Shown here: positions 1 to 64,000 of the stretch, in pieces | Layout of the letters: each line of letters opens with the position of its first letter | How positions within the stretch are numbered: position 1 is the stretch's first letter | Virus record (IMG/VR): IMGVR_UViG_3300010429_000979 | Location: 17,314 to 81,313 of that record | From: a virus | Taxonomy: Duplodnaviria > Caudoviricetes | Reading direction: 5' to 3' (one strand) | DNA length: 64,000 nucleotides | Translations under genes and position numbers: made by a program | Notes under the pieces: model-generated | Seen by the model: only the letters and a program-made list of their open reading frames with translations | The model's database searches: none | What the model was told of the DNA's origin: nothing

Positions 1-2
1 CT

Positions 3-674
3 ATGAGTATCACTTTATCTAATACCGAAGAGGTAGTTGAAAGGTCAGTCTACAATGCTATCATGGATGTCTGCGTTGAACTCGGATACTGCCCAGACGT
101 AAGAAACTCTAGCTTATTCCCAGATACCTCACAGGGATGGCAAGCATATATCACTTACCAACAGAGTACCATCAACATGAAGGGATTTTGTGTAGAAGTC
201 TTTGGTTCCTCTAACCCAGATGATAAGGGTATCAAGAAATTACCGAGAATCGTTATCGATACCATAACAATGGATAGGGGAGACTTCGGATTAGATGCTT
301 CTCCAGTTTATGAGAAACAAGTTGATGGTACATATAATAAATTGAGATTCCCTACCACATCCTCGAATGCTACCTTTAATATTTATGCAGTAGCTAAGGA
401 CATTAAACAGATGAGGGTATTACTTTCGATCCTTGCAATAGCCCTTCAGAATTTTACCTACATCAAAAGGTACCCTACCACTGATCAGAAGCTTTTGGTG
501 AAGACCGTAAGTAGCAGTAATAACCCAGAATATGCTCAAGGCATCTTGGAACACATCATCAGGTATGAGATACCAGACGTCTTTGAGACAGCAATCCAAG
601 TCATCGAAACTGGTATACCAGAAGTAGTTGCCTTAACTATGGATACACAGTATGTTGAAAATCTGAATCCATAA
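3..674 (+). CDS. Putative tail terminator/tail completion protein
   Basis: 223-aa ORF immediately upstream of the sheath gene; positional inference only. Confidence 0.5.
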   Translation: MSITLSNTEEVVERSVYNAIMDVCVELGYCPDVRNSSLFPDTSQGWQAYITYQQSTINMKGFCVEVFGSSNPDDKGIKKLPRIVIDTITMDRGDFGLDASPVYEKQVDGTYNKLRFPTTSSNATFNIYAVAKDIKQMRVLLSILAIALQNFTYIKRYPTTDQKLLVKTVSSSNNPEYAQGILEHIIRYEIPDVFETAIQVIETGIPEVVALTMDTQYVENLNP

Positions 675-731
675 CAATCACTTTGAGTCAAGATTAATAA
701 TACCATTTATAAACCTAGAAATTCAAATAAT

Positions 732-2564
732 ATGGCTAACACAGGTAACGTTAGTTTCTCTATAACTGATCAAACGAAAACCGTAACCGCACCAGTAGGT
801 GGGGTAGTTTTCGTTGAGGGGGAAACTTTAAGGGGCCCAGTAGGGGATCCTATTGATATCATCAGTTCATGGTCGAAGTTCAAATCGATCTTTGGGGGAT
901 ACAATCCAAATGACGATTTCCCGCTTCTTTGCGAAAGGATGCTTAATGCAGGGGCTTCTCTGAGGGTCAACCGTATCACTGATGGTACTGAAACAGTGGC
1001 TGGTATGCCATCTTCGAGGTTCTTTACCTTCAACAAGGAATTCGCAGCTACTCATACTGCCAAGATTACAATCGATACAGTAGATTCAGCAACAGTTACA
1101 TTCGGTGGCGATCTCAGTACCCACCCACTGTTTATGGCTGCTCTCGTTGCTGCTATCCGTGATCATGCAAAAGTTGGCTCATGTACCTATTATGATATGG
1201 GTGCCGGAGTGGATGACTATGTTCTGGTCGTTACTCCGAAAGCCGGTCAAACCTGGTCAGCTCCTCCAGCAATTACCACTGGTGGTACTACACCACCAAC
1301 AGCCACTGGAGCAGCTAAGGCTGAGGTAACCTCAAAAAATATCACCGGTACGATGTGGTTCAAATTCGTGGCCAGGAATGGTGGAGCAGAATACAACAAG
1401 GTATACATCGAAATCTCAGCTCCTTCAAACGGGGTTACAAATTACTTCGATGTAAACGTATACCACACTGAAGATGGTTTGCTGGAGACTTACAAAAACC
1501 AGATCGCTACAGTTGCCGTAGGTGGAACACCAGCTTACCTCACTGACATCAAGAGTAAATCTAAAGTCATCGATGTTGAATACACTGATCCCATCGCTAC
1601 TGGTACCTACGTTCCGGTCTATGCCACTTACAGCCTTTCTGGTGGTACTGATGGAGGAACTCCGGACTTAGCTGATTACGTTGGTGATTCCGCTTCAGGC
1701 TTAGGTTTCTATGCCTTTGATCCTTACGATGATGCTTATTCCATCGCAGTACCTTCAAAGAGTGATTCTGACCTGGCTGGTTTAGCATCAGCAGGAGCTG
1801 CCTATTCAGCAGCAAGAGGGGATCTCAAATACGTCCATCACATCGACAACGATAATTCAACCTCTACAGATATCATGACCGAAAGGGATGATACTGCAGT
1901 GGTTCACCATCTTACGATGTTCACTGCTGGTGGTCTGAAAATCATTGATCCGGTCCTGGGTAATACCAAGGAGATCTCTGAATTGGCTGACGTCATGGCA
2001 TTGGAAGCTAAGGTATTGAAGAGCAGAACACCGTGGCTCTCATTTACTGGTATGACAAGAGGGGTTATCCTCAACTGTCTTGGGGTTGTTAACAACTTCG
2101 GAACCTCTGCCAAGTATGCAGAACTCAACTATCTGGCCAACGACCAAGTTAATATGGTTATTCTCAGGAACGGCCAGGTTATGCTTTGGGACGATTACAC
2201 ATCTCAGAAAGTTGATTCTCAGTTGATCTTCGCTTCAATCGTTAACCTTGACCTTTATATCAGGAAGGGATTAAAACCAACTCTGGAAACTTATCTTGGT
2301 GACCCTTGCGATCTGGAATTAGCAGATCAGGTATACCTTTCAGCAAAACCATTCCTTGACCAAATCAAGAACAATCGGGGATTCTTCGATTATGCTTGGC
2401 TTGGTGACCAGGACGCAGAATCACTGGAGTCAATGCAAATCAACACTCCTGAGGACATGGCACTGGGTAAGTACAAGGTCTTACTGAAAATCAAACCAAT
2501 CGCTCCACTGAAGGAATTCACAGTAGAGATTTATCTCACACCAGCAGGAGTCCAGTTTTCATAA
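732..2564 (+). CDS. Contractile tail sheath protein
   Basis: 610 aa; N-terminal GPVGDPIDIISSWSKFKSIFGG and C-terminal KYKVLLKIKPIAPLKEFTVEI resemble sheath proteins; followed by a tube gene. Confidence 0.9.
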   Translation: MANTGNVSFSITDQTKTVTAPVGGVVFVEGETLRGPVGDPIDIISSWSKFKSIFGGYNPNDDFPLLCERMLNAGASLRVNRITDGTETVAGMPSSRFFTFNKEFAATHTAKITIDTVDSATVTFGGDLSTHPLFMAALVAAIRDHAKVGSCTYYDMGAGVDDYVLVVTPKAGQTWSAPPAITTGGTTPPTATGAAKAEVTSKNITGTMWFKFVARNGGAEYNKVYIEISAPSNGVTNYFDVNVYHTEDGLLETYKNQIATVAVGGTPAYLTDIKSKSKVIDVEYTDPIATGTYVPVYATYSLSGGTDGGTPDLADYVGDSASGLGFYAFDPYDDAYSIAVPSKSDSDLAGLASAGAAYSAARGDLKYVHHIDNDNSTSTDIMTERDDTAVVHHLTMFTAGGLKIIDPVLGNTKEISELADVMALEAKVLKSRTPWLSFTGMTRGVILNCLGVVNNFGTSAKYAELNYLANDQVNMVILRNGQVMLWDDYTSQKVDSQLIFASIVNLDLYIRKGLKPTLETYLGDPCDLELADQVYLSAKPFLDQIKNNRGFFDYAWLGDQDAESLESMQINTPEDMALGKYKVLLKIKPIAPLKEFTVEIYLTPAGVQFS

Positions 2565-2583
2565 CCAGAAAATAACATAATCT

Positions 2584-3069
2584 ATGGCACAGATACAAAA
2601 CCCACGTAAGCAATTTTGCTTCAGGGTAACAATGATCAATTACCCAATCGATTCGATGCTCTTCCAAGAGGTATCATTACCGGATGTCGAAATCGAACAG
2701 ATTGAGCATGGTGATTTTAACTCGGATATCAAAACAGGTGGCCGAAAGAAATACGGGAATCTGAAGCTGAAAAAGCTTTTGACCACCGATCATGCAAGTT
2801 CACTTCACACCTACTTCTGGGACTGGATGAATGCGGTGCAGAATTCAACCCTCGGTGGTGGTTTGGTTCCCAACAGCCCCCTCTACAAAAGGACTCTGAA
2901 AATCGACGAACTCGATGAGGCCAATGGTAATCAAGGCTCAATCCTCAATACCTGGTATTGCTTTGGTTGCTGGCCCACAAAATTGGATGGTCTGGAATTA
3001 GACCGTACTAAGGGTGACAACACAATCGAACAAATCGAAATCAGCATAGATGACCTCGTGAAGGGCTAG
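2584..3069 (+). CDS. Tail tube protein (T4 gp19-like)
   Basis: 161 aa; FQEVSLPDVEIEQIEHG, YFWDW and WYCFGCWPTKLDGLELD pattern; follows the sheath. Confidence 0.88.
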   Translation: MAQIQNPRKQFCFRVTMINYPIDSMLFQEVSLPDVEIEQIEHGDFNSDIKTGGRKKYGNLKLKKLLTTDHASSLHTYFWDWMNAVQNSTLGGGLVPNSPLYKRTLKIDELDEANGNQGSILNTWYCFGCWPTKLDGLELDRTKGDNTIEQIEISIDDLVKG

Positions 3070-3086
3070 AGGATGATCCAAAATAC

Positions 3087-3124
3087 TAGGAGGACTATAT
3101 TAATTAAATAGTATAGTCCTCCTA
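3087..3124 (+). terminator. Stem-loop after tube gene (probable intrinsic terminator or attenuator)
   Basis: TAGGAGGACTATA-N12-TATAGTCCTCCTA, a perfect 13-bp inverted repeat. Confidence 0.65.
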
Positions 3125-3148
3125 TTCGTTTAAATTAAATACACTGAA

Positions 3149-3940
3149 ATGGATCTCGATAAACTGATAAAAGCATACGGTAATGTAAAGTTAATCCTTA
3201 CACCATCTGGATTTCACGTTGCAATCAGAGAACAAAATGGAGAAGATGATGATATCTTATCCAACGTTTCATTGATGGATGACGGTACTGCTTATAATGC
3301 TTTTATAGCCGCTATCATTGTTGGCTGCTCAGAAATCCCAACTCTCCAAGGTAATCTTTCAGAAGTCTTAAAGCTCAGGCCAAGGGATAAATATTTTATC
3401 CTAGTATCATCAAGGATATTCTCACTCGATAACCTTGTCACCTTCCATTACGATTGGTCAGATAAAGTCAGAGTTACCTATACTGAGGACCTAACTAATT
3501 ATATCTGGGATTACACCAAAGACTTTCCATACGATTCAAGCGATCCTAATTATTTCAAGTATCGGATTAAACCATACGAAGTTGGTGGCTTAGAAGGTAT
3601 GGAACCACAGACTTTCGCATTATCAACTGGGAAGGTTATCTCTTACACTCCTCTCAACGGTGAAGCCGAGAAATACTTCATCAAACTTCCCAACTCTCAA
3701 CTCTCCATCAATGCAGAGTTAAAGGCAAGGAAGTTATCCCTTAGAACTGGAAATGAAGTATCAGTAATTGAGAACTTCAGGGGATTCACTGCCACAGAGA
3801 TGAGGGAGATAAGAACTAACATTGATAGGGTTGATCCACGTTATGATCTCTTAACGGATATTGAGAATCCAGAAACTAAAGAAGTTGTACCAATGTCACT
3901 GGTGGGGCTTCCCGATTTTTTTTATCCTCGGCTGATTTAG
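3149..3940 (+). CDS. Tail assembly chaperone / T4 gp26-like protein (short form)
   Basis: Lies between tube and tape measure; ends LPDFFYPRLI over a T8 slippery run. Confidence 0.75.
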   Translation: MDLDKLIKAYGNVKLILTPSGFHVAIREQNGEDDDILSNVSLMDDGTAYNAFIAAIIVGCSEIPTLQGNLSEVLKLRPRDKYFILVSSRIFSLDNLVTFHYDWSDKVRVTYTEDLTNYIWDYTKDFPYDSSDPNYFKYRIKPYEVGGLEGMEPQTFALSTGKVISYTPLNGEAEKYFIKLPNSQLSINAELKARKLSLRTGNEVSVIENFRGFTATEMREIRTNIDRVDPRYDLLTDIENPETKEVVPMSLVGLPDFFYPRLI

Positions 3941-4074
3941 CAGCCGAATACTTTTTCCTTTCTAACTTAAAAGTTCGGATGTCTTGGGTAGAGTTTAAAC
4001 GATTACCTCACCCAACAAAGCATAGGCTACTTGAATTGGCCGTTGCGGAAAACGAACGAAATAAACCAAAGTAA
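3149..4074 (+). CDS. Tail assembly chaperone, -1 frameshift extended form (G-T type)
   Basis: GATTTTTTTTAT (T8 at 3916-3923); the -1 frame reads ...DFFLSSADLAAEYFFLSNLKVRMSWVEFKRLPHPTKHRLLELAVAENERNKPK* and its TAA (4072-4074) overlaps the tape-measure ATG. Confidence 0.8.
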
Positions 4075-6074
4075 TGGCAGTAGCAACATCTGGATCCGTA
4101 ATTGGTGTAGGAGTAAGGGTATATCTAAAGGATGACTTTTCTAAGGGTTCAGCCAGAATCCGCCGTACAATAAGCGGGTTACGGCAAGAGATGAATGCTT
4201 GGAGAGATAATCTCCAGAACTCAACTCGGTCAGCAGGAGTCACAGCTCTTGCTGGCGGAATGATGTTAAGGACAATCTCTGGCTGGGTACAAGAAGGTGC
4301 TAAGTTCGATTATATCATGCGAGGGGTTGGTGCATCAACTGGAGCTTCAGCAGATCAGATGAGAAACCTCAGCGATCAGGCTTTAGCTGTTGGTCGTTCC
4401 ACAGCCTTCAGCCCAATGGAAACCGCAGAAGGTATGAGGCAGTTAGCTCTTGCTGGACAGGAAGTAGCAGACATTTATAAGACGATCGGACCTGCTGCAT
4501 CTATGGCAAGAGCTTCAATGGTAGCCCTTACTGGTGAAGGTGGAGGTGCTGAGATCTTGGTTAATATCATGCGTCACTTTGATATACCATTTGACAAGGC
4601 TGCACAGACTGCCGATAAGCTAACCATTGCCGGTATCAAATCATCATTGAGTTTATCCGAGTTAGCCGAGTCACTTAAATACTCTGCTTCCACAGCAATG
4701 GACTTGGGAGTTGGCCTTGATCAAACAACAGCTGTCATGATGACAGTTGCTAATGCCGGTATCAAAGGTTCTATGGCCGGTGTTGGATTTGAGAACATGT
4801 TAAGATATCTTGCTAGGGCCTTAGGTGAATACGATCCTAAGAAAAAGGCAGGTAAAGCCATGTCAGCTATTGGGCTAATGCCAAAGGATATGGTAGATGC
4901 TGCAGGAAACCTTAGGCCAGTCGGGGATATGATTGGAGTACTCGCTGAGAAGCTTGAGGGTATGGGAGATATCCAGAAACAGAATATCCTTTATGATATC
5001 TTCCAAGTCCGCGGTAAAAGGCAAGCATCACTGCTACTCAGGAACCTGGCAGAGTACAAGAAGAATTTAGTCACAGTCCAACATGCTCAGGGTAAAGCTG
5101 GAGACATCTCTGATAAGATGTTAGGTGGATTAGAGGGCTCTATTATGAGGCTGAAGAATATGTGGATCGAATTCAAAGCCACATTCGCAGAAGCCTTAGC
5201 CCCAATCTTAGTTCCGGTATTGAATGTCTTAAAAGGAGTACTGAAGGTCATCAACTGGATCATGGGCTCCTCACTTGGCAAATGGATAGTTGGTTTAACA
5301 GTCCTAGTCCTAGCTTGGGGAACTGCAATGCAAGGTATTCGTTGGGTAGTTGGATCTCTTTACTTAGCACATCACACATTAGCGATGGGTGCATCATCTG
5401 CCCTGACATCAATGAAGTCGATGTGGAATAATCTGACAGCCTCAGCTATTAAGTATATGGCTGTAGTAAATATGGCAAACGGGGGGACAAAGATAGCTGC
5501 CAATGGTAGGATGTATACCACAGCAACGGCAACTGGTGCAGCTAGGTTTCTAACTAAAGCCCAGATAGCTGGTAGTATGGGCGCTGGAGCTGGTTTAATG
5601 GCTCTAGGATCTGGGGGTGGGGCAATAGCTAAAGGGCTTGGAGCTAGGGCTTTAGGTTTTCTTGGTGGACCAGTGGGAACTGCTCTGATGATCATTGGAA
5701 CATTCCTACCAGTACTAATCAGTGCTTTCTCAGGAAATTCTTCGGCAACAGAAAAGAACACCGATGCCATAAAGGGATCAGAAGAGGAACAAAAAGCAAG
5801 GGCTGAAGTCGATAGGATGTTCATGGCCAAAGTTTTAAACTCTCCAGGTAGCCAAGATAACTTCAGAAAACTTTATTCTCATTCGGGAAATAATGATTCC
5901 TCATTGGAAAGGGCATTCAGGCTTTATATGTCTAACCCGAACTGGAGAGGTAACAATACACCATTCTTTGACTTCCGTAAGAAAGGCGAAATGGCAGTGT
6001 ATATCAATGGGGTATTCAATACCAAGGCCGAGATCAATCATGAAAGGGAAAAGAAATATAAATTATTATACTAA
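4074..6074 (+). CDS. Tail tape measure protein (TP901-type core)
   Basis: Ala/Gly-rich helical protein; STAFSPMETAEGMRQLALAG, ELAESLKYSASTA and AGIKGSMAG motifs. Confidence 0.92.
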   Translation: MAVATSGSVIGVGVRVYLKDDFSKGSARIRRTISGLRQEMNAWRDNLQNSTRSAGVTALAGGMMLRTISGWVQEGAKFDYIMRGVGASTGASADQMRNLSDQALAVGRSTAFSPMETAEGMRQLALAGQEVADIYKTIGPAASMARASMVALTGEGGGAEILVNIMRHFDIPFDKAAQTADKLTIAGIKSSLSLSELAESLKYSASTAMDLGVGLDQTTAVMMTVANAGIKGSMAGVGFENMLRYLARALGEYDPKKKAGKAMSAIGLMPKDMVDAAGNLRPVGDMIGVLAEKLEGMGDIQKQNILYDIFQVRGKRQASLLLRNLAEYKKNLVTVQHAQGKAGDISDKMLGGLEGSIMRLKNMWIEFKATFAEALAPILVPVLNVLKGVLKVINWIMGSSLGKWIVGLTVLVLAWGTAMQGIRWVVGSLYLAHHTLAMGASSALTSMKSMWNNLTASAIKYMAVVNMANGGTKIAANGRMYTTATATGAARFLTKAQIAGSMGAGAGLMALGSGGGAIAKGLGARALGFLGGPVGTALMIIGTFLPVLISAFSGNSSATEKNTDAIKGSEEEQKARAEVDRMFMAKVLNSPGSQDNFRKLYSHSGNNDSSLERAFRLYMSNPNWRGNNTPFFDFRKKGEMAVYINGVFNTKAEINHEREKKYKLLY

Positions 6075-6904
6075 TGGCAAGGATAGTTGATGGGGCATTT
6101 TTGGATTTACGTGCAGCGGGGATAAGCGTACATGATGTTGGTGCTGTCCACATGGGTATTGAGGAGTTGGCGGTTTACCTTAAAACAAGGAATCGACCAA
6201 AACCACAAGCACCAGTTGAGAATCTGAGACAGCAAATCGAGGATGAGCTACTGGAGGCTCAAAGCAGACATGGACATCCACGCCGTCACTTAGAGACTAC
6301 AAAGCAGAAGATTATCATCGTAGACATCGATTATGATTTTGATACCAAGAAAGAGAAGATCACTAAAGAAATGTCCAATGGTTTAATGGAACTGGATTAT
6401 GATGTCAATTCAAGTGGAGGCCAAAAATCTTTAGTAATTCAAACCATACCAAGTAAATTGGAATATGAGGTAAACTCAAACTTCGCAACCATTGCCTCAA
6501 TCGCACGTAATAACCCATTCTACCATTATACTGGCTCGGAAGATGTTATCACATTCGATATTGATTGGTTTGCTGAGCAAGAAGATCTTACCGATGTCCT
6601 AAGTAATTGCCGTTGGTTAGAATCACTGACTAAGGCCAATGGCTATGATTTCCAACCACACAGAGTTTCACTTTCCTGGGGTGACATCTTTAGGCCTGAA
6701 GATATCTGGCTAATCACTAAAGCCTCATACATTATGGGTGGCTTTGATAATACTCAATCATTACTTCCTCATATCGCAAAACAGCAAGTTGAGATGAAGA
6801 GGATTACAAAAACAAATCTAACCTACATCGATATCAGAAGTACAACGAGGAATTCTGATTACAGAAAGGGAGTTGACCTATTAAAACGTGCAGCTAATGG
6901 ATAA
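6074..6904 (+). CDS. Baseplate/tube-initiator protein (P2 gpU-like position)
   Basis: Follows the tape measure; C-half NNPFYHYTGSEDVITFDIDWF is tube-like. Confidence 0.55.
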   Translation: MARIVDGAFLDLRAAGISVHDVGAVHMGIEELAVYLKTRNRPKPQAPVENLRQQIEDELLEAQSRHGHPRRHLETTKQKIIIVDIDYDFDTKKEKITKEMSNGLMELDYDVNSSGGQKSLVIQTIPSKLEYEVNSNFATIASIARNNPFYHYTGSEDVITFDIDWFAEQEDLTDVLSNCRWLESLTKANGYDFQPHRVSLSWGDIFRPEDIWLITKASYIMGGFDNTQSLLPHIAKQQVEMKRITKTNLTYIDIRSTTRNSDYRKGVDLLKRAANG

Positions 6905-7157
6905 CCTATATTCAGATGCTTACCTGATATCATACAGAGAAGGTGATTTCTCATTAGAGAGAACGCCTAAGACAATCATCTATAATACAGAACCTAAGCT
7001 CTACACGGTAAGTGAAGGAGAACTACTTACTGATATCGCTTTTAGGGAATTGAGAGATGTTGGAAAGTGGTATCTCATTGCATTATTTAATGGTATCATC
7101 GATCCTTTCATAGAAGCCGGTACCACTATCCTTATACCTCCAGTATATGGCCAATAG
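6888..7157 (+). CDS. LysM/P2 gpX-like baseplate protein
   Basis: YTVSEGELLTDIAFRELRDVGKWYLIALFNGIIDP LysM-like pattern. Confidence 0.75.
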   Translation: MQLMDNLYSDAYLISYREGDFSLERTPKTIIYNTEPKLYTVSEGELLTDIAFRELRDVGKWYLIALFNGIIDPFIEAGTTILIPPVYGQ

Positions 7158-9417
7158 AAAATACAAACAAAACGAGTTAGATTACACTCAATATCATCTG
7201 CCAGTAGTTCGATTATATACTGCTGGCGGATCCCTGTTATTCGATAGCACTACACTTAATGACCAACCCATTTCAGTTGGTACTGACCTAACCGAGTTCT
7301 CATATAAATTCACTGACGAGCTAGAGAAAGACGATGAATGCAGGATAACATTCGAAACCAATAACATACCATTCCTTAATCATCCACTGTTTCAGCTGGA
7401 ACAGAGTTTCTGCGTATCATGGGGTTGGATAACTCCAGAGGCTGTAGTAATGAGGGATATGCTAAGGCTTATGATCCGGGACATAGACCGCGATTACAGC
7501 TCTCGGGGAATTAAGATGACCCTTACCTGTACGGATAACTTTGCGGCCTTAAAGAAAGAACAAAGCCCCGAATTGATGAGAGCAGGGGAAATTGTAACCA
7601 ACTTCTCAAAGACCCTTAAGAGTACGGCTATAACAGAAGGTTACAACTACACAATCACATATCATGATAAAGATAAGACCATTCATTATGATGGCCTTAA
7701 GAATAGCATCATGACTCAGGTAGAAGGCCGGACAGTAAACAATGCTGAAGAAGAATTTCTGCTTGCTCCATTTCCACCACGAAATTCTCCAAGGCTCCCA
7801 GACACAGTATACAAGGAAACAATGGCATTGGGTTATCTTGGTGAGAACATGATCTACCTGCATTACACCACATTCCCAGGTTCTTCAGTGATCAAAGGAT
7901 TCTCTGTTTCATCTGAAAATCCTCGCACACAATCAGCAGCTATCTCATCAGAAGTCGAGCATAAGATTATCTTTCCAGAATACCCAACTAACTTTGATCC
8001 ATCAGATATCAATAATGGGATTAATGCAGAAGCTATCATCACGCTTTGGAGACTCACTCCGAATGAGGAAAAGGCTGCATTATTAAAAAATATAAATGCC
8101 CTGAGTGATCCGCAGGGTGGTTCTTCTCAAACTGTGGTTGCGGGATTAGGTCCAGGCGGTTTTGATAATGGCATTAAGCCTACACCAAGCGATGATGAAA
8201 ATAACCCAGAAAATATTGCGGCATTGGAGGAAGAATATTCCAAGTTCGGATTCGGCTTTGGCAAAACTTTTGAAGAGACGCTGATCAATTACTTCAAGGC
8301 AAAGGTTAATTTCCTAAAAGCAAACCCCTCACTTGGTATGTCATCAAGGAATCAGAACGTTGCTATCCTTTCTAAGAACTATAGCCAGAAACCATACAAA
8401 TCCTACACATTAGCTTCGGGCAATGGTGAATTATTATCATTTCACTACAATTCTCATGAGGAGGATTCAAGTGATGACATGACTCAGAGGTTTGGTATTG
8501 ACCCAGACACTGGGGCTTTAGTTTCTAAGGATTATATCTCAGATAAGAAATTGGAAGACCCCGAGCATATCTTTACTAGCCCAGAACAGCAAATTGATCA
8601 TGACTTAGAGCAACGCCTATTCCAATCGCTTTTACAGAAAGCGATGAATGGGGAACCTATTAATGAGGAAGAAACTAAATTGGAGACAGTAGGTTATAGC
8701 TATCCAACCCAATATGTCTGGCCAACCGGAGTAAGTAAAGAAAACAAGAGTACAGGTCCAGTTAATGATACCACAAAGCTCACACCAATGCCTCAAGTAA
8801 TTACCGCTGCTGACTTCACATCTATAGTTAGGAAGCGGGTAGTTGCTGCACCCATTAGTAGGTTAATGGGGTTGGAGGAAGCTGCTAAATCCCTTTATGA
8901 TCAATTGAGAAGGGAAGAAGAAACTGCAAGATTTAAAGTGGAAGCTACCATAGTTGGTGACCCCTTTATTATGTCAAGCTATACAGTAAAAATCTCGGGC
9001 CTTTCAGAATATGATAACGGTACATACTTTATTGAATCCTGTACCCATAAGATTGGTCCCAATGGTTATACTGTAGACCTTGAAATGGTTGGTATCCGTC
9101 ACGTGAGTTTAGGATATAGTGCATTTGAACATAAAATCGATAACTCCGAGATTAAGAAAACCCTTGAACAGAAACTTAACATCAAAGGGATTAAGGGTAA
9201 AAAGGTCTATATCAAATACTACGATTACGATAAGAAGAAAAATGTAGAGATCGAAGCTATCAGCGATGTAGATAACTTTGCCGATTTCCTGAAGAAGTAT
9301 ACGAAATTACAGGAACCCAATAAATCCTATAAACTGGATAAGATGAATCAGGATGGCAACAAGGTAATCAAGAACGTTGTCATTAGCGATAGCGATAAAC
9401 CTTTCAGAAGATGGTAA
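7147..9417 (+). CDS. Baseplate hub protein (P2 gpD/Mu gp44-like)
   Basis: Position; C-terminal VGDPFIMSSYTVKISGLSEYDNGTYFIESCTHKIGPNGYTVDLE is typical of hub proteins. Confidence 0.75.
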   Translation: MANRKYKQNELDYTQYHLPVVRLYTAGGSLLFDSTTLNDQPISVGTDLTEFSYKFTDELEKDDECRITFETNNIPFLNHPLFQLEQSFCVSWGWITPEAVVMRDMLRLMIRDIDRDYSSRGIKMTLTCTDNFAALKKEQSPELMRAGEIVTNFSKTLKSTAITEGYNYTITYHDKDKTIHYDGLKNSIMTQVEGRTVNNAEEEFLLAPFPPRNSPRLPDTVYKETMALGYLGENMIYLHYTTFPGSSVIKGFSVSSENPRTQSAAISSEVEHKIIFPEYPTNFDPSDINNGINAEAIITLWRLTPNEEKAALLKNINALSDPQGGSSQTVVAGLGPGGFDNGIKPTPSDDENNPENIAALEEEYSKFGFGFGKTFEETLINYFKAKVNFLKANPSLGMSSRNQNVAILSKNYSQKPYKSYTLASGNGELLSFHYNSHEEDSSDDMTQRFGIDPDTGALVSKDYISDKKLEDPEHIFTSPEQQIDHDLEQRLFQSLLQKAMNGEPINEEETKLETVGYSYPTQYVWPTGVSKENKSTGPVNDTTKLTPMPQVITAADFTSIVRKRVVAAPISRLMGLEEAAKSLYDQLRREEETARFKVEATIVGDPFIMSSYTVKISGLSEYDNGTYFIESCTHKIGPNGYTVDLEMVGIRHVSLGYSAFEHKIDNSEIKKTLEQKLNIKGIKGKKVYIKYYDYDKKKNVEIEAISDVDNFADFLKKYTKLQEPNKSYKLDKMNQDGNKVIKNVVISDSDKPFRRW

Positions 9418-10124
9418 CGATACAACAACTCATTAATCAAATAAAACTCTTTGGTTTAGAGATCCTCGGTAGGTATTACTCAGTCTATCGTGGCTTTGTT
9501 GTAAGTAACGAAGACTCATTAAACATGGGTAGGATATTGGTTATTGCTCCTTCAATCTTTGGCAAGAGATCCAATCCTCTTTGGGCATACCCAAAAAACG
9601 TTCCCAGCGGAAGCAATTATGGTATTCAGTGGCTACCTAAGAATGGTGAAATGGTATTCCTTGAGTTTGAATTTGGTGATCCAAAATTCCCAATCTGGTC
9701 TCATGGCTATCACCTCAAGGATGAACTTCCTATAGAATTCACAGATAAGAATGACATCCTTCTTAAAACACCATCCGGACATCTCATTCATATTAAGGAA
9801 GTCCCAACAGATAAGAATGGTGAAGAGAACCCAGATTATGGTTTCCTCATCAAACATAAAGATGGGATGACCCTCGAGATCAAAAAAGATGGTATATATC
9901 TTAATGGTAGCGAAAACAAGGGATTGGTAAAGATCACAGAACTCGTTGATAAGTTTAATCTCATCGAAGAGTGGATCCAACAATTTGCCATAGATTATAA
10001 TGCACATACCCACCCAGTACCATCATTAGGGACTTCAAGTCCTATCCTTCCAATTAACCAAATCACAGATACTCCAGTAAAGACTGAGATTGAAGATTTG
10101 GAAAATTCCAATATCAAACACTAA
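9411..10124 (+). CDS. Baseplate central spike (gpV/gp5 OB-fold)
   Basis: YRGFVVSNEDSLNMGRILV, LPKNGEMVFLEFEFGDPKFPIW and apex motif HTH (YNAHTHPVP). Confidence 0.85.
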   Translation: MVTIQQLINQIKLFGLEILGRYYSVYRGFVVSNEDSLNMGRILVIAPSIFGKRSNPLWAYPKNVPSGSNYGIQWLPKNGEMVFLEFEFGDPKFPIWSHGYHLKDELPIEFTDKNDILLKTPSGHLIHIKEVPTDKNGEENPDYGFLIKHKDGMTLEIKKDGIYLNGSENKGLVKITELVDKFNLIEEWIQQFAIDYNAHTHPVPSLGTSSPILPINQITDTPVKTEIEDLENSNIKH

Positions 10125-10507
10125 TGGAGAACTCAGGATTAATATTAGGAGAAGGCATCACTTTCCCATTCAACTTAATTAATGGTAAGGTGGCTGTTGA
10201 TAGTTCAAATGTTTGTATTGCTTCCTCGATCGTTAATATCTTGGGTTGGCCTACTGGAGATCGGTTATTCCAAAACCATTTCGGATCTAAATTATTCCAT
10301 CTCCTGAGTGAACCAAACGATGAAATTACAGCCACTCTAGCAAAGCACTTTATTATTGACGCATTAGAATTACATGAAAAGCGTATTCGTCTACTAGACG
10401 TGAAATTTAGCATCGAAAAAGCACATGAATTAACAATAGTTTTAATATACGAACTTTTATCAACTGGTAAAGTTATGACCTTACCGTTAACTATAACAAA
10501 CCTATAA
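10124..10507 (+). CDS. gp25/GPW-like baseplate wedge protein
   Basis: SIVNILGWPTGDRLFQNHFGSKL...ALELHEKRIRLLDV pattern. Confidence 0.85.
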   Translation: MENSGLILGEGITFPFNLINGKVAVDSSNVCIASSIVNILGWPTGDRLFQNHFGSKLFHLLSEPNDEITATLAKHFIIDALELHEKRIRLLDVKFSIEKAHELTIVLIYELLSTGKVMTLPLTITNL

Positions 10508-10508
10508 C

Positions 10509-12245
10509 ATGGCCAAGATAAATAATCCTTGGGTAAATTACGTTACTCGGTCTTTTTCTGATATAAAATCATCAGTACTGAACAGGGTAAAAACCCAATG
10601 CCCGGAAATAACAGACCTCAGTGATTCAAACATCCTCGTTATCATCATCAGTATCTTTGCAGGTATTGCTGAGATGTTGAATTACTACATTGACAACATG
10701 GCAAGGGAATCTTACATTGGCTCTGCTAGAAGGCTCTCTTCAATCCTTAAGATTGTCAGGCTGATCAATTACAAAGTAAAATCCTCAATCGCTGCTAGCT
10801 CTGACCTAACACTAAGTCTGGTTGGGGAAGATGGTAATCCAGTTGAAACCCAGTCACAGATAACTATCCCACTTGAAACCGTATTCTCAACTGCCTCGGG
10901 GTTAGTCTTTATCTCAACTGAGTCAGCCACTATTGAGATAGGGGAAACAGGTACAACAGTTAAGGTAAAACAACATACATTAGCAAGCCTCCAACTAATC
11001 GGTACAGGAAACGGTACTGCATTCCAATCAATCTACCTGCCTTCAGATTATGAACATGGCTCATGTGTAATTACTATAGACAGCGTAACCTGGACATACC
11101 GGGATTTCTTAGATGTCTCTGGGCCAACAGATAAGCATTACACCACAGAGGTTGATGATTATGGTTTAGCATATATCAAATTTGGAGATGGTGTTAACGG
11201 TCTTAAGCCCGATACAGGCCTAAGTATTTATCTTACCTACTACCGTACTTCAGGAGCATCTGGTAATTCAAACATAGATACGATCACCAGTATCGATTCC
11301 AATATTGCAATACCTAATCAGACTCCCGTTATTTCAGAGATACTGGCTACTAACCATATCGCTGCTTCAGGTGGCAGGGATACTGAAGGGTTAGAGGTTA
11401 TTAGGAAGTTAGCCCCACTCAGTCTAAGGACATTGAACAGGGCAGTAACTCGTCAGGATTATATTGACATAGCTAAGTTGGCTCCAGGAGTCGATAAGGC
11501 CAGCCTCTATTTCGAATGTGGTAAGAAGGTAGAGGTATACATAGCCCCGATGGGTGGAGGTGTTGCTTCTATCCAGCTATGTAATGACACTAATGATTTC
11601 ATCGATGAGAAGAAGATGGTTACTACTTTCGTATCAGTTCTTCCTACTGGTGAAACTTATATTGGTATGTCAATCTCAGTAACTGGCAAATTCCGGGTAC
11701 CATCTATCCTTATCGAACAGGACATCATCACTGAATTAACTCAGGCCTATTCCTATGTCAACAGTGATATCAATAAACCAGTAAGAACATCAGACATCAT
11801 TGCATTGGTTGATAACTTGGAGAAGATCGATTTCCTTGAACTGACAGAGATATATCAGATACCCTATGCAAGGCCTAAGGTTCAAACCTTACAGGAATTG
11901 GTATGGGAAAGAAAAGTAATGACTGGCTCAACCGATACTCATGAGTGGAGGTTAGTTTTTCAAGAAGAGCCAGTCTATGGCGATAGTTATTTCAGAGTAT
12001 ACCGGGATAAGGTCTGGAAGAAAAACCTGGCATTCGGTGATTGGTATGACCCCGCCCCAACATCTTTCACTGAATTGAATTTCCTAATCCTTGCTGCTGA
12101 TAACGCTGGCTTAGAGAATGGGGATACCTGGTTATTTAAAACTTACCCCTATAACAAGGACTTAGTCCTTACGGATTTCACTGTACCCATTATCAGGTCA
12201 CAGGATATCATTTTGACAATCACTGAACAAAACTACATCGTCTAA
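10509..12245 (+). CDS. Baseplate J-like wedge protein (T4 gp6-like)
   Basis: IKFGDGVNG, ASGGRDTEGLEVIRKLAP and RAVTRQDY motifs. Confidence 0.88.
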   Translation: MAKINNPWVNYVTRSFSDIKSSVLNRVKTQCPEITDLSDSNILVIIISIFAGIAEMLNYYIDNMARESYIGSARRLSSILKIVRLINYKVKSSIAASSDLTLSLVGEDGNPVETQSQITIPLETVFSTASGLVFISTESATIEIGETGTTVKVKQHTLASLQLIGTGNGTAFQSIYLPSDYEHGSCVITIDSVTWTYRDFLDVSGPTDKHYTTEVDDYGLAYIKFGDGVNGLKPDTGLSIYLTYYRTSGASGNSNIDTITSIDSNIAIPNQTPVISEILATNHIAASGGRDTEGLEVIRKLAPLSLRTLNRAVTRQDYIDIAKLAPGVDKASLYFECGKKVEVYIAPMGGGVASIQLCNDTNDFIDEKKMVTTFVSVLPTGETYIGMSISVTGKFRVPSILIEQDIITELTQAYSYVNSDINKPVRTSDIIALVDNLEKIDFLELTEIYQIPYARPKVQTLQELVWERKVMTGSTDTHEWRLVFQEEPVYGDSYFRVYRDKVWKKNLAFGDWYDPAPTSFTELNFLILAADNAGLENGDTWLFKTYPYNKDLVLTDFTVPIIRSQDIILTITEQNYIV

Positions 12246-12925
12246 TGGTTAATTTCACAAATTGGATATTCGATAGGTTTCCTCGGAGATTTAAAATCGA
12301 AGACTCTTATAAGGATGCCGATGGTAAAGGTCTCCTAGAAAGGATGATGGGTGTGATTGGTGATGAACTCGATGAAGAGATTATACCACTCATTGAAGAT
12401 TACCAAGTCCAACAAAACCCAATCACTTGCGATAGTAAGTTCATTAACCTTATCGCATTCTTTTATGGGAATCCTCCAAGTCCATTATCATACGAAGACC
12501 TATATAGGAAACTTCTGAGCAAGATAACAGAGGTCAATAAGATCAAAGGAACTGAAGCCTCATACGTTCTGTTCTTTAAACTTATTGGCCTTGATGTTGC
12601 TGTAAGGGAAGTACCATTGGTTGATTACAGATATGACAAGGATAACATTAGGTATGATAATAATGAACACCTAAGGTATGATATGAACTGCCCACCTTGT
12701 TCTGGTTACTATCTAGACATCCTAGACCATGATAACCTTTACCCAGAGTTCATCCACAACCCAATCGATCCAGAAATCTTTAAGCTCTTGATGTCCATGA
12801 TACGGTATTGCGAACCTATCAATGCTAGACTAATTGAGGTAACTTATGATGACACACCATTATACCTTGGAGGTAGCTATGATATCGATTATTCATTCAG
12901 CTATGACAGGATAAGAAGAAGATAA
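12245..12925 (+). CDS. Tail protein I-like baseplate wedge protein
   Basis: Follows the J-like gene; KIKGTEASYVLFFKLIG motif. Confidence 0.7.
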   Translation: MVNFTNWIFDRFPRRFKIEDSYKDADGKGLLERMMGVIGDELDEEIIPLIEDYQVQQNPITCDSKFINLIAFFYGNPPSPLSYEDLYRKLLSKITEVNKIKGTEASYVLFFKLIGLDVAVREVPLVDYRYDKDNIRYDNNEHLRYDMNCPPCSGYYLDILDHDNLYPEFIHNPIDPEIFKLLMSMIRYCEPINARLIEVTYDDTPLYLGGSYDIDYSFSYDRIRRR

Positions 12926-12926
12926 T

Positions 12927-13925
12927 ATGGCAAGGACACTAGACCAAAAATTCGCGGAATTAACTCTACTGATCAATAGTATCCTTGTTGTAAATGAGAC
13001 TGGCGATATTACCCCACCACGTCACAAATCGATAGTAAACAATTTTAAGGAACTCGTTCAGTGGTTAAAGGTATCTGAGAACTTAGATGCAGCAGATTAC
13101 GTTCAAGAAACAGAAATTGAGTGGAGTCGGTTAATCGTAGGGTTCACATTAGATAATGGTCATGTCTGTGAAAATGATGAGACAGTGTTACTCACAAACC
13201 AAACCAATCTCACAGAGAATGGTATCTGGCAAGTTCGGGTAGCAGGAGAACCAACCAGGCCTACTAACTTCACACCACTAGCCGACCAAGATGGTTGCAT
13301 GGTGCTGATAACCAAAAACATTGGAGAAGATAACTTTCTCTTTAAGATTCAGGTATCTGGTTATAAGGTACTTGTTTTCCCCTTAATCTGGTCATCAGGA
13401 GTAGGTCACTTACAGAATACAGATGTCTACTTAAATTACGGGGGTATCTTCCAAGTCTCTGCTCAAGAGATCTGGGAACATATCCATTCAACCATGTCAC
13501 CTCAGGAAATCGATATCACGGATTTAACTGAGATTGACCTTACCCCATACCCAGACGCAAGATACTTCCTACTCTATTCAACAAATGAACAGGAAATTAT
13601 CAGTAGCGTTATTGATAGTAACTCATCAGAGGGAAAACAAATAACCCTGAAGCCAAGAGATAATGGTTTATGGGTAATACTAAGGGAGGCTCTTGCAGAA
13701 GATACGCCTCTCAAACTTCTCACTGGAGTGGATTTCATTATGAAGGAGAAATCACATTACAGTGAATTCAGATTTACGAACGAGGCCTGGTCACAAGCTG
13801 CTGGACTCGGGATTAGAGATATAGTTATGATCGGGGAGAATTGGAGAATGCGTGATGTTAATGGTGCAATGGTTATAGAGAAATACGATAATGGTGATTG
13901 GGTTGAAATGTCAAATTTAAGTTAA
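12927..13925 (+). CDS. Tail-fibre-associated structural protein
   Basis: VLLTNQTNLTENGIWQV motif seen in phage fibre proteins; position after the baseplate. Confidence 0.55.
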   Translation: MARTLDQKFAELTLLINSILVVNETGDITPPRHKSIVNNFKELVQWLKVSENLDAADYVQETEIEWSRLIVGFTLDNGHVCENDETVLLTNQTNLTENGIWQVRVAGEPTRPTNFTPLADQDGCMVLITKNIGEDNFLFKIQVSGYKVLVFPLIWSSGVGHLQNTDVYLNYGGIFQVSAQEIWEHIHSTMSPQEIDITDLTEIDLTPYPDARYFLLYSTNEQEIISSVIDSNSSEGKQITLKPRDNGLWVILREALAEDTPLKLLTGVDFIMKEKSHYSEFRFTNEAWSQAAGLGIRDIVMIGENWRMRDVNGAMVIEKYDNGDWVEMSNLS

Positions 13926-13926
13926 T

Positions 13927-16900
13927 ATGAGAAAAATATTTTTCCTTATCTTATTCCTAGTACCTCTCCTGAGCTACTCCCAATATTATAAAGTAACCAG
14001 AAACCTCAATTCAGATGCGGGGTTTGTTGGTGTTAATACGAACACTGGCGATGGTGCTTCAGAAACGATAATGCTCATAAGAGATACAGATACAATGTAT
14101 ATGAGGATGGGTAAAGATTCATCATATATCTTTACCGAGAAGCCACTGTATTTCTTCGGAGAGTATTTACAGATACAGCAGGACTTCGTCCTTAAGAAGT
14201 TTGCTTCTTCAGATACAATGGTCCTGATTGTTAAACCAAATGGATATGTAGATACGATTAGTTTAACCAACCTATTCAATAGCGAATCTGGTACAGGAGG
14301 TATCTTTATATCATACTGTGATGGTTGTACTCCAGATACTGGATTTATCTTTCTCGGAGATACCCTTATTATAGATACTGCCGGCGGGTACTGTGAATCA
14401 TTCATCAGGAACGATACCCTATTCTCTTGTGACACTACAGTGATAGGGGCTACAGGATATTGGGCTAAGTATGATGGTATGTATCTCACTCCTAAACAAG
14501 GAGAGAATGTGGTAATTGGATCATCAGAGAAACGGCCCAGATCAAAGCTTAATGTTAATGGTGGTGTATTCGTAAGGAAATCAGTACACTCTTATGGAGG
14601 ATCAGGTGATGTTACCAGTAGTGGCGTTGGATCTGTTAATGCTGCAGATGCCCTAATTATCTCGAGATGGGTTAATGGCAGTATACCTTGGAACGATAGT
14701 TTATATGAGGCTGATGCTTCCGGGAATAATATCATCACGTACAATGAGGTTATTGGTCCTATGTTATTTTTTACTGGTCAGATACCAGACCTTAAAGCTT
14801 GGGCCAGATGGGTAGAGGCTAATTCAGTACAACAGTTCAGAGACAGTACTACCTATATCTATAAGGGCCTTACAATCAGTCCAGCTAAAAGGGGATATAC
14901 CCAAGCCACGAGTTACGGAAACTCTGGCCTTTACGTTGATGGGAAAGTCTGGTTACCCACAGTAGGCCAAACAATAAAATTCGATAGTATCTATGTCCAA
15001 GATACTTCTGGTAAAGTAATGACAGTACACAAGAGCCTAGTAGCCCAAGCTAATGGTATAGATAGTTTATATATTGGATTCTGTAATGGCTGTACTCCTG
15101 ACTCAGGTTGGTATTATAATGGCGACTCATTAATCATTGATACAGTAGATAGGTACTGTCCCACGTATTATGCCAATGATACCCTATATGGTTGCGATAC
15201 AGTAGCTCTTTCAATGAACGGATACTGGGTAAAGGCCGGAGATCTACTATTCCCCTATCAACCCCAATTAGCCGTTCGGATTGGTCCTGCGAATTATATG
15301 CCATCTGCTTCGCTATTTGTAAACTCCGTCAGTGGTACTAGCTTGATCTCACAAACGAACTCAAGTTATGGTAGCTCTGTTTCTGCACAAAATCAAAATA
15401 CCACTGGTGGTGCAGGTATAACTGCTGGGGGTTATATAGGTGTAAGTGGTGGTACCACAAGTAATACTGGTTTAGGGGGATACTTTACAAATTGGCAACC
15501 AGAACCCAGTCGGCCAGTAGTAGAGATACATTCTAACGGTGGTAAGGGCTTATTCTTTAATTTGGCTAATTCTGGCTCATACCCAATCTCAGGTGAAGGT
15601 ATCTTATTACAAAGGGGGGCAACTGGGACAAACACAATTTCCGGAACGGGTTTTAAAATAAAACAAGTTAATATTGATAATCCCCTGAATGTGACTGGTT
15701 ACATGTCAGAATATTATAAGGGGAACACCAGAGTTTCATCAGTTGACGTGAATGGAAATACTTATGCAAGAGGAACCATGAAGGTGGGGAATATGCCTAT
15801 CCTATCTGGTACAACTGATACAGCAGTAGTCTGGGATTATAATGACAGCACATATAAACTTAGGAAGGTCGCCGGTGGTACTGTTGGGGCATTAACTTAT
15901 GCTGACACACTTACTGATATCGCTACACAATATGATTTAACACAAGTAATCAGTATCGAATCAGACCCAATCTGGATTTCAGATAGCATTGATTACCTGC
16001 ATAAATCAGATACAAATACCAAGGTGTCAAGCCGTTACTGGGTTAATAACCAGGGATTCCTGAAAGTAGAAGGTGATGCTTCTGTATCTAATGAAGGTTC
16101 TTTGAATGTCATTACCACTAACACCTATCCATCAATCAACAGTAACACCTCTGGAAGTACACCAATCGAGATAAGGAATGGTCCAGCTGTAGGATTAACA
16201 TGGAACAACCCCGGTAATTATATTAAGATAGATATCGATACCACTAACATTATCCTTTCAAAACAGCTAGCATCTAGAACATATCAGAAAATTACTGACA
16301 CATCTACGAAGGATGCCACAAGGTATTGGGTAGGACAACAAGGATTCTTAGTTAGCGAGGTTGATGGCTCTACCTCAAATGAGATCCAGAACCTTTCATA
16401 TAACTCATCAACTCATGCCATCGATATCGATAAAGCAGGGACTTCTGCTATTATACCATTAGCCACAACATCAAATAGCGGATTGCTTACATCGGCTCAA
16501 GCTACTATCCTATATAGCGATAGTATAAAGTGGGCTGCTAAAAAGGATTATGGATTTGCTGATGTAACAGAAACCACGATCTCATTCAATGATGCTACCC
16601 ATATCTTTACTCTTGCACCAGTCAGTACCACATGGACCTATATGAGAGCAGGTAAGGTATATACGATTACTGGAAGTAAGACAGTTAACCTTGATGATTC
16701 ACCAGGGGGATTGGTTAATGGCTCAACCTACTTCATTATCATCGACAATACAACAGGAACTCTTACAGCCTCAACAGATGCCTGGACACTAGCAGATACC
16801 AAAGTTCCGGTAGCTACGATCAGATGGCATGGTGGACGCTATCCTAAATACTTTCTAGCAGAGGAAAGGCATCAAGCTGGATTCGGTAGGATGGTACATA

Positions 16901-19900
16901 GGAACCTTCACTTCACCAGGGGGGCTCAGATGGTATCCGGGGGATTGGTTGCTGATGCTATTGTTAGTGGTACAACGAATGATGATAACACAATTAGCAT
17001 AACCGATGCTACTATAGCTGATGAGGATTTATTTATTCTTGCAACGTCATTACCTGATGGTGATGGTGCTGGAGGTGACTATCTTACCATGTATCATAAT
17101 GGTGGTAGTTGGACATGGGACACTACGGATATGCCCTATAAGTTTGCTGCTGGTGGATATATCTATTACGATAACGGAACTGATAGTGTAGTAGGGGGTA
17201 ATAACAAATTCTATAACTCATATCTTGCTATCACTGACTGGGTAGGACAAGGCAGGCATATCATCTTTCTAGGTCGTGGAGAATTCAATTCGGCCACTGC
17301 AGCATATTCAGAGAACCCCTTTAACTTTGATTGGACCGGTATACCTATTCAGGAAATCGTTACCATTTATCAGATGACCTGGGAAAGTGGTAATGCCTAC
17401 ACTACAAAGGGTAAGGTAAGACTTACTAGATTACCTCAAAGGTTATTCGGAACGATCTCTACTACTGTGGGGAGTACACCAACCGTAGTTGCCAATACTC
17501 CACTCTATGGAAATGGTAGCACGGGATCACCATTAAGTATCGATACATTATCTGGACAAGGAGTTGCAACACAATACGATCTTGCTATCCACACACAACC
17601 CATAAGCAGGGTTACTGGTTTGCAGGATAGTTTAACTCGCATCCATGATACTATCGATAACTATATCCCAAAATATATCGTTGACGCAGCTGGCGATTTA
17701 GTCGTGGGAACGGGGAATAATACCATCAAGAGGTTAGCAAGAGGCTCAGCTGATCAGGTCCTCAAGGTTAATGCGGGTGGTACTGATATAGAGTGGGGAG
17801 CTGCAGCAGCTTCAATGGTTTATCCGGGAGCGGGTATACCAGTAAGTACTGGGTCAGCATGGACCACCTCGATAACCAATAACTCCGCAAATTGGAATAC
17901 CGCATACGGTTGGGGAAACCATGCGTCAGCAGGTTATGATAACAGTGTTACCAATGAGGGTAGCTTATCTGTAGGTTCGGGAACTGGCTCAACAAGTGTA
18001 ATAAACAGTAACACAAGTAGCAGTACCGGGATAACTTTGACAGCCGGAACCGGTTTAGGTATTGCAGAAAATGTTGGAGCATATTCCATAACACTGACCA
18101 ATACCAGCCCAGACAAAACAGTTAGCTTAACAAATGGTACTGCTATAAGTATCACCGGTACATACCCAAGTTTTACAATTAATAACTCTAGCCCTGACCA
18201 AATCGTTGCCCTGACTAACGGTACTGGTATAAGCATTACCGGTACTTATCCAAATTTTACTGTAACAAACCTTGTCCCAGACAGTTCATCTAAATATATT
18301 CCTAAATATGTGATAGACGCTGCAGGAGATCTGATAGTTGGTACCGGGAATAATACCTTAAATAGGTTGGCTAAAGGAAATGCTCTGCAAATCCTAAGAG
18401 TCAATTCTGGAGGTACAGCATTGGAATGGGCTGATGTTGCAGCAGGTGGGGTAACATCAGTATCTGGAACATCACCAGTAGTATCATCAGGGGGGAATAC
18501 TCCAGCCATCTCGATCAATTCAGATACCCTCACATCCTGGAGAGGGAAACAGAATCATGGGGAAACTGCTTATGGTTGGGGAAATTGGGCAGGACATACC
18601 CAAGCCATCTCAACAGTAAGAGGGTTGCAGGATAGTTTAACGGATAAGATCAATAGTATCAATGATATTGGTACTGGCCCAGGAAAGGTATTCCATTCTG
18701 AATCCGGTGGAAATGTTTACCTACGTTCAATCTATGGAGGAACTGGTATAGCTGTTGTTAATATGCCAAACTATATCGAGGTATATAATAATGGGGTAAC
18801 AGGTTTATCAGGAACATCGCCTATCGCTGTCAGTGCCAGTACTGGATCTATCGCTGTTTCGATCAAGGCTGATACCTTGACTTCCTGGAGAGGAAAACAA
18901 AACCACGGAGAGACGGCATTTGGCTGGGGTAATCATGCAAGTGCAGGATATTTAACATCACAAACATCTCATACAGATGTGGTAGTGGATGGAGACTTTA
19001 CCTCAGAGGGGCTAATGAAAAGGGGAGCTAGTGGAGGTACTTATTCAATCGTAACTGATAACTCTGCTAACTGGAATACAGCATACGGCTGGGGAAATTG
19101 GGCAGGTCATACCCAAGCTATATCCACTGTGACAGGTTTACAAGATAGCCTTACCCGTATCCATGATACCATTGATAATTATATCCCGAAACATATCATC
19201 GATGCTGCAGGCGATTTAATCGTGGGATCATCTAATAATGTCCCAGTAAAACTAGCTAAGGGTAATGCATTACAAACTCTTAGAGTAAATTCTGGTGGGA
19301 CTGCTCTAGAGTGGGCTGATCCAAAACAGTACTGGACACTGGGAGGTAATGTAGTCTCATTAGATCCGAACTACGAATTAGAGATGGTCAATTCGGCACA
19401 GGGTACTTCACTGGTACGTATCAGTAATGATGTTGCCTCAGTTGAAGATGGCGGACATTCCAGAGGGCTTCAAATAGAGATACCAGCAGATAACACCCAA
19501 AGAACCTTTACATACATACGATACGGTTTATATATTAGTAACTTAGCTGAGAAGAACCATCAAGTTGGTATTTACAATACCTCACAACTTAGCCCCACTT
19601 CGACCAATTACGTGGGGTATCAGGGATACATAGCTGGTCAGAATGGAAGAACTATGCTACTTACAGGTGGCTCTCCAACATTCGAAGTATCAAATGCCCC
19701 GTATACTGCCGCAAAGATAAGTGGTCACCTTAACTTCAGTTATGCAGGAGGAGGAGGAGCTTCAACATTTGATAGCGTCTGGGTGAAATCAACAGTATCT
19801 CCGTATAACACTTACCTTGTCCATAAATCATTGATAGGTACTGGTAGTGGGTTAGCTTGGTCAGATACCTTAACTAAGATTGCTACGGCCTATGATCTAA

Positions 19901-22191
19901 GTCAAATATCTACTTCAGGAGTTCCAGCAGATAGTATTCCATTAATTAGGAACTCCGCCAGAGGAGTTTCCTATCTCCGCAATATCAATGATAGTGTAGG
20001 ATTGGGTACCATAACTCCGCAGGCAAGGTTAGACGTTAATGGTTGGTTAAAGGTAAGGAAAGTTCCAGTAGCCTCCACAGCTGATAGTATGCTGACAATA
20101 GAGAATGGAATTTTTAAATCAATCAACTACCTTAATCTTGGTTTTGTATTTTCTAATCAACTATATAGTGCAAGATGTGCTAATGTCCCCAAGTTCTACC
20201 ACAACCTCATGCATAACAAACTGTTTCGTGGTGGTGATAGGTTTTCTACTTCTTTTTCTGGTATGGGTTCAACAAGTGCAGCATACTTATTTGATGGATT
20301 CCACGAAAGATATAGTAATAATACTATTTCTGCTAATGCTACAGGAGTAATTACAACTAACTTATCCACATATTCTGAGTATAATGCCAGTAATGGTATT
20401 ATTTATCCTCAAGGTAGATTTGTTATGAATTTTTATTTTCCAGATGGAGTTAATGATGTTGCTCCACAAAGAGTTAAAATAGAAATGTATAAATCAGGTG
20501 GGGTAAATCAATGGATGACAGTTGCTGACACAAATAATATCCCTGCAACTACTGCTATACTAGACCTTTGGTATTGGGGTGGTGGAAATTATGTTACTCA
20601 AATAAAATGGACTATCTATGGTAGAACATCTGGAACTGTAAGACTTGAAGAGTTAGAATATTACCCACATAGGGATGCAGATGACTTAAATAAAACACCA
20701 ACAGTAAATAAATACACCGATCAATCATTATACGGTACTTGGACATGGCGTGGAAGTTCTAATACTGCGAATACTTCTTTTGGTGCAAATCCAGGATATA
20801 CAACCAACTCCTTTGTAGTGGGAAATAGCACTGGAACAGGTAGATTACATGTAAAAGGTGCAGGTAATACCTCATCTACATGGACATCACAATTCCATAA
20901 TTCAGCAGGAAATAACAATGCCTTTATGATTAGGGATGATGGTTACATAGGTATTGGTACTGCTTCTCCTACAAGTTTCTTGCACATGATTAAAACTAAT
21001 CCTGCAACAGGAAATTTTTATGGTGGGTTTATTGATATTACCTCAGCAGGAACTACAGGTGAACAATCAGGGTTATCTATAGCCATGAAAGCTGGAGCAA
21101 CAGGTAATACAATTGCAACTTATGGTTTTGGTGCTTCAAATAACTCAACATCAAGTGGGAATAGCTTAACGAATGGACAAGATGGATATTCAATGAGAGC
21201 GGGTTATGCTAATTTAGGTGGATATGCTTATGCCATAGGAACAAACACAGGTCAGAATTATGGTGGAGAATTCTTTGCAGGAAATGCAAGTAGAAACATA
21301 GGCTCATTCAATTCTGCAACAGTAGCCAAAGCATCTGCTACTAATATTGGTACATTCTCAGTAGCCAGGAATACTAATGCTACTTCAACTGTTCAAATAG
21401 GCGGATACTTCACATTACTTGATTCTAATGCTATGCCAACCTTTGAATCAGCAGCCTTGATAGCAGATAATGCAGGAACCACTTCACCCATATTCTTGGC
21501 AAGGGATAGAGGAACTACAGTATTCTCAATTAATGATGGTGGAGGGGTAGTGGCTGGCGGCAAGTCAATAATTTTAGGGAATACTGGGACAACGAGATTT
21601 AACATACTTAGCTCAGGTGGTTATCCAAGACTTGAATCCACAAAAACTGATGGTACCATAACAACCCAATGGATAACAGATCCAGCAGCCGGGAGATCAA
21701 TCTTTGATTACTCTTACACATTACATGGAGCCAATACTGGATTCGCTATTCGATCAACCATTAATGATGATAATGCAACGGTATTTTCCGTAAGGGATTC
21801 AGATGGTGATATGGTATTATCTAATGGCGGTTATATAAATGCTAAAGGATACCTGGTTGCAGAGAAGACTTTCACTTACGATGGCCTTAATTCAAATACG
21901 ATATCTGCCAGTGCCTGTACCGTTGATTGGACTAGTGGCAACCTTCAATCAGTCACACTGAACTCGAATGTAACTTTTACCTTCACAGCCCCTACAGGAC
22001 CATCACATCTAACATTGAAGATAACTCATGCTGCCAATACCACTACCTATACTACTACATGGCCTGCTTCAGTTAAATGGCCAGGAGGTACAGCCTATGC
22101 TTCCACTTCAACTTCAGGTGCAGTGGATATCATTACATTCTTTTACGATGGGACTAACTATTATGCTATGCCTTCCAACGATTTTAAATAA
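13927..22191 (+). CDS. Giant (2754 aa) fibre/adhesin-like protein with N-terminal Sec signal peptide
   Basis: MRKIFFLILFLVPLLSYS|Q signal; GIGT-x-P-like fibre repeats; internal repeat modules; C-terminal VDWTSGNLQSVTL...VKWPGG...VDIITFFYDGTNYY domain typical of phage fibre tips. Confidence 0.75.
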   Translation: MRKIFFLILFLVPLLSYSQYYKVTRNLNSDAGFVGVNTNTGDGASETIMLIRDTDTMYMRMGKDSSYIFTEKPLYFFGEYLQIQQDFVLKKFASSDTMVLIVKPNGYVDTISLTNLFNSESGTGGIFISYCDGCTPDTGFIFLGDTLIIDTAGGYCESFIRNDTLFSCDTTVIGATGYWAKYDGMYLTPKQGENVVIGSSEKRPRSKLNVNGGVFVRKSVHSYGGSGDVTSSGVGSVNAADALIISRWVNGSIPWNDSLYEADASGNNIITYNEVIGPMLFFTGQIPDLKAWARWVEANSVQQFRDSTTYIYKGLTISPAKRGYTQATSYGNSGLYVDGKVWLPTVGQTIKFDSIYVQDTSGKVMTVHKSLVAQANGIDSLYIGFCNGCTPDSGWYYNGDSLIIDTVDRYCPTYYANDTLYGCDTVALSMNGYWVKAGDLLFPYQPQLAVRIGPANYMPSASLFVNSVSGTSLISQTNSSYGSSVSAQNQNTTGGAGITAGGYIGVSGGTTSNTGLGGYFTNWQPEPSRPVVEIHSNGGKGLFFNLANSGSYPISGEGILLQRGATGTNTISGTGFKIKQVNIDNPLNVTGYMSEYYKGNTRVSSVDVNGNTYARGTMKVGNMPILSGTTDTAVVWDYNDSTYKLRKVAGGTVGALTYADTLTDIATQYDLTQVISIESDPIWISDSIDYLHKSDTNTKVSSRYWVNNQGFLKVEGDASVSNEGSLNVITTNTYPSINSNTSGSTPIEIRNGPAVGLTWNNPGNYIKIDIDTTNIILSKQLASRTYQKITDTSTKDATRYWVGQQGFLVSEVDGSTSNEIQNLSYNSSTHAIDIDKAGTSAIIPLATTSNSGLLTSAQATILYSDSIKWAAKKDYGFADVTETTISFNDATHIFTLAPVSTTWTYMRAGKVYTITGSKTVNLDDSPGGLVNGSTYFIIIDNTTGTLTASTDAWTLADTKVPVATIRWHGGRYPKYFLAEERHQAGFGRMVHRNLHFTRGAQMVSGGLVADAIVSGTTNDDNTISITDATIADEDLFILATSLPDGDGAGGDYLTMYHNGGSWTWDTTDMPYKFAAGGYIYYDNGTDSVVGGNNKFYNSYLAITDWVGQGRHIIFLGRGEFNSATAAYSENPFNFDWTGIPIQEIVTIYQMTWESGNAYTTKGKVRLTRLPQRLFGTISTTVGSTPTVVANTPLYGNGSTGSPLSIDTLSGQGVATQYDLAIHTQPISRVTGLQDSLTRIHDTIDNYIPKYIVDAAGDLVVGTGNNTIKRLARGSADQVLKVNAGGTDIEWGAAAASMVYPGAGIPVSTGSAWTTSITNNSANWNTAYGWGNHASAGYDNSVTNEGSLSVGSGTGSTSVINSNTSSSTGITLTAGTGLGIAENVGAYSITLTNTSPDKTVSLTNGTAISITGTYPSFTINNSSPDQIVALTNGTGISITGTYPNFTVTNLVPDSSSKYIPKYVIDAAGDLIVGTGNNTLNRLAKGNALQILRVNSGGTALEWADVAAGGVTSVSGTSPVVSSGGNTPAISINSDTLTSWRGKQNHGETAYGWGNWAGHTQAISTVRGLQDSLTDKINSINDIGTGPGKVFHSESGGNVYLRSIYGGTGIAVVNMPNYIEVYNNGVTGLSGTSPIAVSASTGSIAVSIKADTLTSWRGKQNHGETAFGWGNHASAGYLTSQTSHTDVVVDGDFTSEGLMKRGASGGTYSIVTDNSANWNTAYGWGNWAGHTQAISTVTGLQDSLTRIHDTIDNYIPKHIIDAAGDLIVGSSNNVPVKLAKGNALQTLRVNSGGTALEWADPKQYWTLGGNVVSLDPNYELEMVNSAQGTSLVRISNDVASVEDGGHSRGLQIEIPADNTQRTFTYIRYGLYISNLAEKNHQVGIYNTSQLSPTSTNYVGYQGYIAGQNGRTMLLTGGSPTFEVSNAPYTAAKISGHLNFSYAGGGGASTFDSVWVKSTVSPYNTYLVHKSLIGTGSGLAWSDTLTKIATAYDLSQISTSGVPADSIPLIRNSARGVSYLRNINDSVGLGTITPQARLDVNGWLKVRKVPVASTADSMLTIENGIFKSINYLNLGFVFSNQLYSARCANVPKFYHNLMHNKLFRGGDRFSTSFSGMGSTSAAYLFDGFHERYSNNTISANATGVITTNLSTYSEYNASNGIIYPQGRFVMNFYFPDGVNDVAPQRVKIEMYKSGGVNQWMTVADTNNIPATTAILDLWYWGGGNYVTQIKWTIYGRTSGTVRLEELEYYPHRDADDLNKTPTVNKYTDQSLYGTWTWRGSSNTANTSFGANPGYTTNSFVVGNSTGTGRLHVKGAGNTSSTWTSQFHNSAGNNNAFMIRDDGYIGIGTASPTSFLHMIKTNPATGNFYGGFIDITSAGTTGEQSGLSIAMKAGATGNTIATYGFGASNNSTSSGNSLTNGQDGYSMRAGYANLGGYAYAIGTNTGQNYGGEFFAGNASRNIGSFNSATVAKASATNIGTFSVARNTNATSTVQIGGYFTLLDSNAMPTFESAALIADNAGTTSPIFLARDRGTTVFSINDGGGVVAGGKSIILGNTGTTRFNILSSGGYPRLESTKTDGTITTQWITDPAAGRSIFDYSYTLHGANTGFAIRSTINDDNATVFSVRDSDGDMVLSNGGYINAKGYLVAEKTFTYDGLNSNTISASACTVDWTSGNLQSVTLNSNVTFTFTAPTGPSHLTLKITHAANTTTYTTTWPASVKWPGGTAYASTSTSGAVDIITFFYDGTNYYAMPSNDFK

Positions 22192-22787
22192 TGAGATACC
22201 TACTTTCACTTCTTCTCTTTCTTAGCCTAACTGCATCTGGCCAGTTATACCAAAGTGGAAATCCCACTCAGTCAGTCGACGATGCAGGCTTCGGTCAATA
22301 TGCCTGGTCAGGAAATTTCAACGATGGCTTTTATTCTGCAAATTGTACCATATCAACTGAATCATCTACATATACCCATCGGTTAATCCTAACTCATACG
22401 GATATCGCTATTCCTGCTGGGGCTATCATAAAGGGTGTAGAAGTAACAACCTATGTCCAGGCTTTTCAGTTTGGTCACATCACTGAAAACTGTAGTGATA
22501 TCTGCTGTTATAGTTACACAGTAGCCCTGACTTCTCCAGGATTCCTTACCTATAAAACTGGAGTTGGTTTTATACCAGGAGATTACACAGAGCAGATCTA
22601 CGGTGGTCCTACAGATTTATGGAGCATTTCTATGAATCACAACGACATCAACAGCGATGACTTTGGTATTTACTTTATTGCTCAGACCAAATCATACCAA
22701 GGATTTAACGCTTCAGTAAGACTCTGGGGAGCAACGATAAAAGTATACTACGAATTACCAAAAACAAATATATTCTTTGGACGCTAA
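22191..22787 (+). CDS. Secreted beta-rich protein, possible fibre-tip partner
   Basis: MRYLLSLLLFLSLTASG|Q signal peptide; translationally coupled to the giant gene (TAATG overlap). Confidence 0.6.
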   Translation: MRYLLSLLLFLSLTASGQLYQSGNPTQSVDDAGFGQYAWSGNFNDGFYSANCTISTESSTYTHRLILTHTDIAIPAGAIIKGVEVTTYVQAFQFGHITENCSDICCYSYTVALTSPGFLTYKTGVGFIPGDYTEQIYGGPTDLWSISMNHNDINSDDFGIYFIAQTKSYQGFNASVRLWGATIKVYYELPKTNIFFGR

Positions 22788-22798
22788 TAAATAAAAAC

Positions 22799-23224
22799 AT
22801 GAAAAAGACAATCCTTATCATCATGATTATCCTCGCTGGGTTCTCAGTGAATGCCCAGTATTCAATTCAGAAAGTGACCTTGTATGATACCACAAGAGCT
22901 GATGGTCAACGATTCATCATCTCATATCCTGAGAAGAATCTCGTAATCCATTTACAGGACAGCTGCTTGGGTACAGACTATAACCCTTTCAATGCCTGTG
23001 CTGTCCCAAGTGGTTATATCAGCCTTCAAAATTCTAGGGTCGATGTTGTTATGAAAAAGGTTAGGATCCTAGCTGGTGACACTTTAATCAGGTATGAAAC
23101 TATAACCATTCCATTGTCTCGATTAGAAAATAAGACGGGCCAATTTATAGACAACTCACTTATGAAAAAAGCCTTAAAGCCAACAGCTAAGGGATGGATA
23201 AAAAGAAAGTTAAGCGAAGAATAA
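22799..23224 (+). CDS. Secreted hypothetical protein
   Basis: MKKTILIIMIILAGFSVNA|Q signal peptide. Confidence 0.65.
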   Translation: MKKTILIIMIILAGFSVNAQYSIQKVTLYDTTRADGQRFIISYPEKNLVIHLQDSCLGTDYNPFNACAVPSGYISLQNSRVDVVMKKVRILAGDTLIRYETITIPLSRLENKTGQFIDNSLMKKALKPTAKGWIKRKLSEE

Positions 23225-23266
23225 CCATTCTGACCGAAGACTAAATTCTTAAATCTAAAACCAACT

Positions 23267-23674
23267 ATGGATTCAACGATATCAACTGCACTGGAAAAAG
23301 TCGATAAGATCGAGGAAACATTAAAAAGCTTCCGTACCCTATTCACTGCTTTTGAACCTGGGTTTATCAAGATGGCAGATGATAACTCAAGGAAAGCTTT
23401 TGGCCTTATGACCAAAAGAGATGACTATGAAATCTATGAATTGGATATTGAGAAGGACTTCTGCACAATCCATCATGCTCACAAATTAGCCTACGAACTT
23501 CACTTAGTCATTCATGGCAAAGTTAATATCAAACAAGATGGCCATGATAACATCCTTTCAACTGGTCAATCGCTAACCACTTCCAAGGGTCTACTCCATA
23601 CGTTCATTGCGTTGGAAGACACGAAAATAGTTACCATCGCAGTCCCAACCTTAAACGAAAAACATGGAGATTAA
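23267..23674 (+). CDS. Cupin-domain protein
   Basis: HHAHKLAYELHLVIHGKV...LSTGQSLTTSKGLLHTFIALEDT matches cupin motifs 1 and 2. Confidence 0.8.
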   Translation: MDSTISTALEKVDKIEETLKSFRTLFTAFEPGFIKMADDNSRKAFGLMTKRDDYEIYELDIEKDFCTIHHAHKLAYELHLVIHGKVNIKQDGHDNILSTGQSLTTSKGLLHTFIALEDTKIVTIAVPTLNEKHGD

Positions 23675-23891
23675 AAACAGTGAACAAGACAACTGGGCAG
23701 CACACAGACTGATGGTCTTAAAAGCCTTAGATAGTATCGAGGATCAGGTAGCAGAATTACGTAAGGATATCTCCGAAGTAAAAACTGCAGTAACCGTGAT
23801 GAAAACTCAATCAGCAATGGTAGGGGTAATTATCGGTATCATCGTTTCAGCTGCTGTGACCATCTTCATTAACCTCATCGCTAAGCATTAA
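23664..23891 (+). CDS. Putative holin-like protein (coiled coil plus C-terminal TM)
   Basis: 75 aa; single C-terminal hydrophobic helix; located in the lysis region. Confidence 0.5.
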   Translation: MEIKNSEQDNWAAHRLMVLKALDSIEDQVAELRKDISEVKTAVTVMKTQSAMVGVIIGIIVSAAVTIFINLIAKH

Positions 23892-23933
23892 CTATTCTAG
23901 TTATTGACTATTCACTAACAAATAAATAATCCT

Positions 23934-24221
23934 ATGAAAAGATTCCTTTTTGCATTAACCTTACTCCTGTCGATCATGGTATTACCATTGTTCACTATCG
24001 CACAGGCAGTAGTCGACACCTCCGCCATTAGCCCTGCACCATCGCAAGGGGCTTCTATATTGGATTGGATCTACTGGTCAGCAATCATCATTGCCACTGT
24101 CATCTACCCGATTCTCGTTCGACTTATCCCCACTTCGAAGAACTGGGACTGGATCTCTGGCATTATGAGATTATTATCTTGGCTGGTACCAAACAATAAA
24201 AAAGGCGGAGGTAAACACTAA
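23934..24221 (+). CDS. Membrane protein, possible holin/antiholin
   Basis: Signal peptide ...TIA|Q, further hydrophobic segments and a basic C-terminus. Confidence 0.5.
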   Translation: MKRFLFALTLLLSIMVLPLFTIAQAVVDTSAISPAPSQGASILDWIYWSAIIIATVIYPILVRLIPTSKNWDWISGIMRLLSWLVPNNKKGGGKH

Positions 24222-24643
24222 TGGCCGAAAGCCTAATTCTCGTCGAAAGGTTTCTCAAGAGCGATCAACAAACTCTTGGGAAACTTTCCGTTATAAATAG
24301 TGGACAAGTCACCTTCACATGCCTAACCCAAGAATTACCTTGGAAGGATAATCAACAAAGGATTTCCTGCATACCAATTGGCAATTACAGGTATGGTAAA
24401 AACAAAGCCTCAACGAAAGTCAAATATCCTCATGTGGATATCTATGATGTCCCGAACAGGGGAGGGGTAAAGATTCATGCAGGTAACTACGTAACACAGA
24501 TCTTAGGTTGCATCGAGGTTGGGAAAGAGCATCTGGATATTAATAAGGATGGTCTCAACGATGTCACTGAAAGTAGGGTAACTCTTAAGGCATTACTAAA
24601 ACATTTAACTCCAACCGGCTCAATCCAAATCAGTGAAACCTAA
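24221..24643 (+). CDS. DUF5675-like protein, putative endolysin/cell-wall enzyme
   Basis: TLGKL...TQELPWKDNQQRISCIPIGNY...VPNRGGVKIHAGN...GCIEVG pattern. Confidence 0.75.
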   Translation: MAESLILVERFLKSDQQTLGKLSVINSGQVTFTCLTQELPWKDNQQRISCIPIGNYRYGKNKASTKVKYPHVDIYDVPNRGGVKIHAGNYVTQILGCIEVGKEHLDINKDGLNDVTESRVTLKALLKHLTPTGSIQISET

Positions 24644-25067
24644 AGACGCAATCACCATACTGAAGGGAGCACCATATATCCCTTACATCATAATCCTGGT
24701 TCTCCTTCTCATTATTGGATTCAGAGAATCAAGTAGCACCCACTACTTCAACCAACTCATTGGAGAGAAACAGAAAGAGATCGATAGCCTATTCAATGAG
24801 AATAAGAAACTCCAAGACTCTACCCTATTCTGGGAATATCGATCAGTAGAATTCCAAGAAGGTATCATCGAAAGGGAAAAACAAATTGCACTCCTCAGAA
24901 AACAAATCTGGATAATAAATAAAAAACATGAAGCAAGTATCCATTCTCTTACTTATCTTAACGATAACGATCAGGTTAAGTTTTTCACAAACTACGTCAC
25001 CAAGTACATACAGTCAGCTGGATACTCTGGTGACAGTGAATATGAAACTAATCCGAGGGGCAAATGA
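24633..25067 (+). CDS. Putative i-spanin-like protein
   Basis: N-terminal TM plus coiled coil; GTG start; follows the lysin candidate. Confidence 0.55.
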   Translation: MKPKDAITILKGAPYIPYIIILVLLLIIGFRESSSTHYFNQLIGEKQKEIDSLFNENKKLQDSTLFWEYRSVEFQEGIIEREKQIALLRKQIWIINKKHEASIHSLTYLNDNDQVKFFTNYVTKYIQSAGYSGDSEYETNPRGK

Positions 25068-25347
25068 GCTTTTCGTAAACGGGGAGAATTACCTTGACCA
25101 ACTAAATGCTTATAGGGATTTGGATTCAAACTACCAAGCTCTCACTGATGAGTATGATTCATTGGTAATTGCTAAGGACAAACAGATAGCCTCATTAAAG
25201 GAAGAAAATAAGAATACACAAAAGGTCCTAAGCCTTTCAATGGATCAGACAGAATGCTGCAAGGACAGAACAAAGAGATTGGAAAGGGGGATGTATATTG
25301 GAGGTAGCGGATTACTGATACTATGCGTTCTCTTTGCGATATTCTAG
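24928..25347 (+). CDS. Spanin-like partner (signal peptide, coiled coil, C-terminal TM)
   Basis: Overlaps the upstream gene by 140 nt; ...LSFS|Q signal; no lipobox Cys. Confidence 0.5.
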   Translation: MKQVSILLLILTITIRLSFSQTTSPSTYSQLDTLVTVNMKLIRGANELFVNGENYLDQLNAYRDLDSNYQALTDEYDSLVIAKDKQIASLKEENKNTQKVLSLSMDQTECCKDRTKRLERGMYIGGSGLLILCVLFAIF

Positions 25348-25463
25348 TATAAATTTTTAATTTGCATATAAGAATATACTCAAAAGCAAATTAAGTGCAC
25401 TAGATAAACCCTTAGGATGCAAGGATTTCATTTTTATTATAATAATGCAATAAGCAAAAAGCA

Positions 25464-26786
25464 ATGACTCAATTCAGGACAACAGAATTTCAAAATTTAA
25501 TCGAATCATATCCCCTGAATAGGGCTAGAGTTGCGCTATTTCCAAAGGGTAGATATCATGGATTCGATAGGATTGCTCGTAGGGCTGGGGTACCAACAGT
25601 ACCAACTTCAATCCTGATTGATCTCAATCACAGTGGCAGTCCTTTCTATCCTGTCCTTGAAACGAATACTCCAGGCCCTGCAACTGGCGTAGTGGTAGCT
25701 CCAGTGGGGGCTCTACTTATGTCAGATGATGCATATCAGTTCGAGATTGATGAGAACACAGATGGACAAGGAAGAACTCGATACGATACAATTTATGTAT
25801 CATACAGCTGGGAACAAATCGAAGATGGTGCTCCTTTCTCAGTAGAGATGATTAAGGGATCTCCCGGATCAGTATTCCCCGCAGTATCAGATCCAAACAC
25901 AGATCTGATAGTTGGAGTTATCTCAGTCCCCTCTTTACCTACTGGTACTCTAACATTTGAAGATCTCACATATACTGAGACTGTAATACCAGGAGTTGGT
26001 TATCAGGACCCCAATAACTACGTCCCAGATTCTGGTGGTACATTCAATGGCCCGATCACTATGCAGGATATGCTTACCCTGTATGGTTACTTTAAAACCT
26101 ATCCCGATACCGCAGTCATCGATGGGACTATCATACAGTGTAATGATAATGGCTTCTATCATGTTGTAGACCTTAACAACATGGCAACAGTCCTTGATCA
26201 AGTCCAACATAATACAGATGAGATTACATTGGGAACTGTGTTATGGATCAAGTTCAATAACGTTGGTGCTGGCTCTTACCTAAAGAATCAGTATCCAGCA
26301 ACAATCAACTGTATCGTTAATCCTTCAACCACCCACTTGTATCTCGAATCGGGTTGTATTGTTGGGTTTATCAAAACGAACTCAGCCACTGCAAACCATG
26401 TATGGCAAGTCCTTACGATCATGAAAAAGGATTTCGTACATAACTTCTATAACATCACACCTACCGCAGCTTGGACCCAAGACTTTCCAAGAGCTGCTGC
26501 CTCTGTTAATACCCAGAACAATACCGTTATCTTGAAAGGCCACTTATCAAAGGCTTCACCATCTACGGTAACTGGTATTGCAATCCAGGTTGGAGAACTG
26601 CCAAACGCCAATCTCTATCCACAATATCCAATCTTCTTCCCTGTACCGGTAAATGAAAGTGGGGACATGGGAACTATAGAGATACTGGCTAACGGTACGA
26701 TTAACCTCTATGCAACTGGGTCATACCAAATGACAATAACGATGGTATCATTCGATGGGATTTCCTATCAAACGAAAGAATGGTAA
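25464..26786 (+). CDS. Putative tail fibre/virion structural protein
   Basis: 440 aa beta-rich; YVPDSGGTFNGPITM and a C-terminal VGELPNANLYP domain resemble fibre proteins. Confidence 0.5.
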   Translation: MTQFRTTEFQNLIESYPLNRARVALFPKGRYHGFDRIARRAGVPTVPTSILIDLNHSGSPFYPVLETNTPGPATGVVVAPVGALLMSDDAYQFEIDENTDGQGRTRYDTIYVSYSWEQIEDGAPFSVEMIKGSPGSVFPAVSDPNTDLIVGVISVPSLPTGTLTFEDLTYTETVIPGVGYQDPNNYVPDSGGTFNGPITMQDMLTLYGYFKTYPDTAVIDGTIIQCNDNGFYHVVDLNNMATVLDQVQHNTDEITLGTVLWIKFNNVGAGSYLKNQYPATINCIVNPSTTHLYLESGCIVGFIKTNSATANHVWQVLTIMKKDFVHNFYNITPTAAWTQDFPRAAASVNTQNNTVILKGHLSKASPSTVTGIAIQVGELPNANLYPQYPIFFPVPVNESGDMGTIEILANGTINLYATGSYQMTITMVSFDGISYQTKEW

Positions 26787-27412
26787 GTTAGGAAATAAGA
26801 TTTTGCTTCTTCGATTGCTTCCTTGATTTCCCGGCGGGCTCTGGATATATAATCCAGGGCCCTTTTCGTTTGATCTATCCCCAGAAATTCAAGGATGATA
26901 TGAGAAGGGATATGAGAATTGCTAGAAGGCAATTTATCAAGGATATAAAGGGGAGGGTGTAATTCAATTTCAAAGATTTGATAGGCCTCTTCACTAATCC
27001 TTTTCTTAATAAATTCTAAGGCAAGGTTAAGGAAGATCTCCTTCTCATCCAATTCTGTTTGATCCGGGATGATATTAACTAGCGGGTATTCATCGATGCT
27101 AATATTATTAGCATATAACTCTACGTACTCGGCAGTGTATGCCTTTCTGAGAATCCTATTTTTAAAGTTTTGCAGGGAATTAATAATGTGGCCAAGCAAT
27201 ACTTTTTCATCAACCTTATCGTGATACTTATTAAATGCATAAATAAATTTATCATCGAACCATGAAAGCACTTGATCCTTTGTTACACCATATCTCCGAT
27301 GATCGATATGATAAGTTAAACTCTTTCTTAGGTTTTCTGTCCTTTTGTAAAGGTCATTGAATAATGCACGGTCATAGTTGTCAGACATAGGTTTAAGTCG
27401 GTGTAATTCCAT
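26768..27412 (-). CDS. Putative sigma-factor-like/transcription regulator
   Basis: Only convincing minus-strand gene; helical, with weak sigma region-2-like segment (WFDDKFIYAFNKY...INSLQNFKNRILRK) and a C-terminal HTH-like segment. Confidence 0.5.
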   Translation of the reverse strand: MELHRLKPMSDNYDRALFNDLYKRTENLRKSLTYHIDHRRYGVTKDQVLSWFDDKFIYAFNKYHDKVDEKVLLGHIINSLQNFKNRILRKAYTAEYVELYANNISIDEYPLVNIIPDQTELDEKEIFLNLALEFIKKRISEEAYQIFEIELHPPLYILDKLPSSNSHIPSHIILEFLGIDQTKRALDYISRARREIKEAIEEAKSYFLTYHSFV

Positions 27413-27451
27413 GTAGCTAAGGGTTAGGGGTTATTACTTAAAATAATAATA

Positions 27452-27461
27452 TGCAAATATA
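27452..27461 (-). promoter_or_regulatory. Bacteroidota sigma-A -7 element driving the sigma-like gene
   Basis: Reverse complement is TATATTTGCA (TAnnTTTG), about 40 nt upstream of the start; -33 element not clear. Confidence 0.5.
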
Positions 27462-27565
27462 ATACAATGTTAACTAATATGTATCACTTGTTAATAAATA
27501 TTTTTTAGGGATATAGCGGATACTATTATACTGAGATTTACTATTATAAAATATAATATCGACTT

Positions 27566-28933
27566 ATGACCTTTGCCGAGAAATTCCCCTATACCGTTGA
27601 ATACCAACTAGATCTACTAAGATTCACTGTGACAAATAGGCTAGGATATAAAGCTTTAGAGTTATACCAACCTGACTACTTCTCACTGCTGGATCACCAC
27701 ATCATTGCTGAAGCACTCAAATCGTTCTATAAAAAGAAAAGGCGGGTCCCTGGTAAGACTCTACTTATAGAAAACCTAACTCAAATATTTAAAACTCCAG
27801 ATTATATCCAATCACTCTTAGAGGATGATCGGAAAAGAATCTTGGGTATCGTAAGAGATCTGTACCATTATCCTTCTGATGATCCGGATGAAGTGATGAT
27901 AAGCTGCAGTAAATTCGCAGCCTATGTGGAGTTAAGGAATACATTGGAAACCATAAACCTAACAGACTTTAATTCCTATGATGGATTTGCAAACAAGGTA
28001 GTAAGGGCTGTTAACATTGGGAACAAAAAGAACGAGGAAGATGGTACATTCTTAATCAAGGATATTAGGGAACGCCAATTAAAACGTCAGGATGATAACC
28101 CAGTAGTTCCAACCCCTTTCTATCAAATCAATTCCTCTACCAATGCAGGAGGGTATATAAGAGGGGGTGTTATCGTAGTCCTTGATATGCCTAAGAAATG
28201 GAAAACGGGTATGATGATTAACCTGTGTAGGGGATACCTTAAGATGAAGAAAAGGATTTTCTATGCCGACCTTGAGAATGGGCAGGATGAATTATCAATA
28301 AGGCTTGAACAATCCATAACAAGAAAAACAAAGAAAGAGATTCTTTCTGGTGAATATGACAAGGACGTTCAAAGGATATTAAGGAAATACAAGAGATTGG
28401 GAGGGGAGGTAGTATTTAAAAGGTTCCCAGCCTATTCAACTACAGCCCACATTGAAGCAGAGATGGAAAGGGCAAAGCGAGATTTCAATATGGATTTTGA
28501 AATCCTAATGATCGACTACCCAGTTCTAATGAATTCCCTTTCAAACAAGGCCGATGATTTCAATAGGATCTCAGATGTATACCTTGATATCTCAAACCTA
28601 GCACTGAAACGTGGAATAGAACATGTCTGGTGTGCAGGACACGTAATCAAGATAGCAGATAAAAGGGAAGCTACAAGGTATGAGGAAAATGACATTGCAA
28701 AATGTATCGATATAGTAAGGCACGTCCAAGCAATATGGGGATTGAACCGGAGCCAGGAAGAGATTGATAATGGTATCATGAGAATGGAATTGGTAGCTCA
28801 ACGAGATGGTCCTCCAGATAGAAGGGCCTTCTTCACAACTCACATTGAACATCAGAGGGTAGATGAGTTATCAAGAGGAGCCCTAAAAGTACTGAGAGAG
28901 GAAATGGAACATAAAAAGGATACAGATGAATAA
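27566..28933 (+). CDS. dnaB: Replicative DnaB-like helicase
   Basis: Degenerate Walker A LDMPKKWKT, FYADLENGQ, Walker B LMIDY, VAQRDG. Confidence 0.8.
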   Translation: MTFAEKFPYTVEYQLDLLRFTVTNRLGYKALELYQPDYFSLLDHHIIAEALKSFYKKKRRVPGKTLLIENLTQIFKTPDYIQSLLEDDRKRILGIVRDLYHYPSDDPDEVMISCSKFAAYVELRNTLETINLTDFNSYDGFANKVVRAVNIGNKKNEEDGTFLIKDIRERQLKRQDDNPVVPTPFYQINSSTNAGGYIRGGVIVVLDMPKKWKTGMMINLCRGYLKMKKRIFYADLENGQDELSIRLEQSITRKTKKEILSGEYDKDVQRILRKYKRLGGEVVFKRFPAYSTTAHIEAEMERAKRDFNMDFEILMIDYPVLMNSLSNKADDFNRISDVYLDISNLALKRGIEHVWCAGHVIKIADKREATRYEENDIAKCIDIVRHVQAIWGLNRSQEEIDNGIMRMELVAQRDGPPDRRAFFTTHIEHQRVDELSRGALKVLREEMEHKKDTDE

Positions 28934-29066
28934 ACTGGATGGTAAGAAACCCCCGATAAGACATTTTTATGGCGATCCAGATACCCCAAGTCTTCCGAAA
29001 GAGGTTTTAAAAGAGATGTGGAAAGCTGCATATCCGAGATTAGGGAAGAAGATTGGTAAAATTATA
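28926..29066 (+). CDS. Small hypothetical protein (46 aa)
   Basis: ATG overlapping the dnaB end; fills the gap before the primase; below the ORF-track cutoff. Confidence 0.4.
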
Positions 29067-29091
29067 ATCATGGGTACAGGAGGGGAAATCA

Positions 29092-30063
29092 ATGAGTAGT
29101 TTTAATAAGGACATAACAGACAGGCTTTATAACTATTTCCAACAGAGGATGGGGTTCTATGATTATAGGAATGGTTGGATGAAAGGGGATTGTCCGATCT
29201 GTGGGAAGGAAGATAAGTTTGGTATCCATTTAGGGAATAACTCTACCAACTGTTTCGTTTGTGGTTCTAGGCCAAGTATCTTAAAGATAGTTGCCGACAA
29301 TGAATCTCTAACACATTACAGGGATATCATGATATTCCTTAAGGCCTATGAGGGTAGCGAATACTTTTATAAGCAGGTAGAAATAACATTACCTAGCTCT
29401 GTTGAGTTACCTGATGGCTTCAAGTTAATCACAGATGATTCCTGTTATCTGGGAAAGCTGGCAAATAAAATGGTCAGAAGAAGAGGGTTCAAACCTAAGG
29501 ACTTAGCATTAAAAGGATTCGGTTATTGTACTGAAGGAAAATATCTTGGGTATCTGATTATGCCTTTCTACCATAACGGGAAACTGGTTTACTTTCATGC
29601 CCGTAGGGTCATAGATCATGGTCCAAAGTTTAACAACCCTGAACGAGAAGAGGTAGGTATCGGTAAATCAATGGCCCTTTATAACTTGGATAGCCTTTAT
29701 ATCTATGACTCGATTTATATGGTAGAGTCAGTAATGAATGCCGAGACTCTCGGTGATCAGGGGGTTGCAGGGGGAGGTAAGCTTTGGTCTGACTACCAGC
29801 TTTCATTGGTGATGAGGTCAAATGTTCAAGAAGTTATAATCATTATGGACCCAGATGCTGTGAAGGAGTCGCTGAGGTATTGCTTTTATTTTATAGGGCA
29901 TAAGGAAATAAAGAATATCATATTACCGGAAGGCAATGATGTAAATGATATGGGTAAAGATTATGTCATTGACCTGGTTAATAAAACTGAATACCTGAAC
30001 TACACATCACTAATGAAAATGAAACTGAATGAGGGATCCCAGCATACATATCACCAAGTCTAG
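29092..30063 (+). CDS. dnaG: DNA primase (Zn finger plus TOPRIM)
   Basis: CPICG...CFVC zinc finger; VESVMNA, MDPDA and DVND TOPRIM motifs. Confidence 0.88.
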   Translation: MSSFNKDITDRLYNYFQQRMGFYDYRNGWMKGDCPICGKEDKFGIHLGNNSTNCFVCGSRPSILKIVADNESLTHYRDIMIFLKAYEGSEYFYKQVEITLPSSVELPDGFKLITDDSCYLGKLANKMVRRRGFKPKDLALKGFGYCTEGKYLGYLIMPFYHNGKLVYFHARRVIDHGPKFNNPEREEVGIGKSMALYNLDSLYIYDSIYMVESVMNAETLGDQGVAGGGKLWSDYQLSLVMRSNVQEVIIIMDPDAVKESLRYCFYFIGHKEIKNIILPEGNDVNDMGKDYVIDLVNKTEYLNYTSLMKMKLNEGSQHTYHQV

Positions 30064-30880
30064 GTTTAAGCTTATCCTTGATAATCTTCTTCCATCGAAT
30101 TTCTCAGAGAAACAGGTGAATGATATAACTAAGGATTTCTTCAGGCTTGCTGCACAACATAACCTATCACAAAGATCATTACTATTAAAACAATCAGATT
30201 ATGAGAAGAAGGCCAGTCGAGTACTCAGTGCTAATATCGAGGATGCTGACCTCTTTGCCTCCATTCTTACGCTTATCAGAAGAAGGAAAAAGCACAAAGG
30301 TATCACTCAGATCTCAAAAACCTCCAAAGAATGGTTAACCCTAAAACAGATCGTAGCCAATGCTAATAATTTCTATACCGATTTTCCTTTCGAAACTAAG
30401 AAGGAAGCCTATCGAGATTACATCGAAATGGGGATGGATCGCATGTCCAAATATGCCCTCTTCAAATTCCTCGGAATGCATGAGAATATATGTGCAACCT
30501 ACGAAGCTGTTACACTATCAAAAGATGACCTTTCACCGGCTGAAACTAAGAGGATTCACGATTATTATTGCGGAAAAATTCTCGAGAGGACCGGAATACT
30601 TTCTAACTATAGTAACGATCCGACTAAGTACGTTTACTTTTTCCACGCTAAGGTTGCTGCTAAAAAACTGCGAATCGATTGGAAAGTGTATATCGATGCT
30701 CAATTCCACGGTTTTGAATGGAGAAGTACGATTCCAGACCCTATACAACTTGACGGTGACAAGGCAAGGCAAAGGGCAATAAAGTATATGTATGAAAAGA
30801 ATATCACTGTCAAGTCTCAGGAAACAATTGACTGGGCTAAAATAAAAAATTCGAATGGTTCGGATCCTGATACAGAATAG
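30029..30880 (+). CDS. Hypothetical protein in replication module
   Basis: 283-aa ORF coupled to both neighbours. Confidence 0.6.
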   Translation: MRDPSIHITKSRFKLILDNLLPSNFSEKQVNDITKDFFRLAAQHNLSQRSLLLKQSDYEKKASRVLSANIEDADLFASILTLIRRRKKHKGITQISKTSKEWLTLKQIVANANNFYTDFPFETKKEAYRDYIEMGMDRMSKYALFKFLGMHENICATYEAVTLSKDDLSPAETKRIHDYYCGKILERTGILSNYSNDPTKYVYFFHAKVAAKKLRIDWKVYIDAQFHGFEWRSTIPDPIQLDGDKARQRAIKYMYEKNITVKSQETIDWAKIKNSNGSDPDTE

Positions 30881-32330
30881 TAAATCCCGTATATCGGGGA
30901 GTCTCTCTGACATAACTAAGCTAAGGGGTATCATGTCTATCAGACATCCTAAAGCCTTTTATGTCAGGCAGAAGATGAAGAACAGTTATAGCTGGGATGG
31001 TACGATTAAATACATTACAGAGGCTGGCTATCTTAAGACCGGACACTTACCGTGGTTAGTTAACATCCTAAAGAAGGAAGAGATTGAATTTGAACTGGTA
31101 GACCAGAGATCTCATCTCAGGTATGAGCCTTTCGAGATTGAGGATTTAGATGTCGAGGTTCGAGAATACCAAACAGAAGCAGTGGATAAGGTATTGGAAA
31201 ATACCATAGAAGGTATACCATTTCAAAGAGGGATCATCAATGCTGCCACCAATGCGGGTAAGACCATGATGATGATCAAGATCTTTAAGTCATTCCCAGA
31301 TGCAAATGGTATCATCCTTATCAATGAATCAACCCTTTACAACCAGTTCCTAAAGGATATGCCCAAGTACTTCGAAGAAGATGAATGGGGTTACATGCAG
31401 GGTAAGAATCTGAAATGGGGAAAGATCATGGTAGCAATGGTACAAACTTTAGTTAGAAATATCAATAAGTTTCAATCAAAACTTTCTAGTATCGATATCA
31501 TATTCATTGACGAATGCGACTTATCCACATCCAAAACCTATAAAACGATACTGAACCATATCTATAATGCTACGATCAGGGTTGGTTTATCTGGGTCAGT
31601 CTTCCTTACGAAACTAAAGAGGGATGATATGAAAAATAACGAGGTAAAGGAATACCTCGGAGAGGAGTTATTTAAAATCAAAAACATACAGCTTATGGAA
31701 ATGGGTTACTCTACTCCAGTAGTAGTCAAAATCATAGAGGGGAATACAAAATTTCCAACCTCTCTTAATTATCCTGAAGTTTATCGAGAATGCATAACAC
31801 TTAACACTGACCGTACTAGGAAAGCAGTTGAGAGGGTTAAGTTTAACCTTGAAAGGGGAAGGAAACCTTTGATAGTGGTTTGCCAATACATTGAGCATGT
31901 CGAGGTTATGTATGCTGCTATGAGAGGAGCTTTCGGATTAAGGCACAATGTATCTTATGCACACCACGAAACTAAGGATAGGTTAGAGATCTTCGATGAC
32001 TTCAGGGTTGGTAAGATTGACATCTTGGTTGTGTCTCAGATTGTCAGGAGGGGTAAGAATTTTCCCTTAATCAAATACATCCTCAATGCAGGAGGGGGAG
32101 ACTCATCTGCTAACGTCCTGCAGATTGTTGGTAGGGGTGTTAGGAAACATGAGTCAAAGAGTAAGGTTTGGGTTGAAGACTTCTGGGATATGGGAAAATA
32201 TATACAGGACCATTCCAAGCACAGAGTCCTAACATACAAGCAAGAGGGATTTAAAATAATTTCTTTATTGACTGGTGATACTATTATTAAGAAAAAGAAA
32301 ACCAATGGCAAAAGAGGAAAGAAAGCCTAG
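30855..32330 (+). CDS. SF2 helicase (UvsW-like)
   Basis: AATNAGKT, IFIDECD, GLSGS and QIVGRGVR motifs. Confidence 0.9.
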   Translation: MVRILIQNSKSRISGSLSDITKLRGIMSIRHPKAFYVRQKMKNSYSWDGTIKYITEAGYLKTGHLPWLVNILKKEEIEFELVDQRSHLRYEPFEIEDLDVEVREYQTEAVDKVLENTIEGIPFQRGIINAATNAGKTMMMIKIFKSFPDANGIILINESTLYNQFLKDMPKYFEEDEWGYMQGKNLKWGKIMVAMVQTLVRNINKFQSKLSSIDIIFIDECDLSTSKTYKTILNHIYNATIRVGLSGSVFLTKLKRDDMKNNEVKEYLGEELFKIKNIQLMEMGYSTPVVVKIIEGNTKFPTSLNYPEVYRECITLNTDRTRKAVERVKFNLERGRKPLIVVCQYIEHVEVMYAAMRGAFGLRHNVSYAHHETKDRLEIFDDFRVGKIDILVVSQIVRRGKNFPLIKYILNAGGGDSSANVLQIVGRGVRKHESKSKVWVEDFWDMGKYIQDHSKHRVLTYKQEGFKIISLLTGDTIIKKKKTNGKRGKKA

Positions 32331-32694
32331 AGACACTGATGAATTTGAGGAAGAGGGTTTACTCTTAACCCCATTCGATGTTCGTCAATTAGGTACTGAT
32401 GATGATCCTTGCTTCGGAAAACTCTATGACCTTAAAGCAGAGGAATGTAAAGTCTGCGGTGATATTGAAGTCTGTGCAATAGCATTCTCACAAAAGCTAA
32501 CCCTGAAAAGGTTAGAGATTGAATCAGAAGGAAGCTTCAAGGATTTGGATGAAGCTAAGTTTCGTAGTGGGGATAATGGGGTTAAGCAATTCGTGGTAGG
32601 AGAGATTATTAAGGGAACTCCGAAGATCATTATCATCCGTGAAGGTATGAAAAAATTCAATGTAAGTCGTGAAATAATTAAACAAAACTTTTAA
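32305..32694 (+). CDS. Hypothetical Cys-cluster protein
   Basis: PCFGKLYD...ECKVCGDIEVC; ATG at 32305 preferred over the track start. Confidence 0.55.
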   Translation: MAKEERKPRDTDEFEEEGLLLTPFDVRQLGTDDDPCFGKLYDLKAEECKVCGDIEVCAIAFSQKLTLKRLEIESEGSFKDLDEAKFRSGDNGVKQFVVGEIIKGTPKIIIIREGMKKFNVSREIIKQNF

Positions 32695-32696
32695 TC

Positions 32697-33167
32697 GTGG
32701 AACTGAGATCAATTAAGGTACACAGTGGATATTTTATATCTGACGAGGGTGATGTATATCATAATGGCAAAAAGAAAAATAAGTATATCAATCCTCGTAA
32801 TGGTTATTACAGGTTAATGATACAGGGCAAAAACTATCGGTTATGTCAATTAGTGGCTAGGCGCTTTGTTGAAAATCCCAGTAATAAACCCAACATCAAC
32901 CATAAAGATGGGAACAAGTTAAATGACAAAGCCGGGAACCTTGAATGGGTTACTCAGCAGGAAAACATTGATCATGCTATCTCAATGGGCCTTGAAAATT
33001 TCAAGGGCATTAATAACCCAATGGGAAAGTATACGAAGGAGGATGTAGAAAAGATGAGATCAATGAAAAAGCTTGGCTTTACCCAACGCAGAATAGCAAA
33101 AGAATTCGGCTCAACTCAAGGGTATATTTCTCAAGTACTGAGCGGGAAAAAACAAATATATGTTTAA
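32697..33167 (+). mobile_element. Free-standing HNH homing endonuclease (HNH_3 plus C-terminal HTH)
   Basis: INHKDGNKLNDKAGNLEWVTQQENIDHA; C-terminal TQRRIAKEFGSTQGYISQV HTH. Confidence 0.88.
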
Positions 33168-33190
33168 TTTAATAAGAAAGGAGTACCATT

Positions 33191-33988
33191 ACGGACATTC
33201 GCGACATTAAAGAAGTAGTACCATGTCCCTGTGGGACAGGATTAGAGCAGATGTGGGATCTGCAAATGGAATTGGTAAACCATTACATCGAGATTGAGAA
33301 AGTCCCACCTCCAGTATGGGAATTGGATGTGAAGGAACATCAGATAAACGTCAAGGATTTCCTTGCACGGGTAACTGAAGAACTCGGAGAAGGGTTTGAA
33401 TCGTATGAGATCATGTATGAGAATCGTGCAGAACCCCATTTCGATAACATCCCGTATCTTCAGAACCTTAACGAAGAGATCTCAGATGCTTTGCACTTCC
33501 TCATCGAGGCTTCAATCTTTACTGGAGTAACCATTGAGAACATCCTTCACGGGTTTAGGAGACATGCCCTAAATGATTTAGAATGGGCAAGGAAGGACCT
33601 ATTAACCTATTTCCTATTGATTTCAAGAAGGTTAAATGAGTACTCAATCTCATCATTCATTGGTAAGATGATCGCTATACCAGAGAATGAAGATCTTGCA
33701 TTCCTTCAAGGTGGTAGGCATATCTCCAAAAAAGGTTTGGATGAATTGGCAGTCAGGATGTGGGATGTAACATTCTCAATCCAGTTAGCCAGGAATTCTC
33801 TGAAGAACAAACCTTGGAAGCAAACCAACATGAGAACTGATGAGAACCAATTCAAACACCACATGGTTCAGGCCTGGATTAAAATGTTCAGGTTACTGGA
33901 ATATATGGGATATAATGAGGAGGGTATCTTCACAATCTATTTCAAGAAAAATCGGGTTAACTTATTCCGTATCAAATCAAAATACTAA
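33191..33988 (+). CDS. Dimeric all-alpha dUTPase/dCTPase (T4 gp56/MazG-like); probable non-AUG start at 33191 (first ATG 33251)
   Basis: EELGEGFES, EEISDALHF, KNKPWKQT and KKNRVNLFR motifs; the frame is open upstream and reads (M)DIRDIKE from ACG. Confidence 0.8.
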   Translation, partial: TDIRDIKEVVPCPCGTGLEQMWDLQMELVNHYIEIEKVPPPVWELDVKEHQINVKDFLARVTEELGEGFESYEIMYENRAEPHFDNIPYLQNLNEEISDALHFLIEASIFTGVTIENILHGFRRHALNDLEWARKDLLTYFLLISRRLNEYSISSFIGKMIAIPENEDLAFLQGGRHISKKGLDELAVRMWDVTFSIQLARNSLKNKPWKQTNMRTDENQFKHHMVQAWIKMFRLLEYMGYNEEGIFTIYFKKNRVNLFRIKSKY

Positions 33989-34752
33989 TGAGAGTAAAGG
34001 TATTAGAATATGGCTCTAGCCAGGAGGCCTGGGAAGGCATCAATGAATACTTCCTTACAGAGGAAGAGACTATCCTTAAGTATGGTGGTAAAAGGCCAGG
34101 GTCACAACTCATTGCCTATGACACATTAGTAAGGATCAGAAACTCTTGGGTTGATCCTAAGTTTGATTTCGGGAAGATGTTCAATTACCATCCTCACAAA
34201 TGGAACAGGCTCATCTCCAACTATATGGATATGAATGTGTTGGATCTGGTAAAGGCAGAGGTCCAAAGCAGAGAGAGGAAGAAGTCATCATCATACAATG
34301 TTGCATTCCTATTCAGTAATGCTCACGCCTCTGGTAAGGGGTGTCTGTTATCCTGTACCTTTACACGCAGGTCTGGGGAACCAAATCCAATCCTAATTAT
34401 TAACCTTAGGTCATCAGAGATTGTTAAGAGACTTATCTTTGACTTCTTGTTAATACAAAGGATTGGAGAATATGTATATGGTGATCGTAACATATCTCTT
34501 CAGATCTTTTTCCCAAACATGTATACCAACTCAGAGACCTCTATCATGTATGATATCCATAAGCCAATCCTAAAGTTGGAAGGGTTTACTGGTGAGTTAC
34601 CATTTCAGAAGTCAGTCATTGATAAGATGGAGGAATTCAAACTCATTGACCCTGAGAAAATCAAATACGGTATCCATCGTAGGGCAGCTAGGGTTATACA
34701 GGGTACGGGGAAAGCTCCTGCGTTACTAGCGGAGATGTGCAACCTCAAGTGA
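33988..34752 (+). CDS. Divergent thymidylate-synthase-fold protein
   Basis: GCLLSCTF...NLRSSEIVKRLIFD aligns to the TS C...RSxD...N/D core. Confidence 0.65.
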   Translation: MRVKVLEYGSSQEAWEGINEYFLTEEETILKYGGKRPGSQLIAYDTLVRIRNSWVDPKFDFGKMFNYHPHKWNRLISNYMDMNVLDLVKAEVQSRERKKSSSYNVAFLFSNAHASGKGCLLSCTFTRRSGEPNPILIINLRSSEIVKRLIFDFLLIQRIGEYVYGDRNISLQIFFPNMYTNSETSIMYDIHKPILKLEGFTGELPFQKSVIDKMEEFKLIDPEKIKYGIHRRAARVIQGTGKAPALLAEMCNLK

Positions 34753-34785
34753 TAAGGATTTACTATTAATATAAAAATAATAACT

Positions 34786-35499
34786 ATGAGAATTTATGCC
34801 ACACCCTATGAACTCATGTCAGAAATCATGAGGGAGGTATGGGAAATGGGGGAAATCGTCCATCCGGCTTCAATGCAAAACAAGGATGTAAGGGACAATG
34901 ATGACTACATTACCAAGGAAATACTCAACTATTCCTACTGCCTTAAATCCTTAACTCCAGAGAATGATGAACCCTTATTCATTTTCTCTAATGCCAAGGA
35001 TTGGGCTGCTCGGGAATTGCTTGAAAGGGTATCTGGTAGGCCACTTAATCCTGGACATGCTTGGGAATTACGGAAAGAAGTATGGACTGAGTTCCTTAAC
35101 AAGGAGGGTAAGTTTGATTATACCTATCCTGAAAGGATTCACATCTACCTTGAGCCTATCATCAATGAGTTAAAACGTAACCCAGATTCAAGGCAATGCG
35201 TTCTCTCAATCTGGGACAGGCAAAAAGATATCAGATTCTTGGGTGGTAAACGCAGGATTCCTTGCTCAGTCTACTATCAATTCCTATTAAGGAATGGGAA
35301 ACTGCACATCATTTACAACCAACGTTCTGCTGATGTAGTAACCCATTTCGGTAATGACGTATGGCTTGCTTGGATGCTAAAGGAATCAGTAGCCTTCACA
35401 ATCGGAGTTCCTGGTGGTGATCTATTCCATAACATTGCCTCACTCCACAGCTACAAAAAGGATTGGGAAACACTTAAACAAGGAATATCTAAACGATGA
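34786..35499 (+). CDS. Thymidylate-synthase-family enzyme, dCMP hydroxymethylase-like
   Basis: PDSRQ, IPCSVYYQF, QRSADVVTHFGND and SLHSY; Asp at the specificity position as in T4 gp42 RSNDVVFGFRND. Confidence 0.85.
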   Translation: MRIYATPYELMSEIMREVWEMGEIVHPASMQNKDVRDNDDYITKEILNYSYCLKSLTPENDEPLFIFSNAKDWAARELLERVSGRPLNPGHAWELRKEVWTEFLNKEGKFDYTYPERIHIYLEPIINELKRNPDSRQCVLSIWDRQKDIRFLGGKRRIPCSVYYQFLLRNGKLHIIYNQRSADVVTHFGNDVWLAWMLKESVAFTIGVPGGDLFHNIASLHSYKKDWETLKQGISKR

Positions 35500-35936
35500 A
35501 AAGGATTTCTAGGGATGAACTTGCAATTTCCATTGCCAGGCTTTTTGCAAAAAGAGGAACATGTGGTCGACGCCAAGTCGGATGCTGCCTAACCATTGAC
35601 GGTAGGGTTATTGCTTCTGGTTACAATGGTACGCTTCCAGGGTCTCACCACTGTTCCCTCCTAGAACCTAAATCAGAACGAACATGCGATCCAACACTCC
35701 ACTGTACAGATGCAGTTCATGCTGAGGCTAATATGATCGCTTACTGTGCAAAACACGGGATAGCAACAAAGGATTCTATCCTTTACACTACCAGTTTCCC
35801 ATGTAAGAAATGCGCAGAGTTGGTAATCCAAGCAGGTATCATAACAGTATATTATGACAGGGGGTATCATAAGGAATTAGATGATGAAGTGAAACAGATG
35901 TTTCTTAATGCAAAGGTAGACTTCCACGAGATATGA
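35496..35936 (+). CDS. dCMP deaminase
   Basis: SGYNG, HAEAN and PCKKC zinc motifs. Confidence 0.92.
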   Translation: MKRISRDELAISIARLFAKRGTCGRRQVGCCLTIDGRVIASGYNGTLPGSHHCSLLEPKSERTCDPTLHCTDAVHAEANMIAYCAKHGIATKDSILYTTSFPCKKCAELVIQAGIITVYYDRGYHKELDDEVKQMFLNAKVDFHEI

Positions 35937-38089
35937 GAGACACCCAATATAAAATCATTGATAGTTTAGATGAGCTAGAACAGCTCATCTCTTTCTGTAA
36001 ACAGACAGGGTATGCCTCTGTTGACTTTGAAACAACCAGCTTAGCATTTCATAACGAAGCAGAGTACCCAACCATCTTGGGTGTATCATTCCAACCAGGC
36101 TCTGCTTGGATTATACCATTAGGGAATTATGATTCACCCTTCAGGGATGTCTGGCAGGAAATACTTCAGATCTTCGGTAAGGAGGTTATGGAGAATCCAA
36201 ATATTGTAAAGATAGGTCAGAACAATAAGTATGAGTACAAGTGGTTCCTCAGCCAAGGCATAAGGCCTACTGGAGTTCTTCTTGATACGATGCTTGCAAA
36301 GTATTTACTGGATGAGGAAAGGCCCCATGGCTTAAAGGAAATGGTTGCTCGATACATACCGGAGTTTGCTGGGTATGCTTTACCTGGCTCCAACTCAGAT
36401 AAGTTTAACTGGGCAGGAGTACCCTTAGAAAAGCTAAGCCAATACTGTGCCCGTGATGCTGACTTCACATTCAGGTTAATGCTTCAGTTCGAGAGCAGGT
36501 TAATGAAGACTGGATTCTATCCACTGTTTAGGAATCTCTTATGTATGCTGACTCGGGTACTCGGTGAATCTGAATTTCATGGTTACCTGGTAGATGTACC
36601 TTATCTTGATTCCCTGATTGAGAAGTATGATAAACTTATCAGTGATAACGAATTGATGCTCAGGACATTACCTGTGATCAAGGAATATGAAAAGCATCTC
36701 ATTGAAGAAAGGAAAAAGAAATTAGTTTCTGAATTAGAGGATGAGATCGATCAACTTGAAAACAGTAATGGATCTAAAACCTCAATCTCTAACAAGAAGA
36801 TTAAGATCGCAGAGATTATAACTGGAAAGGTTAGGACTAAGAAAGACCAAAAGATATTCGAGCCCCTTAACTTTGGGTCTCCAAAACAAATGGGTGATTT
36901 CTTTTTTAAATCAGAACACGGGTTATGCTTTGAAGCAGTTAACTATACTGACTCAGGAGAACCATCCACTGATGAGACTACCTTACTTGAATTAAAATCA
37001 GAAGATGACTCTGGATTCATTGATGCCCTATTAAAGAACCGAGAACTTAAAAAACTTAATTCCACCTACATCGTTGGTATTAGGGAGTTAATCGATGAAA
37101 GGGGTTATCTTCATTGCTCATATCTTATACACGGTACTGTAACTGGGAGGTTATCATCCACTAATCCTAATATGCAGAACCTTCCCCGTACTGCAACCAA
37201 TCCAGATATTCGGAAAATGTTTATTGCCCCACCAGGATATCTCTTGGTAGAAGTAGATTATTCTCAGGCTGAACTAAGGGTTGTGGCTGAACTCTCGCAG
37301 GATAAAAACATGTGCGAGATGTTTAACTCCGGTATCGATATCCATACAGCTACTGCCTGTAGGATTGCAGGTAGGGATCCAATAGAAATAACCAAGATAC
37401 TTCATGATGAAAGCCATCCAGATAATAAGGAATGGAAGAAAGCAAGGAAGAGATCTAAGAAGGTATCATTTGGTATTCTGTATGGCCAAGAGCCACCAAA
37501 ATTAGCCAAGGAATTAACAATAGAAACTGGTGAGAATGTAACCAAAGCCCAAGCTTCTCAATTCAGGGATGAATGGTTTGATGCTTTTCCCAAGATAAAG
37601 AAATGGATCGATGGACAACATGCATTTGCTACCAAGCACGGATACGTCTACAATATTTTTGGTAGAAAGCGGAGGCTTCATATACTTAACAATCCTATTA
37701 ACAAGCGAGCTGAGTTCGGTAAGTGGTTGGAGGCATTGCGTCAGTCTGTCAATGCTCCGATTCAGGGTGCTGCAAGTGACTTCACTCAACTAACCTCGAT
37801 CATGATCTGGGAGGAGATACTATATGGTAAACTGCCTTCCACGATTAAACAGGTAGCAACCATTCATGATGCTATCGTTTATCAGGTAGAACCAAAAGAT
37901 ATCCATCAGTTTGTGAAAAGGGCTATTGAGATTGGGACTAACCCAGAGACAGAAAAATACTTCGGATTTAAAATGAAACACGTAACCATGAAACTCGATG
38001 CACAGGTTGGGTTTAACTATGGCCAGATGAAAGATTACAAGGAAGAGATTGATTATATTAAATTTTATAAAGATGGGACACAGCATTAA
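35933..38089 (+). CDS. polA: Family A DNA polymerase (3'-5' exonuclease plus polymerase)
   Basis: VDFETT, YCARDA, TVTGRLSSTNPNMQN, DYSQAELR, KKVSFGILYG and TIHDA motifs. Confidence 0.95.
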   Translation: MRDTQYKIIDSLDELEQLISFCKQTGYASVDFETTSLAFHNEAEYPTILGVSFQPGSAWIIPLGNYDSPFRDVWQEILQIFGKEVMENPNIVKIGQNNKYEYKWFLSQGIRPTGVLLDTMLAKYLLDEERPHGLKEMVARYIPEFAGYALPGSNSDKFNWAGVPLEKLSQYCARDADFTFRLMLQFESRLMKTGFYPLFRNLLCMLTRVLGESEFHGYLVDVPYLDSLIEKYDKLISDNELMLRTLPVIKEYEKHLIEERKKKLVSELEDEIDQLENSNGSKTSISNKKIKIAEIITGKVRTKKDQKIFEPLNFGSPKQMGDFFFKSEHGLCFEAVNYTDSGEPSTDETTLLELKSEDDSGFIDALLKNRELKKLNSTYIVGIRELIDERGYLHCSYLIHGTVTGRLSSTNPNMQNLPRTATNPDIRKMFIAPPGYLLVEVDYSQAELRVVAELSQDKNMCEMFNSGIDIHTATACRIAGRDPIEITKILHDESHPDNKEWKKARKRSKKVSFGILYGQEPPKLAKELTIETGENVTKAQASQFRDEWFDAFPKIKKWIDGQHAFATKHGYVYNIFGRKRRLHILNNPINKRAEFGKWLEALRQSVNAPIQGAASDFTQLTSIMIWEEILYGKLPSTIKQVATIHDAIVYQVEPKDIHQFVKRAIEIGTNPETEKYFGFKMKHVTMKLDAQVGFNYGQMKDYKEEIDYIKFYKDGTQH

Positions 38090-38759
38090 AACAACAGACC
38101 TCTCATTAAGGGGTAAAAGTAAAAGGGTAGGATTATTCGGGGCTTCAGGCTGCGGTAAGACAACCATTGCAAGATACATACAGGGTTTTGGTATACCATT
38201 CCTTGAAGCATCTGCCTCAAAATCCTTTACTCATGAGGACGTTGAGAAATTCGAGCAGATCCTCAATCAGAAATTTGTATTCTCTCATCAGAATACAATC
38301 AAGTGGTCCCATCAATTCCCCGAATTCGGGTATCAGTTTCAATGGGCTGTAGCGAAATACAGGTCAGCTGCAATTAAGAATAACAGCCATTTCGTCATGG
38401 ACCGTACACCTCTCGATGTCTACGTCTATTGGTTATTACAATGCGGTCCTTATGTAACTGATCAGGACACTTTGGAATTCCTTCAATTCAATCTCGAAGC
38501 TTGGAAGGAACTGACTCATGTTATTTATGTCAGTAATACCAATCAACCACCTATCATTGAGAATGATGGTGTAAGGATTCCAAATTACCTTTATCAAAGG
38601 GTTATCGATAACATCTTCTATATGCAGTTCGATACCCACTTCAGAAAGCATTCACCCAATACAGAGTACAATGCCCTGTTCACTTGGGACTTGTCGGCTC
38701 GGAAAAATCTAGTAGCTGAATTTCTTGGGTTTGATCGCAATACTATTAATATTAAATAA
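38073..38759 (+). CDS. Nucleotide (dNMP) kinase-like P-loop protein
   Basis: GASGCGKTT Walker A and DRTPLD motif. Confidence 0.75.
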   Translation: MGHSIKTTDLSLRGKSKRVGLFGASGCGKTTIARYIQGFGIPFLEASASKSFTHEDVEKFEQILNQKFVFSHQNTIKWSHQFPEFGYQFQWAVAKYRSAAIKNNSHFVMDRTPLDVYVYWLLQCGPYVTDQDTLEFLQFNLEAWKELTHVIYVSNTNQPPIIENDGVRIPNYLYQRVIDNIFYMQFDTHFRKHSPNTEYNALFTWDLSARKNLVAEFLGFDRNTINIK

Positions 38760-38764
38760 GTTAC

Positions 38765-39229
38765 ATGCCGAAGAAAATACTGAAATACGCCTCCTCCTCC
38801 GACCTAATGAATATCCAGATCTTCTATGGGGATGAGCGATTTAGGTTTAATCTTTACGAGGAGATCATCATCAATGAGAACCAGATCGAAGAGGAAATTA
38901 AAAACCAACCCTCTGCATACTCATTCCTATCAATGCTCAGGACTAAGTTAAAACGTAACCTTGCAGATGCGGAATTCGAATTAAATAAAACCTATGGAAG
39001 AGTCTTCAATGAACATAAATCCAAAGTGGATAGACTCTCAGGACGTGTTCCTGGGGATGATACTGTTGTTTCTCGGGTATATTGCGATCCTGATTATGCT
39101 GAAGCTGCTGAAAAAACGAGGGCACTTAAACACGAGGTTGAGGTCATTGAGACCTGCGTCAGATCATTCGAGCAAAGGAAAGACCTCATACAAACGCTTG
39201 CTGCTAACCTCCGAAAGGAGAATTCATAA
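38765..39229 (+). CDS. UvsY-like recombination mediator
   Basis: Coiled coil of about 150 aa; position before SSB and RecA. Confidence 0.6.
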   Translation: MPKKILKYASSSDLMNIQIFYGDERFRFNLYEEIIINENQIEEEIKNQPSAYSFLSMLRTKLKRNLADAEFELNKTYGRVFNEHKSKVDRLSGRVPGDDTVVSRVYCDPDYAEAAEKTRALKHEVEVIETCVRSFEQRKDLIQTLAANLRKENS

Positions 39230-39250
39230 ACAATCAAAATCCAAAGTAAA

Positions 39251-40000
39251 ATGTCAGAACTAAGAAAAAGGCTCGAAGAGAAAAGAAAAAAGCTAAACGA
39301 AAGAGGAAAGACTGGAAAGGTTATCTTCTTAAAAGATGACCAAACACTACGTGTAAGGCCATTACCAGTTGGCGAAGACAAGGAATTTGTATTTGAGGTA
39401 ATTCAATTCTACCTCGGATCAGATATCAAAGGGGTATACTCCAATGCCACCTTCGGTAAACCTTGCCCCATTATGGAGAAGTATGAGGAACTGAAAAACT
39501 CAAAGGATTCAGATGACAAGAATCTTGCCAAGTTGCTGGTCCCCAAACGGAAATTCATGATGCCGGTATTGGTTTACAAAGACCTGAAAGGTAAAGAAAT
39601 CGACACCGAAAACTCCGGTAAGTTTATCCAAATCACTGGTGACATCTACAAGGTGATCATCGATAACTGGTTGGATACCGATGACTGGGGAGATCCTACA
39701 GACCCAACTGAAGGCTATGATATGAAGATTGGCCGGATGGGATCTGGTAAACTCGATACCACATACTCATGCAGCCCGTGCCCAAAATCCCCAACTCCTA
39801 AAGAATGGAGGAAAATCGTTGACATCGATGAGATGGTTGCCGAAATCATTGAGGACTATGATGCTTGCCTTGAAAAGCTTAACACTTTCCTGGGTGAACC
39901 TGATATGCTTCATGATGACCCACCAAAGAAGCTTTCCTCAAAATCAGATCGGGAATCACGCGAATCTCGTAGGTCACGCAGAGAATCAACTGACGAATAG
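39251..40000 (+). CDS. Single-stranded DNA-binding protein (gp32-like)
   Basis: LRVRPLP, PCPIME and PTDPTEGYDMKIGRMGSGKLDTTY motifs; charged tail. Confidence 0.75.
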   Translation: MSELRKRLEEKRKKLNERGKTGKVIFLKDDQTLRVRPLPVGEDKEFVFEVIQFYLGSDIKGVYSNATFGKPCPIMEKYEELKNSKDSDDKNLAKLLVPKRKFMMPVLVYKDLKGKEIDTENSGKFIQITGDIYKVIIDNWLDTDDWGDPTDPTEGYDMKIGRMGSGKLDTTYSCSPCPKSPTPKEWRKIVDIDEMVAEIIEDYDACLEKLNTFLGEPDMLHDDPPKKLSSKSDRESRESRRSRRESTDE

Positions 40001-40002
40001 TT

Positions 40003-41160
40003 ATGGCTAAGAAGGATAAACCAAAGGTAGGGGAGAGGTTACTCTCCCCTACCCAATTAAAGACCAAGTATAATGGGACAGGTATTGCTTCACAAGTAAT
40101 GCTAGGACCATCAGACGGTCTCTGGTTGCCCTCAAAGAATCTGACCCTCAACTATACATTAGGTGGGGGTATTCCGTATGGGCGTCAGGTGGAAATCTAC
40201 GGCTCTGAATCTTCAGGTAAAACTTTGATGGCTCTTGACTTCGGTGGTGTTGCCCAATCACTTGGTGGAGTTATCATGTTCAACGATGCTGAACAAGCTT
40301 GGGATCCTGCTTGGGCAATGGCCAATGGTATTGACCTTGATCAAGTAGAACTCTGGAATGAGACCTCAATCGAAAGGTTATCTGATTGGCTTGGTGATAT
40401 GTCATTATACTATCGGTCAAGGTTACGGGGCAATGAACCAATTGTTTTTATCTGCGACTCAATCGCAGCTCTTGATTGTGATGCTAACATTAACTCTAAT
40501 CAATCCGATGCAGCTGCCGAAATGGGTAACCGTGCTAAGGCAATGTACCGTATGCTAAGGACCAGGAATCAATTAATTGCTGAACTTGGTATCATCTGTA
40601 TCTGGATAAACCAATTACGATCAAAGGTTGGTGCTTCCAAATACGAGGATTCAGATGAGACTCCAGGAGGAAAAGCAATGAGATTCTATGCTTCACAAAG
40701 GATCGGAGTTTATGCTGGGAAACAGGTTAAGGCAAAAGTAAATGGAACAGAGCAACGCGTTGGATCTGAAACCTCAGTGAGGATTAAGAAGAACAAAGTT
40801 GCACCACCCCGTGAAACGTTTACCACTAACATGTATTTCAATCCTGAATACGATAAGGAACCTCTAGGATTCGATCGTTACCTGGGTATTGCCGATCTCC
40901 TTATCAAAACCGGGACACTGGAAAGGTCTGGAGCATATTACAAATTCGAAGGCCAATCAGTTGCTCAAGGAGAAGCTTCATTGATTACCAAGATCAAATC
41001 AGATCCCGAGCTAAGGAAGAAACTGATCACAGCAAGTGGTATTAATACAGTATCAAAGACAAGGGCAAAGATCGAGGCTACAACCAAAAACCTTTATCCA
41101 ATCTCTGGTGCTTCAAAGACCGTCTTAGATGACGATGATGAGGAGGAAGACGATGATTAG
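40003..41160 (+). CDS. recA: RecA/UvsX recombinase
   Basis: GSESSGKT, ICDSIAA, INQLR and TPGGKAMRFYAS motifs. Confidence 0.95.
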   Translation: MAKKDKPKVGERLLSPTQLKTKYNGTGIASQVMLGPSDGLWLPSKNLTLNYTLGGGIPYGRQVEIYGSESSGKTLMALDFGGVAQSLGGVIMFNDAEQAWDPAWAMANGIDLDQVELWNETSIERLSDWLGDMSLYYRSRLRGNEPIVFICDSIAALDCDANINSNQSDAAAEMGNRAKAMYRMLRTRNQLIAELGIICIWINQLRSKVGASKYEDSDETPGGKAMRFYASQRIGVYAGKQVKAKVNGTEQRVGSETSVRIKKNKVAPPRETFTTNMYFNPEYDKEPLGFDRYLGIADLLIKTGTLERSGAYYKFEGQSVAQGEASLITKIKSDPELRKKLITASGINTVSKTRAKIEATTKNLYPISGASKTVLDDDDEEEDDD

Positions 41161-42028
41161 TCCAGTAATGCTTATCGATGGCGATAACATGATGTATAGG
41201 GCTTTCTTTAAATTTGCCGGGCTTACTAATGAGGATGGGAAACCATCCTCACTGGTGTTTGGGGTTCCCTATATGATCAGGCCAATGATCTTTAAATATA
41301 AACCTCAAAGGGTTATCGTGGTAATGGATGGTGGAAGACATCAATCCAGAACTGAGGTTCTACCTACCTATAAATTAAGGGATAAATCAGATCATGACTA
41401 TACCGAATTTAAAGCTCAGAAGGAAGTTTTAAAGGGTCTGTTACCTGCCTTGAACTGCCATGTTGCATACCTACAGGGACATGAAGCTGATGACATAATC
41501 TATTACCTAGCTAAGGCTACGTATAAATACTCAGAGAAGGTCATCGTATCATCCGATAAGGATTTTAATCAGATGATTGATTCAAGGACATCAATCTTCA
41601 ATCCTTCCAAAAACCATCTTATCGATTTTAAAAACTGCGAAAGGGTAACTGGTATACATCCACATGATTGGTTGGATTACCTAATCCTTGATGGTGATAA
41701 GTCTGATAAGATACCAGGCTATAAAGGTATGGGTGAGAAAAGGATTAAAAAATTCTTGGCCGAGCACTCCTCTATCTATGAATTCCTTGAAGAAAGGAAA
41801 TCATTTTCTGGTATTGATAACGATAAGCTCCTTGAATTGTATGAAACTAATAAGAAGCTTATCAGTCTCCATCATTTCTTTCACACTAACGGGAAGTATG
41901 CTTACCCACTTGATCTGGCTTATGATATTAATTTCGATAAGAAAAAGGTATTCAGAACATTCGCTGATTATAATATCGAATCTCTGATGAATGATCAATT
42001 CATGAAACACTTCGAGGAACTGATATGA
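41153..42028 (+). CDS. 5'-3' exonuclease/RNase H (FEN-type)
   Basis: LIDGDN, EADDII, SSDKDF and GDKSDKIPG motifs. Confidence 0.92.
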   Translation: MISPVMLIDGDNMMYRAFFKFAGLTNEDGKPSSLVFGVPYMIRPMIFKYKPQRVIVVMDGGRHQSRTEVLPTYKLRDKSDHDYTEFKAQKEVLKGLLPALNCHVAYLQGHEADDIIYYLAKATYKYSEKVIVSSDKDFNQMIDSRTSIFNPSKNHLIDFKNCERVTGIHPHDWLDYLILDGDKSDKIPGYKGMGEKRIKKFLAEHSSIYEFLEERKSFSGIDNDKLLELYETNKKLISLHHFFHTNGKYAYPLDLAYDINFDKKKVFRTFADYNIESLMNDQFMKHFEELI

Positions 42029-43008
42029 AACGATACCCTATAGCAATATCCACATCCGATTGGCACCTGAATTCATGGACAACCAATAACCCAGTAAGTA
42101 AACCAAGACTTGAACACCAACTGGATTTCCTGGAGTATCTCTGTACATCATCACATCAATTAGAGATACCTATCCTATTTAGTGGTGACCTGTTTCATAA
42201 TGCTAAAACACTAACCAATGAGTTATTCGATAAGGTCTCTGAGAGATTTAACCAATGCTTCAACGATTACCCAAAAGCTAGGATACTTGCAATCTCGGGT
42301 AACCATGACCAATCCGAAAAGAACTTTCGCGATACTCTATCACCGTCTTATGTGGCTTCTCTATCGAGGGTATTTCCACATAATTTCATATGCCTAGACT
42401 TTAAAAATATCGTGGTTAACAATGTTAGGATAGCTGGTATCCCATATCTCACACATAACGTCGGCCTACAAGAGACAGTAGAAGATTACTCTGAACTGGA
42501 AATTGATATCCTATTAATTCATACCGATCTTCATGGGGCTAAGGACACTAATCTGTATCAGATTAATGATGCAGGGAACGTCCCAAAAAATATGGATGAG
42601 TTTTTTGAGCAATTCAAGCTCGTTCTAAGTGGTCATATCCATTTGCCCCAAAGGCTTGGTAAGAATCTATATATGGTTGGAGCCCCAATGCACCAACGTA
42701 AAACTGATGTCGATGCCGAGTTAGGATACTGGGTAGTTTATTCGGATTTTAAGGTAGAATTCACTCACGTTGATTGGGCCCCACAATTTAAGATTTATGA
42801 GGAAGGGGATAAGATCGATGACTTCCATATCTGGTTGCTGGCCAAACAAAGAAAAGAGGCCCAGAAAAAAGCATCGGGATTCGATACTGAGAATTTATCA
42901 AGGATAAGCCTGATCAAAATGTATATAGAGAAGATGGAAATCCCAATGTACCCACACGGAAAGGCTTTAATTAAACACATGGAGGAATTAGAGGATGATA
43001 TCATTTAA
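42025..43008 (+). CDS. sbcD: SbcD/Mre11-like nuclease (gp47-like)
   Basis: SDWH, GDLFH, GNHD and GHIH phosphoesterase motifs. Confidence 0.9.
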   Translation: MKRYPIAISTSDWHLNSWTTNNPVSKPRLEHQLDFLEYLCTSSHQLEIPILFSGDLFHNAKTLTNELFDKVSERFNQCFNDYPKARILAISGNHDQSEKNFRDTLSPSYVASLSRVFPHNFICLDFKNIVVNNVRIAGIPYLTHNVGLQETVEDYSELEIDILLIHTDLHGAKDTNLYQINDAGNVPKNMDEFFEQFKLVLSGHIHLPQRLGKNLYMVGAPMHQRKTDVDAELGYWVVYSDFKVEFTHVDWAPQFKIYEEGDKIDDFHIWLLAKQRKEAQKKASGFDTENLSRISLIKMYIEKMEIPMYPHGKALIKHMEELEDDII

Positions 43009-44809
43009 CAAAATTATCATAGAGGGATTCGGCTCAATCGTTAAACCCTTAGAGACCGAGTTTCATGGTACTGGGATAACCATTATAAGGGGAGAGAATG
43101 GTGAAGGTAAAACCACAGTATTCTCTGCCCTATCTTGGTGCGTAACAGGAAAACCATTAAAGGAAAACTCAACAGTTGAAACTTGGCCCCATGAAAGGGA
43201 CGAGAGTTGGAATGGGACAACAGTAAATGTTTTCTTCACCAAAGGCTCAACTCAGTATGAGATTATCAGGTGCCTTGAATATAAGGGTCAGATACTTGGA
43301 GCAAAGGGTAAAGACCGCCTCATCCTAATCAAGGACGGTAAAGAGGAATCTGAGAAAGCAAAGAAAGATACTCAGGCCACTATCAACAAAATTCTCGGTA
43401 TATCGAATGACCTTTTCAGAGCCTCCATTATCTTCGGACAGAACATGAAGAGGTTTATTGAGGAGGATGGGCCTACTCAGAAAAAGTTAATGGAAGAGGC
43501 TCTTAATATCCTTTGGGTAACAGATGCCAAAAAACTTGCAGACTCAAACCTTTCAGATGCCCAAGCTAAACTGAATAAGTTAGCCCCAATTATCTCATAC
43601 CTTAGTTCCATCATTAATAACACTAATGAGGCTCTTGAGGATTATGATGAGAGCTTTAAAAAATGGGAAACAGAAAAACTGAATTCCATTACTGAGTTAA
43701 AAACTGAGGTGAAAGCCATCATAGAAGTAGATGTCATTGACGGGTCATTTTTTGAGGCTCTAGAGGCCGATATGAAAAAGTCACGGTCAGAGATTGCTTT
43801 AATAGAGGCTGACAAAATAAAGAAGGCTTCATTAGAGAAGGAGGCTAAGTATCTGGAAAAGCAAGCTGCAGAAAAACAGATAGCGATTGATCAATTATAT
43901 ACTGATCAGAAAAAATCCAAAGAAACTGGGAAATGTACTGTTTGTGGGAGTATACTAAAATCAACCGAGAAACTGGATGAACACTTTGAAAACGAAATCC
44001 AGTTTTTGCAAACTGCACTTAATAAATTCAAATCGGATGCTAAACGGGTTAATTTGGATGCTTCTAGTTTAACTATTGCATTTGATTCTATAGAAATCTT
44101 AGAGCAAAAAATTTCTGCACTAGAAAACAACCTAAAAGTTGCTCGATCGAAGAACCAAACAGCCAGTTTAAACCGTCTGAAACTGGAACAACTCAAGGCA
44201 AGAATAAAAAGCCTTGAAAACTCAAAATATCCCGTAGAAAGGGAAAAACTCGAGGTCAAGCTAAGGGACGCTGTACTGGAGATTAAACCTCTCTTAAAAG
44301 ATCAGGACAAATTATTAAAGACCATCAAATTGAACGCATGGATGTCAAAAGCAGTGTTCTCAAATACTGGTATCAAGACATTCATCATGGATACGATGAT
44401 GGGTAAATTAAATCAGAGCCTTGAAAAATACTCAGCATCAATCCCGTTTATCCCTGAGTTCTCAATTAATATGGACTCTGGTAGAAAGGACATAGAGCTT
44501 TTCATATATCATAACGATAATGTGGTCCCCTACGGTGATTTATCTGGTGGCCAAAAACAATTGGTTAATGTAGTCATCGCTTTCGCTATACATGACCTCG
44601 TAACAGAGAATATTAACTTCAACATCCTTGTAATGGATGAGGTATTCGAGAACCTATCAGTTAAATCCATAGAATTGGCCTCAGAATTAATCCTTGAGAA
44701 AGCCCAATCAAAAACCCTTTACCTAATAACACACCATCAGGAATTTAACCCTCCGAATGCAAGGATACTAGAAGTAACTCGTGAGAATGGGACCACAATC
44801 CTAGCTTGA
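42995..44809 (+). CDS. sbcC: SbcC/Rad50-like ATPase (gp46-like)
   Basis: GENGEGKTT, CTVC zinc hook, LSGGQ, MDEVF and ITHH motifs. Confidence 0.92.
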   Translation: MISFNKIIIEGFGSIVKPLETEFHGTGITIIRGENGEGKTTVFSALSWCVTGKPLKENSTVETWPHERDESWNGTTVNVFFTKGSTQYEIIRCLEYKGQILGAKGKDRLILIKDGKEESEKAKKDTQATINKILGISNDLFRASIIFGQNMKRFIEEDGPTQKKLMEEALNILWVTDAKKLADSNLSDAQAKLNKLAPIISYLSSIINNTNEALEDYDESFKKWETEKLNSITELKTEVKAIIEVDVIDGSFFEALEADMKKSRSEIALIEADKIKKASLEKEAKYLEKQAAEKQIAIDQLYTDQKKSKETGKCTVCGSILKSTEKLDEHFENEIQFLQTALNKFKSDAKRVNLDASSLTIAFDSIEILEQKISALENNLKVARSKNQTASLNRLKLEQLKARIKSLENSKYPVEREKLEVKLRDAVLEIKPLLKDQDKLLKTIKLNAWMSKAVFSNTGIKTFIMDTMMGKLNQSLEKYSASIPFIPEFSINMDSGRKDIELFIYHNDNVVPYGDLSGGQKQLVNVVIAFAIHDLVTENINFNILVMDEVFENLSVKSIELASELILEKAQSKTLYLITHHQEFNPPNARILEVTRENGTTILA

Positions 44810-44831
44810 TGCTATTAATAAGAAAGAATTC

Positions 44832-45356
44832 ATGCCGATTAACAGTAAGAAAAAAGGAAGTCGAAATGAAAGGAACTTGTCGAAGTTATTCCATAAGTGG
44901 ACTGGTTTTGAATTTGCACGAACTCCCTCAAGTGGTGGCTTACGATGGAAAAAACGGGATGATGTTGTTGGTGACATTACATGTACAGACCAAGATCACC
45001 TCAGAATCTTCCCATTCAGTATCGAGACAAAGTTCCATGACGAGATTCAGTTCAACCACCTCTTACTTGGAAATACATCAATAGAGATTATTAAATGGTG
45101 GAAGCAAACCACTGATGATGCTGCTCGATCTGGCAAGCTACCGCTTCTTATGATGAGGTATAATGGAATGCCCTCAGATACCTATTTCACTGTAGTATAC
45201 AATAGCCTGTATAACAGGCTCATACCAGCGTTAGGTTCAAAATATGGATATCTTAAATCAGATAGGGGGTTTACCATCTTTAACTCTGATGATATGTTTT
45301 CGGCTAATTACCCTGATGTCATAAAAATCTGCAAAACCTACTCTGATGAGCGTTGA
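44832..45356 (+). CDS. Holliday junction resolvase (Hjc-like PD-(D/E)xK)
   Basis: SKKKGSRNER, RTPSSGG, GDI and IETK motifs. Confidence 0.82.
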   Translation: MPINSKKKGSRNERNLSKLFHKWTGFEFARTPSSGGLRWKKRDDVVGDITCTDQDHLRIFPFSIETKFHDEIQFNHLLLGNTSIEIIKWWKQTTDDAARSGKLPLLMMRYNGMPSDTYFTVVYNSLYNRLIPALGSKYGYLKSDRGFTIFNSDDMFSANYPDVIKICKTYSDER

Positions 45357-46020
45357 GAAACACGTATGGGCAATCGTTTATATCAATAACACATATCGTG
45401 AGACTCTGGAATCAGATGCTAAGCGGTGCGGGATAAAGGATATCAAATTTATCATCCCAACTATCTCGATTATCAGGAAACAATTCAGGGGCAAGAAATT
45501 TACAGAGGAAGTTCCATTGCTCTTCAACTATGGCTTTATCAGAATCCCAATCCAAGTGGCCAGGAGTAAGGATGATTTATTGGGGTTGAAAAGGAGTATA
45601 CAGGGGATCTATAACTGGCTATGGTTAAACCAAAAATCATTCTCTGATAAGAAAACTGTAAAAGTAGCAACCACGTCATTCAGAGAGATCTTAAGGATAG
45701 TCAATATCAGTAGGAGATACTCAGTATATGCAGAATCAGATATCCGCAATATGAAGGCCGGGGCTATGATAACACTGAGAGGATATCCTTTCGATGGTAT
45801 TGAAGCAGAGATCATATCAGTTAACATAAAGAAGGAAGAGGTAGATGTAAACCTTAATCTGGGAATGATGGGCAGGAAAGTAACTGTATCATTCTCCAAT
45901 ATCATGTACTCAATCTATGGGGATTTCGAGGAGATAACTCCAACAGATAATACTCTCGAAGGTATGAAGTTTTATGCCAAACACGGGATTGACTTAAAAG
46001 ACCTAGAAAATGAATCGTAA
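45346..46020 (+). CDS. NusG-family transcription factor (NGN plus KOW)
   Basis: WAIVYI...PLLFNYGFI and KOW-like GAMITLRGYPFDGIEAEIISV. Confidence 0.75.
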   Translation: MSVEKHVWAIVYINNTYRETLESDAKRCGIKDIKFIIPTISIIRKQFRGKKFTEEVPLLFNYGFIRIPIQVARSKDDLLGLKRSIQGIYNWLWLNQKSFSDKKTVKVATTSFREILRIVNISRRYSVYAESDIRNMKAGAMITLRGYPFDGIEAEIISVNIKKEEVDVNLNLGMMGRKVTVSFSNIMYSIYGDFEEITPTDNTLEGMKFYAKHGIDLKDLENES

Positions 46021-46987
46021 CGCTTGGAATATATTACTAGAAGAGGAACGAGTATCTTTATCCTTAGCTCATGGCCATAATAAATCGACTTGGCAAGCTG
46101 GGGAAATTATGAACAAGGCCCACTACAAATACATTGAGATTAAAAGGCGGGCTGAGTTTTTCCTAAAGACTTTCACTGAATACTATGATCTCTATCCAGA
46201 TTTCTGGCCAGAGAAATATGAGTTTCCTGAAGCTTTCAAGGAACTGATAGAATACACTATGATAGCCCGCATGCCATTAAAGGAATCGCTACTAAAGGTC
46301 TCATCCGGCGGTTATCAGATTGCCTCTTACAGGAACAGACAGATTACCCAGATCTTAGCCGATATGAAGGCTTCAAAGGATAGTCATGTAATCGATCTCT
46401 ATGAGCTAATCCTTGAATTTGACAGGTGGAACAATTTCAGAATCCTTCCTCCTAAATGCCAAGAACCCTCCGCATTCGAGAGAAGGAATAAAACAAGAGA
46501 ACTCAAATATATCAGGAGGTTGGCTAAATTACCTGAGTTTACTATCGCTAAGCTAAGGGAACGTTACGAATACAAAGGTAGTCATAAAAAACTTTATGTC
46601 ATCATCCTCTCAAAACACTTACCTAGCTATTTCTTAGTGATGGGGATAAAAGACATTGACAAACACGTCAGTGAAATGTCACGACTGGGTCTATTCGTAT
46701 TCAATGACTATGATAAGGCTTATAAATTTGCTTTACTTGTGGCTGAATACCTTTTCAGGGATGCTCCAAAGAAAGCCAATTACGGGCAAAGGTTTTGGCC
46801 TGACTACCGGGTCCAAGTAAAAGGGGCTATAAACTTTAAGGCCATATATCAGATAATCACTACAAAAACCTATCTTGAGAATGCCTATATTGACATGAAC
46901 CTATTAAAGGTCAGGAATAGGGATAAAGAAAAAGCTTCTTCAGGTGCTAAACCTTTGACACAAAGTGAGGCCATCTCAATGTTTTAA
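46010..46987 (+). CDS. Hypothetical protein
   Basis: 325-aa ORF coupled to the NusG-like gene. Confidence 0.6.
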   Translation: MNRNAWNILLEEERVSLSLAHGHNKSTWQAGEIMNKAHYKYIEIKRRAEFFLKTFTEYYDLYPDFWPEKYEFPEAFKELIEYTMIARMPLKESLLKVSSGGYQIASYRNRQITQILADMKASKDSHVIDLYELILEFDRWNNFRILPPKCQEPSAFERRNKTRELKYIRRLAKLPEFTIAKLRERYEYKGSHKKLYVIILSKHLPSYFLVMGIKDIDKHVSEMSRLGLFVFNDYDKAYKFALLVAEYLFRDAPKKANYGQRFWPDYRVQVKGAINFKAIYQIITTKTYLENAYIDMNLLKVRNRDKEKASSGAKPLTQSEAISMF

Positions 46988-47004
46988 AAAAGATATTTCC
47001 CTGA

Positions 47005-47045
47005 TCGTTGCATTGAGGATAAAGGTTTATTATATTTGCATTATA
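47005..47045 (+). promoter_or_regulatory. Bacteroidota sigma-A promoter
   Basis: TTG (47008-47010), 20-nt spacer, TATATTTG (47031-47038). Confidence 0.7.
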
Positions 47046-47090
47046 TTTATTTAATAAAATAATAATCCTAATCATGGAAACCCCATAATT

Positions 47091-48248
47091 ATGTATAACA
47101 AAACACTATACCGGCTTACAAAGTTGGATCAAATCCAGGTATTTCATATCTGGGTTGATGGGTTAACAAACACCCTGCATTCATCAAAGGGACATCTTGG
47201 AGGTGCCCAACAGGAGGATGCTAAAATCTTCCACGAGGGTAAAAACATTGGGAGGGCAAATGAAACATCTGCCTATGAACAGGCAATTTCAGAAGCCAAA
47301 TCAATGTTCAATAAGCTTCTCGATAAAGGTTATAAAGAAGAACCATTCAACATCGAAACAGCAGATGACAGGGCTGATCTTTGGTCATTCCTAAAGAAGC
47401 ATCAAGGAAAGGATGCTTCGGGTAATCTTCGCCCAATGCTGGCTCAGAAAAAACTGAAGATTACCAAATGGCCCGTCTACGTCCAAAGGAAATACGATGG
47501 TATCAGATCATTCTCAAGAATGGATGCTGATGGTGATATCCATGTTACTTCCCGCAATGGAAAGGAATTCGACTCACTCGACCATATCAAAGAATCCCTT
47601 AAACTCATTTACCCTTACGATAAAAACGTAGGTATCGTAAATGACACAGATATCATTGATGGTGAACTCTTTACCACATCCACTGATTTTCAGGGTATTG
47701 TCTCTGCAGTGAAAAGGAAACAAGAATCCAGTAAAAGGATAAAACTCAGGGTATACGATATAGGGTGTAATTTACCACAATCATATCGAATGGGGCTTAT
47801 CATGGGGTTCAGGGAAGAACTGGATATTCCAAACATCGAATTCGTTGAGACCTTCATTTGCTCAACTATGGAAAAGATTCTCGAATATCATGCCCAATTC
47901 ATTGCTGAAGGATACGAGGGAACTATGGTAAGGACCATGGATGGGCGCTATGAATACGGGAAACGATCCTGGTCACTTATGAAATACAAGGACTTCGACG
48001 AGGACGAATTTGAACTCATCGGTATGGAGGAAGCAACTGGCCGTGATGCTGGAACTGCAATCTTCGTACTCTCAGATGGGAAGGTAACATTCAGGGCAAG
48101 GCCAATGGGTGACAGGGATGTAAGGGCGGCACTCTGGGATGATCAACATCACCAAATCGGTAGGATGGTTACAGTTAAATATCAAGGTAAATCAAATACG
48201 GGGGTCCCAAGATTCCCAGTTGCTAAAGGTTTCAGAGACTATGAGTAA
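47091..48248 (+). CDS. ATP-dependent DNA ligase
   Basis: Motif I QRKYDGIR, DGELF, GYEGTMVR and LMKYK; C-terminal PRFP. Confidence 0.93.
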   Translation: MYNKTLYRLTKLDQIQVFHIWVDGLTNTLHSSKGHLGGAQQEDAKIFHEGKNIGRANETSAYEQAISEAKSMFNKLLDKGYKEEPFNIETADDRADLWSFLKKHQGKDASGNLRPMLAQKKLKITKWPVYVQRKYDGIRSFSRMDADGDIHVTSRNGKEFDSLDHIKESLKLIYPYDKNVGIVNDTDIIDGELFTTSTDFQGIVSAVKRKQESSKRIKLRVYDIGCNLPQSYRMGLIMGFREELDIPNIEFVETFICSTMEKILEYHAQFIAEGYEGTMVRTMDGRYEYGKRSWSLMKYKDFDEDEFELIGMEEATGRDAGTAIFVLSDGKVTFRARPMGDRDVRAALWDDQHHQIGRMVTVKYQGKSNTGVPRFPVAKGFRDYE

Positions 48249-48327
48249 ATTCATAATTATCATCGTAATCCTAATATTCGTGATGGGCCTTGGTGGAAAC
48301 AAGGACAATGGCCCACGAATGGGATAA
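48241..48327 (+). CDS. Small membrane peptide (28 aa)
   Basis: MSKFIIIIVILIFVMGLGG...; overlaps the ligase stop. Confidence 0.35.
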   Translation: MSKFIIIIVILIFVMGLGGNKDNGPRMG

Positions 48328-48350
48328 AATCGGAAGTACTATTAATTAAA

Positions 48351-48630
48351 ATAATGATAGTTCAGCGAAGTATATCAAATAGGAGTTTCGGACCAGGGTT
48401 CGAATCCCTGCACCTCCACATTATTGAGGGAGTTAGGCTCAGGCAAACCTCCCTGCCGTTACTCGGGGGTGACAGGCTTTTGACGGGGCTCAGTAAGGGT
48501 ACATGGAGAACTATTATCGCCAATAACTGGCAACGCTTACCAAATGAAGGCAGCTGCTTAATTAAGCACCTGTTTTCACCATGCTGGCAGACCATGGCCA
48601 TAGTCTGCCTCCCTTCGGGGATAAACAAGG
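48351..48630 (+). ncRNA. ssrA: Circularly permuted two-piece tmRNA
   Basis: Acceptor piece: GAGTTTC-GGAC, T-arm CAGGG-TTCGAAT-CCCTG (48394-48410), CACCTCC-A (48411-48418). Spacer: 46 nt. Coding piece: GGGGGTG (48465-48471) pairs with CACCTCC giving G3-U70; GGGGCTC pairs with GAGTTTC; GAACTATTAT (48508-48517) pairs with ATGATAGTTC (48354-48363); ATAACT-GGC resume site; tag GNAYQMKAAA-TAA (48529-48561). Confidence 0.92.
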
Positions 48631-48651
48631 AAATACTATTAAATATAAAAT

Positions 48652-49146
48652 ATGCAAACATTTCTCCCATACCCTAATTTCGAGGATTCAGTTAGAACCC
48701 TAGATAACAAGCGCTTAGGAAAACAAAGGGTTGAAGCTAAGCAATTACTAGACATTGTCGAAGGCCGTACCACTTCCTGGGCCAACCACCCTGCCGCTAA
48801 GATGTGGATGGGTTGTCCAGATGCCCTGAAATGGTACCTTTATTCCTGTATTACTGAATGGGAAAGGCGGGGATTCAACAACACGATGGCTAAACCATTT
48901 TTAACTTCTAATGACACTCCATACCCCTGGTGGCTTGGTGATGATGATTTCCACCGAACACATAGGGCAAGGCTACTTGAAAAGGATTTTAACCATTATC
49001 ATAAACTCTTTCCGGGAGATTGGCGATTTAACCAAGGCCTTTATATCTGGCCGGTAATGGAAACTCAAACATTCGAAATCATCATACCTAAAAAGGAAAA
49101 GAATTTAATCGATAAATCAAGACTCTTAAATTATCCGACACGATGA
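48652..49146 (+). CDS. Pyrimidine-dimer DNA glycosylase family protein (MSMEG_6728/DenV-like)
   Basis: MQTFLPY...LDNKRLGKQRVEAKQ...WANHPAAKMW signature. Confidence 0.82.
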   Translation: MQTFLPYPNFEDSVRTLDNKRLGKQRVEAKQLLDIVEGRTTSWANHPAAKMWMGCPDALKWYLYSCITEWERRGFNNTMAKPFLTSNDTPYPWWLGDDDFHRTHRARLLEKDFNHYHKLFPGDWRFNQGLYIWPVMETQTFEIIIPKKEKNLIDKSRLLNYPTR

Positions 49147-49322
49147 ACGCAAAAGAAAGGAAAGAACAACACGACAAGAACTACAAAAAGGCCAAAGAAA
49201 TTAGGGTGAAAATCCAAAAGGGCCAACCCACCACATTCCAAGAAAGGAACGTGATGAAAATCATTGAAAAGAAACTCAAAAAAGAAAAAGCCTTAAAAAA
49301 TGGCCAGAAACAAGGATCCTAA
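49143..49322 (+). CDS. Small basic hypothetical protein (59 aa)
   Basis: ATG overlaps the upstream stop; below the ORF-track cutoff. Confidence 0.45.
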   Translation: MNAKERKEQHDKNYKKAKEIRVKIQKGQPTTFQERNVMKIIEKKLKKEKALKNGQKQGS

Positions 49323-49839
49323 GGGGTTTGTTATTTCTAATGCCCAATCAGCATTACAGAAGCTAACCCTCCCAAACCTCAAACGACACTGTATCGTAAG
49401 GGGGATGCTGTTTGAAGACGTGGGAAATAAATCTATCCTCCAACTTCAATCATGGCTCATTCACCATTTCGATATGGATATCCATCCGGAAAAACTGGAT
49501 GAATACGATGACTGGGCTGATGCCTTACTTAAAAGCCGTAACGTGGATGAAACATTCCTCAACGCGGCTTTTAGGTTGGGCCATGTGGCTGAAAGGGATG
49601 AAGAAGGTAACGTTACCAAGGTAAAGCAGGTAAGGGGTATCAAGAAAAAGAAGAAAAGAAGAGAAAGGACCCAGGAAGGTATCTTTTCTGGAACTAAAAA
49701 AGCCTATACTGTGGAATTACAGAAACAGGGTCTTTCAAAGGCAGATGTAACTGAAATGGTAAAGGCAAAATTCCCAGATGCCAAGGATAAGTCCATCTCT
49801 ATTTGGTTTAACAAAGCTAAGAAAGGGACATTAAGATAA
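49300..49839 (+). CDS. Hypothetical protein, possible C-terminal HTH
   Basis: 179-aa ORF; basic C-terminal helical domain. Confidence 0.55.
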   Translation: MARNKDPKGFVISNAQSALQKLTLPNLKRHCIVRGMLFEDVGNKSILQLQSWLIHHFDMDIHPEKLDEYDDWADALLKSRNVDETFLNAAFRLGHVAERDEEGNVTKVKQVRGIKKKKKRRERTQEGIFSGTKKAYTVELQKQGLSKADVTEMVKAKFPDAKDKSISIWFNKAKKGTLR

Positions 49840-50117
49840 TGGATAACAGATACGCAAGGATTCATGTGGATATCGACTTATTGAGATTCTTTAGGGGAGC
49901 TCTAAGACACCATGATATCACAGAAAGGATCTTTGAAAATACAATGACGATTTATTTCTCCAAGAAACAGGTCGCTACGTATATAGAGAAAAACGGTCCT
50001 TGGCATATCGTAGGACATACGATTGTTGGAGATTTCGATTGGGAATACTTTAATCTTAAAAATCACGTAACTTATGGGCCGAGTCAGAGAGAAGAGGAAG
50101 AAGGACTTATTTCATAA
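49839..50117 (+). CDS. Hypothetical protein
   Basis: TAATG coupling to the upstream gene. Confidence 0.5.
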   Translation: MDNRYARIHVDIDLLRFFRGALRHHDITERIFENTMTIYFSKKQVATYIEKNGPWHIVGHTIVGDFDWEYFNLKNHVTYGPSQREEEEGLIS

Positions 50118-50679
50118 GGCTGTTCATGGAATCCCCGTTGATCTCCCAATGGGAACACTGGTAAAGAAATCGGGTAAAACCAAGAACCTTAGCCTAGTAC
50201 AGTATTACCTCGTTTTCTTAACAGAAAAGGGGGAATTTCGGTATATCGATCATCCCTTCGAAACTAAGGATCAGATGGAATTCATAGTGTCTAAGTATAA
50301 TCCTAAATTCACTCAGGAGTTTTATTGTGTAAGAGGAAAAGAGATAATCGAACAGCATATACTTCCAATCCGGAATAATGTAGGCTCAACTAAATATATG
50401 ATCTGGTCAGAAATAGTTAAGGTCTATTCCAAATATCAGTACCCAATAACCTGCATTACTGATAGTGAGAAAAAGAATTTCAGGAAACAGTATCGAAGAA
50501 GGGCTGCTAGATTCCATCCACTATATAAGGAAATCATGGATGGCTCATCAGAGAAATGGGACAATAGCATAGATCCTAAGGCAACGTCAAAGCAGCGACA
50601 TAGGACGAGGAAAAACGTTCGGGAAAGGCTAATGAACAGGCTTAGGAAGGAGATATTAATTAATTCTAGGAATTACTAA
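50074..50679 (+). CDS. Hypothetical basic protein
   Basis: 201-aa ORF in the operon. Confidence 0.55.
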   Translation: MGRVREKRKKDLFHKAVHGIPVDLPMGTLVKKSGKTKNLSLVQYYLVFLTEKGEFRYIDHPFETKDQMEFIVSKYNPKFTQEFYCVRGKEIIEQHILPIRNNVGSTKYMIWSEIVKVYSKYQYPITCITDSEKKNFRKQYRRRAARFHPLYKEIMDGSSEKWDNSIDPKATSKQRHRTRKNVRERLMNRLRKEILINSRNY

Positions 50680-50741
50680 GGATCACTCTAGTTCCAAGAT
50701 AGTAAGGAATAAAACGAGAAACTATTAATAATAAATTGGAT

Positions 50742-50978
50742 ATGAAATTCATTATCACAAAACATCAGGCCAATATCGAGGACGACGCCATTATCCCAAA
50801 CACCTCTATCACGGATGATGTTATTGAAATACCTGAGGAAAAACTAAATGATGGCCTCATTAATTGGGCTAAGAAATTAAAAGCCAAATCAGAATCAGAC
50901 AAATCGGTATGCAAAACACTGAAGCTTAAAACCTATAACCTTTACTTATTAACCAATCCCAAAACAGATGAAAATTAA
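50742..50978 (+). CDS. Hypothetical protein
   Basis: ATG 22 nt after an AACTATTA motif. Confidence 0.5.
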   Translation: MKFIITKHQANIEDDAIIPNTSITDDVIEIPEEKLNDGLINWAKKLKAKSESDKSVCKTLKLKTYNLYLLTNPKTDEN

Positions 50979-51597
50979 ACCAATTGCTTCACTAGTGGGG
51001 CAGACAATCGCTGAAGTCCTGGAAGTATCTCCTTATGGCCAGGCAATGATCACAATGGAAGACGGCACTGTCTTTATTGCCAGATCAGTACTCATCCTAA
51101 CCGGTGATGCACATGATCATGGTACAAAACCAAAAGCCGAAGCTCCTGCAAAGGAAGTTGCAAAACCTGCAGCTAAGCCGGCTCCTGAACCGGTAAAGGA
51201 AAAGAAGATGACCTTCGTTGATCTCGAAAACATGGACGAAGAAGAACTCTTTGACCTGATCGATGATGAGGACCTGGACATCAAAACCAAAGGCCTTGAT
51301 GAGGGCGAGCTCAGGCTAGCCATCGCAAAGGCGATGAAGATCGAGATTCCGGAAGATGTTACCGAGGAAGACGAGGATGATGACGACGAGGACGAAAAAC
51401 CTGCACCGAAAGCTGCGGTCAAAAACCCCGACATCACCTGGAAGGATCTGGTCGAATGCGATTATGATGATCTCTGCGAGGTTATCAAGGACTACAAAAT
51501 CAAGGGAGTTGATCCTGATGATTATGACGATGACACCATCAAAGGCTTCCGTAAGGCAATCGCCAAGAAATTGGAGATTGAGATTCCCGCCAAGTAA
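50968..51597 (+). CDS. Acidic protein with two repeated small helical domains
   Basis: Two copies of an L..m...eL..lI...R.aIak.l.ieiP module; D/E tracts; C-ending codon bias. Confidence 0.65.
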   Translation: MKIKPIASLVGQTIAEVLEVSPYGQAMITMEDGTVFIARSVLILTGDAHDHGTKPKAEAPAKEVAKPAAKPAPEPVKEKKMTFVDLENMDEEELFDLIDDEDLDIKTKGLDEGELRLAIAKAMKIEIPEDVTEEDEDDDDEDEKPAPKAAVKNPDITWKDLVECDYDDLCEVIKDYKIKGVDPDDYDDDTIKGFRKAIAKKLEIEIPAK

Positions 51598-51624
51598 TAT
51601 CCGGGGGGAGATTACAGGGAATCT

Positions 51625-51654
51625 AGGGGAGAGGGAAACCTCTCCCCTCTTTTT
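51625..51654 (+). terminator. Intrinsic terminator
   Basis: AGGGGAGAGG-GAAA-CCTCTCCCCT followed by CTTTTT. Confidence 0.85.
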
Positions 51655-51678
51655 CTAAACTCAAATATTAATAATGAT

Positions 51679-52068
51679 ATGGAAAAAATCGAACTCTACA
51701 AACTAGAATTTAGTATCCGCCAACATGTTGAACGGATAAAGGTAAAATTCAATGAAGCCACTCAGAACTATCTCAACGAGAACCATGATGCCGATTACCT
51801 TAAGGTTAAGAAATGGCAAGATCGTAACTGCAAGAGAGCGATCATGGAGTTCTTACTATCTCAACGTGTTCTTACTGAAACTCCTGAACACACAAAGAAG
51901 TGTAAGAAATGTATGGGTACGGGCCGCATTGGCTACAGGCCTGTTAAGCAGACCGAAAAGGATCCGGAGACTGGTAAGGTCATGACAAGGCTTAATGGTA
52001 AAGGGAAACCTCTCTATACCAATTACCCAATCCTTTGTGAATGTCTGATCGATATGATTGAATTATGA
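51679..52068 (+). CDS. Hypothetical Zn-finger-like protein
   Basis: CKKCMGTGRIG...CEC motif. Confidence 0.55.
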   Translation: MEKIELYKLEFSIRQHVERIKVKFNEATQNYLNENHDADYLKVKKWQDRNCKRAIMEFLLSQRVLTETPEHTKKCKKCMGTGRIGYRPVKQTEKDPETGKVMTRLNGKGKPLYTNYPILCECLIDMIEL

Positions 52069-52382
52069 ACCAAGTAACCTATTACATAGAAAGGATCAAG
52101 GCTATTAAACATAGGGCCAATGCTCTTTTGAAGAAGGCTCAAATGAAGCCTTATGCCAATAAGTTGGCAGAGGCCGAAGCTATGGCTTTTAGGCTTAAAC
52201 AACTCGGTTTGGAGCATAAGATCGTAATGGTCATCTATGAGGAAAACGGTACTGGAAACCAAAGGATTCAATTCTATACTAACCTTACTCCTGAAGAGGC
52301 CAATGATAAATTCTTTCTCGATTTCCCCGGTCAGGACCTATTGGAAGTCAGGGAGTTACCCTTTAACATCTCAGATGATTAA
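52065..52382 (+). CDS. Hypothetical protein
   Basis: ATGA coupling to the upstream gene. Confidence 0.5.
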   Translation: MNQVTYYIERIKAIKHRANALLKKAQMKPYANKLAEAEAMAFRLKQLGLEHKIVMVIYEENGTGNQRIQFYTNLTPEEANDKFFLDFPGQDLLEVRELPFNISDD

Positions 52383-52481
52383 CCTTCTCTAGTAAAATAA
52401 TTCCATTTCTGCAGTAGATACTAGATGCTATTTATATTTTTAATTCACAACCCTTAATTACTAACCAAAATCCACAACACA

Positions 52482-52913
52482 ATGTCAAAGGAAATCACTT
52501 ACGAAGAAGCTCAGGAACTGGTAAAAACTACCAAGGAAAACCTGAAAATGGCAAAAGCGGAACTCCGCGACTTCCGCAAGGAAAACAACATCAAAAAGGA
52601 CGATGTTCCTGAAGATGAGAAGCTTGCCAAAAAACTCGGAAAACTCGTTTCAAAAGTTGAGGCTCTCGAAGCTGAACTTGCAGAAGCTGACGAATTGGCC
52701 AAAGGCCTGAAACCGAAACGCTCAGGCGGATTTGCCAAAAAGTACGAATATCCCGAGGGGATGACGGACGACAAGGAGAAGAAGAAATACCGGGCTAAAA
52801 TGCGTCGCCAGAACAACAAAGCCGAAAAAGCAGAAGGCGATCCTACTGCCGAGGCTCCTGCCGAAAAGCCAGCCAAAAAGGAACGTAAAACTCCTGAAGT
52901 CGCCGAAGATTAA
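52482..52913 (+). CDS. Lys/Glu-rich coiled-coil protein
   Basis: Strong codon bias; YEYPEG...KKKYRAKMRR motif shared with 56221-56658. Confidence 0.65.
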   Translation: MSKEITYEEAQELVKTTKENLKMAKAELRDFRKENNIKKDDVPEDEKLAKKLGKLVSKVEALEAELAEADELAKGLKPKRSGGFAKKYEYPEGMTDDKEKKKYRAKMRRQNNKAEKAEGDPTAEAPAEKPAKKERKTPEVAED

Positions 52914-52940
52914 TCACAATCCAAGCGTTATTGAACTATC

Positions 52941-52982
52941 AAATAAGCTGGCCCCACCAAAGGAGTCAGCTTATTTGGTTTT
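52941..52982 (+). terminator. Intrinsic terminator
   Basis: AAATAAGCTGGCCCC-ACCAAA-GGAGTCAGCTTATTT followed by a T-rich tail. Confidence 0.75.
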
Positions 52983-53008
52983 ACAAGAGATTGGCAAAAG
53001 TTATGTCT

Positions 53009-53057
53009 AAGATCCTTTACAAGAGGATTTAGGTTTATTATATTTGCATTATAATTA
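53009..53057 (+). promoter_or_regulatory. Repeated early promoter (host sigma-A type), copy A
   Basis: AAGATCCTTTACAAGAGGATTTAGGTTTATTATATTTGCATTATAATT; TATATTTG at 53039-53046. Confidence 0.78.
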
Positions 53058-53080
53058 ATTAATATAAATATCCCAAACAC

Positions 53081-53911
53081 ATGAACAAGGAAATCCAAAA
53101 AAAGATCCGCATCCAGCTCTATGATCCCGAATTCAACCACTTCTCAGACAGGTTGGTTGAACAGGACACAGAGCTAGCTAAGGGGCCTGCGGAAGAACAC
53201 AAAGGGCCCATGAAAATCGAAGTCTCACTATTTGATCAAGAGGATATTGAGAAATTCAAAAAATACCTCGATCAACTCATTGGGATATTACCGAGGGAAA
53301 CTAAGGTACCTGGAAAACGGGGCAGACCTAAACTCTCAACGGATTCAATGGATGGTTCTCATGAGGAACTGGTTAAAACCATTCTCTTCGAAATTGAAAA
53401 GGGGATCATCGAAAATCAGGAACAGCTTATCGAATCTCTCAGGACTATGGATTTCAAATTCCTCACCCTCGATTTCATTGAGGATCTGGAATTAAAATTC
53501 AAACCCGAGGAAGAACATGAGGACTCATACCAATGGATGATGCCCTGCATTAAGGAAGCTAAGGACCCTGCCAATGATAAATATGATCCGAAGCTGGTAT
53601 TCGGTATCAGGATCATGGGTAAGAAAATCCCTAAATTCGTTATCTACCTTCACGGAGAACTGGTTGAGAATTGCCCTATCTCATTACCTTGGGGCAAGGA
53701 AAACTCCTATAACATTCACAAGACGGATATGGCTAAATTCCCAGTCTACATGAGGTTACAGGAAGAACGGGATGCTTTCCGTAAGGCCATTCGTGATTTG
53801 CAACGTGACCCTGAAATGCGGGTCCCGAAAATAGTACGTCGCTGGTACCAGGATGTGGAATTTGCCTACAAAGAGGAAGTTGAGAAAAGGCTTGCCGCAG
53901 AACAGGAATAA
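53081..53911 (+). CDS. Hypothetical protein with AT-hook-like motif
   Basis: PGKRGRPK motif. Confidence 0.6.
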   Translation: MNKEIQKKIRIQLYDPEFNHFSDRLVEQDTELAKGPAEEHKGPMKIEVSLFDQEDIEKFKKYLDQLIGILPRETKVPGKRGRPKLSTDSMDGSHEELVKTILFEIEKGIIENQEQLIESLRTMDFKFLTLDFIEDLELKFKPEEEHEDSYQWMMPCIKEAKDPANDKYDPKLVFGIRIMGKKIPKFVIYLHGELVENCPISLPWGKENSYNIHKTDMAKFPVYMRLQEERDAFRKAIRDLQRDPEMRVPKIVRRWYQDVEFAYKEEVEKRLAAEQE

Positions 53912-53939
53912 CCAGGATATACTATTATAAAATAAAGAT

Positions 53940-54383
53940 ATGCAAATAAGAATCGCATTCCCACTACTACCTGAGCAGAGAGAAATCCTGCTCAAGGTAG
54001 TGTCTATTCAAACCAAGTCCATACTTAACATCTATGAAAAGCTTTATGCTGATCCTGAGTATCATGATGAACTCATGGACATGGGCTTTTCACAGGATAA
54101 GATGCTGGATAATTTACCCGACATCCTTGCTCACTTTGAGAAAATCAAGGAAAACCCAGAAGATTGGGAAGTACCAATGCCCATCTTCTATCTGGTAAAG
54201 TACATCATCAAATTATGGACCCCAGAATTTCTTAAACAATATCCAGAAGAGGGGCAATTTATCCTCTTCGACATGTTCCTTAAAATGTCAGAAATTGAAT
54301 TCGGCATTACAACCGAAATCGATGACGAGGGAAATATGACAATCAGGGATAAAGTAACTAACGAAATAATACAGCAATCATGA
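53940..54383 (+). CDS. Hypothetical protein
   Basis: ATG 20 nt after TACTATTA. Confidence 0.55.
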   Translation: MQIRIAFPLLPEQREILLKVVSIQTKSILNIYEKLYADPEYHDELMDMGFSQDKMLDNLPDILAHFEKIKENPEDWEVPMPIFYLVKYIIKLWTPEFLKQYPEEGQFILFDMFLKMSEIEFGITTEIDDEGNMTIRDKVTNEIIQQS

Positions 54384-54595
54384 ACATGGTAAAAGTAGAA
54401 TCCAGTAACATCGATGCTATCGGTTACGAACCAGCTAAAAAGGAACTTAGGATTCGTTTCAAATCTGGTCAGACCTATAAGTATACACCGGTCACCCAAA
54501 AGGGCTATGAGGACTTCCTTAGTGCAGATTCAAAAGGCAAGTACTTTCACAAAAACATCAAGGACAACGCTACCCTTAGTTTTGAGAAAGTTTAG
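54380..54595 (+). CDS. KTSC-domain protein
   Basis: VESSNIDAIGY...LRIRFKSGQTYKY...FLSADSKGKYFHKNIK. Confidence 0.9.
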   Translation: MNMVKVESSNIDAIGYEPAKKELRIRFKSGQTYKYTPVTQKGYEDFLSADSKGKYFHKNIKDNATLSFEKV

Positions 54596-54600
54596 CAAAA

Positions 54601-54658
54601 GATAGCACCAAGATCCTTTACAAGAGGATAAAGGTTTTATATATTTGCATTATAATTA
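54601..54658 (+). promoter_or_regulatory. Repeated early promoter, copy B
   Basis: GATAGCACCAAGATCCTTTACAAGAGGATAAAGGTTTTATATATTTGCATTATAATT. Confidence 0.78.
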
Positions 54659-54673
54659 TTTAATATATATCAC

Positions 54674-55486
54674 ATGGAAACAAAACCTCTCTTTTACCCA
54701 GTTCGCAAGGTACCTGTAAAAGGGCTTATACCCTTAGAGTACCTGCCGAACAACAACATCGACCAAGCTATCGTGGTCGATTACCCTGAAGGGCCACGTA
54801 TCGTGAATTTCTGCTCCAAGAGTTATGAGCTTCAAACCAACGAATCAATCGTGGGACCTCTCTTTGAAGCTTTTGCCATCAAAGGCCTCAAAATTAAAAT
54901 GGAATTCAAAATCAGGGATCATGCAAAATTCTACATCGATTTCATTGCCACTGATTTTGCCAATTCCATTACCGAAAAGGATGATGTTTTCCCGAGATTA
55001 CGGGTACAGAATTCTTATGACGGCTCACTCAAATATCAAGGAAGCTTTGGCCTTTACAGGCTTGTTTGCCTTAACGGTCTTAGCATACCGGTACAAAATG
55101 CAACCACTTCCACTGATAAGATGATGCACACTGCCCAGGTACTCAGCGATTTGCTGGTAACGGAAACCTTGGATAAATTCGAAGTCTTTTGCGAAAAGGC
55201 CTCTGAATTCCTGGAGCCATTCCAAAAACTGAGGGCCCAACCTATTTATGCTCCGGAACAAAGGATCATGGAAGTTGCAACTGAAACCAACTTCCCCAAG
55301 AAGATGGCCGAAGATGCACTGGAAAGGCTCAACATCGAAATGGCCCACTTTGGGCTAGCCACCGCTAATGATTGGCTCATTTACAACGCTCTGAATTACC
55401 AACTTAATCATGGGGAAACCAGGGCAAAGGAACACAAAAAAGACAAAGTAGATCTAGAGATATTGGATTTCCTCCTCTATAGCTAA
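54674..55486 (+). CDS. DUF932-like protein
   Basis: YELQTNESI...QNSYDGS...GLYRLVCLNGL pattern. Confidence 0.75.
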   Translation: METKPLFYPVRKVPVKGLIPLEYLPNNNIDQAIVVDYPEGPRIVNFCSKSYELQTNESIVGPLFEAFAIKGLKIKMEFKIRDHAKFYIDFIATDFANSITEKDDVFPRLRVQNSYDGSLKYQGSFGLYRLVCLNGLSIPVQNATTSTDKMMHTAQVLSDLLVTETLDKFEVFCEKASEFLEPFQKLRAQPIYAPEQRIMEVATETNFPKKMAEDALERLNIEMAHFGLATANDWLIYNALNYQLNHGETRAKEHKKDKVDLEILDFLLYS

Positions 55487-55549
55487 AGACTATTTCAATT
55501 AAATAATGCTTACCGCCAATAGTGGCAAAAAACCAAAACCAAACACAAC

Positions 55550-55948
55550 ATGAAGAAAATCCTATTTCTGGTCTTTATGGCCCTTGGATTCACTCTCCTT
55601 GCGTTAACGGTAGAAACACCGGCATACGCTGCCTATCACCCACCCGGAATCACGCAAACCGTTCTAGTGAATCAGGTAACGCCAATTCCCGACTACCAGG
55701 TATCATGCCTGCCTCTCATTCCCCAAGCAATCTTCGTTGCTGGCGATATTGAACCGGTCACATATCCGGTAGCGGTTTGCCTCCCTACTCAGGTTTATAC
55801 TGATAACACAATTTTGCAGTCTCATAAGTATCGATCGTGCTCTGACATTTTAGCATATCCACTTAAGACTCATACATCTTCCAATATCAGTTTCGAACTA
55901 GCCAGGGTCTGCACCGGTCAGATGAATAGATTTACCTTACCTTGCTAA
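55550..55948 (+). CDS. Secreted/membrane hypothetical protein
   Basis: MKKILFLVFMALGFTLLALTVETPAYA signal-like N-terminus. Confidence 0.55.
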   Translation: MKKILFLVFMALGFTLLALTVETPAYAAYHPPGITQTVLVNQVTPIPDYQVSCLPLIPQAIFVAGDIEPVTYPVAVCLPTQVYTDNTILQSHKYRSCSDILAYPLKTHTSSNISFELARVCTGQMNRFTLPC

Positions 55949-55963
55949 ACGAACGTACAATTA

Positions 55964-55998
55964 AGAGAAACCCCTGCCTTTCCTGGTGGGGGTTTCTT
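55964..55998 (+). terminator. Probable intrinsic terminator
   Basis: GAAACCCCTGCC-TTTCCT-GGTGGGGGTTTC hairpin. Confidence 0.65.
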
Positions 55999-56086
55999 CA
56001 CAGAAATAACAACATGTCACATACATTTTATCCTATATAATATTAATATATAATGCAAAATGGGCCCAGATAAAAGTTATATAAGA

Positions 56087-56141
56087 GATAGCACCAAGAT
56101 CCTTTACAAGAGGATTTAGGTTTATTATATTTGCATTATAA
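56087..56141 (+). promoter_or_regulatory. Repeated early promoter, copy C
   Basis: GATAGCACCAAGATCCTTTACAAGAGGATTTAGGTTTATTATATTTGCATTATA. Confidence 0.78.
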
Positions 56142-56220
56142 ATTATTGCAATATGCAACCTTTTAATCCCAACACTCAAATATTTAACCCGGTGCTTATG
56201 CACCACAAAACCCTACCATC

Positions 56221-56658
56221 ATGACTGAAGTCAAGAAAGGTGTCTCTCTTAAGGATAAGATCGAGGCCCGCAAAAAACTGGATGAAATGGCTGCTGCCGA
56301 AAAAGAGGCAAAGCTGGAAACCAAAACTGCTGAGGTTGCAGCCAACAAGGCTCCCAAAGCAAAACCGGAATCGGATGATACCGAAGCTGGGGAACGGGAT
56401 TACAAATGGCTCTACCCCGATGGGATCAAAGGGGATCCGGCCAAGATGAAAAAATTCCGGGCTAAGCACCGTAAAGAAATCCGGAATCTCAGGCAAAAGG
56501 CCCACAAAGCAGAAAGCGCATTGGCTAAACTCCAAGATGCTGCCGCCCCTGCAACTGAGATCGAAAAGGCAAATGCTGAGTTCACAAAACTCAATACCGA
56601 GTTCACCGAACTCTGTAATGCAGTATTGCCCGATCCTTCAAAGGGGAAAACTCTGTAA
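56221..56658 (+). CDS. Lys/Ala/Glu-rich protein, paralogue of 52482-52913
   Basis: YKWLYPDG...KMKKFRAKHRK motif. Confidence 0.65.
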   Translation: MTEVKKGVSLKDKIEARKKLDEMAAAEKEAKLETKTAEVAANKAPKAKPESDDTEAGERDYKWLYPDGIKGDPAKMKKFRAKHRKEIRNLRQKAHKAESALAKLQDAAAPATEIEKANAEFTKLNTEFTELCNAVLPDPSKGKTL

Positions 56659-56676
56659 ACCCGGTCTTTCACCGAT

Positions 56677-56707
56677 ATGGGAGGGGACTCAACATCCCCT
56701 CCCATTT
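56677..56707 (+). terminator. Probable intrinsic terminator
   Basis: ATGGGAGGGGA-CTCAACA-TCCCCTCCCAT-TT. Confidence 0.7.
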
Positions 56708-56831
56708 ATCAAAAAGTGATATTCTAGTACAACTCAAATATTAATATGCAAATTCCTAAGGGTGCACCAATATGATGCACTAGAATGCACCTTAGGTTGC
56801 CTATTGCACAACCTTTTATATTATTAATGCT

Positions 56832-57185
56832 ATGCAAATAATTAACACCACACCTCACGAAGTACGGGTCCTTAAAGCAACAGATAAAACTGTTGATTAT
56901 GCCTTTCCACTCGCAATCTTCCCACCGGCAGAGAAATACTGCAGGGTCATCCAAAAGACAAAAACCCTTTACAGGATTCCAGCACCTGGTGGATACATAC
57001 CAATCACACGGAATGAATATTCTGAGGTCCAGAATTTACCAGAACCCCAACAGGATACCTTATACATCGTATCCTGGATCGTAGCGAGGGAAATGCTGGG
57101 AAAACGGAATGACCTTCTCATAGTAAACGGAGTTATTAATCAGGACGGTAAAATCGTAGGATGCCGATCCTTAAGCCCATTATAA
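56832..57185 (+). CDS. Conserved viral hypothetical protein (N-T/L-TPH...NLPEP...GCRSL type)
   Basis: INTTPH, NLPEPQQDTLYIVS and DGKIVGCRSL recall a widespread phage family of unknown function. Confidence 0.6.
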   Translation: MQIINTTPHEVRVLKATDKTVDYAFPLAIFPPAEKYCRVIQKTKTLYRIPAPGGYIPITRNEYSEVQNLPEPQQDTLYIVSWIVAREMLGKRNDLLIVNGVINQDGKIVGCRSLSPL

Positions 57186-57186
57186 C

Positions 57187-57477
57187 ATGAAAACCTATAT
57201 TCTCTTATTCGACCAAGATTACCAACAACAGGAACAATTCCAAGAGGTAGTTCAGGCCGATTCATTAGAAGAATGCCTGAACCTTTCATTAAAGATGCAC
57301 CAAGAAGATGGCGATTACGACTCAATGGAAGATCTCAAGGAATGCCTCGGAACAGTATTGGAACTGGATGGCGATACTGTAAATAAATACAGTGATCAGA
57401 TCTATATCTTTAAAGAGGGTTGGGTATCAACGAATTTCGAAATGCCACCAGATGACACATATAAAATCTTAACCTAA
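57187..57477 (+). CDS. Hypothetical acidic protein
   Basis: ORF in tightly packed + strand cluster. Confidence 0.5.
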   Translation: MKTYILLFDQDYQQQEQFQEVVQADSLEECLNLSLKMHQEDGDYDSMEDLKECLGTVLELDGDTVNKYSDQIYIFKEGWVSTNFEMPPDDTYKILT

Positions 57478-57489
57478 CACTTAAACATT

Positions 57490-58212
57490 ATGAAAAAGCA
57501 ATTAACATGGGAGCAACAAACATTCCTAAGGGAACTGCTCACCAAACACATCAATGATTTAGCGCTTCAAGATGTACCCCTTGACCCAGACCTATCGGTG
57601 ACTGGGGCAAAAGAATCACGGTACTTAACCAAAGAACAATTCGATGATCTGGTAGATAATATCAGTAATCACAATGAGACTTACTATGAGGATCTTTTCT
57701 ATCATTTCATCGAGCATAACTTCGATGATGTCATGGACATGAGGGCTATGGTCAAGGCTTTGGCTACTGGTATAGATTACATCTTTGCCCACATGTCTGA
57801 CTGCGGCTTAATGGAAGACCTAGACGATGATGCTCAGGAAAAAGCCAATAACATCGTTGGGTACATGAATGCCTCACCACGAGTAACTTGGGGAAGGAAA
57901 GATCCAGATGACGAATGCAACCTTGATTACAAGGAACCAACCGAATACCAATTACCAGATTATGAGATCGGGACTGATGGGTTACCAAATACACCACACA
58001 CGGTTATCGATGACAAGGTTGAAATCAATATCAAGGAATACGATGCTTTGGTCCTGTCATACATGAAATCTAAGGGATATGACTTCTCAGAGAACATTAA
58101 CCAGATCACTGTACCTCTCGACAAGTATCAGGAAATGAAAGCCCTGATCAATAGCTACAAGAAAACATTGGATGATTGCCTTTTACTCATTAAAAAATAC
58201 GAGGAGATATAA
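57490..58212 (+). CDS. Hypothetical acidic protein
   Basis: 240-aa ORF. Confidence 0.55.
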   Translation: MKKQLTWEQQTFLRELLTKHINDLALQDVPLDPDLSVTGAKESRYLTKEQFDDLVDNISNHNETYYEDLFYHFIEHNFDDVMDMRAMVKALATGIDYIFAHMSDCGLMEDLDDDAQEKANNIVGYMNASPRVTWGRKDPDDECNLDYKEPTEYQLPDYEIGTDGLPNTPHTVIDDKVEINIKEYDALVLSYMKSKGYDFSENINQITVPLDKYQEMKALINSYKKTLDDCLLLIKKYEEI

Positions 58213-58213
58213 C

Positions 58214-58501
58214 ATGGCTTGGAAAGTAGAACTAACAGTACAGGAGGCCCACTTAATTGGGTATGCCCTAGATAAAATCGGTCCATTTGTCCTTGACATG
58301 GATGCTATCGAGAAAGTCGATGCCAACAAGGCTGAGATGACCAATAGCAGGGTCAGTAAATCAGAGCTTAATTTGCTCAGGCATAGCCTGCTCAAGAAAT
58401 TCGGGACAGAGTATTGCTTCGAAAAGGACATCACTGAACTGCAGGTAAAACACAAAGGAGACCCAGGATTTATTAAATCAGAGAACCTAATAGAACAGTA
58501 A
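58214..58501 (+). CDS. Hypothetical protein
   Basis: ATG at 58214, directly after the upstream stop. Confidence 0.5.
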   Translation: MAWKVELTVQEAHLIGYALDKIGPFVLDMDAIEKVDANKAEMTNSRVSKSELNLLRHSLLKKFGTEYCFEKDITELQVKHKGDPGFIKSENLIEQ

Positions 58502-58502
58502 T

Positions 58503-58793
58503 ATGGCAACATTCGATGATTATAAACATTGGCTTCGGAATTATGGAAGGAGAATTCCTAACTGTAAGTGGTTCATAGTGAGATACTTTGGTATCAACGA
58601 GTGGCAAAAACTACAGGCCATGGAAATGCAAGAAAACCATCAAGGCCTAATGAATCACCTCCAACAAATGTGGTTTGAATTACCAGATCACGTATTCAAC
58701 ATCTTAAATGACCCTCCGGGATGGTCTGACTTCCTCCATCTGATCGAAAACTATCCCCAAGTAACTAACCCTGCAGCTCCGCATGACTCATGA
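58503..58793 (+). CDS. Hypothetical protein
   Basis: Tight packing with neighbours. Confidence 0.5.
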   Translation: MATFDDYKHWLRNYGRRIPNCKWFIVRYFGINEWQKLQAMEMQENHQGLMNHLQQMWFELPDHVFNILNDPPGWSDFLHLIENYPQVTNPAAPHDS

Positions 58794-59140
58794 AAAGACA
58801 AAACATAGTACTCCTATCGCTAATCCTATTTGTAATCATAGGTTCACAATTAACCCTGTACTTCGATAAGAAGGACAGTCAAAGAATCATTGAAGAAGCC
58901 TATTCACCAGGCACATCAGATCCTAACATAGATTATTTCGGAAGAAAAACCCAAAACACAACCCAATATGAAAGTAACAGAAACTACTACCAAAATTACG
59001 AGGAAGAACATGCTGAGGCCAGTAGAGCCTTCCCGGATCTCACCCATGAACAAATTGAAATCCTCGAAAACCTCTCCCACGACCAATGGGAAGAAATCAG
59101 AGAACTCGGCCTTGACCCCTCCGAAGCGGAAGGTAAATAA
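58790..59140 (+). CDS. Membrane-anchored hypothetical protein
   Basis: N-terminal TM IVLLSLILFVIIGSQLTLYF. Confidence 0.5.
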   Translation: MKRQNIVLLSLILFVIIGSQLTLYFDKKDSQRIIEEAYSPGTSDPNIDYFGRKTQNTTQYESNRNYYQNYEEEHAEASRAFPDLTHEQIEILENLSHDQWEEIRELGLDPSEAEGK

Positions 59141-59324
59141 GGAACGGTATATCTTTATGCCAACCCGCCGGCTTATGGAGGAAGCTCCTTTCTTCGCTGC
59201 CAGGCTCACCAATGCAACCGCATTCCTGGATGATGGGTATATCATCTTTGACCTTCATGAAAAGGCCTACTGTATGGGTTATTCTAATCATTCAACCCTG
59301 TATTGGGCCCCAATCCAATAACCT

Positions 59325-59651
59325 ATGAAAAAGAAGCAACCAGTATTCCTTACACGAGAGGAAATGGACCTCATCAAAATGTTGGTATCAGAAGAGTATT
59401 CCTATATGCTTGGCCACACTATAATCGATGAATCATTGAAAGGTAAACGCCTACAAAAAATTAATCGGTTAGGCAGTGTCGAAAAAAAACTTCGTCTAGC
59501 TAAGGCTCGAATTGAACATGAATTCCCTCGCACCTTAGAACTAAGTAAAAATCAATGCAGTATCCTATATTCCATGTGTCAGGATATCCTTGAGGACGAA
59601 GATCTTGCTGATCACAAAATCATCAAATCAATCCAGAATATGGCTAAATAG
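59325..59651 (+). CDS. Hypothetical protein
   Basis: 108-aa ORF. Confidence 0.5.
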   Translation: MKKKQPVFLTREEMDLIKMLVSEEYSYMLGHTIIDESLKGKRLQKINRLGSVEKKLRLAKARIEHEFPRTLELSKNQCSILYSMCQDILEDEDLADHKIIKSIQNMAK

Positions 59652-59686
59652 GATGGTGAAAAGTTATAATAGAGATTGATGCAGGA

Positions 59687-59725
59687 ACGTTGCATTGGGA
59701 TTTAAAATGCATTATATTTGCATAT
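59687..59725 (+). promoter_or_regulatory. Bacteroidota sigma-A promoter
   Basis: CGTTGCATTGGGAT...TATATTTG (59713-59720); resembles the 47005 promoter. Confidence 0.68.
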
Positions 59726-59787
59726 ATATAAATTTAATGCATTAATGCAAATGCAAAACCTATCACTAACCCTCAAAACTTATTAAC

Positions 59788-60183
59788 ATGGAACACTTTC
59801 CTAACATTCTGCACAATCCCAGTACATGGGAAGTTGCTGGTGCCTATTCAAAGGCCCTTTACAATCGTCCTAACGAACCCGAAAATTATCGGGACCCGGA
59901 TCTGGACCTTCAAAATGCTGATTATCACTCGGTAAAAAACGATCTGGAGAACATCACCGACCTTTCTTTCAAGGTATTCAGTTACAAACATGACTATGAA
60001 AACTGGGATAAAGGCCAACCAGTCCTGGTTTGCTACATTGAATTCAAGAATAACCTCACCCTGCATCAAATCAGGATGCTCATCGATGCCTTTGACCTCT
60101 CTAAGGGGGAATGCTCACCTTTCTGGGATCTCGTTTCTCTCGGCAATGAGACATGTATCATTGCAATCACTGAAAACTATTAA
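59788..60183 (+). CDS. Hypothetical protein
   Basis: First ORF after the promoter. Confidence 0.5.
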   Translation: MEHFPNILHNPSTWEVAGAYSKALYNRPNEPENYRDPDLDLQNADYHSVKNDLENITDLSFKVFSYKHDYENWDKGQPVLVCYIEFKNNLTLHQIRMLIDAFDLSKGECSPFWDLVSLGNETCIIAITENY

Positions 60184-60201
60184 CCCTCAAATAATTAAAT
60201 C

Positions 60202-60471
60202 ATGACACAAGGACAATACTGGGAAAAATTCATTGCTAAGATCAATGATCTCCCATTCGAATCAAAGGTAAACGTTTATTCCCACTTTATCAAAGGTCAC
60301 TTCGTACTGGGCGAAGGGCTATCTGATGCTACAGAGGAAGAACAGGAAATACATGCTGGCGTAGATGGCCTCATGGAAATCAAGGATGAAAACGATCAGA
60401 TAGTAACCCTCTGTCCCGACAATGAATTTGATCCTTTCTTCATCGTAAAACCCAATGCAAAACTTAAATAA
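60202..60471 (+). CDS. Hypothetical protein
   Basis: Early gene cluster. Confidence 0.5.
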   Translation: MTQGQYWEKFIAKINDLPFESKVNVYSHFIKGHFVLGEGLSDATEEEQEIHAGVDGLMEIKDENDQIVTLCPDNEFDPFFIVKPNAKLK

Positions 60472-60473
60472 TC

Positions 60474-60821
60474 ATGGAACAACTCTCAACAAAATTCATG
60501 GGTATCTGCAGGCAGTATCCATTTGAAATCAATCACAAAGCAACCTGGACCACTCCCATAAAACAAATCGAGGCTATCGAGCTTATGATTGGGGCTATCA
60601 TGCAACTCGGGGAAGAGGAACACACATCAGACTGGGACCCATACATCAGGATTACCAATTGCGATGACCTAATCCTGGACACTGCAACCGGATACCCGGA
60701 ATTCAAAATCGATGAGGCCAATGAAACAATTATCGTTACCCTCGAGAACGAGGATGACAGCACTTTCTCAAAATCAATTGCCATCAGTGATATTAAATCC
60801 ATTCAACTCCTGGAACCATGA
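60474..60821 (+). CDS. Hypothetical acidic protein
   Basis: Early gene cluster. Confidence 0.5.
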   Translation: MEQLSTKFMGICRQYPFEINHKATWTTPIKQIEAIELMIGAIMQLGEEEHTSDWDPYIRITNCDDLILDTATGYPEFKIDEANETIIVTLENEDDSTFSKSIAISDIKSIQLLEP

Positions 60822-61270
60822 AAACAACAGTTAAAAATTACAATCACCGGCTCCAAGTCTTGGCTGAGACATCTCCCATATACTATGAGGTCAGGTGTCA
60901 AATCCACAGGTTTCTCGAACATGAGAACTATGCACTCTGGGCTCATGGCCCACTCAGTGAGGCCCTCTTGGGTAAATTCGAATCCAAGGAATACCCAGGT
61001 TCAATCGTATTTGAGAACTGGACTTATGACCTAGATCGGGTCATTGAATTCCTTTACGATATGCTCAATGAATATCAAATTGCCGGGTTCATGTCGGATG
61101 ACGGATCTGACGAAGGCGGAATTGCCTCTCACCTATACCTAATCCCTAAAAACTGGGAATTCCCTCAAGATCTGGACTACGAACCTTTCTGCGGATCCAA
61201 CCATTTTAAATACATCGCATACCTTGACAATCTGGGTATATTAACAACTATTTCCCAAAACGATATGTAA
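60818..61270 (+). CDS. Hypothetical protein
   Basis: ATGA coupling. Confidence 0.5.
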   Translation: MKTTVKNYNHRLQVLAETSPIYYEVRCQIHRFLEHENYALWAHGPLSEALLGKFESKEYPGSIVFENWTYDLDRVIEFLYDMLNEYQIAGFMSDDGSDEGGIASHLYLIPKNWEFPQDLDYEPFCGSNHFKYIAYLDNLGILTTISQNDM

Positions 61271-61273
61271 CCC

Positions 61274-61468
61274 ATGAAACCATATCTTAAGTCAATGTCC
61301 CGGCAATCACAGGAAACCCTACTCCTCAAAAGGAAATACCTGTATGACCTCAAAAATGGGATGCTTGGTTCGATACTAGCAACTTCTAAAGAAGACGCAG
61401 CTAAGCAACTCAAAGAGTTAAACATAGATTACTACAAATCATCATTACATGTCCAAAAACACAAATAA
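61274..61468 (+). CDS. Small hypothetical protein
   Basis: Early gene cluster. Confidence 0.45.
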   Translation: MKPYLKSMSRQSQETLLLKRKYLYDLKNGMLGSILATSKEDAAKQLKELNIDYYKSSLHVQKHK

Positions 61469-61470
61469 TC

Positions 61471-61683
61471 ATGAAAAACGACACCTCCTTTGCAATTCTC
61501 CTAATCATCCTATTGGGCTTAGGCCTCATGATCTTAGGATTCAATGTATCAACCCAAGAGGATACAATCAGGAAACAACAGGTCCTGATCGACTCTCTTG
61601 ACCGGAAGATCAATGAAATAGGTCAAATCCAAACAGACCTGGAAGAGGAACTTGGCCAAATCCAAATAGAACTTAATCCATAA
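61471..61683 (+). CDS. Small membrane protein (TM plus coiled coil)
   Basis: FAILLIILLGLGLMILGF TM; contains IDSL. Confidence 0.55.
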   Translation: MKNDTSFAILLIILLGLGLMILGFNVSTQEDTIRKQQVLIDSLDRKINEIGQIQTDLEEELGQIQIELNP

Positions 61684-61688
61684 CAGAC

Positions 61689-61889
61689 ATGGCAAAGAAC
61701 CTATTACCCATCATGGTATCCGTATCCAGAAATTCCAGGCTCACACAGGAATTGGAAGCGATACTCAATGATAAGCTATCCGAAGCCGATATCCATATCC
61801 TGGAACTATGGCTAAGGACAGTCAAGGAAGAGAAACAGATAGTAAACAATATCAACTTCAGAATTAACCTTAAAAACCTACACCGATGA
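61689..61889 (+). CDS. Small hypothetical protein
   Basis: Early gene cluster. Confidence 0.45.
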   Translation: MAKNLLPIMVSVSRNSRLTQELEAILNDKLSEADIHILELWLRTVKEEKQIVNNINFRINLKNLHR

Positions 61890-62266
61890 CTCAAAAAATG
61901 CAGGAAAGGGAATACTTCAATTCCCTATCACAGAAAGCCAAAGATGAACTCTTCAGGCCTTACTCAAAAATTATCATGCACTTCGATTGTTGGAACCTAT
62001 GGGAAATCCACAACAGGCTTCAGGAAAGATATCCTGAAATCATAAGGGAAATCACTCCCAAAGACCCAACCAAGGTGGAGAAATCACAATGGGAACCCTA
62101 TTTCATTGCAACACTTCCAGTACCAAGTAACGTGGCCCATTACATTGTCCCTGTATCATATTTCACAGTCTATGTGGAAATTGCCAAGGATTACTACTTC
62201 TTTTCACATCCTGAAGTAGACCAGGAAGACCTGCTAAAGCAATGGAACCTGATTATCGGTAAGTAA
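61886..62266 (+). CDS. Hypothetical protein
   Basis: ATGA coupling. Confidence 0.5.
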   Translation: MTQKMQEREYFNSLSQKAKDELFRPYSKIIMHFDCWNLWEIHNRLQERYPEIIREITPKDPTKVEKSQWEPYFIATLPVPSNVAHYIVPVSYFTVYVEIAKDYYFFSHPEVDQEDLLKQWNLIIGK

Positions 62267-62290
62267 TTCCCTAGAACTACGACTCCAATT

Positions 62291-62323
62291 ATATAGAGGA
62301 TCCTGCTTCTGGATCCTCTATAT
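62291..62323 (+). terminator. Perfect hairpin, probable terminator
   Basis: ATATAGAGGATCC-TGCTTCT-GGATCCTCTATAT. Confidence 0.7.
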
Positions 62324-62451
62324 TCGTGAGAAATCCTGGATTCCTGAAGCCGATCTAGTAAAACACCAGACCAATTCTTATAGTGATACTATTATCCCTA
62401 AAAGGGAAACCCAAAATTAACTTTCTTCCACCCTCCCCAAAACAAAGAATA

Positions 62452-63213
62452 ATGAATACAACCAATATCCGAATTCCTAGACCTAAGCATACTACTATAC
62501 AATCTATAAATAAAGACTACAATAGCCTTTATCAAAGCTATACATCATACTATATCAATAATAACTTTACCCTCAATGGGTTTACCCTTTCCTTTGAGGA
62601 TTTCTCTAGGTATACCGGAATACCAATTTCATTCATTAATTCCAATCTCATTGGTAACGATAATACCTTCATAAATCTCTCCAGTAATGAAACAATAAAT
62701 CGCGCCGCGGGAGAAATTTTTTCGCGGTCCATTTCCCTGTCCCTCGAGAACATATCCCGCCTAGCCCGTAGAACACAAGGTTTGCTGGAATTTGAGAACA
62801 ACACCTACAAACCTTTTGTTACCAACGCAGTGACTGGTGCGGTTGACTCAATGCTTAGAGCAACGGCGAATCTGGCTTCCCTCGCTAATCAATTGAAGGC
62901 ATTTAAAACAGAGGATTTACCATCCGATTCAGGACATCAAAATCATATCACGATCACCGAGGCCCTCGTACTAATCTCGGGGCAGGAGAAGGCCAAAAGC
63001 CAGCTTCCCGTACACCGGGACGAAACCAAATCCCTTTCCGCTTTCTCGGAATCCCTTACCGACCTATACCTTGAAAATGGGCTCAAAGATCTTCCGGAAG
63101 TGGTGGCCCGCCCTACCGAACTGGATGGGATCACCAAAGCCAAGCTCAAGGAACTGGAGGCCGTAGATGTATACAAGGTCGATAAGATCTCAGAGAAACT
63201 CGGGCTGGGATAA
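62452..63213 (+). CDS. Hypothetical protein (possible DNA-binding or small-terminase-like)
   Basis: ATG at 62452 (track start 62383); adjacent to the non-coding repeat region; function is positional speculation. Confidence 0.5.
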   Translation: MNTTNIRIPRPKHTTIQSINKDYNSLYQSYTSYYINNNFTLNGFTLSFEDFSRYTGIPISFINSNLIGNDNTFINLSSNETINRAAGEIFSRSISLSLENISRLARRTQGLLEFENNTYKPFVTNAVTGAVDSMLRATANLASLANQLKAFKTEDLPSDSGHQNHITITEALVLISGQEKAKSQLPVHRDETKSLSAFSESLTDLYLENGLKDLPEVVARPTELDGITKAKLKELEAVDVYKVDKISEKLGLG

Positions 63214-63300
63214 TCAAGGACCCTGAATCCCAAGCATCTAACTGCTACTAAAACTGCAGGATATGCGGAAAGGATTCAGGGCCTTTTTGTGTGAGGACCA

Positions 63301-63490
63301 GCTATCGCATCGGGAACAAATCCGAATCCCTCTTCCCTTTCCACTAGCTATCGCCTGAGCGGCGTGAGGGCACTGGATCGGCTAGCTATCGCATACCTAA
63401 ATCTCTATCAAATCCGAATCCGAAATTTGTTGAGATTGTCCGGATTAAATCCGAGAAAATCCCTCAATTACCCGAACAAATCCGAATCCG
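63301..63490. repeat. Non-coding cluster of short direct repeats
   Basis: CAAATCCGAATCC x3 (63317, 63409, 63477) and GCTATCGC x3 (63301, 63347, 63385). Confidence 0.75.
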
Positions 63491-63727
63491 AGCGCCCTAA
63501 AGGCGATATGATCAGGATTTGGGATGGTTTGTAGGAAATAGGCCCGATTTGGGCCCGTTTTTGCATTTATTTGATATTTTAAAAATAATTATTTATTATT
63601 TAAAATTTTGTAAAATAATTTTGTATATTTGTAATATTAATATTTATATAATAGTGTATAAATAAATACTTAAATAAATGTCGAAATGGATGCTTTAAAA
63701 CATTTGAAAAATAAAGGAATAAATGGA

Positions 63728-64000
63728 ATGAATAATATATTAATGAAATCTTTAGCAATTAGAATGTATAGATATTTAGTTTCAATAAAAGAAAAAGAAA
63801 ATATATCCTATATTGAAATAAATGATATAATTATTTATTCATTTAGAACAATAAAAGAATTAAGAAAAGAATTAAAAGATTATGAAATATATGAAAAAAT
63901 AATTCCGATAATATATGACAATCCAATTAATTATATTATTGATTGTTTAGTTAGAAAAAATATTGAAATATTAACAATAAAAAATAGAATAATTAAACAA
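63728..64000 (+). CDS. Very AT-rich hypothetical protein, truncated by the window end
   Basis: Open frame MNNILMKSLAIRMYRYLV... to the window end; TATATTTG at about 63625 upstream. Confidence 0.45.
   Translation, partial: MNNILMKSLAIRMYRYLVSIKEKENISYIEINDIIIYSFRTIKELRKELKDYEIYEKIIPIIYDNPINYIIDCLVRKNIEILTIKNRIIKQ

Follow-up and report, generated by a model that had tools for sequence, protein, structure and literature searches.

We find that the giant tail-fibre-like protein of a tailed phage (P0001) carries a leader for the host Sec machinery together with a marked excess of O-glycosylation sequons, and its export and glycosylation are, judging from these sequence features, well supported. 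It is very probably in the periplasm, not the cytoplasm, that the fibre matures. We therefore propose, with evenly balanced confidence in the explanation as a whole, that it is made late, exported via Sec, processed in the periplasm, and docked at lysis. The window analyzed, a stretch of 64,000 nt, belongs to a complete phage genome of 81,313 bp with direct terminal repeats, that of a tailed, lytic myovirus whose host is a member of the Bacteroidota (Table 1).

Table 1. Coordinates of the tail and lysis genes and of the features of the giant protein in the window
Feature	Position	Strand	Basis or remark
Sheath	732-2564		tail module
Tube	2584-3069		tail module
Tape measure	4074-6074		tail module
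gp25/W-like	10124-10507		baseplate
gp6/J-like	10509-12245		baseplate
gpI-like baseplate protein, leaderless	12245-12925	+	E 4e-11 to L025
332-aa protein, leaderless	12927-13925	+	coupled to giant gene
Giant tail-fibre-like protein P0001, 2754 aa	13927-22191	+	open reading frame intact
Signal peptide, aa 1-18 (MRKIFFLILFLVPLLSYS)	13927-13980	+	n/h/c regions; predicted SPase I cut before Gln19 (13981-13983)
Sequon-rich part, aa 55-2055, all 36 motifs	14089-20091	+	shuffle test
4-Cys module copy 1, aa 99-226; Cys 131, 134, 156, 168	14221-14604	+	
4-Cys module copy 2, aa 355-484; Cys 386, 389, 411, 423	14989-15378	+	
Internal repeats, aa 600-860	15724-16506	+	similar repeats in P0007
Widespread phage-fibre domain, aa 867-1190; invariant E-x-H, H, D	16525-17496	+	1322 homologues
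Fibre-type sequence repeats, aa 1175-1850	17449-19476	+	segment self-comparison
Tail-fibre tip domain, aa 2646-2744	21862-22158	+	PHROG 9017; MW202476
Predicted co-exported 198-aa protein, several Cys	22191-22787	+	leader (MRYLLSLLLFLSLTASG) + Gln
Predicted co-exported 141-aa protein, 2 Cys	22799-23224	+	leader (MKKTILIIMIILAGFSVNA) + Gln
Lysis-like cassette	23664-25067	+	upstream of DUF5675: two small membrane-type ORFs
95-aa ORF of the cassette	23934-24221		holin-like
DUF5675 protein of the cassette	24221-24643		
N-terminal TM + coiled-coil protein of the cassette	24633-25067		
440-aa protein, leaderless	25464-26786	+	ESM Atlas scores 0.84-0.87 (trust level 0.9)
Terminator-like hairpin, strong	26836-26862	+	closes late operon

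The giant gene (8.3 kb, ∼10% of the lytic genome) belongs to the tail module, where it comes after the sheath-to-gpI-like genes and a 332-aa ORF, the product of which we would infer only as a candidate adaptor. The earlier note had assigned the gene to the tail-fibre slot after the baseplate genes, and gene order bears this out. The slot itself is variable: the gpI-like gene is the last tail gene conserved between this phage and its relatives, and the fibre-slot gene is absent from the nearest of them (human-gut 'Phage DP' contigs). The giant-gene ATG begins 1 nt past the stop of the preceding ORF, and the downstream ORF shares its first base with the last of the giant-gene stop codon (ATAATGAG); by these abutting codons, the gene is translationally coupled inside the late tail operon. 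The lysis-like cassette includes a 75-aa protein with a C-terminal TM and a 95-aa ORF with three hydrophobic (TM-like) segments. The latter has a leader-like start, but we rejected it as leader-bearing, since its two additional hydrophobic segments make a first holin TM segment likelier than a leader. The leaderless 440-aa protein is, as a weak lead, a candidate conventional receptor-binding protein (RBP). A prophage moron expressed from a lysogen was rejected as an explanation of the giant gene, because an integrase is absent and the phage has its own replication genes.

The giant protein begins with MRKIFFLILFLVPLLSYS followed by QYYK, thus with two basic residues, Ser at both -3 and -1, and Gln at +1. 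Signal peptides were called by explicit n/h/c-region rules, not by SignalP (basic n-region, hydrophobic h-region of 10-15 residues, polar c-region carrying small residues at -3 and -1), and by these rules the N-terminus divides into the three expected parts (MRK / IFFLILFLVPLL / SYS), with 12 hydrophobic residues in the h-region (mean Kyte-Doolittle 3.2-3.7). What had been noted from the letters as a typical signal peptide followed by Gln is therefore a textbook Sec/SPase I leader. Gln at +1 is characteristic of Bacteroidota SPase I substrates, a pattern known as the Q-rule (PMC5837995). Because the combination of leader and Gln is repeated in both ORFs that follow as well as among the closest homologues, and coincides with sequon enrichment, we do not regard the signal in P0001 as due to chance. 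Two other export classes were considered and rejected. The first Cys of the protein is residue 131, so the lipobox Cys at +1 of a lipoprotein (SPase II) is absent. As for cargo of the T9SS, P0001 gave no hit to a C-terminal sorting domain (Por_Secre_tail/TIGR04183, type B CTD) in Pfam or NCBIfam (E ≤ 0.1 or 0.01); what its C-terminus matches is the tip of a phage fibre, and five homologues are likewise without an NCBIfam hit.

Bacteroidota possess a phylum-wide general O-glycosylation system, whose substrates carry the sequon D-(S/T)-(A/I/L/V/M/T) (PMC5837995; PMC10653852). P0001 contains 36 such sequons against 12.7 ± 3.3 expected, about three times the chance number (z ∼7), and none of 5000 shuffles reached 36. 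None lies in the last 700 aa. Local shuffles still give z ∼7, and the 36 sequons occur in ∼32 distinct sequence contexts, the internal repeats inflating the count somewhat. Among the 150 best of the 1322 proteins that share the domain at aa 867-1190, enrichment was found in five of the nine leader-bearing and in none of the 140 leaderless homologues (Fisher p = 2e-7), the latter having a mean z of -0.6 and a maximum of 2.6. The enriched five are P0002 (z 6.0), P0003 (7.5), P0007 (8.5), P0033 (3.6), and P0087 (6.1); P0056, P0083, P0106, and P0108 bear leaders without enrichment. Control motifs were flat in the comparison of P0001 with its homologues. Nor was enrichment seen in 20 further leaderless loci, in a 636-aa leaderless protein of L025 (z -0.6), in the leaderless fibres of the Bacteroidota phages B40-8 (z 0.7) and phi38:1 (z 0.0 and -1.3), or in the other proteins of this phage of at least 150 aa, bar one 170-aa leaderless outlier (z 3.7). 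Given the leader, the sequons of P0001 are presumably exposed to the periplasm.

Its tip, its fibre repeats, and an internal domain that at its start is similar to RBP 'shoulders' make the protein fibre-like. Residues 2646-2744 match PHROG 9017 'tail fiber protein' (E 9.7e-6) and the 'putative tail fiber' of phage MW202476 (36.5% identity, E 1e-6), in agreement with the fibre-tip-like C-terminus proposed earlier, and both fibre-type repeat motifs quoted at that time are present (...SVGLGTITPQARLDVNGW... and ...GYIGIGTASPTSFLHM...). The repeats were seen by blastp of cut segments; uncut self-comparison gave no off-diagonal matches. Pfam and NCBIfam assigned no family to the giant protein (E ≤ 0.1 or 0.01). 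We have the impression of a putative dockerin-like segment (∼aa 225-300) and of a putative carbohydrate-binding-like domain (∼aa 2080-2260). Near the N-terminus, the two 4-Cys modules are ∼40% identical, with identical Cys spacing. Despite homologue searches of this region, a related Cys-rich module was found only in P0002, directly after the leader of that protein: for the N-terminal 500-600 residues, word-indexed protein searches (near and shorter lengths) returned only P0001 itself, the viral-contig scan gave no match, and the best ESM Atlas score was 0.76, yielding no lead. An AF2 model of aa 19-500, run without alignment, had a pLDDT of 31.8.

The domain at aa 867-1190, common to 1322 proteins mostly with phage-fibre-type N-termini, was modeled by AF2 at pLDDT 93. 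Its first ∼125 aa are the part that resembles the 'shoulder' domains of RBPs and TssK: VIA-align gave Z 5.3-7.0 over ∼100 residues, below the level clear of background, with matches to the phage 1358 RBP, Mtd, TssK, the A-1(L) and HFTV1 fibres, and the p2 RBP. Foldseek against PDB with the model of the domain returned weak phi812 baseplate matches only. Scans of genome contigs and viral contigs with the domain retrieved leaderless relatives only, which served as negative controls but yielded no host taxonomy, and contig scans with P0003 and P0087 as queries gave no matches.

By the n/h/c-region rules, the closest homologues (P0002, P0003, P0007, P0033, and P0087) are all leader-bearing. Leaders occur in the top three and in six others among the 150 best of the 1322, with Gln at +1 in seven of these nine. 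The leader sequences are unrelated to one another, so it is the property, not the sequence, that is conserved. All of the closest homologues whose surrounding DNA was read lie within phage tail modules. The P0007 gene sits after a tape measure gene and its product matches PHROGs for tailspikes and for structural proteins of the virion; a Peptidase_S74 chaperone domain lies at the end of P0033. Runs of consecutive genes with leader and Gln recur in three loci (L030, L031, and L032), at the distal end of the tail module and immediately ahead of the lysis genes. No fibre or tailspike candidates other than the leader-bearing proteins were seen in the tail-module stretches examined of L030 and L003.

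These observations lead us to a hypothesis in which a fibre-type protein, made late alongside the baseplate, would be directed by its N-terminal leader to the host Sec translocon. SPase I would cut before Gln19, and the host glutaminyl cyclase would convert this residue to pyroglutamate. In the periplasm, the general O-glycosylation system of the host would decorate the numerous D-(S/T)-(A/I/L/V/M/T) sites of the N-terminal 2050 residues, and the two 4-Cys modules could form disulfides. The two small leader-bearing neighbors would take the same route and probably aid the folding or docking of the giant protein. The finished, protease-hardened fibre would meet the cytoplasmic fibre-less particle only after the holin breaches the inner membrane. 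It would then, in what is the most conditional step of all, dock on the baseplate at lysis, possibly via the internal shoulder-like domain. To our knowledge, tailed-phage morphogenesis is taught as wholly cytoplasmic, and we know of no route in tailed phages from the periplasm onto a cytoplasmic particle. The time from holin action to dispersal is short, which counts against late docking.

Export and extracytoplasmic maturation, as inferred in the earlier note, have strong support from independent sequence evidence: a leader kept in function rather than in sequence, Gln at +1, sequons confined to leader-bearing homologues, co-exported neighbors, and paired 4-Cys modules. The two destinations that the note offered, joining the virion or acting as a surface adhesin or decoy, are inseparable by sequence. 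All the lines of export evidence also fit a protein that is exported and glycosylated without entering the virion, and that stays in the periplasm or reaches the infected cell's surface or vesicles. In such a place it might bind or mask the receptor glycans of the phage itself (superinfection exclusion, or keeping progeny off debris), or serve as an adhesin or decoy. The absence of the gene from the nearest relatives, together with the leaderless RBP-like candidate, suggests that the fibre may be dispensable or not virion-borne. Q-rule proteins of Porphyromonas gingivalis phages have been proposed as host-envelope modifiers (PMC10367356), and Bdellovibrio places exported fibre-like proteins on its cell surface (PMC10769870). 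We nevertheless consider a role outside the virion less likely than one within it, given the investment of ∼10% of the genome, the translational coupling to baseplate genes, and the lack of other fibre candidates in L030 and L003. A surface location is in addition made less likely by the failure to find either a T9SS C-terminal domain or a lipobox (Pfam, NCBIfam, and Cys positions). Since leader-bearing proteins of the cultured phage phi18:3 are annotated as detected in virions by MS/MS and the homologues lie in tail modules, we infer that the exported fibre would join the virion.

Two further readings deny export altogether. The N-terminus could be an uncleaved inner-membrane anchor, tethering assembly on the cytoplasmic side, or a buried segment, with the fibre folding in the cytoplasm, where tailed-phage assembly takes place in every studied case. 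This we judge quite improbable, as it leaves unexplained the Gln at +1 in the giant protein, both neighbors, and most leader-bearing homologues, the small residues at -3 and -1, and the enrichment of a periplasm-specific sequon only where leaders are present. That the leader is an untranslated artefact of start-codon choice, the true start being a later Met, is barely credible and was rejected: no specific point favors it, the next Met in frame comes at residue 49, and a start there would leave 144 open nt after the upstream stop that encode a perfect leader, and independent homologues also begin with leaders.

A periplasmic route followed by docking, if true, would amount to an assembly pathway spanning two compartments and to a coat of host glycan, neither of which is known for any tailed phage, with an added assembly step needing timing with lysis. 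More broadly, many Bacteroidota phages (myo-, sipho-, podo-, and crAss-like) may send host-recognition fibres via Sec to the periplasm, to be cyclized at Gln, O-glycosylated, oxidized, and fitted after inner-membrane breach, a generalization in which our confidence falls slightly short of even. Such a route would offer an account of how gut and soil phages might toughen or disguise those of their parts that are most exposed, against both proteases and immune recognition. The engineering of host range would be affected, as would the heterologous production of Bacteroidota phages, because fibres from the cytoplasm or from Escherichia coli would be without such modifications. The combination of leader and sequon density would be a cheap marker of Bacteroidota hosts for metagenomic phages. 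We found no description of leader-bearing tail fibres of Bacteroidota phages in the full-text literature searched.

The closest parallel in a cultured phage is provided by Cellulophaga phage phi18:3 (NC_021794, Pachyviridae), in which gp085, gp086, and gp087 each have a leader followed by Gln and are annotated in the record, on the basis of MS/MS, as structural or tail proteins of the virion. As in the giant locus, they are three consecutive late tail-end genes just upstream of the lysis genes. Unlike the giant, they belong to a podovirus, are 547-785 aa long, have sequon z values of -1.2 to -1.5, and show no significant sequence similarity to it. They may be co-purifying contaminants of the virion preparation, and we found no discussion of their leaders in searchable papers. 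With the Bacteroidota substrates of the Q-rule and of O-glycosylation, the giant shares leader architecture, Gln at +1, and high sequon density, although the known substrates are cellular envelope proteins, whereas it is a phage fibre from a tail operon. The Q-rule phage proteins reported to date, from P. gingivalis phages, are small, of unassigned function, and not fibres (PMC10367356). The feasibility of an exported fibre is suggested by the MAT fibres of Bdellovibrio bacteriovorus, phage-tail-fibre-like trimers with a signal peptide that fold after export and some of which, like P0033, have an S74 chaperone domain (PMC10769870). We liken them to the giant by description: they are chromosomal in a predatory bacterium and shown on its own surface or vesicle, whereas the giant is viral; their family has a beta-rich domain that is conserved and ∼130 aa long directly after the leader, and no O-glycosylation sequon signal is reported for them, unlike the giant (PMC10769870). 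Among conventional fibres, the giant gene resembles P2 gpH and T4 gp34-37 in following gpJ/gpI-like baseplate genes and in encoding a repeat-rich protein with a tip domain, and the start of the domain at aa 867-1190 may resemble the shoulder fold of the RBPs of the lactococcal phages p2 and 1358, BPP-1 Mtd, and T6SS TssK (Z only ∼7). Conventional fibres and RBPs, however, are leaderless and assembled in the cytoplasm with an N-terminal docking domain, whereas the putative docking domain of the giant is internal, behind a leader and ∼850 residues.

The IMG/VR virus record, 81,313 bp long with 127-bp direct terminal repeats and rated complete, belongs to a lytic myovirus; the window covers its bases 17314-81313. 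PHROG scans identified its head and tail genes (see table), and the remaining genome carries polymerase, helicase, primase and nucleotide-metabolism genes, with no integrase in its gene content. By its J-like protein, the phage is closest in the databases to uncultured human-gut 'Phage DP' contigs (34-37% identity). The ORF at 13927-22191 is open over 2754 residues; its ATG lies 1 nt past the stop of a 332-aa ORF, and the next ORF starts on the last base of its own stop codon. Given these coupled starts and stops, and the only strong terminator-like hairpin at 26836-26862, the giant gene is part of the late tail operon. The hairpin looks bidirectional, and the sole minus-strand gene of the region (26768-27412) converges on the operon there; the 'Phage DP' relatives L025 and L026 have this gene in the corresponding position.

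Features of the phage genome (nucleotide positions in the window) and of the giant protein (residues, aa)
Feature	Position	Evidence or remark
Terminase, portal, protease, major head protein	upstream of window	PHROG
Sheath	732-2564	PHROG
Tube	2584-3069	PHROG
Tape measure	4074-6074	PHROG
Hub-like protein	7147-9417	PHROG
gp25/W-like	10124-10507	PHROG
gp6/J-like	10509-12245	PHROG
gpI-like	12245-12925	assigned from homology to the protein after J in related phages, E 4e-11
Giant protein: leader	aa 1-18	
Giant protein: 4-Cys modules	aa 99-226 and 355-484	copies ~40% identical, Cys spacing identical
Giant protein: repeats	aa 600-860	
Giant protein: conserved domain	aa 867-1190	
Giant protein: fibre repeats	up to about aa 1850	
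Giant protein: tip domain	C-terminal 100 residues	PHROG 9017 'tail fiber protein'; annotated tail fibre
Probable lysis cassette	23664-25067	
75-aa protein	within 23664-25067	C-terminal TM segment
95-aa protein	within 23664-25067	three hydrophobic (TM-like) segments, holin-like
DUF5675 protein	within 23664-25067	at expected endolysin place; PF18925, E 9.5e-24
144-aa protein	within 23664-25067	N-terminal TM plus coiled-coil, spanin-like

The N-terminus, MRKIFFLILFLVPLLSYS|Q, has all the features of an SPase I leader under a rule-based call, with Gln at +1. The earlier note had described a leader followed by Gln on a giant tail-fibre-like protein, and the open frame, this N-terminus and the operon setting bear it out; the fibre motifs that it quoted are present, and the C-terminus that it took for a fibre tip does match tail-fibre proteins. 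The N-terminal region is an orphan with two copies of one 4-Cys module, which hold 8 of the protein's 10 Cys. Among those compared here, this is the largest leader-bearing fibre-type protein.

An exhaustive profile-free search with residues 1-1200 matched 1322 proteins, and the part matched by almost all of the best 150 is the 867-1190 domain. Its model, built from a 50-sequence alignment, is confident (pLDDT 93.4), and the first ~125 residues align to 'shoulder' domains of phage receptor-binding proteins (RBPs) and TssK (phage 1358 RBP, Z 7.0; BPP-1 Mtd, 6.9; TssK, 6.4; A-1(L) fibre, 6.2; HFTV1 fibre, 6.0; phage p2 RBP, 5.6), which is suggestive rather than decisive of a shoulder-like fold. 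Many leaderless homologues have this domain at the extreme N-terminus, the end by which fibres usually dock; in the giant protein it is internal, after the leader and about 850 additional residues. Within the domain (window 16525-17496), E114, H116, H129 and D166 (domain numbering) are invariant across 50 homologues, and R115, H125, E167 and D168 nearly so. This conserved set suggests a metal or catalytic site in a widespread fibre domain; no enzyme fold matching the domain was found.

Three lines of evidence indicate that the leader is real: neighbours, homologues and an O-glycosylation sequon. Both ORFs that follow the giant gene (22191-22787 and 22799-23224) open with a leader and then Gln, and both contain Cys. 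Classical leaders occur in 9 of the best 150 homologues, including the top three matches, with Gln at +1 in seven of the nine; the leader sequences are mutually unrelated, and thus the property is conserved and not the sequence. One such homologue, P0007, lies downstream of a tape measure gene and matches tailspike and virion-structural PHROGs. Another, P0033, has a Peptidase_S74 intramolecular chaperone domain at its C-terminus; it belongs to the tail module of a temperate phage whose integrase is of the Bacteroidota type, and two further leader-plus-Gln proteins and then lysis-like genes come after it. Contig L031 has five consecutive leader-like genes (Gln at +1 in four), and contig L032 two consecutive leader-plus-Gln genes. 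In L031 (1-7358), the block comes after a protein of >3791 aa that matches InPase and RadC domains and is probably a giant polyvalent virion protein.

Of the six leader-like N-termini in the phage genome, five have Gln at +1, and one of these N-termini is probably the first TM segment of a holin. From these Gln(+1) leaders, and because this Q-rule is specific to the phylum Bacteroidota (PMC5837995), we infer a Bacteroidota host. Other small leader-bearing or TM proteins, encoded at 5978-7039 of the whole-phage record (minus strand) and at 55550-55948 of the window, comprise a 114-aa protein with ..AFS|Q, two adjoining TM proteins and a 132-aa Cys-rich protein whose leader lacks Gln(+1); they may be early or accessory proteins destined for the envelope. 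The candidate lysis cassette directly follows the block of predicted exported proteins, with a cupin-domain protein between them (23267-23674; PF07883, E 7e-7); no lipoprotein o-spanin was seen in the cassette.

The giant protein contains 36 copies of the Bacteroidota O-glycosylation sequon D-(S/T)-(A/I/L/V/M/T) versus 12.7±3.3 in shuffles, a count slightly inflated by internal repeats and reached by none of 5000 shuffles. The excess is kept when shuffling within 30- or 60-residue windows (z 6.7-7.0). After D-(S/T), the residues A/I/L/V/M/T make up 73.5% versus 39.4% in the background; D-(S/T)-other is depleted and related control motifs are not enriched. Five of the nine leader-bearing homologues have high values too (z: P0002, 6.0; P0003, 7.5; P0007, 8.5; P0033, 3.6; P0087, 6.1), versus a mean of -0.6 and a maximum of 2.6 for the 140 leaderless ones (Fisher p=2e-7). 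Enrichment was absent in 20 leaderless relatives from viral and genome contigs, and in leaderless fibres of Bacteroidota phages (B40-8, phi38:1 and the 636-aa protein of L025). The phage's other proteins of at least 150 aa show none, save a 170-aa leaderless head-to-tail-region protein just upstream of the window (16178-16690 of the whole-phage record; 4 sequons versus 0.8 expected, z 3.7), which, as the sole other outlier of ~56 proteins, may reflect chance given so many tests. In the cultured Bacteroides phage B40-8, a 201-aa N-terminal-TM protein directly after the endolysin (15801-16406) has 5 sequons versus 0.8 expected (z 4.8), and this periplasmic lysis protein may also be O-glycosylated.

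Evidence for the export and fate of the giant protein is computational throughout. Bacteroidota O-glycosylation acts on proteins already outside the cytoplasm, and the coupling of leader and sequon is therefore difficult to account for if fibres with a leader stay in the cytoplasm. Together with the leaders of neighbours and homologues, it upholds the export proposed in the earlier note, which we consider likely; that the protein is not really exported seems distinctly improbable. Neither a T9SS C-terminal sorting domain nor a lipobox was found in it (the first Cys is residue 131), so its destination would be the periplasm by default. We give an even chance to a route in which export is followed by attachment to the particle at lysis. 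The fibre architecture, the 10% of a lytic genome taken by the gene and its translational coupling to baseplate genes favour a virion protein, as does the observation that, in the tail-module stretches examined of contigs L030 and L003, the only fibre or tailspike candidates are leader-bearing. That fibres can be added late is biochemically possible, as classical complementation in vitro shows for particles that lack tailspikes or fibres. Against incorporation, we know of no pathway for fitting an exported fibre to a particle. Export without joining the virion is rather unlikely; it would fit the closest relatives of the phage, which lack a gene of this kind at that place, and the leaderless 440-aa protein at 25464-26786 with weak RBP-like Atlas neighbours.

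Tail fibres, the Q-rule and general O-glycosylation are each known separately, and so are P. gingivalis phage proteins of unknown function that obey the Q-rule (PMC10367356). The literature searched held no description of leader, Q-rule and sequon combined on a tail-fibre protein, or of a recurring block of leader-bearing fibre genes before a lysis cassette; proof of two-compartment assembly would make the mechanism a new one as well. In the cultured Cellulophaga phage phi18:3, gp085, gp086 and gp087 resemble the giant protein in having a leader plus Gln and lying just upstream of the lysis genes, and their record calls them virion structural or tail proteins 'based on experimental MS/MS proteomics analysis', which argues against export without virion incorporation. 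Against incorporation, they have no homology to the giant protein and are not sequon-rich. The MAT fibres of Bdellovibrio show that trimeric fibres of the phage type can have signal peptides and be presented outside the cytoplasm (PMC10769870), which speaks for incorporation of the giant protein.

What the first reader, a model, noticed from the sequence alone, without database searches (positions are those of the whole stretch)
48351..48630. Phage-encoded circularly permuted (two-piece) tmRNA
Seen: the tmRNA 3' end (GAGTTTC-GGAC, perfect T-arm, CACCTCC-A) lies upstream of its 5' end (GGGGGTG-ACAGGCTTTTGAC-GGGGCTC), separated by a 46-nt spacer with an AGGGAG/CTCCCT hairpin. The halves form a 7-bp acceptor stem with the alanine identity pair G3-U70 and two further helices (48485-48491 with 48383-48389; 48508-48517 with 48354-48363). 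A tag frame follows the ATAACT-G resume context. There is no room for an unpermuted copy, because the ligase CDS lies upstream and no second T-arm lies downstream. CCA is not fully encoded. Established: permuted tmRNAs occur in alphaproteobacteria, some betaproteobacteria, marine cyanobacteria and some mitochondria, and some phages carry one-piece tmRNAs. I am not aware of a permuted one in a Bacteroidota phage. Inference: an independent permutation or cross-phylum capture that supplies ribosome rescue during infection using host SmpB, RNase P, CCA enzyme and AlaRS, possibly countering tRNA/mRNA-cleaving defences.
Basis: partly seen in the sequence, partly recalled or inferred. Interest (0 to 1): 0.95.

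Follow-up and report, generated by a model that had tools for sequence, protein, structure and literature searches.

The report
Compact two-piece tmRNA in phage
This complete 81-kb phage, probably of a gut Bacteroidota host, carries a real "back-to-front" (two-piece) gene for tmRNA, the ribosome-rescue RNA, but the same compact form is already annotated in other Bacteroidota-type phages, so it is sound rather than new.

Summary
ARAGORN calls a permuted tmRNA at 48329-48652 (+) with tag GNAYQMKAAA. Rfam's tmRNA_permuted model (RF04321) scores 68.4 bits against a cut-off of 47.

I found 13 distinct homologues in viral, metagenome and GenBank phage DNA. All keep G3.U70. All place the resume codon 60-66 nt from the 5' end, against 83-102 nt in bacterial tmRNAs, so pseudoknot 1 is missing. 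Their two pieces pair far better with their own partner than with others' (-18.7 vs -11.3 kcal/mol, permutation p <= 5e-5). The tag varies mostly by synonymous or conservative changes.

The novelty claim fails. Phage two-piece tmRNAs are published (Melnitz paper: 53 forms). The same compact form is annotated as tmRNA in Chryseobacterium phage MA9V-3 and crAss-like phage cr273_1. This scan has also reported this compact "Bacteroidota-type, no pk1" family several times on other DNA.

No alpha, beta or cyano lineage model reaches its cut-off, but the origin stays unresolved. A Bacteroidota host is likely (Shine-Dalgarno motifs in 4% of genes, as in known Bacteroidota phages) but unproven. The gene lies in a variable slot, together with denV, behind a phage promoter-like motif. 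Function was not tested.

The parts
48337..48344 (+). TACTATTA promoter-like motif just upstream of the acceptor piece
   Evidence: 10 exact copies in the window, all on the + strand, against 3.3 expected on both strands. Most lie 18-27 nt before start codons. Here it precedes a non-coding gene.
48354..48418 (+). Acceptor piece. P2 strands 48354-48363, 48370-48373 and 48383-48389; GGAC 48390-48393; T arm 48394-48410; acceptor 3' strand 48411-48417; discriminator A 48418.
   Evidence: RF04321 alignment, ARAGORN 3' tRNA domain, cofold.
48419..48464 (+). 46-nt intervening segment, presumed to be removed during maturation, with hairpin 48427-48432 / 48449-48454. The CCA position reads CAT.
   Evidence: Sequence. 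Spacer length ranges from 17 to 173 nt in homologues.
48465..48528 (+). 5' part of the coding piece. Acceptor 5' strand 48465-48471; D-loop analogue 48472-48484; P2 strands 48485-48491, 48499-48502 and 48508-48517; resume context ATAACT 48523-48528. There is no room for pseudoknot 1.
   Evidence: The 5' end lies 64 nt from the resume codon, against 83-102 nt in bacterial tmRNAs.
48529..48561 (+). Tag reading frame GNAYQMKAAA plus stop
   Evidence: ARAGORN. Close homologues encode GNTYQMRAAA and GNNYEMRAAA, differing mostly by synonymous or conservative changes.
48545..48621 (+). 3' structured tail. Hairpin 48545-48578 with the stop codon at its loop; candidate H-type pseudoknot (48579-48583 / 48593-48597 and 48586-48592 / 48603-48609); UUCG hairpin 48610-48621.
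   Evidence: strand folding gives -32.8 kcal/mol, z = -1.97. The pseudoknot is read from the sequence only. No terminator-like site was found.
48634..49146 (+). Second TACTATTA motif (48634-48641) and denV-like pyrimidine-dimer glycosylase gene (48652-49146), co-resident cargo in the same variable slot
   Evidence: PF03013, E 1.1e-22; motif; slot comparison.

Best explanation
This is a functional phage copy of tmRNA in two-piece form.

Inferred steps:
- Transcription starts at the TACTATTA motif near 48350 and yields one precursor.
- The tRNA-like domain forms between 48394-48418 and 48465-48484.
- Host RNase P cuts before G48465.
- The 46-nt spacer is trimmed back to A48418.
- The host CCA-adding enzyme completes the 3' end.
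- Host AlaRS charges the RNA through G3.U70, and host SmpB and EF-Tu deliver it to stalled ribosomes.
- Translation resumes at GGC 48529 and adds GNAYQMKAAA, which marks the nascent chain for host proteases and frees the ribosome.

Shown: the two RNAs can be held together by the acceptor stem and a three-part P2 helix.

The gene belongs to a compact family, carried by phages of Bacteroidota type, that lacks pseudoknot 1. Here it is accessory cargo in a variable genome slot. The likely benefit is keeping ribosomes available while host and phage mRNAs are being degraded.
For: - Two independent detectors agree: ARAGORN and RF04321 at 68.4 bits against a cut-off of 47.
- 13 further distinct homologues were found. 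All keep G3.U70. Neighbouring acceptor and T-stem pairs change on both sides, for example GGGCGTG/CACGTCC and GGGTGTG/CACATCC.
- RF04321 passes its cut-off in 9 of 13 relatives scanned.
- Cofold gives the same three-helix P2 layout in 12 of 13 family members, the window included.
- Own-partner duplexes average -18.7 kcal/mol against -11.3 for foreign partners. The own partner is best in 10 of 14 rows and 11 of 14 columns, permutation p <= 5e-5.
- The tag is constrained as a peptide. WIN and L238 differ at 5 codons: 3 synonymous, 1 K/R and 1 A/T.
- The stop codon sits at a hairpin loop, as in tmRNA helix 5.
- The gene has its own promoter-like motif.
- It is identical in a second assembly; the neighbouring ligase is recorded on 12 contigs.
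- The phage has no SmpB.
Against: - There is no expression, processing, charging or tagging data.
- Pseudoknot 1, present in nearly all studied tmRNAs, is absent.
- CCA is not encoded.
- The tag ends in AAA, whereas the sampled Bacteroidota-phylum hosts end in LAA or MAA.
- The 3' end of the coding piece is undefined, and no terminator-like site was found.
- Sister phages with 48% ligase identity lack the gene, so it is dispensable.
- The host is inferred, not known.
Confidence: 0.8

Rival explanations
1. The RNA acts as a decoy or modulator of host trans-translation. Its tRNA-like domain would titrate SmpB or AlaRS and so inhibit host tmRNA, rather than rescue ribosomes, as proposed for the TLD-only gene of mycobacteriophage DS6A.
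For: - A TLD-only phage form that inhibits tmRNA is described in the literature (PMC4131195, PMC11915505).
- This family is stripped down, with no pseudoknot 1.
- The phage supplies no SmpB.
Against: - A complete resume context and tag frame are kept in all 14 family members.
- Close relatives differ by synonymous and conservative codon changes. A pure decoy would not need that.
Confidence: 0.1
2. It is a decaying relic: a captured tmRNA gene that has lost pseudoknot 1 and its CCA and is no longer functional in this phage.
For: - Sister phages lack it.
- The tag has an unusual AAA end.
- CCA is not encoded.
Against: - The compact layout is shared by 14 divergent sequences whose P2 strands vary together.
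- G3.U70 is invariant.
- The gene is identical in an independent assembly of this phage.
- A cultured Chryseobacterium phage keeps the same form.
Confidence: 0.06
3. It is not an RNA gene. Either the 107-aa (+) or the 102-aa (-) open frame over 48354-48677 is a protein gene, or the tRNA-like parts are an attachment-site remnant of integration into host ssrA.
For: Both open frames exist. tmRNA genes are common integration sites (PMC11915505).
Against: - Neither frame has a PHROG match.
- Gene callers left this stretch empty in the identical contig.
- An attachment-site remnant would hold only the 3' end of a host tmRNA. Here both halves are present, in permuted order, with co-varying pairing.
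- The compact form was not found in 185,579 species genomes with the search pattern used.
Confidence: 0.02

Closest known systems
tmRNA genes annotated in Chryseobacterium phage MA9V-3 (PV245944.1, 22766-23124) and crAss-like phage cr273_1 (NC_055904.1, 35492-35861)
   Same: - Permuted gene order: ARAGORN 'tmRNA*' in both; RF04321 at 64.7 bits in MA9V-3.
- G3.U70.
- 62 and 65 nt from the 5' end to the resume codon, so no pseudoknot 1.
- Tags start with Gly-Asn.
- cr273_1 shares the exact ATAACT|GGCAAC resume context.
- Hosts are Bacteroidota (cultured for MA9V-3) or Crassvirales-type.

   Different: - Different phage lineages and tags (GNVIDINKYVAKLEVAA, GNINVVDYTGLQEAA).
- cr273_1 does not reach the RF04321 cut-off.
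- In cr273_1 the gene lies beside tRNA genes, while this phage has none.
- The records do not say that the gene is permuted or compact.
Phage-encoded two-piece tmRNAs of aquatic myophages (OM43 phage Melnitz, pelagimyophages; PMC9004378)
   Same: A phage-borne, permuted ssrA used with host factors. That paper counted 53 two-piece forms among 133 unique phage tmRNAs.
   Different: - Those are alpha-type and pass RF01849, as do my examples L009, L010 and L013.
- Bacterial alpha-type genes place the resume codon 83-87 nt from the 5' end.
- Melnitz adds a glutamine riboswitch.
- They are mostly marine.
Bacterial two-piece tmRNAs of Alphaproteobacteria, a betaproteobacterial lineage and marine cyanobacteria (Keiler et al. 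2000; Sharkady and Williams 2004; Rfam RF01849, RF01850, RF01851)
   Same: Circular permutation. The acceptor piece precedes the coding piece, and the pieces are held together by the acceptor stem and P2.
   Different: - The best lineage model here is beta, at 42.5 bits over the tRNA-like domain only (cut-off 84).
- No lineage model passes in any of the family members scanned.
- Pseudoknot 1 is absent.
- The resume codon is GGC (Gly), not GCN (Ala).
One-piece tmRNA of the Bacteroidota phylum (sampled from GTDB genomes)
   Same: Tags start with Gly (GENNYALAA, GNTQYAMAA, GNYNVALAA). The resume context in some is (A/C)TAACT|GGC. The 5' domain shows a GGTTTTGAC motif.
   Different: - One-piece, 350-400 nt, with the resume codon 89-102 nt from the 5' end.
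- Overall identity of the tRNA-like domain does not single out this group.

Membership tests
tmRNA (SsrA), permuted form (Rfam RF04321) | Covariance-model score at or above the curated cut-off | tested here: met
   68.4 bits against 47, full model 1-213. ARAGORN reports 'tmRNA*'.
tmRNA (SsrA), permuted form (Rfam RF04321) | 7-bp acceptor stem with G3.U70, discriminator A and a canonical T arm | tested here: met
   48465-48471 pairs with 48411-48417; A at 48418; T loop TTCGAAT. G3.U70 is kept in all 14 family members.
tmRNA (SsrA), permuted form (Rfam RF04321) | Acceptor piece upstream of the coding piece, with the pieces joined by P2 pairing | tested here: met
   Gene order is read from the sequence. 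P2 cofold z = -3.0. Own-partner against foreign-partner test gives p <= 5e-5.
tmRNA (SsrA), permuted form (Rfam RF04321) | Resume codon and short tag frame ending in Ala-Ala plus a stop | tested here: met
   GNAYQMKAAA* at 48529-48561. Peptide-level conservation in L238 and L146.
tmRNA (SsrA), permuted form (Rfam RF04321) | Encoded 3' CCA | tested here: not met
   The position reads CAT. Only 3 of 13 family members listed encode CCA. CCA addition by the host enzyme is assumed. This is not a strict family requirement.
tmRNA (SsrA), permuted form (Rfam RF04321) | Pseudoknot 1 between P2 and the resume codon | tested here: not met
   Only 11 nt separate the distal P2 helix from the resume codon. 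The model's pk1 hairpin positions are deleted in the alignment. The 5' end lies 64 nt from the resume codon, against 83-102 nt.
tmRNA (SsrA), permuted form (Rfam RF04321) | Alanylation, SmpB binding and tagging activity | not testable with these tools
   No SmpB in the phage. Host factors are assumed.
Alpha, beta or cyano two-piece lineages (RF01849, RF01850, RF01851) | Lineage-specific model at or above its cut-off | tested here: not met
   Best is beta_tmRNA at 42.5 bits (cut-off 84), covering positions 73-172 only; lower overlapping clan matches were dropped. None passes in the window or in 13 relatives.
Compact pk1-less two-piece tmRNA of Bacteroidota-type phages (unnamed; MA9V-3 and cr273_1 types) | Permuted order, 60-66 nt from 5' end to resume codon, Gly resume codon, three-part P2 | tested here: met
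   64 nt; ATAACT|GGC; same helix layout as 11 of 12 other family members folded. The ATAACT|GGCAA context was part of my search pattern, so its sharing is by construction, except in MA9V-3.

The most novel reading that the evidence does not exclude
The gene belongs to a further, phage-borne lineage of two-piece tmRNA that has not been described in the papers I could search. This lineage would have arisen by its own permutation of a Bacteroidota-type one-piece tmRNA and would work without pseudoknot 1. That would show that nature tolerates loss of a pseudoknot present in almost all tmRNAs.
Probability: 0.35. Interest if true: 0.5.

Novelty: new member of a known kind. Interest (0 to 1): 0.3.

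Why it matters
The value is mainly for annotation. Gut and Bacteroidota-type phages carry a compact two-piece tmRNA that the lineage-specific Rfam models miss and that ARAGORN misses in many members. Public records that do hold it call it simply "tmRNA".

If the family is shown to be active, it is a natural minimal tmRNA of about 220 nt in two pieces, with no pseudoknot 1. That would be useful for structure and function work on trans-translation. It would also suggest that phages of SD-poor hosts need extra ribosome rescue.

This one instance adds little beyond the family already seen in public records and in earlier reports of this scan.

Tried and rejected
- **BLAST against GenBank phages.** blastn of the gene found nothing useful. 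It is too short and divergent. One search did give the cr273_1 lead.
- **Close-relative search.** An exact 23-mer scan and a ligase-based search of viral contigs found no close relatives.
- **First gapped pattern.** It was too loose and gave 118 or more chance hits. The reverse-complement pattern with both anchors worked.
- **GTDB species genomes.** The pattern scan gave 27 hits, all chance, none a tmRNA. I did not find this compact form in bacterial genomes with that pattern. It required the exact resume motif, so absence is not shown.
- **RNAalifold.** Run on a MAFFT alignment of re-joined halves, it recovered only the acceptor and T stems, because the P2 strands do not align by sequence. 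I replaced it with per-sequence cofold and the own-partner against foreign-partner energy test.
- **Origin of the tRNA-like domain.** Identity of its 5' part, 3' part and resume region to Bacteroidota-phylum, Bacillota_A and alpha two-piece samples did not resolve the origin. For the window's gene all groups scored 0.66-0.77 on the 5' part.
- **Missing comparison sets.** I could not sample beta or cyano two-piece genes. The genome labelled Hydrogenophaga gave alpha-type tags.
- **Rejected readings.** Integration-site remnant, protein-coding gene and unpermuted copy were considered and rejected.

Full report
**What is there**

The window is part of a complete 81,313-bp IMG/VR phage genome with direct terminal repeats. 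At 48329-48652 (+), ARAGORN calls one permuted tmRNA with tag GNAYQMKAAA. It finds no other tRNA-like gene in the genome. Rfam's tmRNA_permuted model (RF04321) matches 48359-48561 end to end at 68.4 bits, against a cut-off of 47.

- T arm 48394-48410.
- Acceptor 3' strand 48411-48417 and discriminator A 48418, followed by CAT instead of CCA.
- A 46-nt spacer with a 6-bp hairpin.
- The 5' strand 48465-48471, giving a 7-bp stem with G3.U70.
- The resume context ATAACT|GGC.

These are 48383-48389 / 48485-48491 and 48354-48363 / 48508-48517. It adds a short middle helix, with z = -3.0 against shuffles.

Downstream, the stop codon sits at the loop of hairpin 48545-48578. A second hairpin follows that can form an H-type pseudoknot, and then a UUCG hairpin at 48610-48621.

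**Context**

The flanking genes are an ATP-dependent DNA ligase (47091-48248) and a denV-like glycosylase (48652-49146).

The octamer TACTATTA occurs 10 times in the window, always on the + strand, against 3.3 expected. One copy lies at 48337, just before the acceptor piece. Another lies at 48634, before denV. I read it as a phage promoter element; this is inference.

The ligase protein is recorded on 12 contigs, and the one fetched carries an identical tmRNA gene. Two sister phages with 48% ligase identity have no tmRNA in the 7-9 kb fetched around the ligase. In one of them the ligase is followed directly by the homologue (47% identity) of window gene 49300-49839. In the other, a single different gene lies between. 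So the tmRNA gene and denV are accessory cargo in a variable slot.

The phage encodes no SmpB.

**Relatives**

BLAST was too insensitive to find relatives. A pattern joining the 5' strand and the resume motif found true homologues in viral contigs and metagenome contigs. In GTDB species genomes it found only chance matches.

With Chryseobacterium phage MA9V-3 there are 14 distinct sequences, counting the window. Their properties:
- All keep G3.U70, while neighbouring acceptor and T-stem pairs change on both sides.
- The 5' end lies 60-66 nt from the resume codon in all of them.
- That distance is 83-87 nt in 40 alphaproteobacterial two-piece genes. It is 88-102 nt in nearly all of the 75 one-piece genes sampled from the Bacteroidota phylum and Bacillota_A; two ARAGORN calls fall outside that range.
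- The missing stretch corresponds to pseudoknot 1. The model's pk1 hairpin positions are deleted in the Rfam alignment.
- The same three-helix P2 layout is predicted in 12 of 13 members folded.
- Own-partner duplex energies average -18.7 kcal/mol against -11.3 for foreign partners, permutation p <= 5e-5. The two pieces therefore co-evolve to pair.
- The closest tags are GNTYQMRAAA (L238) and GNNYEMRAAA (L146). L238 differs from this one at five codons: three synonymous, one Lys/Arg and one Ala/Thr.

**What it is not**

Among the older lineage models, the best is beta_tmRNA at 42.5 bits, covering the tRNA-like domain only, against a cut-off of 84. Nine of 13 relatives pass RF04321, and none passes an alpha, beta or cyano model. 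By contrast, marine phage examples pass the alpha model and a Stenotrophomonas phage passes the beta model.

Sampled Bacteroidota-phylum one-piece tmRNAs share Gly-initial tags. Some also share the ATAACT|GGC context and a GGTTTTGAC 5' motif. Overall identity did not single them out for this gene. Bacillota_A also uses TAACT before its resume codon. The origin therefore stays open.

**Host**

Shine-Dalgarno 5-mers precede 4% of ORFs. Leaders are 9% G and 47% A. This is like Chryseobacterium phage MA9V-3 (0%; 10% G), crAss-like cr273_1 (1%; 14% G) and the nearest GenBank relative from human faeces (3%; 10% G). It is unlike a Stenotrophomonas phage (26%; 29% G).

The nearest GenBank phages are all uncultured, from human faeces. 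A Bacteroidota host is likely. I put it at about 0.7. It is not shown.

**Novelty**

- Two-piece phage tmRNAs are published. The Melnitz paper counts 53 two-piece forms among 133 unique phage tmRNAs (PMC9004378).
- The 2025 tmRNA database paper lists 79 phage sequences and 48 permuted genes in Bacteroidota genomes (PMC11915505).
- GenBank annotates a tmRNA in Chryseobacterium phage MA9V-3. It scores 64.7 bits on RF04321, ARAGORN calls it permuted, and its 5' end lies 62 nt from the resume codon.
- RefSeq annotates one in crAss-like cr273_1, which has the identical ATAACT|GGCAAC context.
- I found no paper that describes the compact pk1-less form.
- Earlier reports of this scan describe the same family on other DNA.

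**Verdict**

This is a real and probably functional gene. It is a new member of a kind already present in public records. Mechanism and function are inferred from the anatomy only.

Noticed in passing
window 27521-62394: TACTATTA occurs 10 times, all on the + strand (3.3 expected on both strands). It mostly lies 18-27 nt before start codons, which suggests a phage-specific promoter element. A GGAA(G/A)TACTATTAA direct repeat brackets the tmRNA gene (48332 and 48629).
   Followed up: partly
window 48249-49299; L006 5183-5199; L007 5139-5618: The slot between the ligase and the conserved 179-aa gene is variable among sister phages. It holds tmRNA plus denV plus a 59-aa ORF here, nothing in L006, and one unrelated 159-aa gene in L007.
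   Followed up: partly
L241 1846-2185: A family member carries an intact tRNA gene (1912-1985) inside the 173-nt intervening segment of its two-piece tmRNA gene.
   Followed up: no
L011 1626-1800; L012 3607-3781; L014 3-177; L008 804-965: This looks like another compact permuted tmRNA type, with the canonical tag ANDNFALAA (my reading of the frame). It sits inside the tRNA arrays of IMG/VR contigs of 20-176 kb. RF04321 passes (57-68 bits), but ARAGORN misses it or mis-calls the tag.
   Followed up: partly
L095 975-1156 and 11 similar IMG/VR contigs (L136-L152): These are near-identical compact two-piece tmRNA genes in 67-103 kb contigs. The T loop is non-canonical (GGCAGTA), the spacer is 17 nt, and the tag is GNTSYVMDYTGIAA. 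ARAGORN finds none of them; RF04321 gives 55.8 bits.
   Followed up: partly
L239 1235-1383 (-): A RAGATH-9 RNA (RF03146, 85.2 bits) lies on the same short metagenome contig as a family tmRNA gene.
   Followed up: no
L161/L256 (genome G106): A MAG labelled Hydrogenophaga intermedia carries an alphaproteobacterial-type two-piece tmRNA (tag ANDNNARVAVAA). Sampled genomes of its order have rhizobial-type tags, so the label or the binning looks doubtful.
   Followed up: no
window 48354-48677 (+) and 48362-48670 (-): Open frames of 107 and 102 codons run across the tmRNA gene on both strands. They have no family match and could be mis-called as genes.
   Followed up: yes
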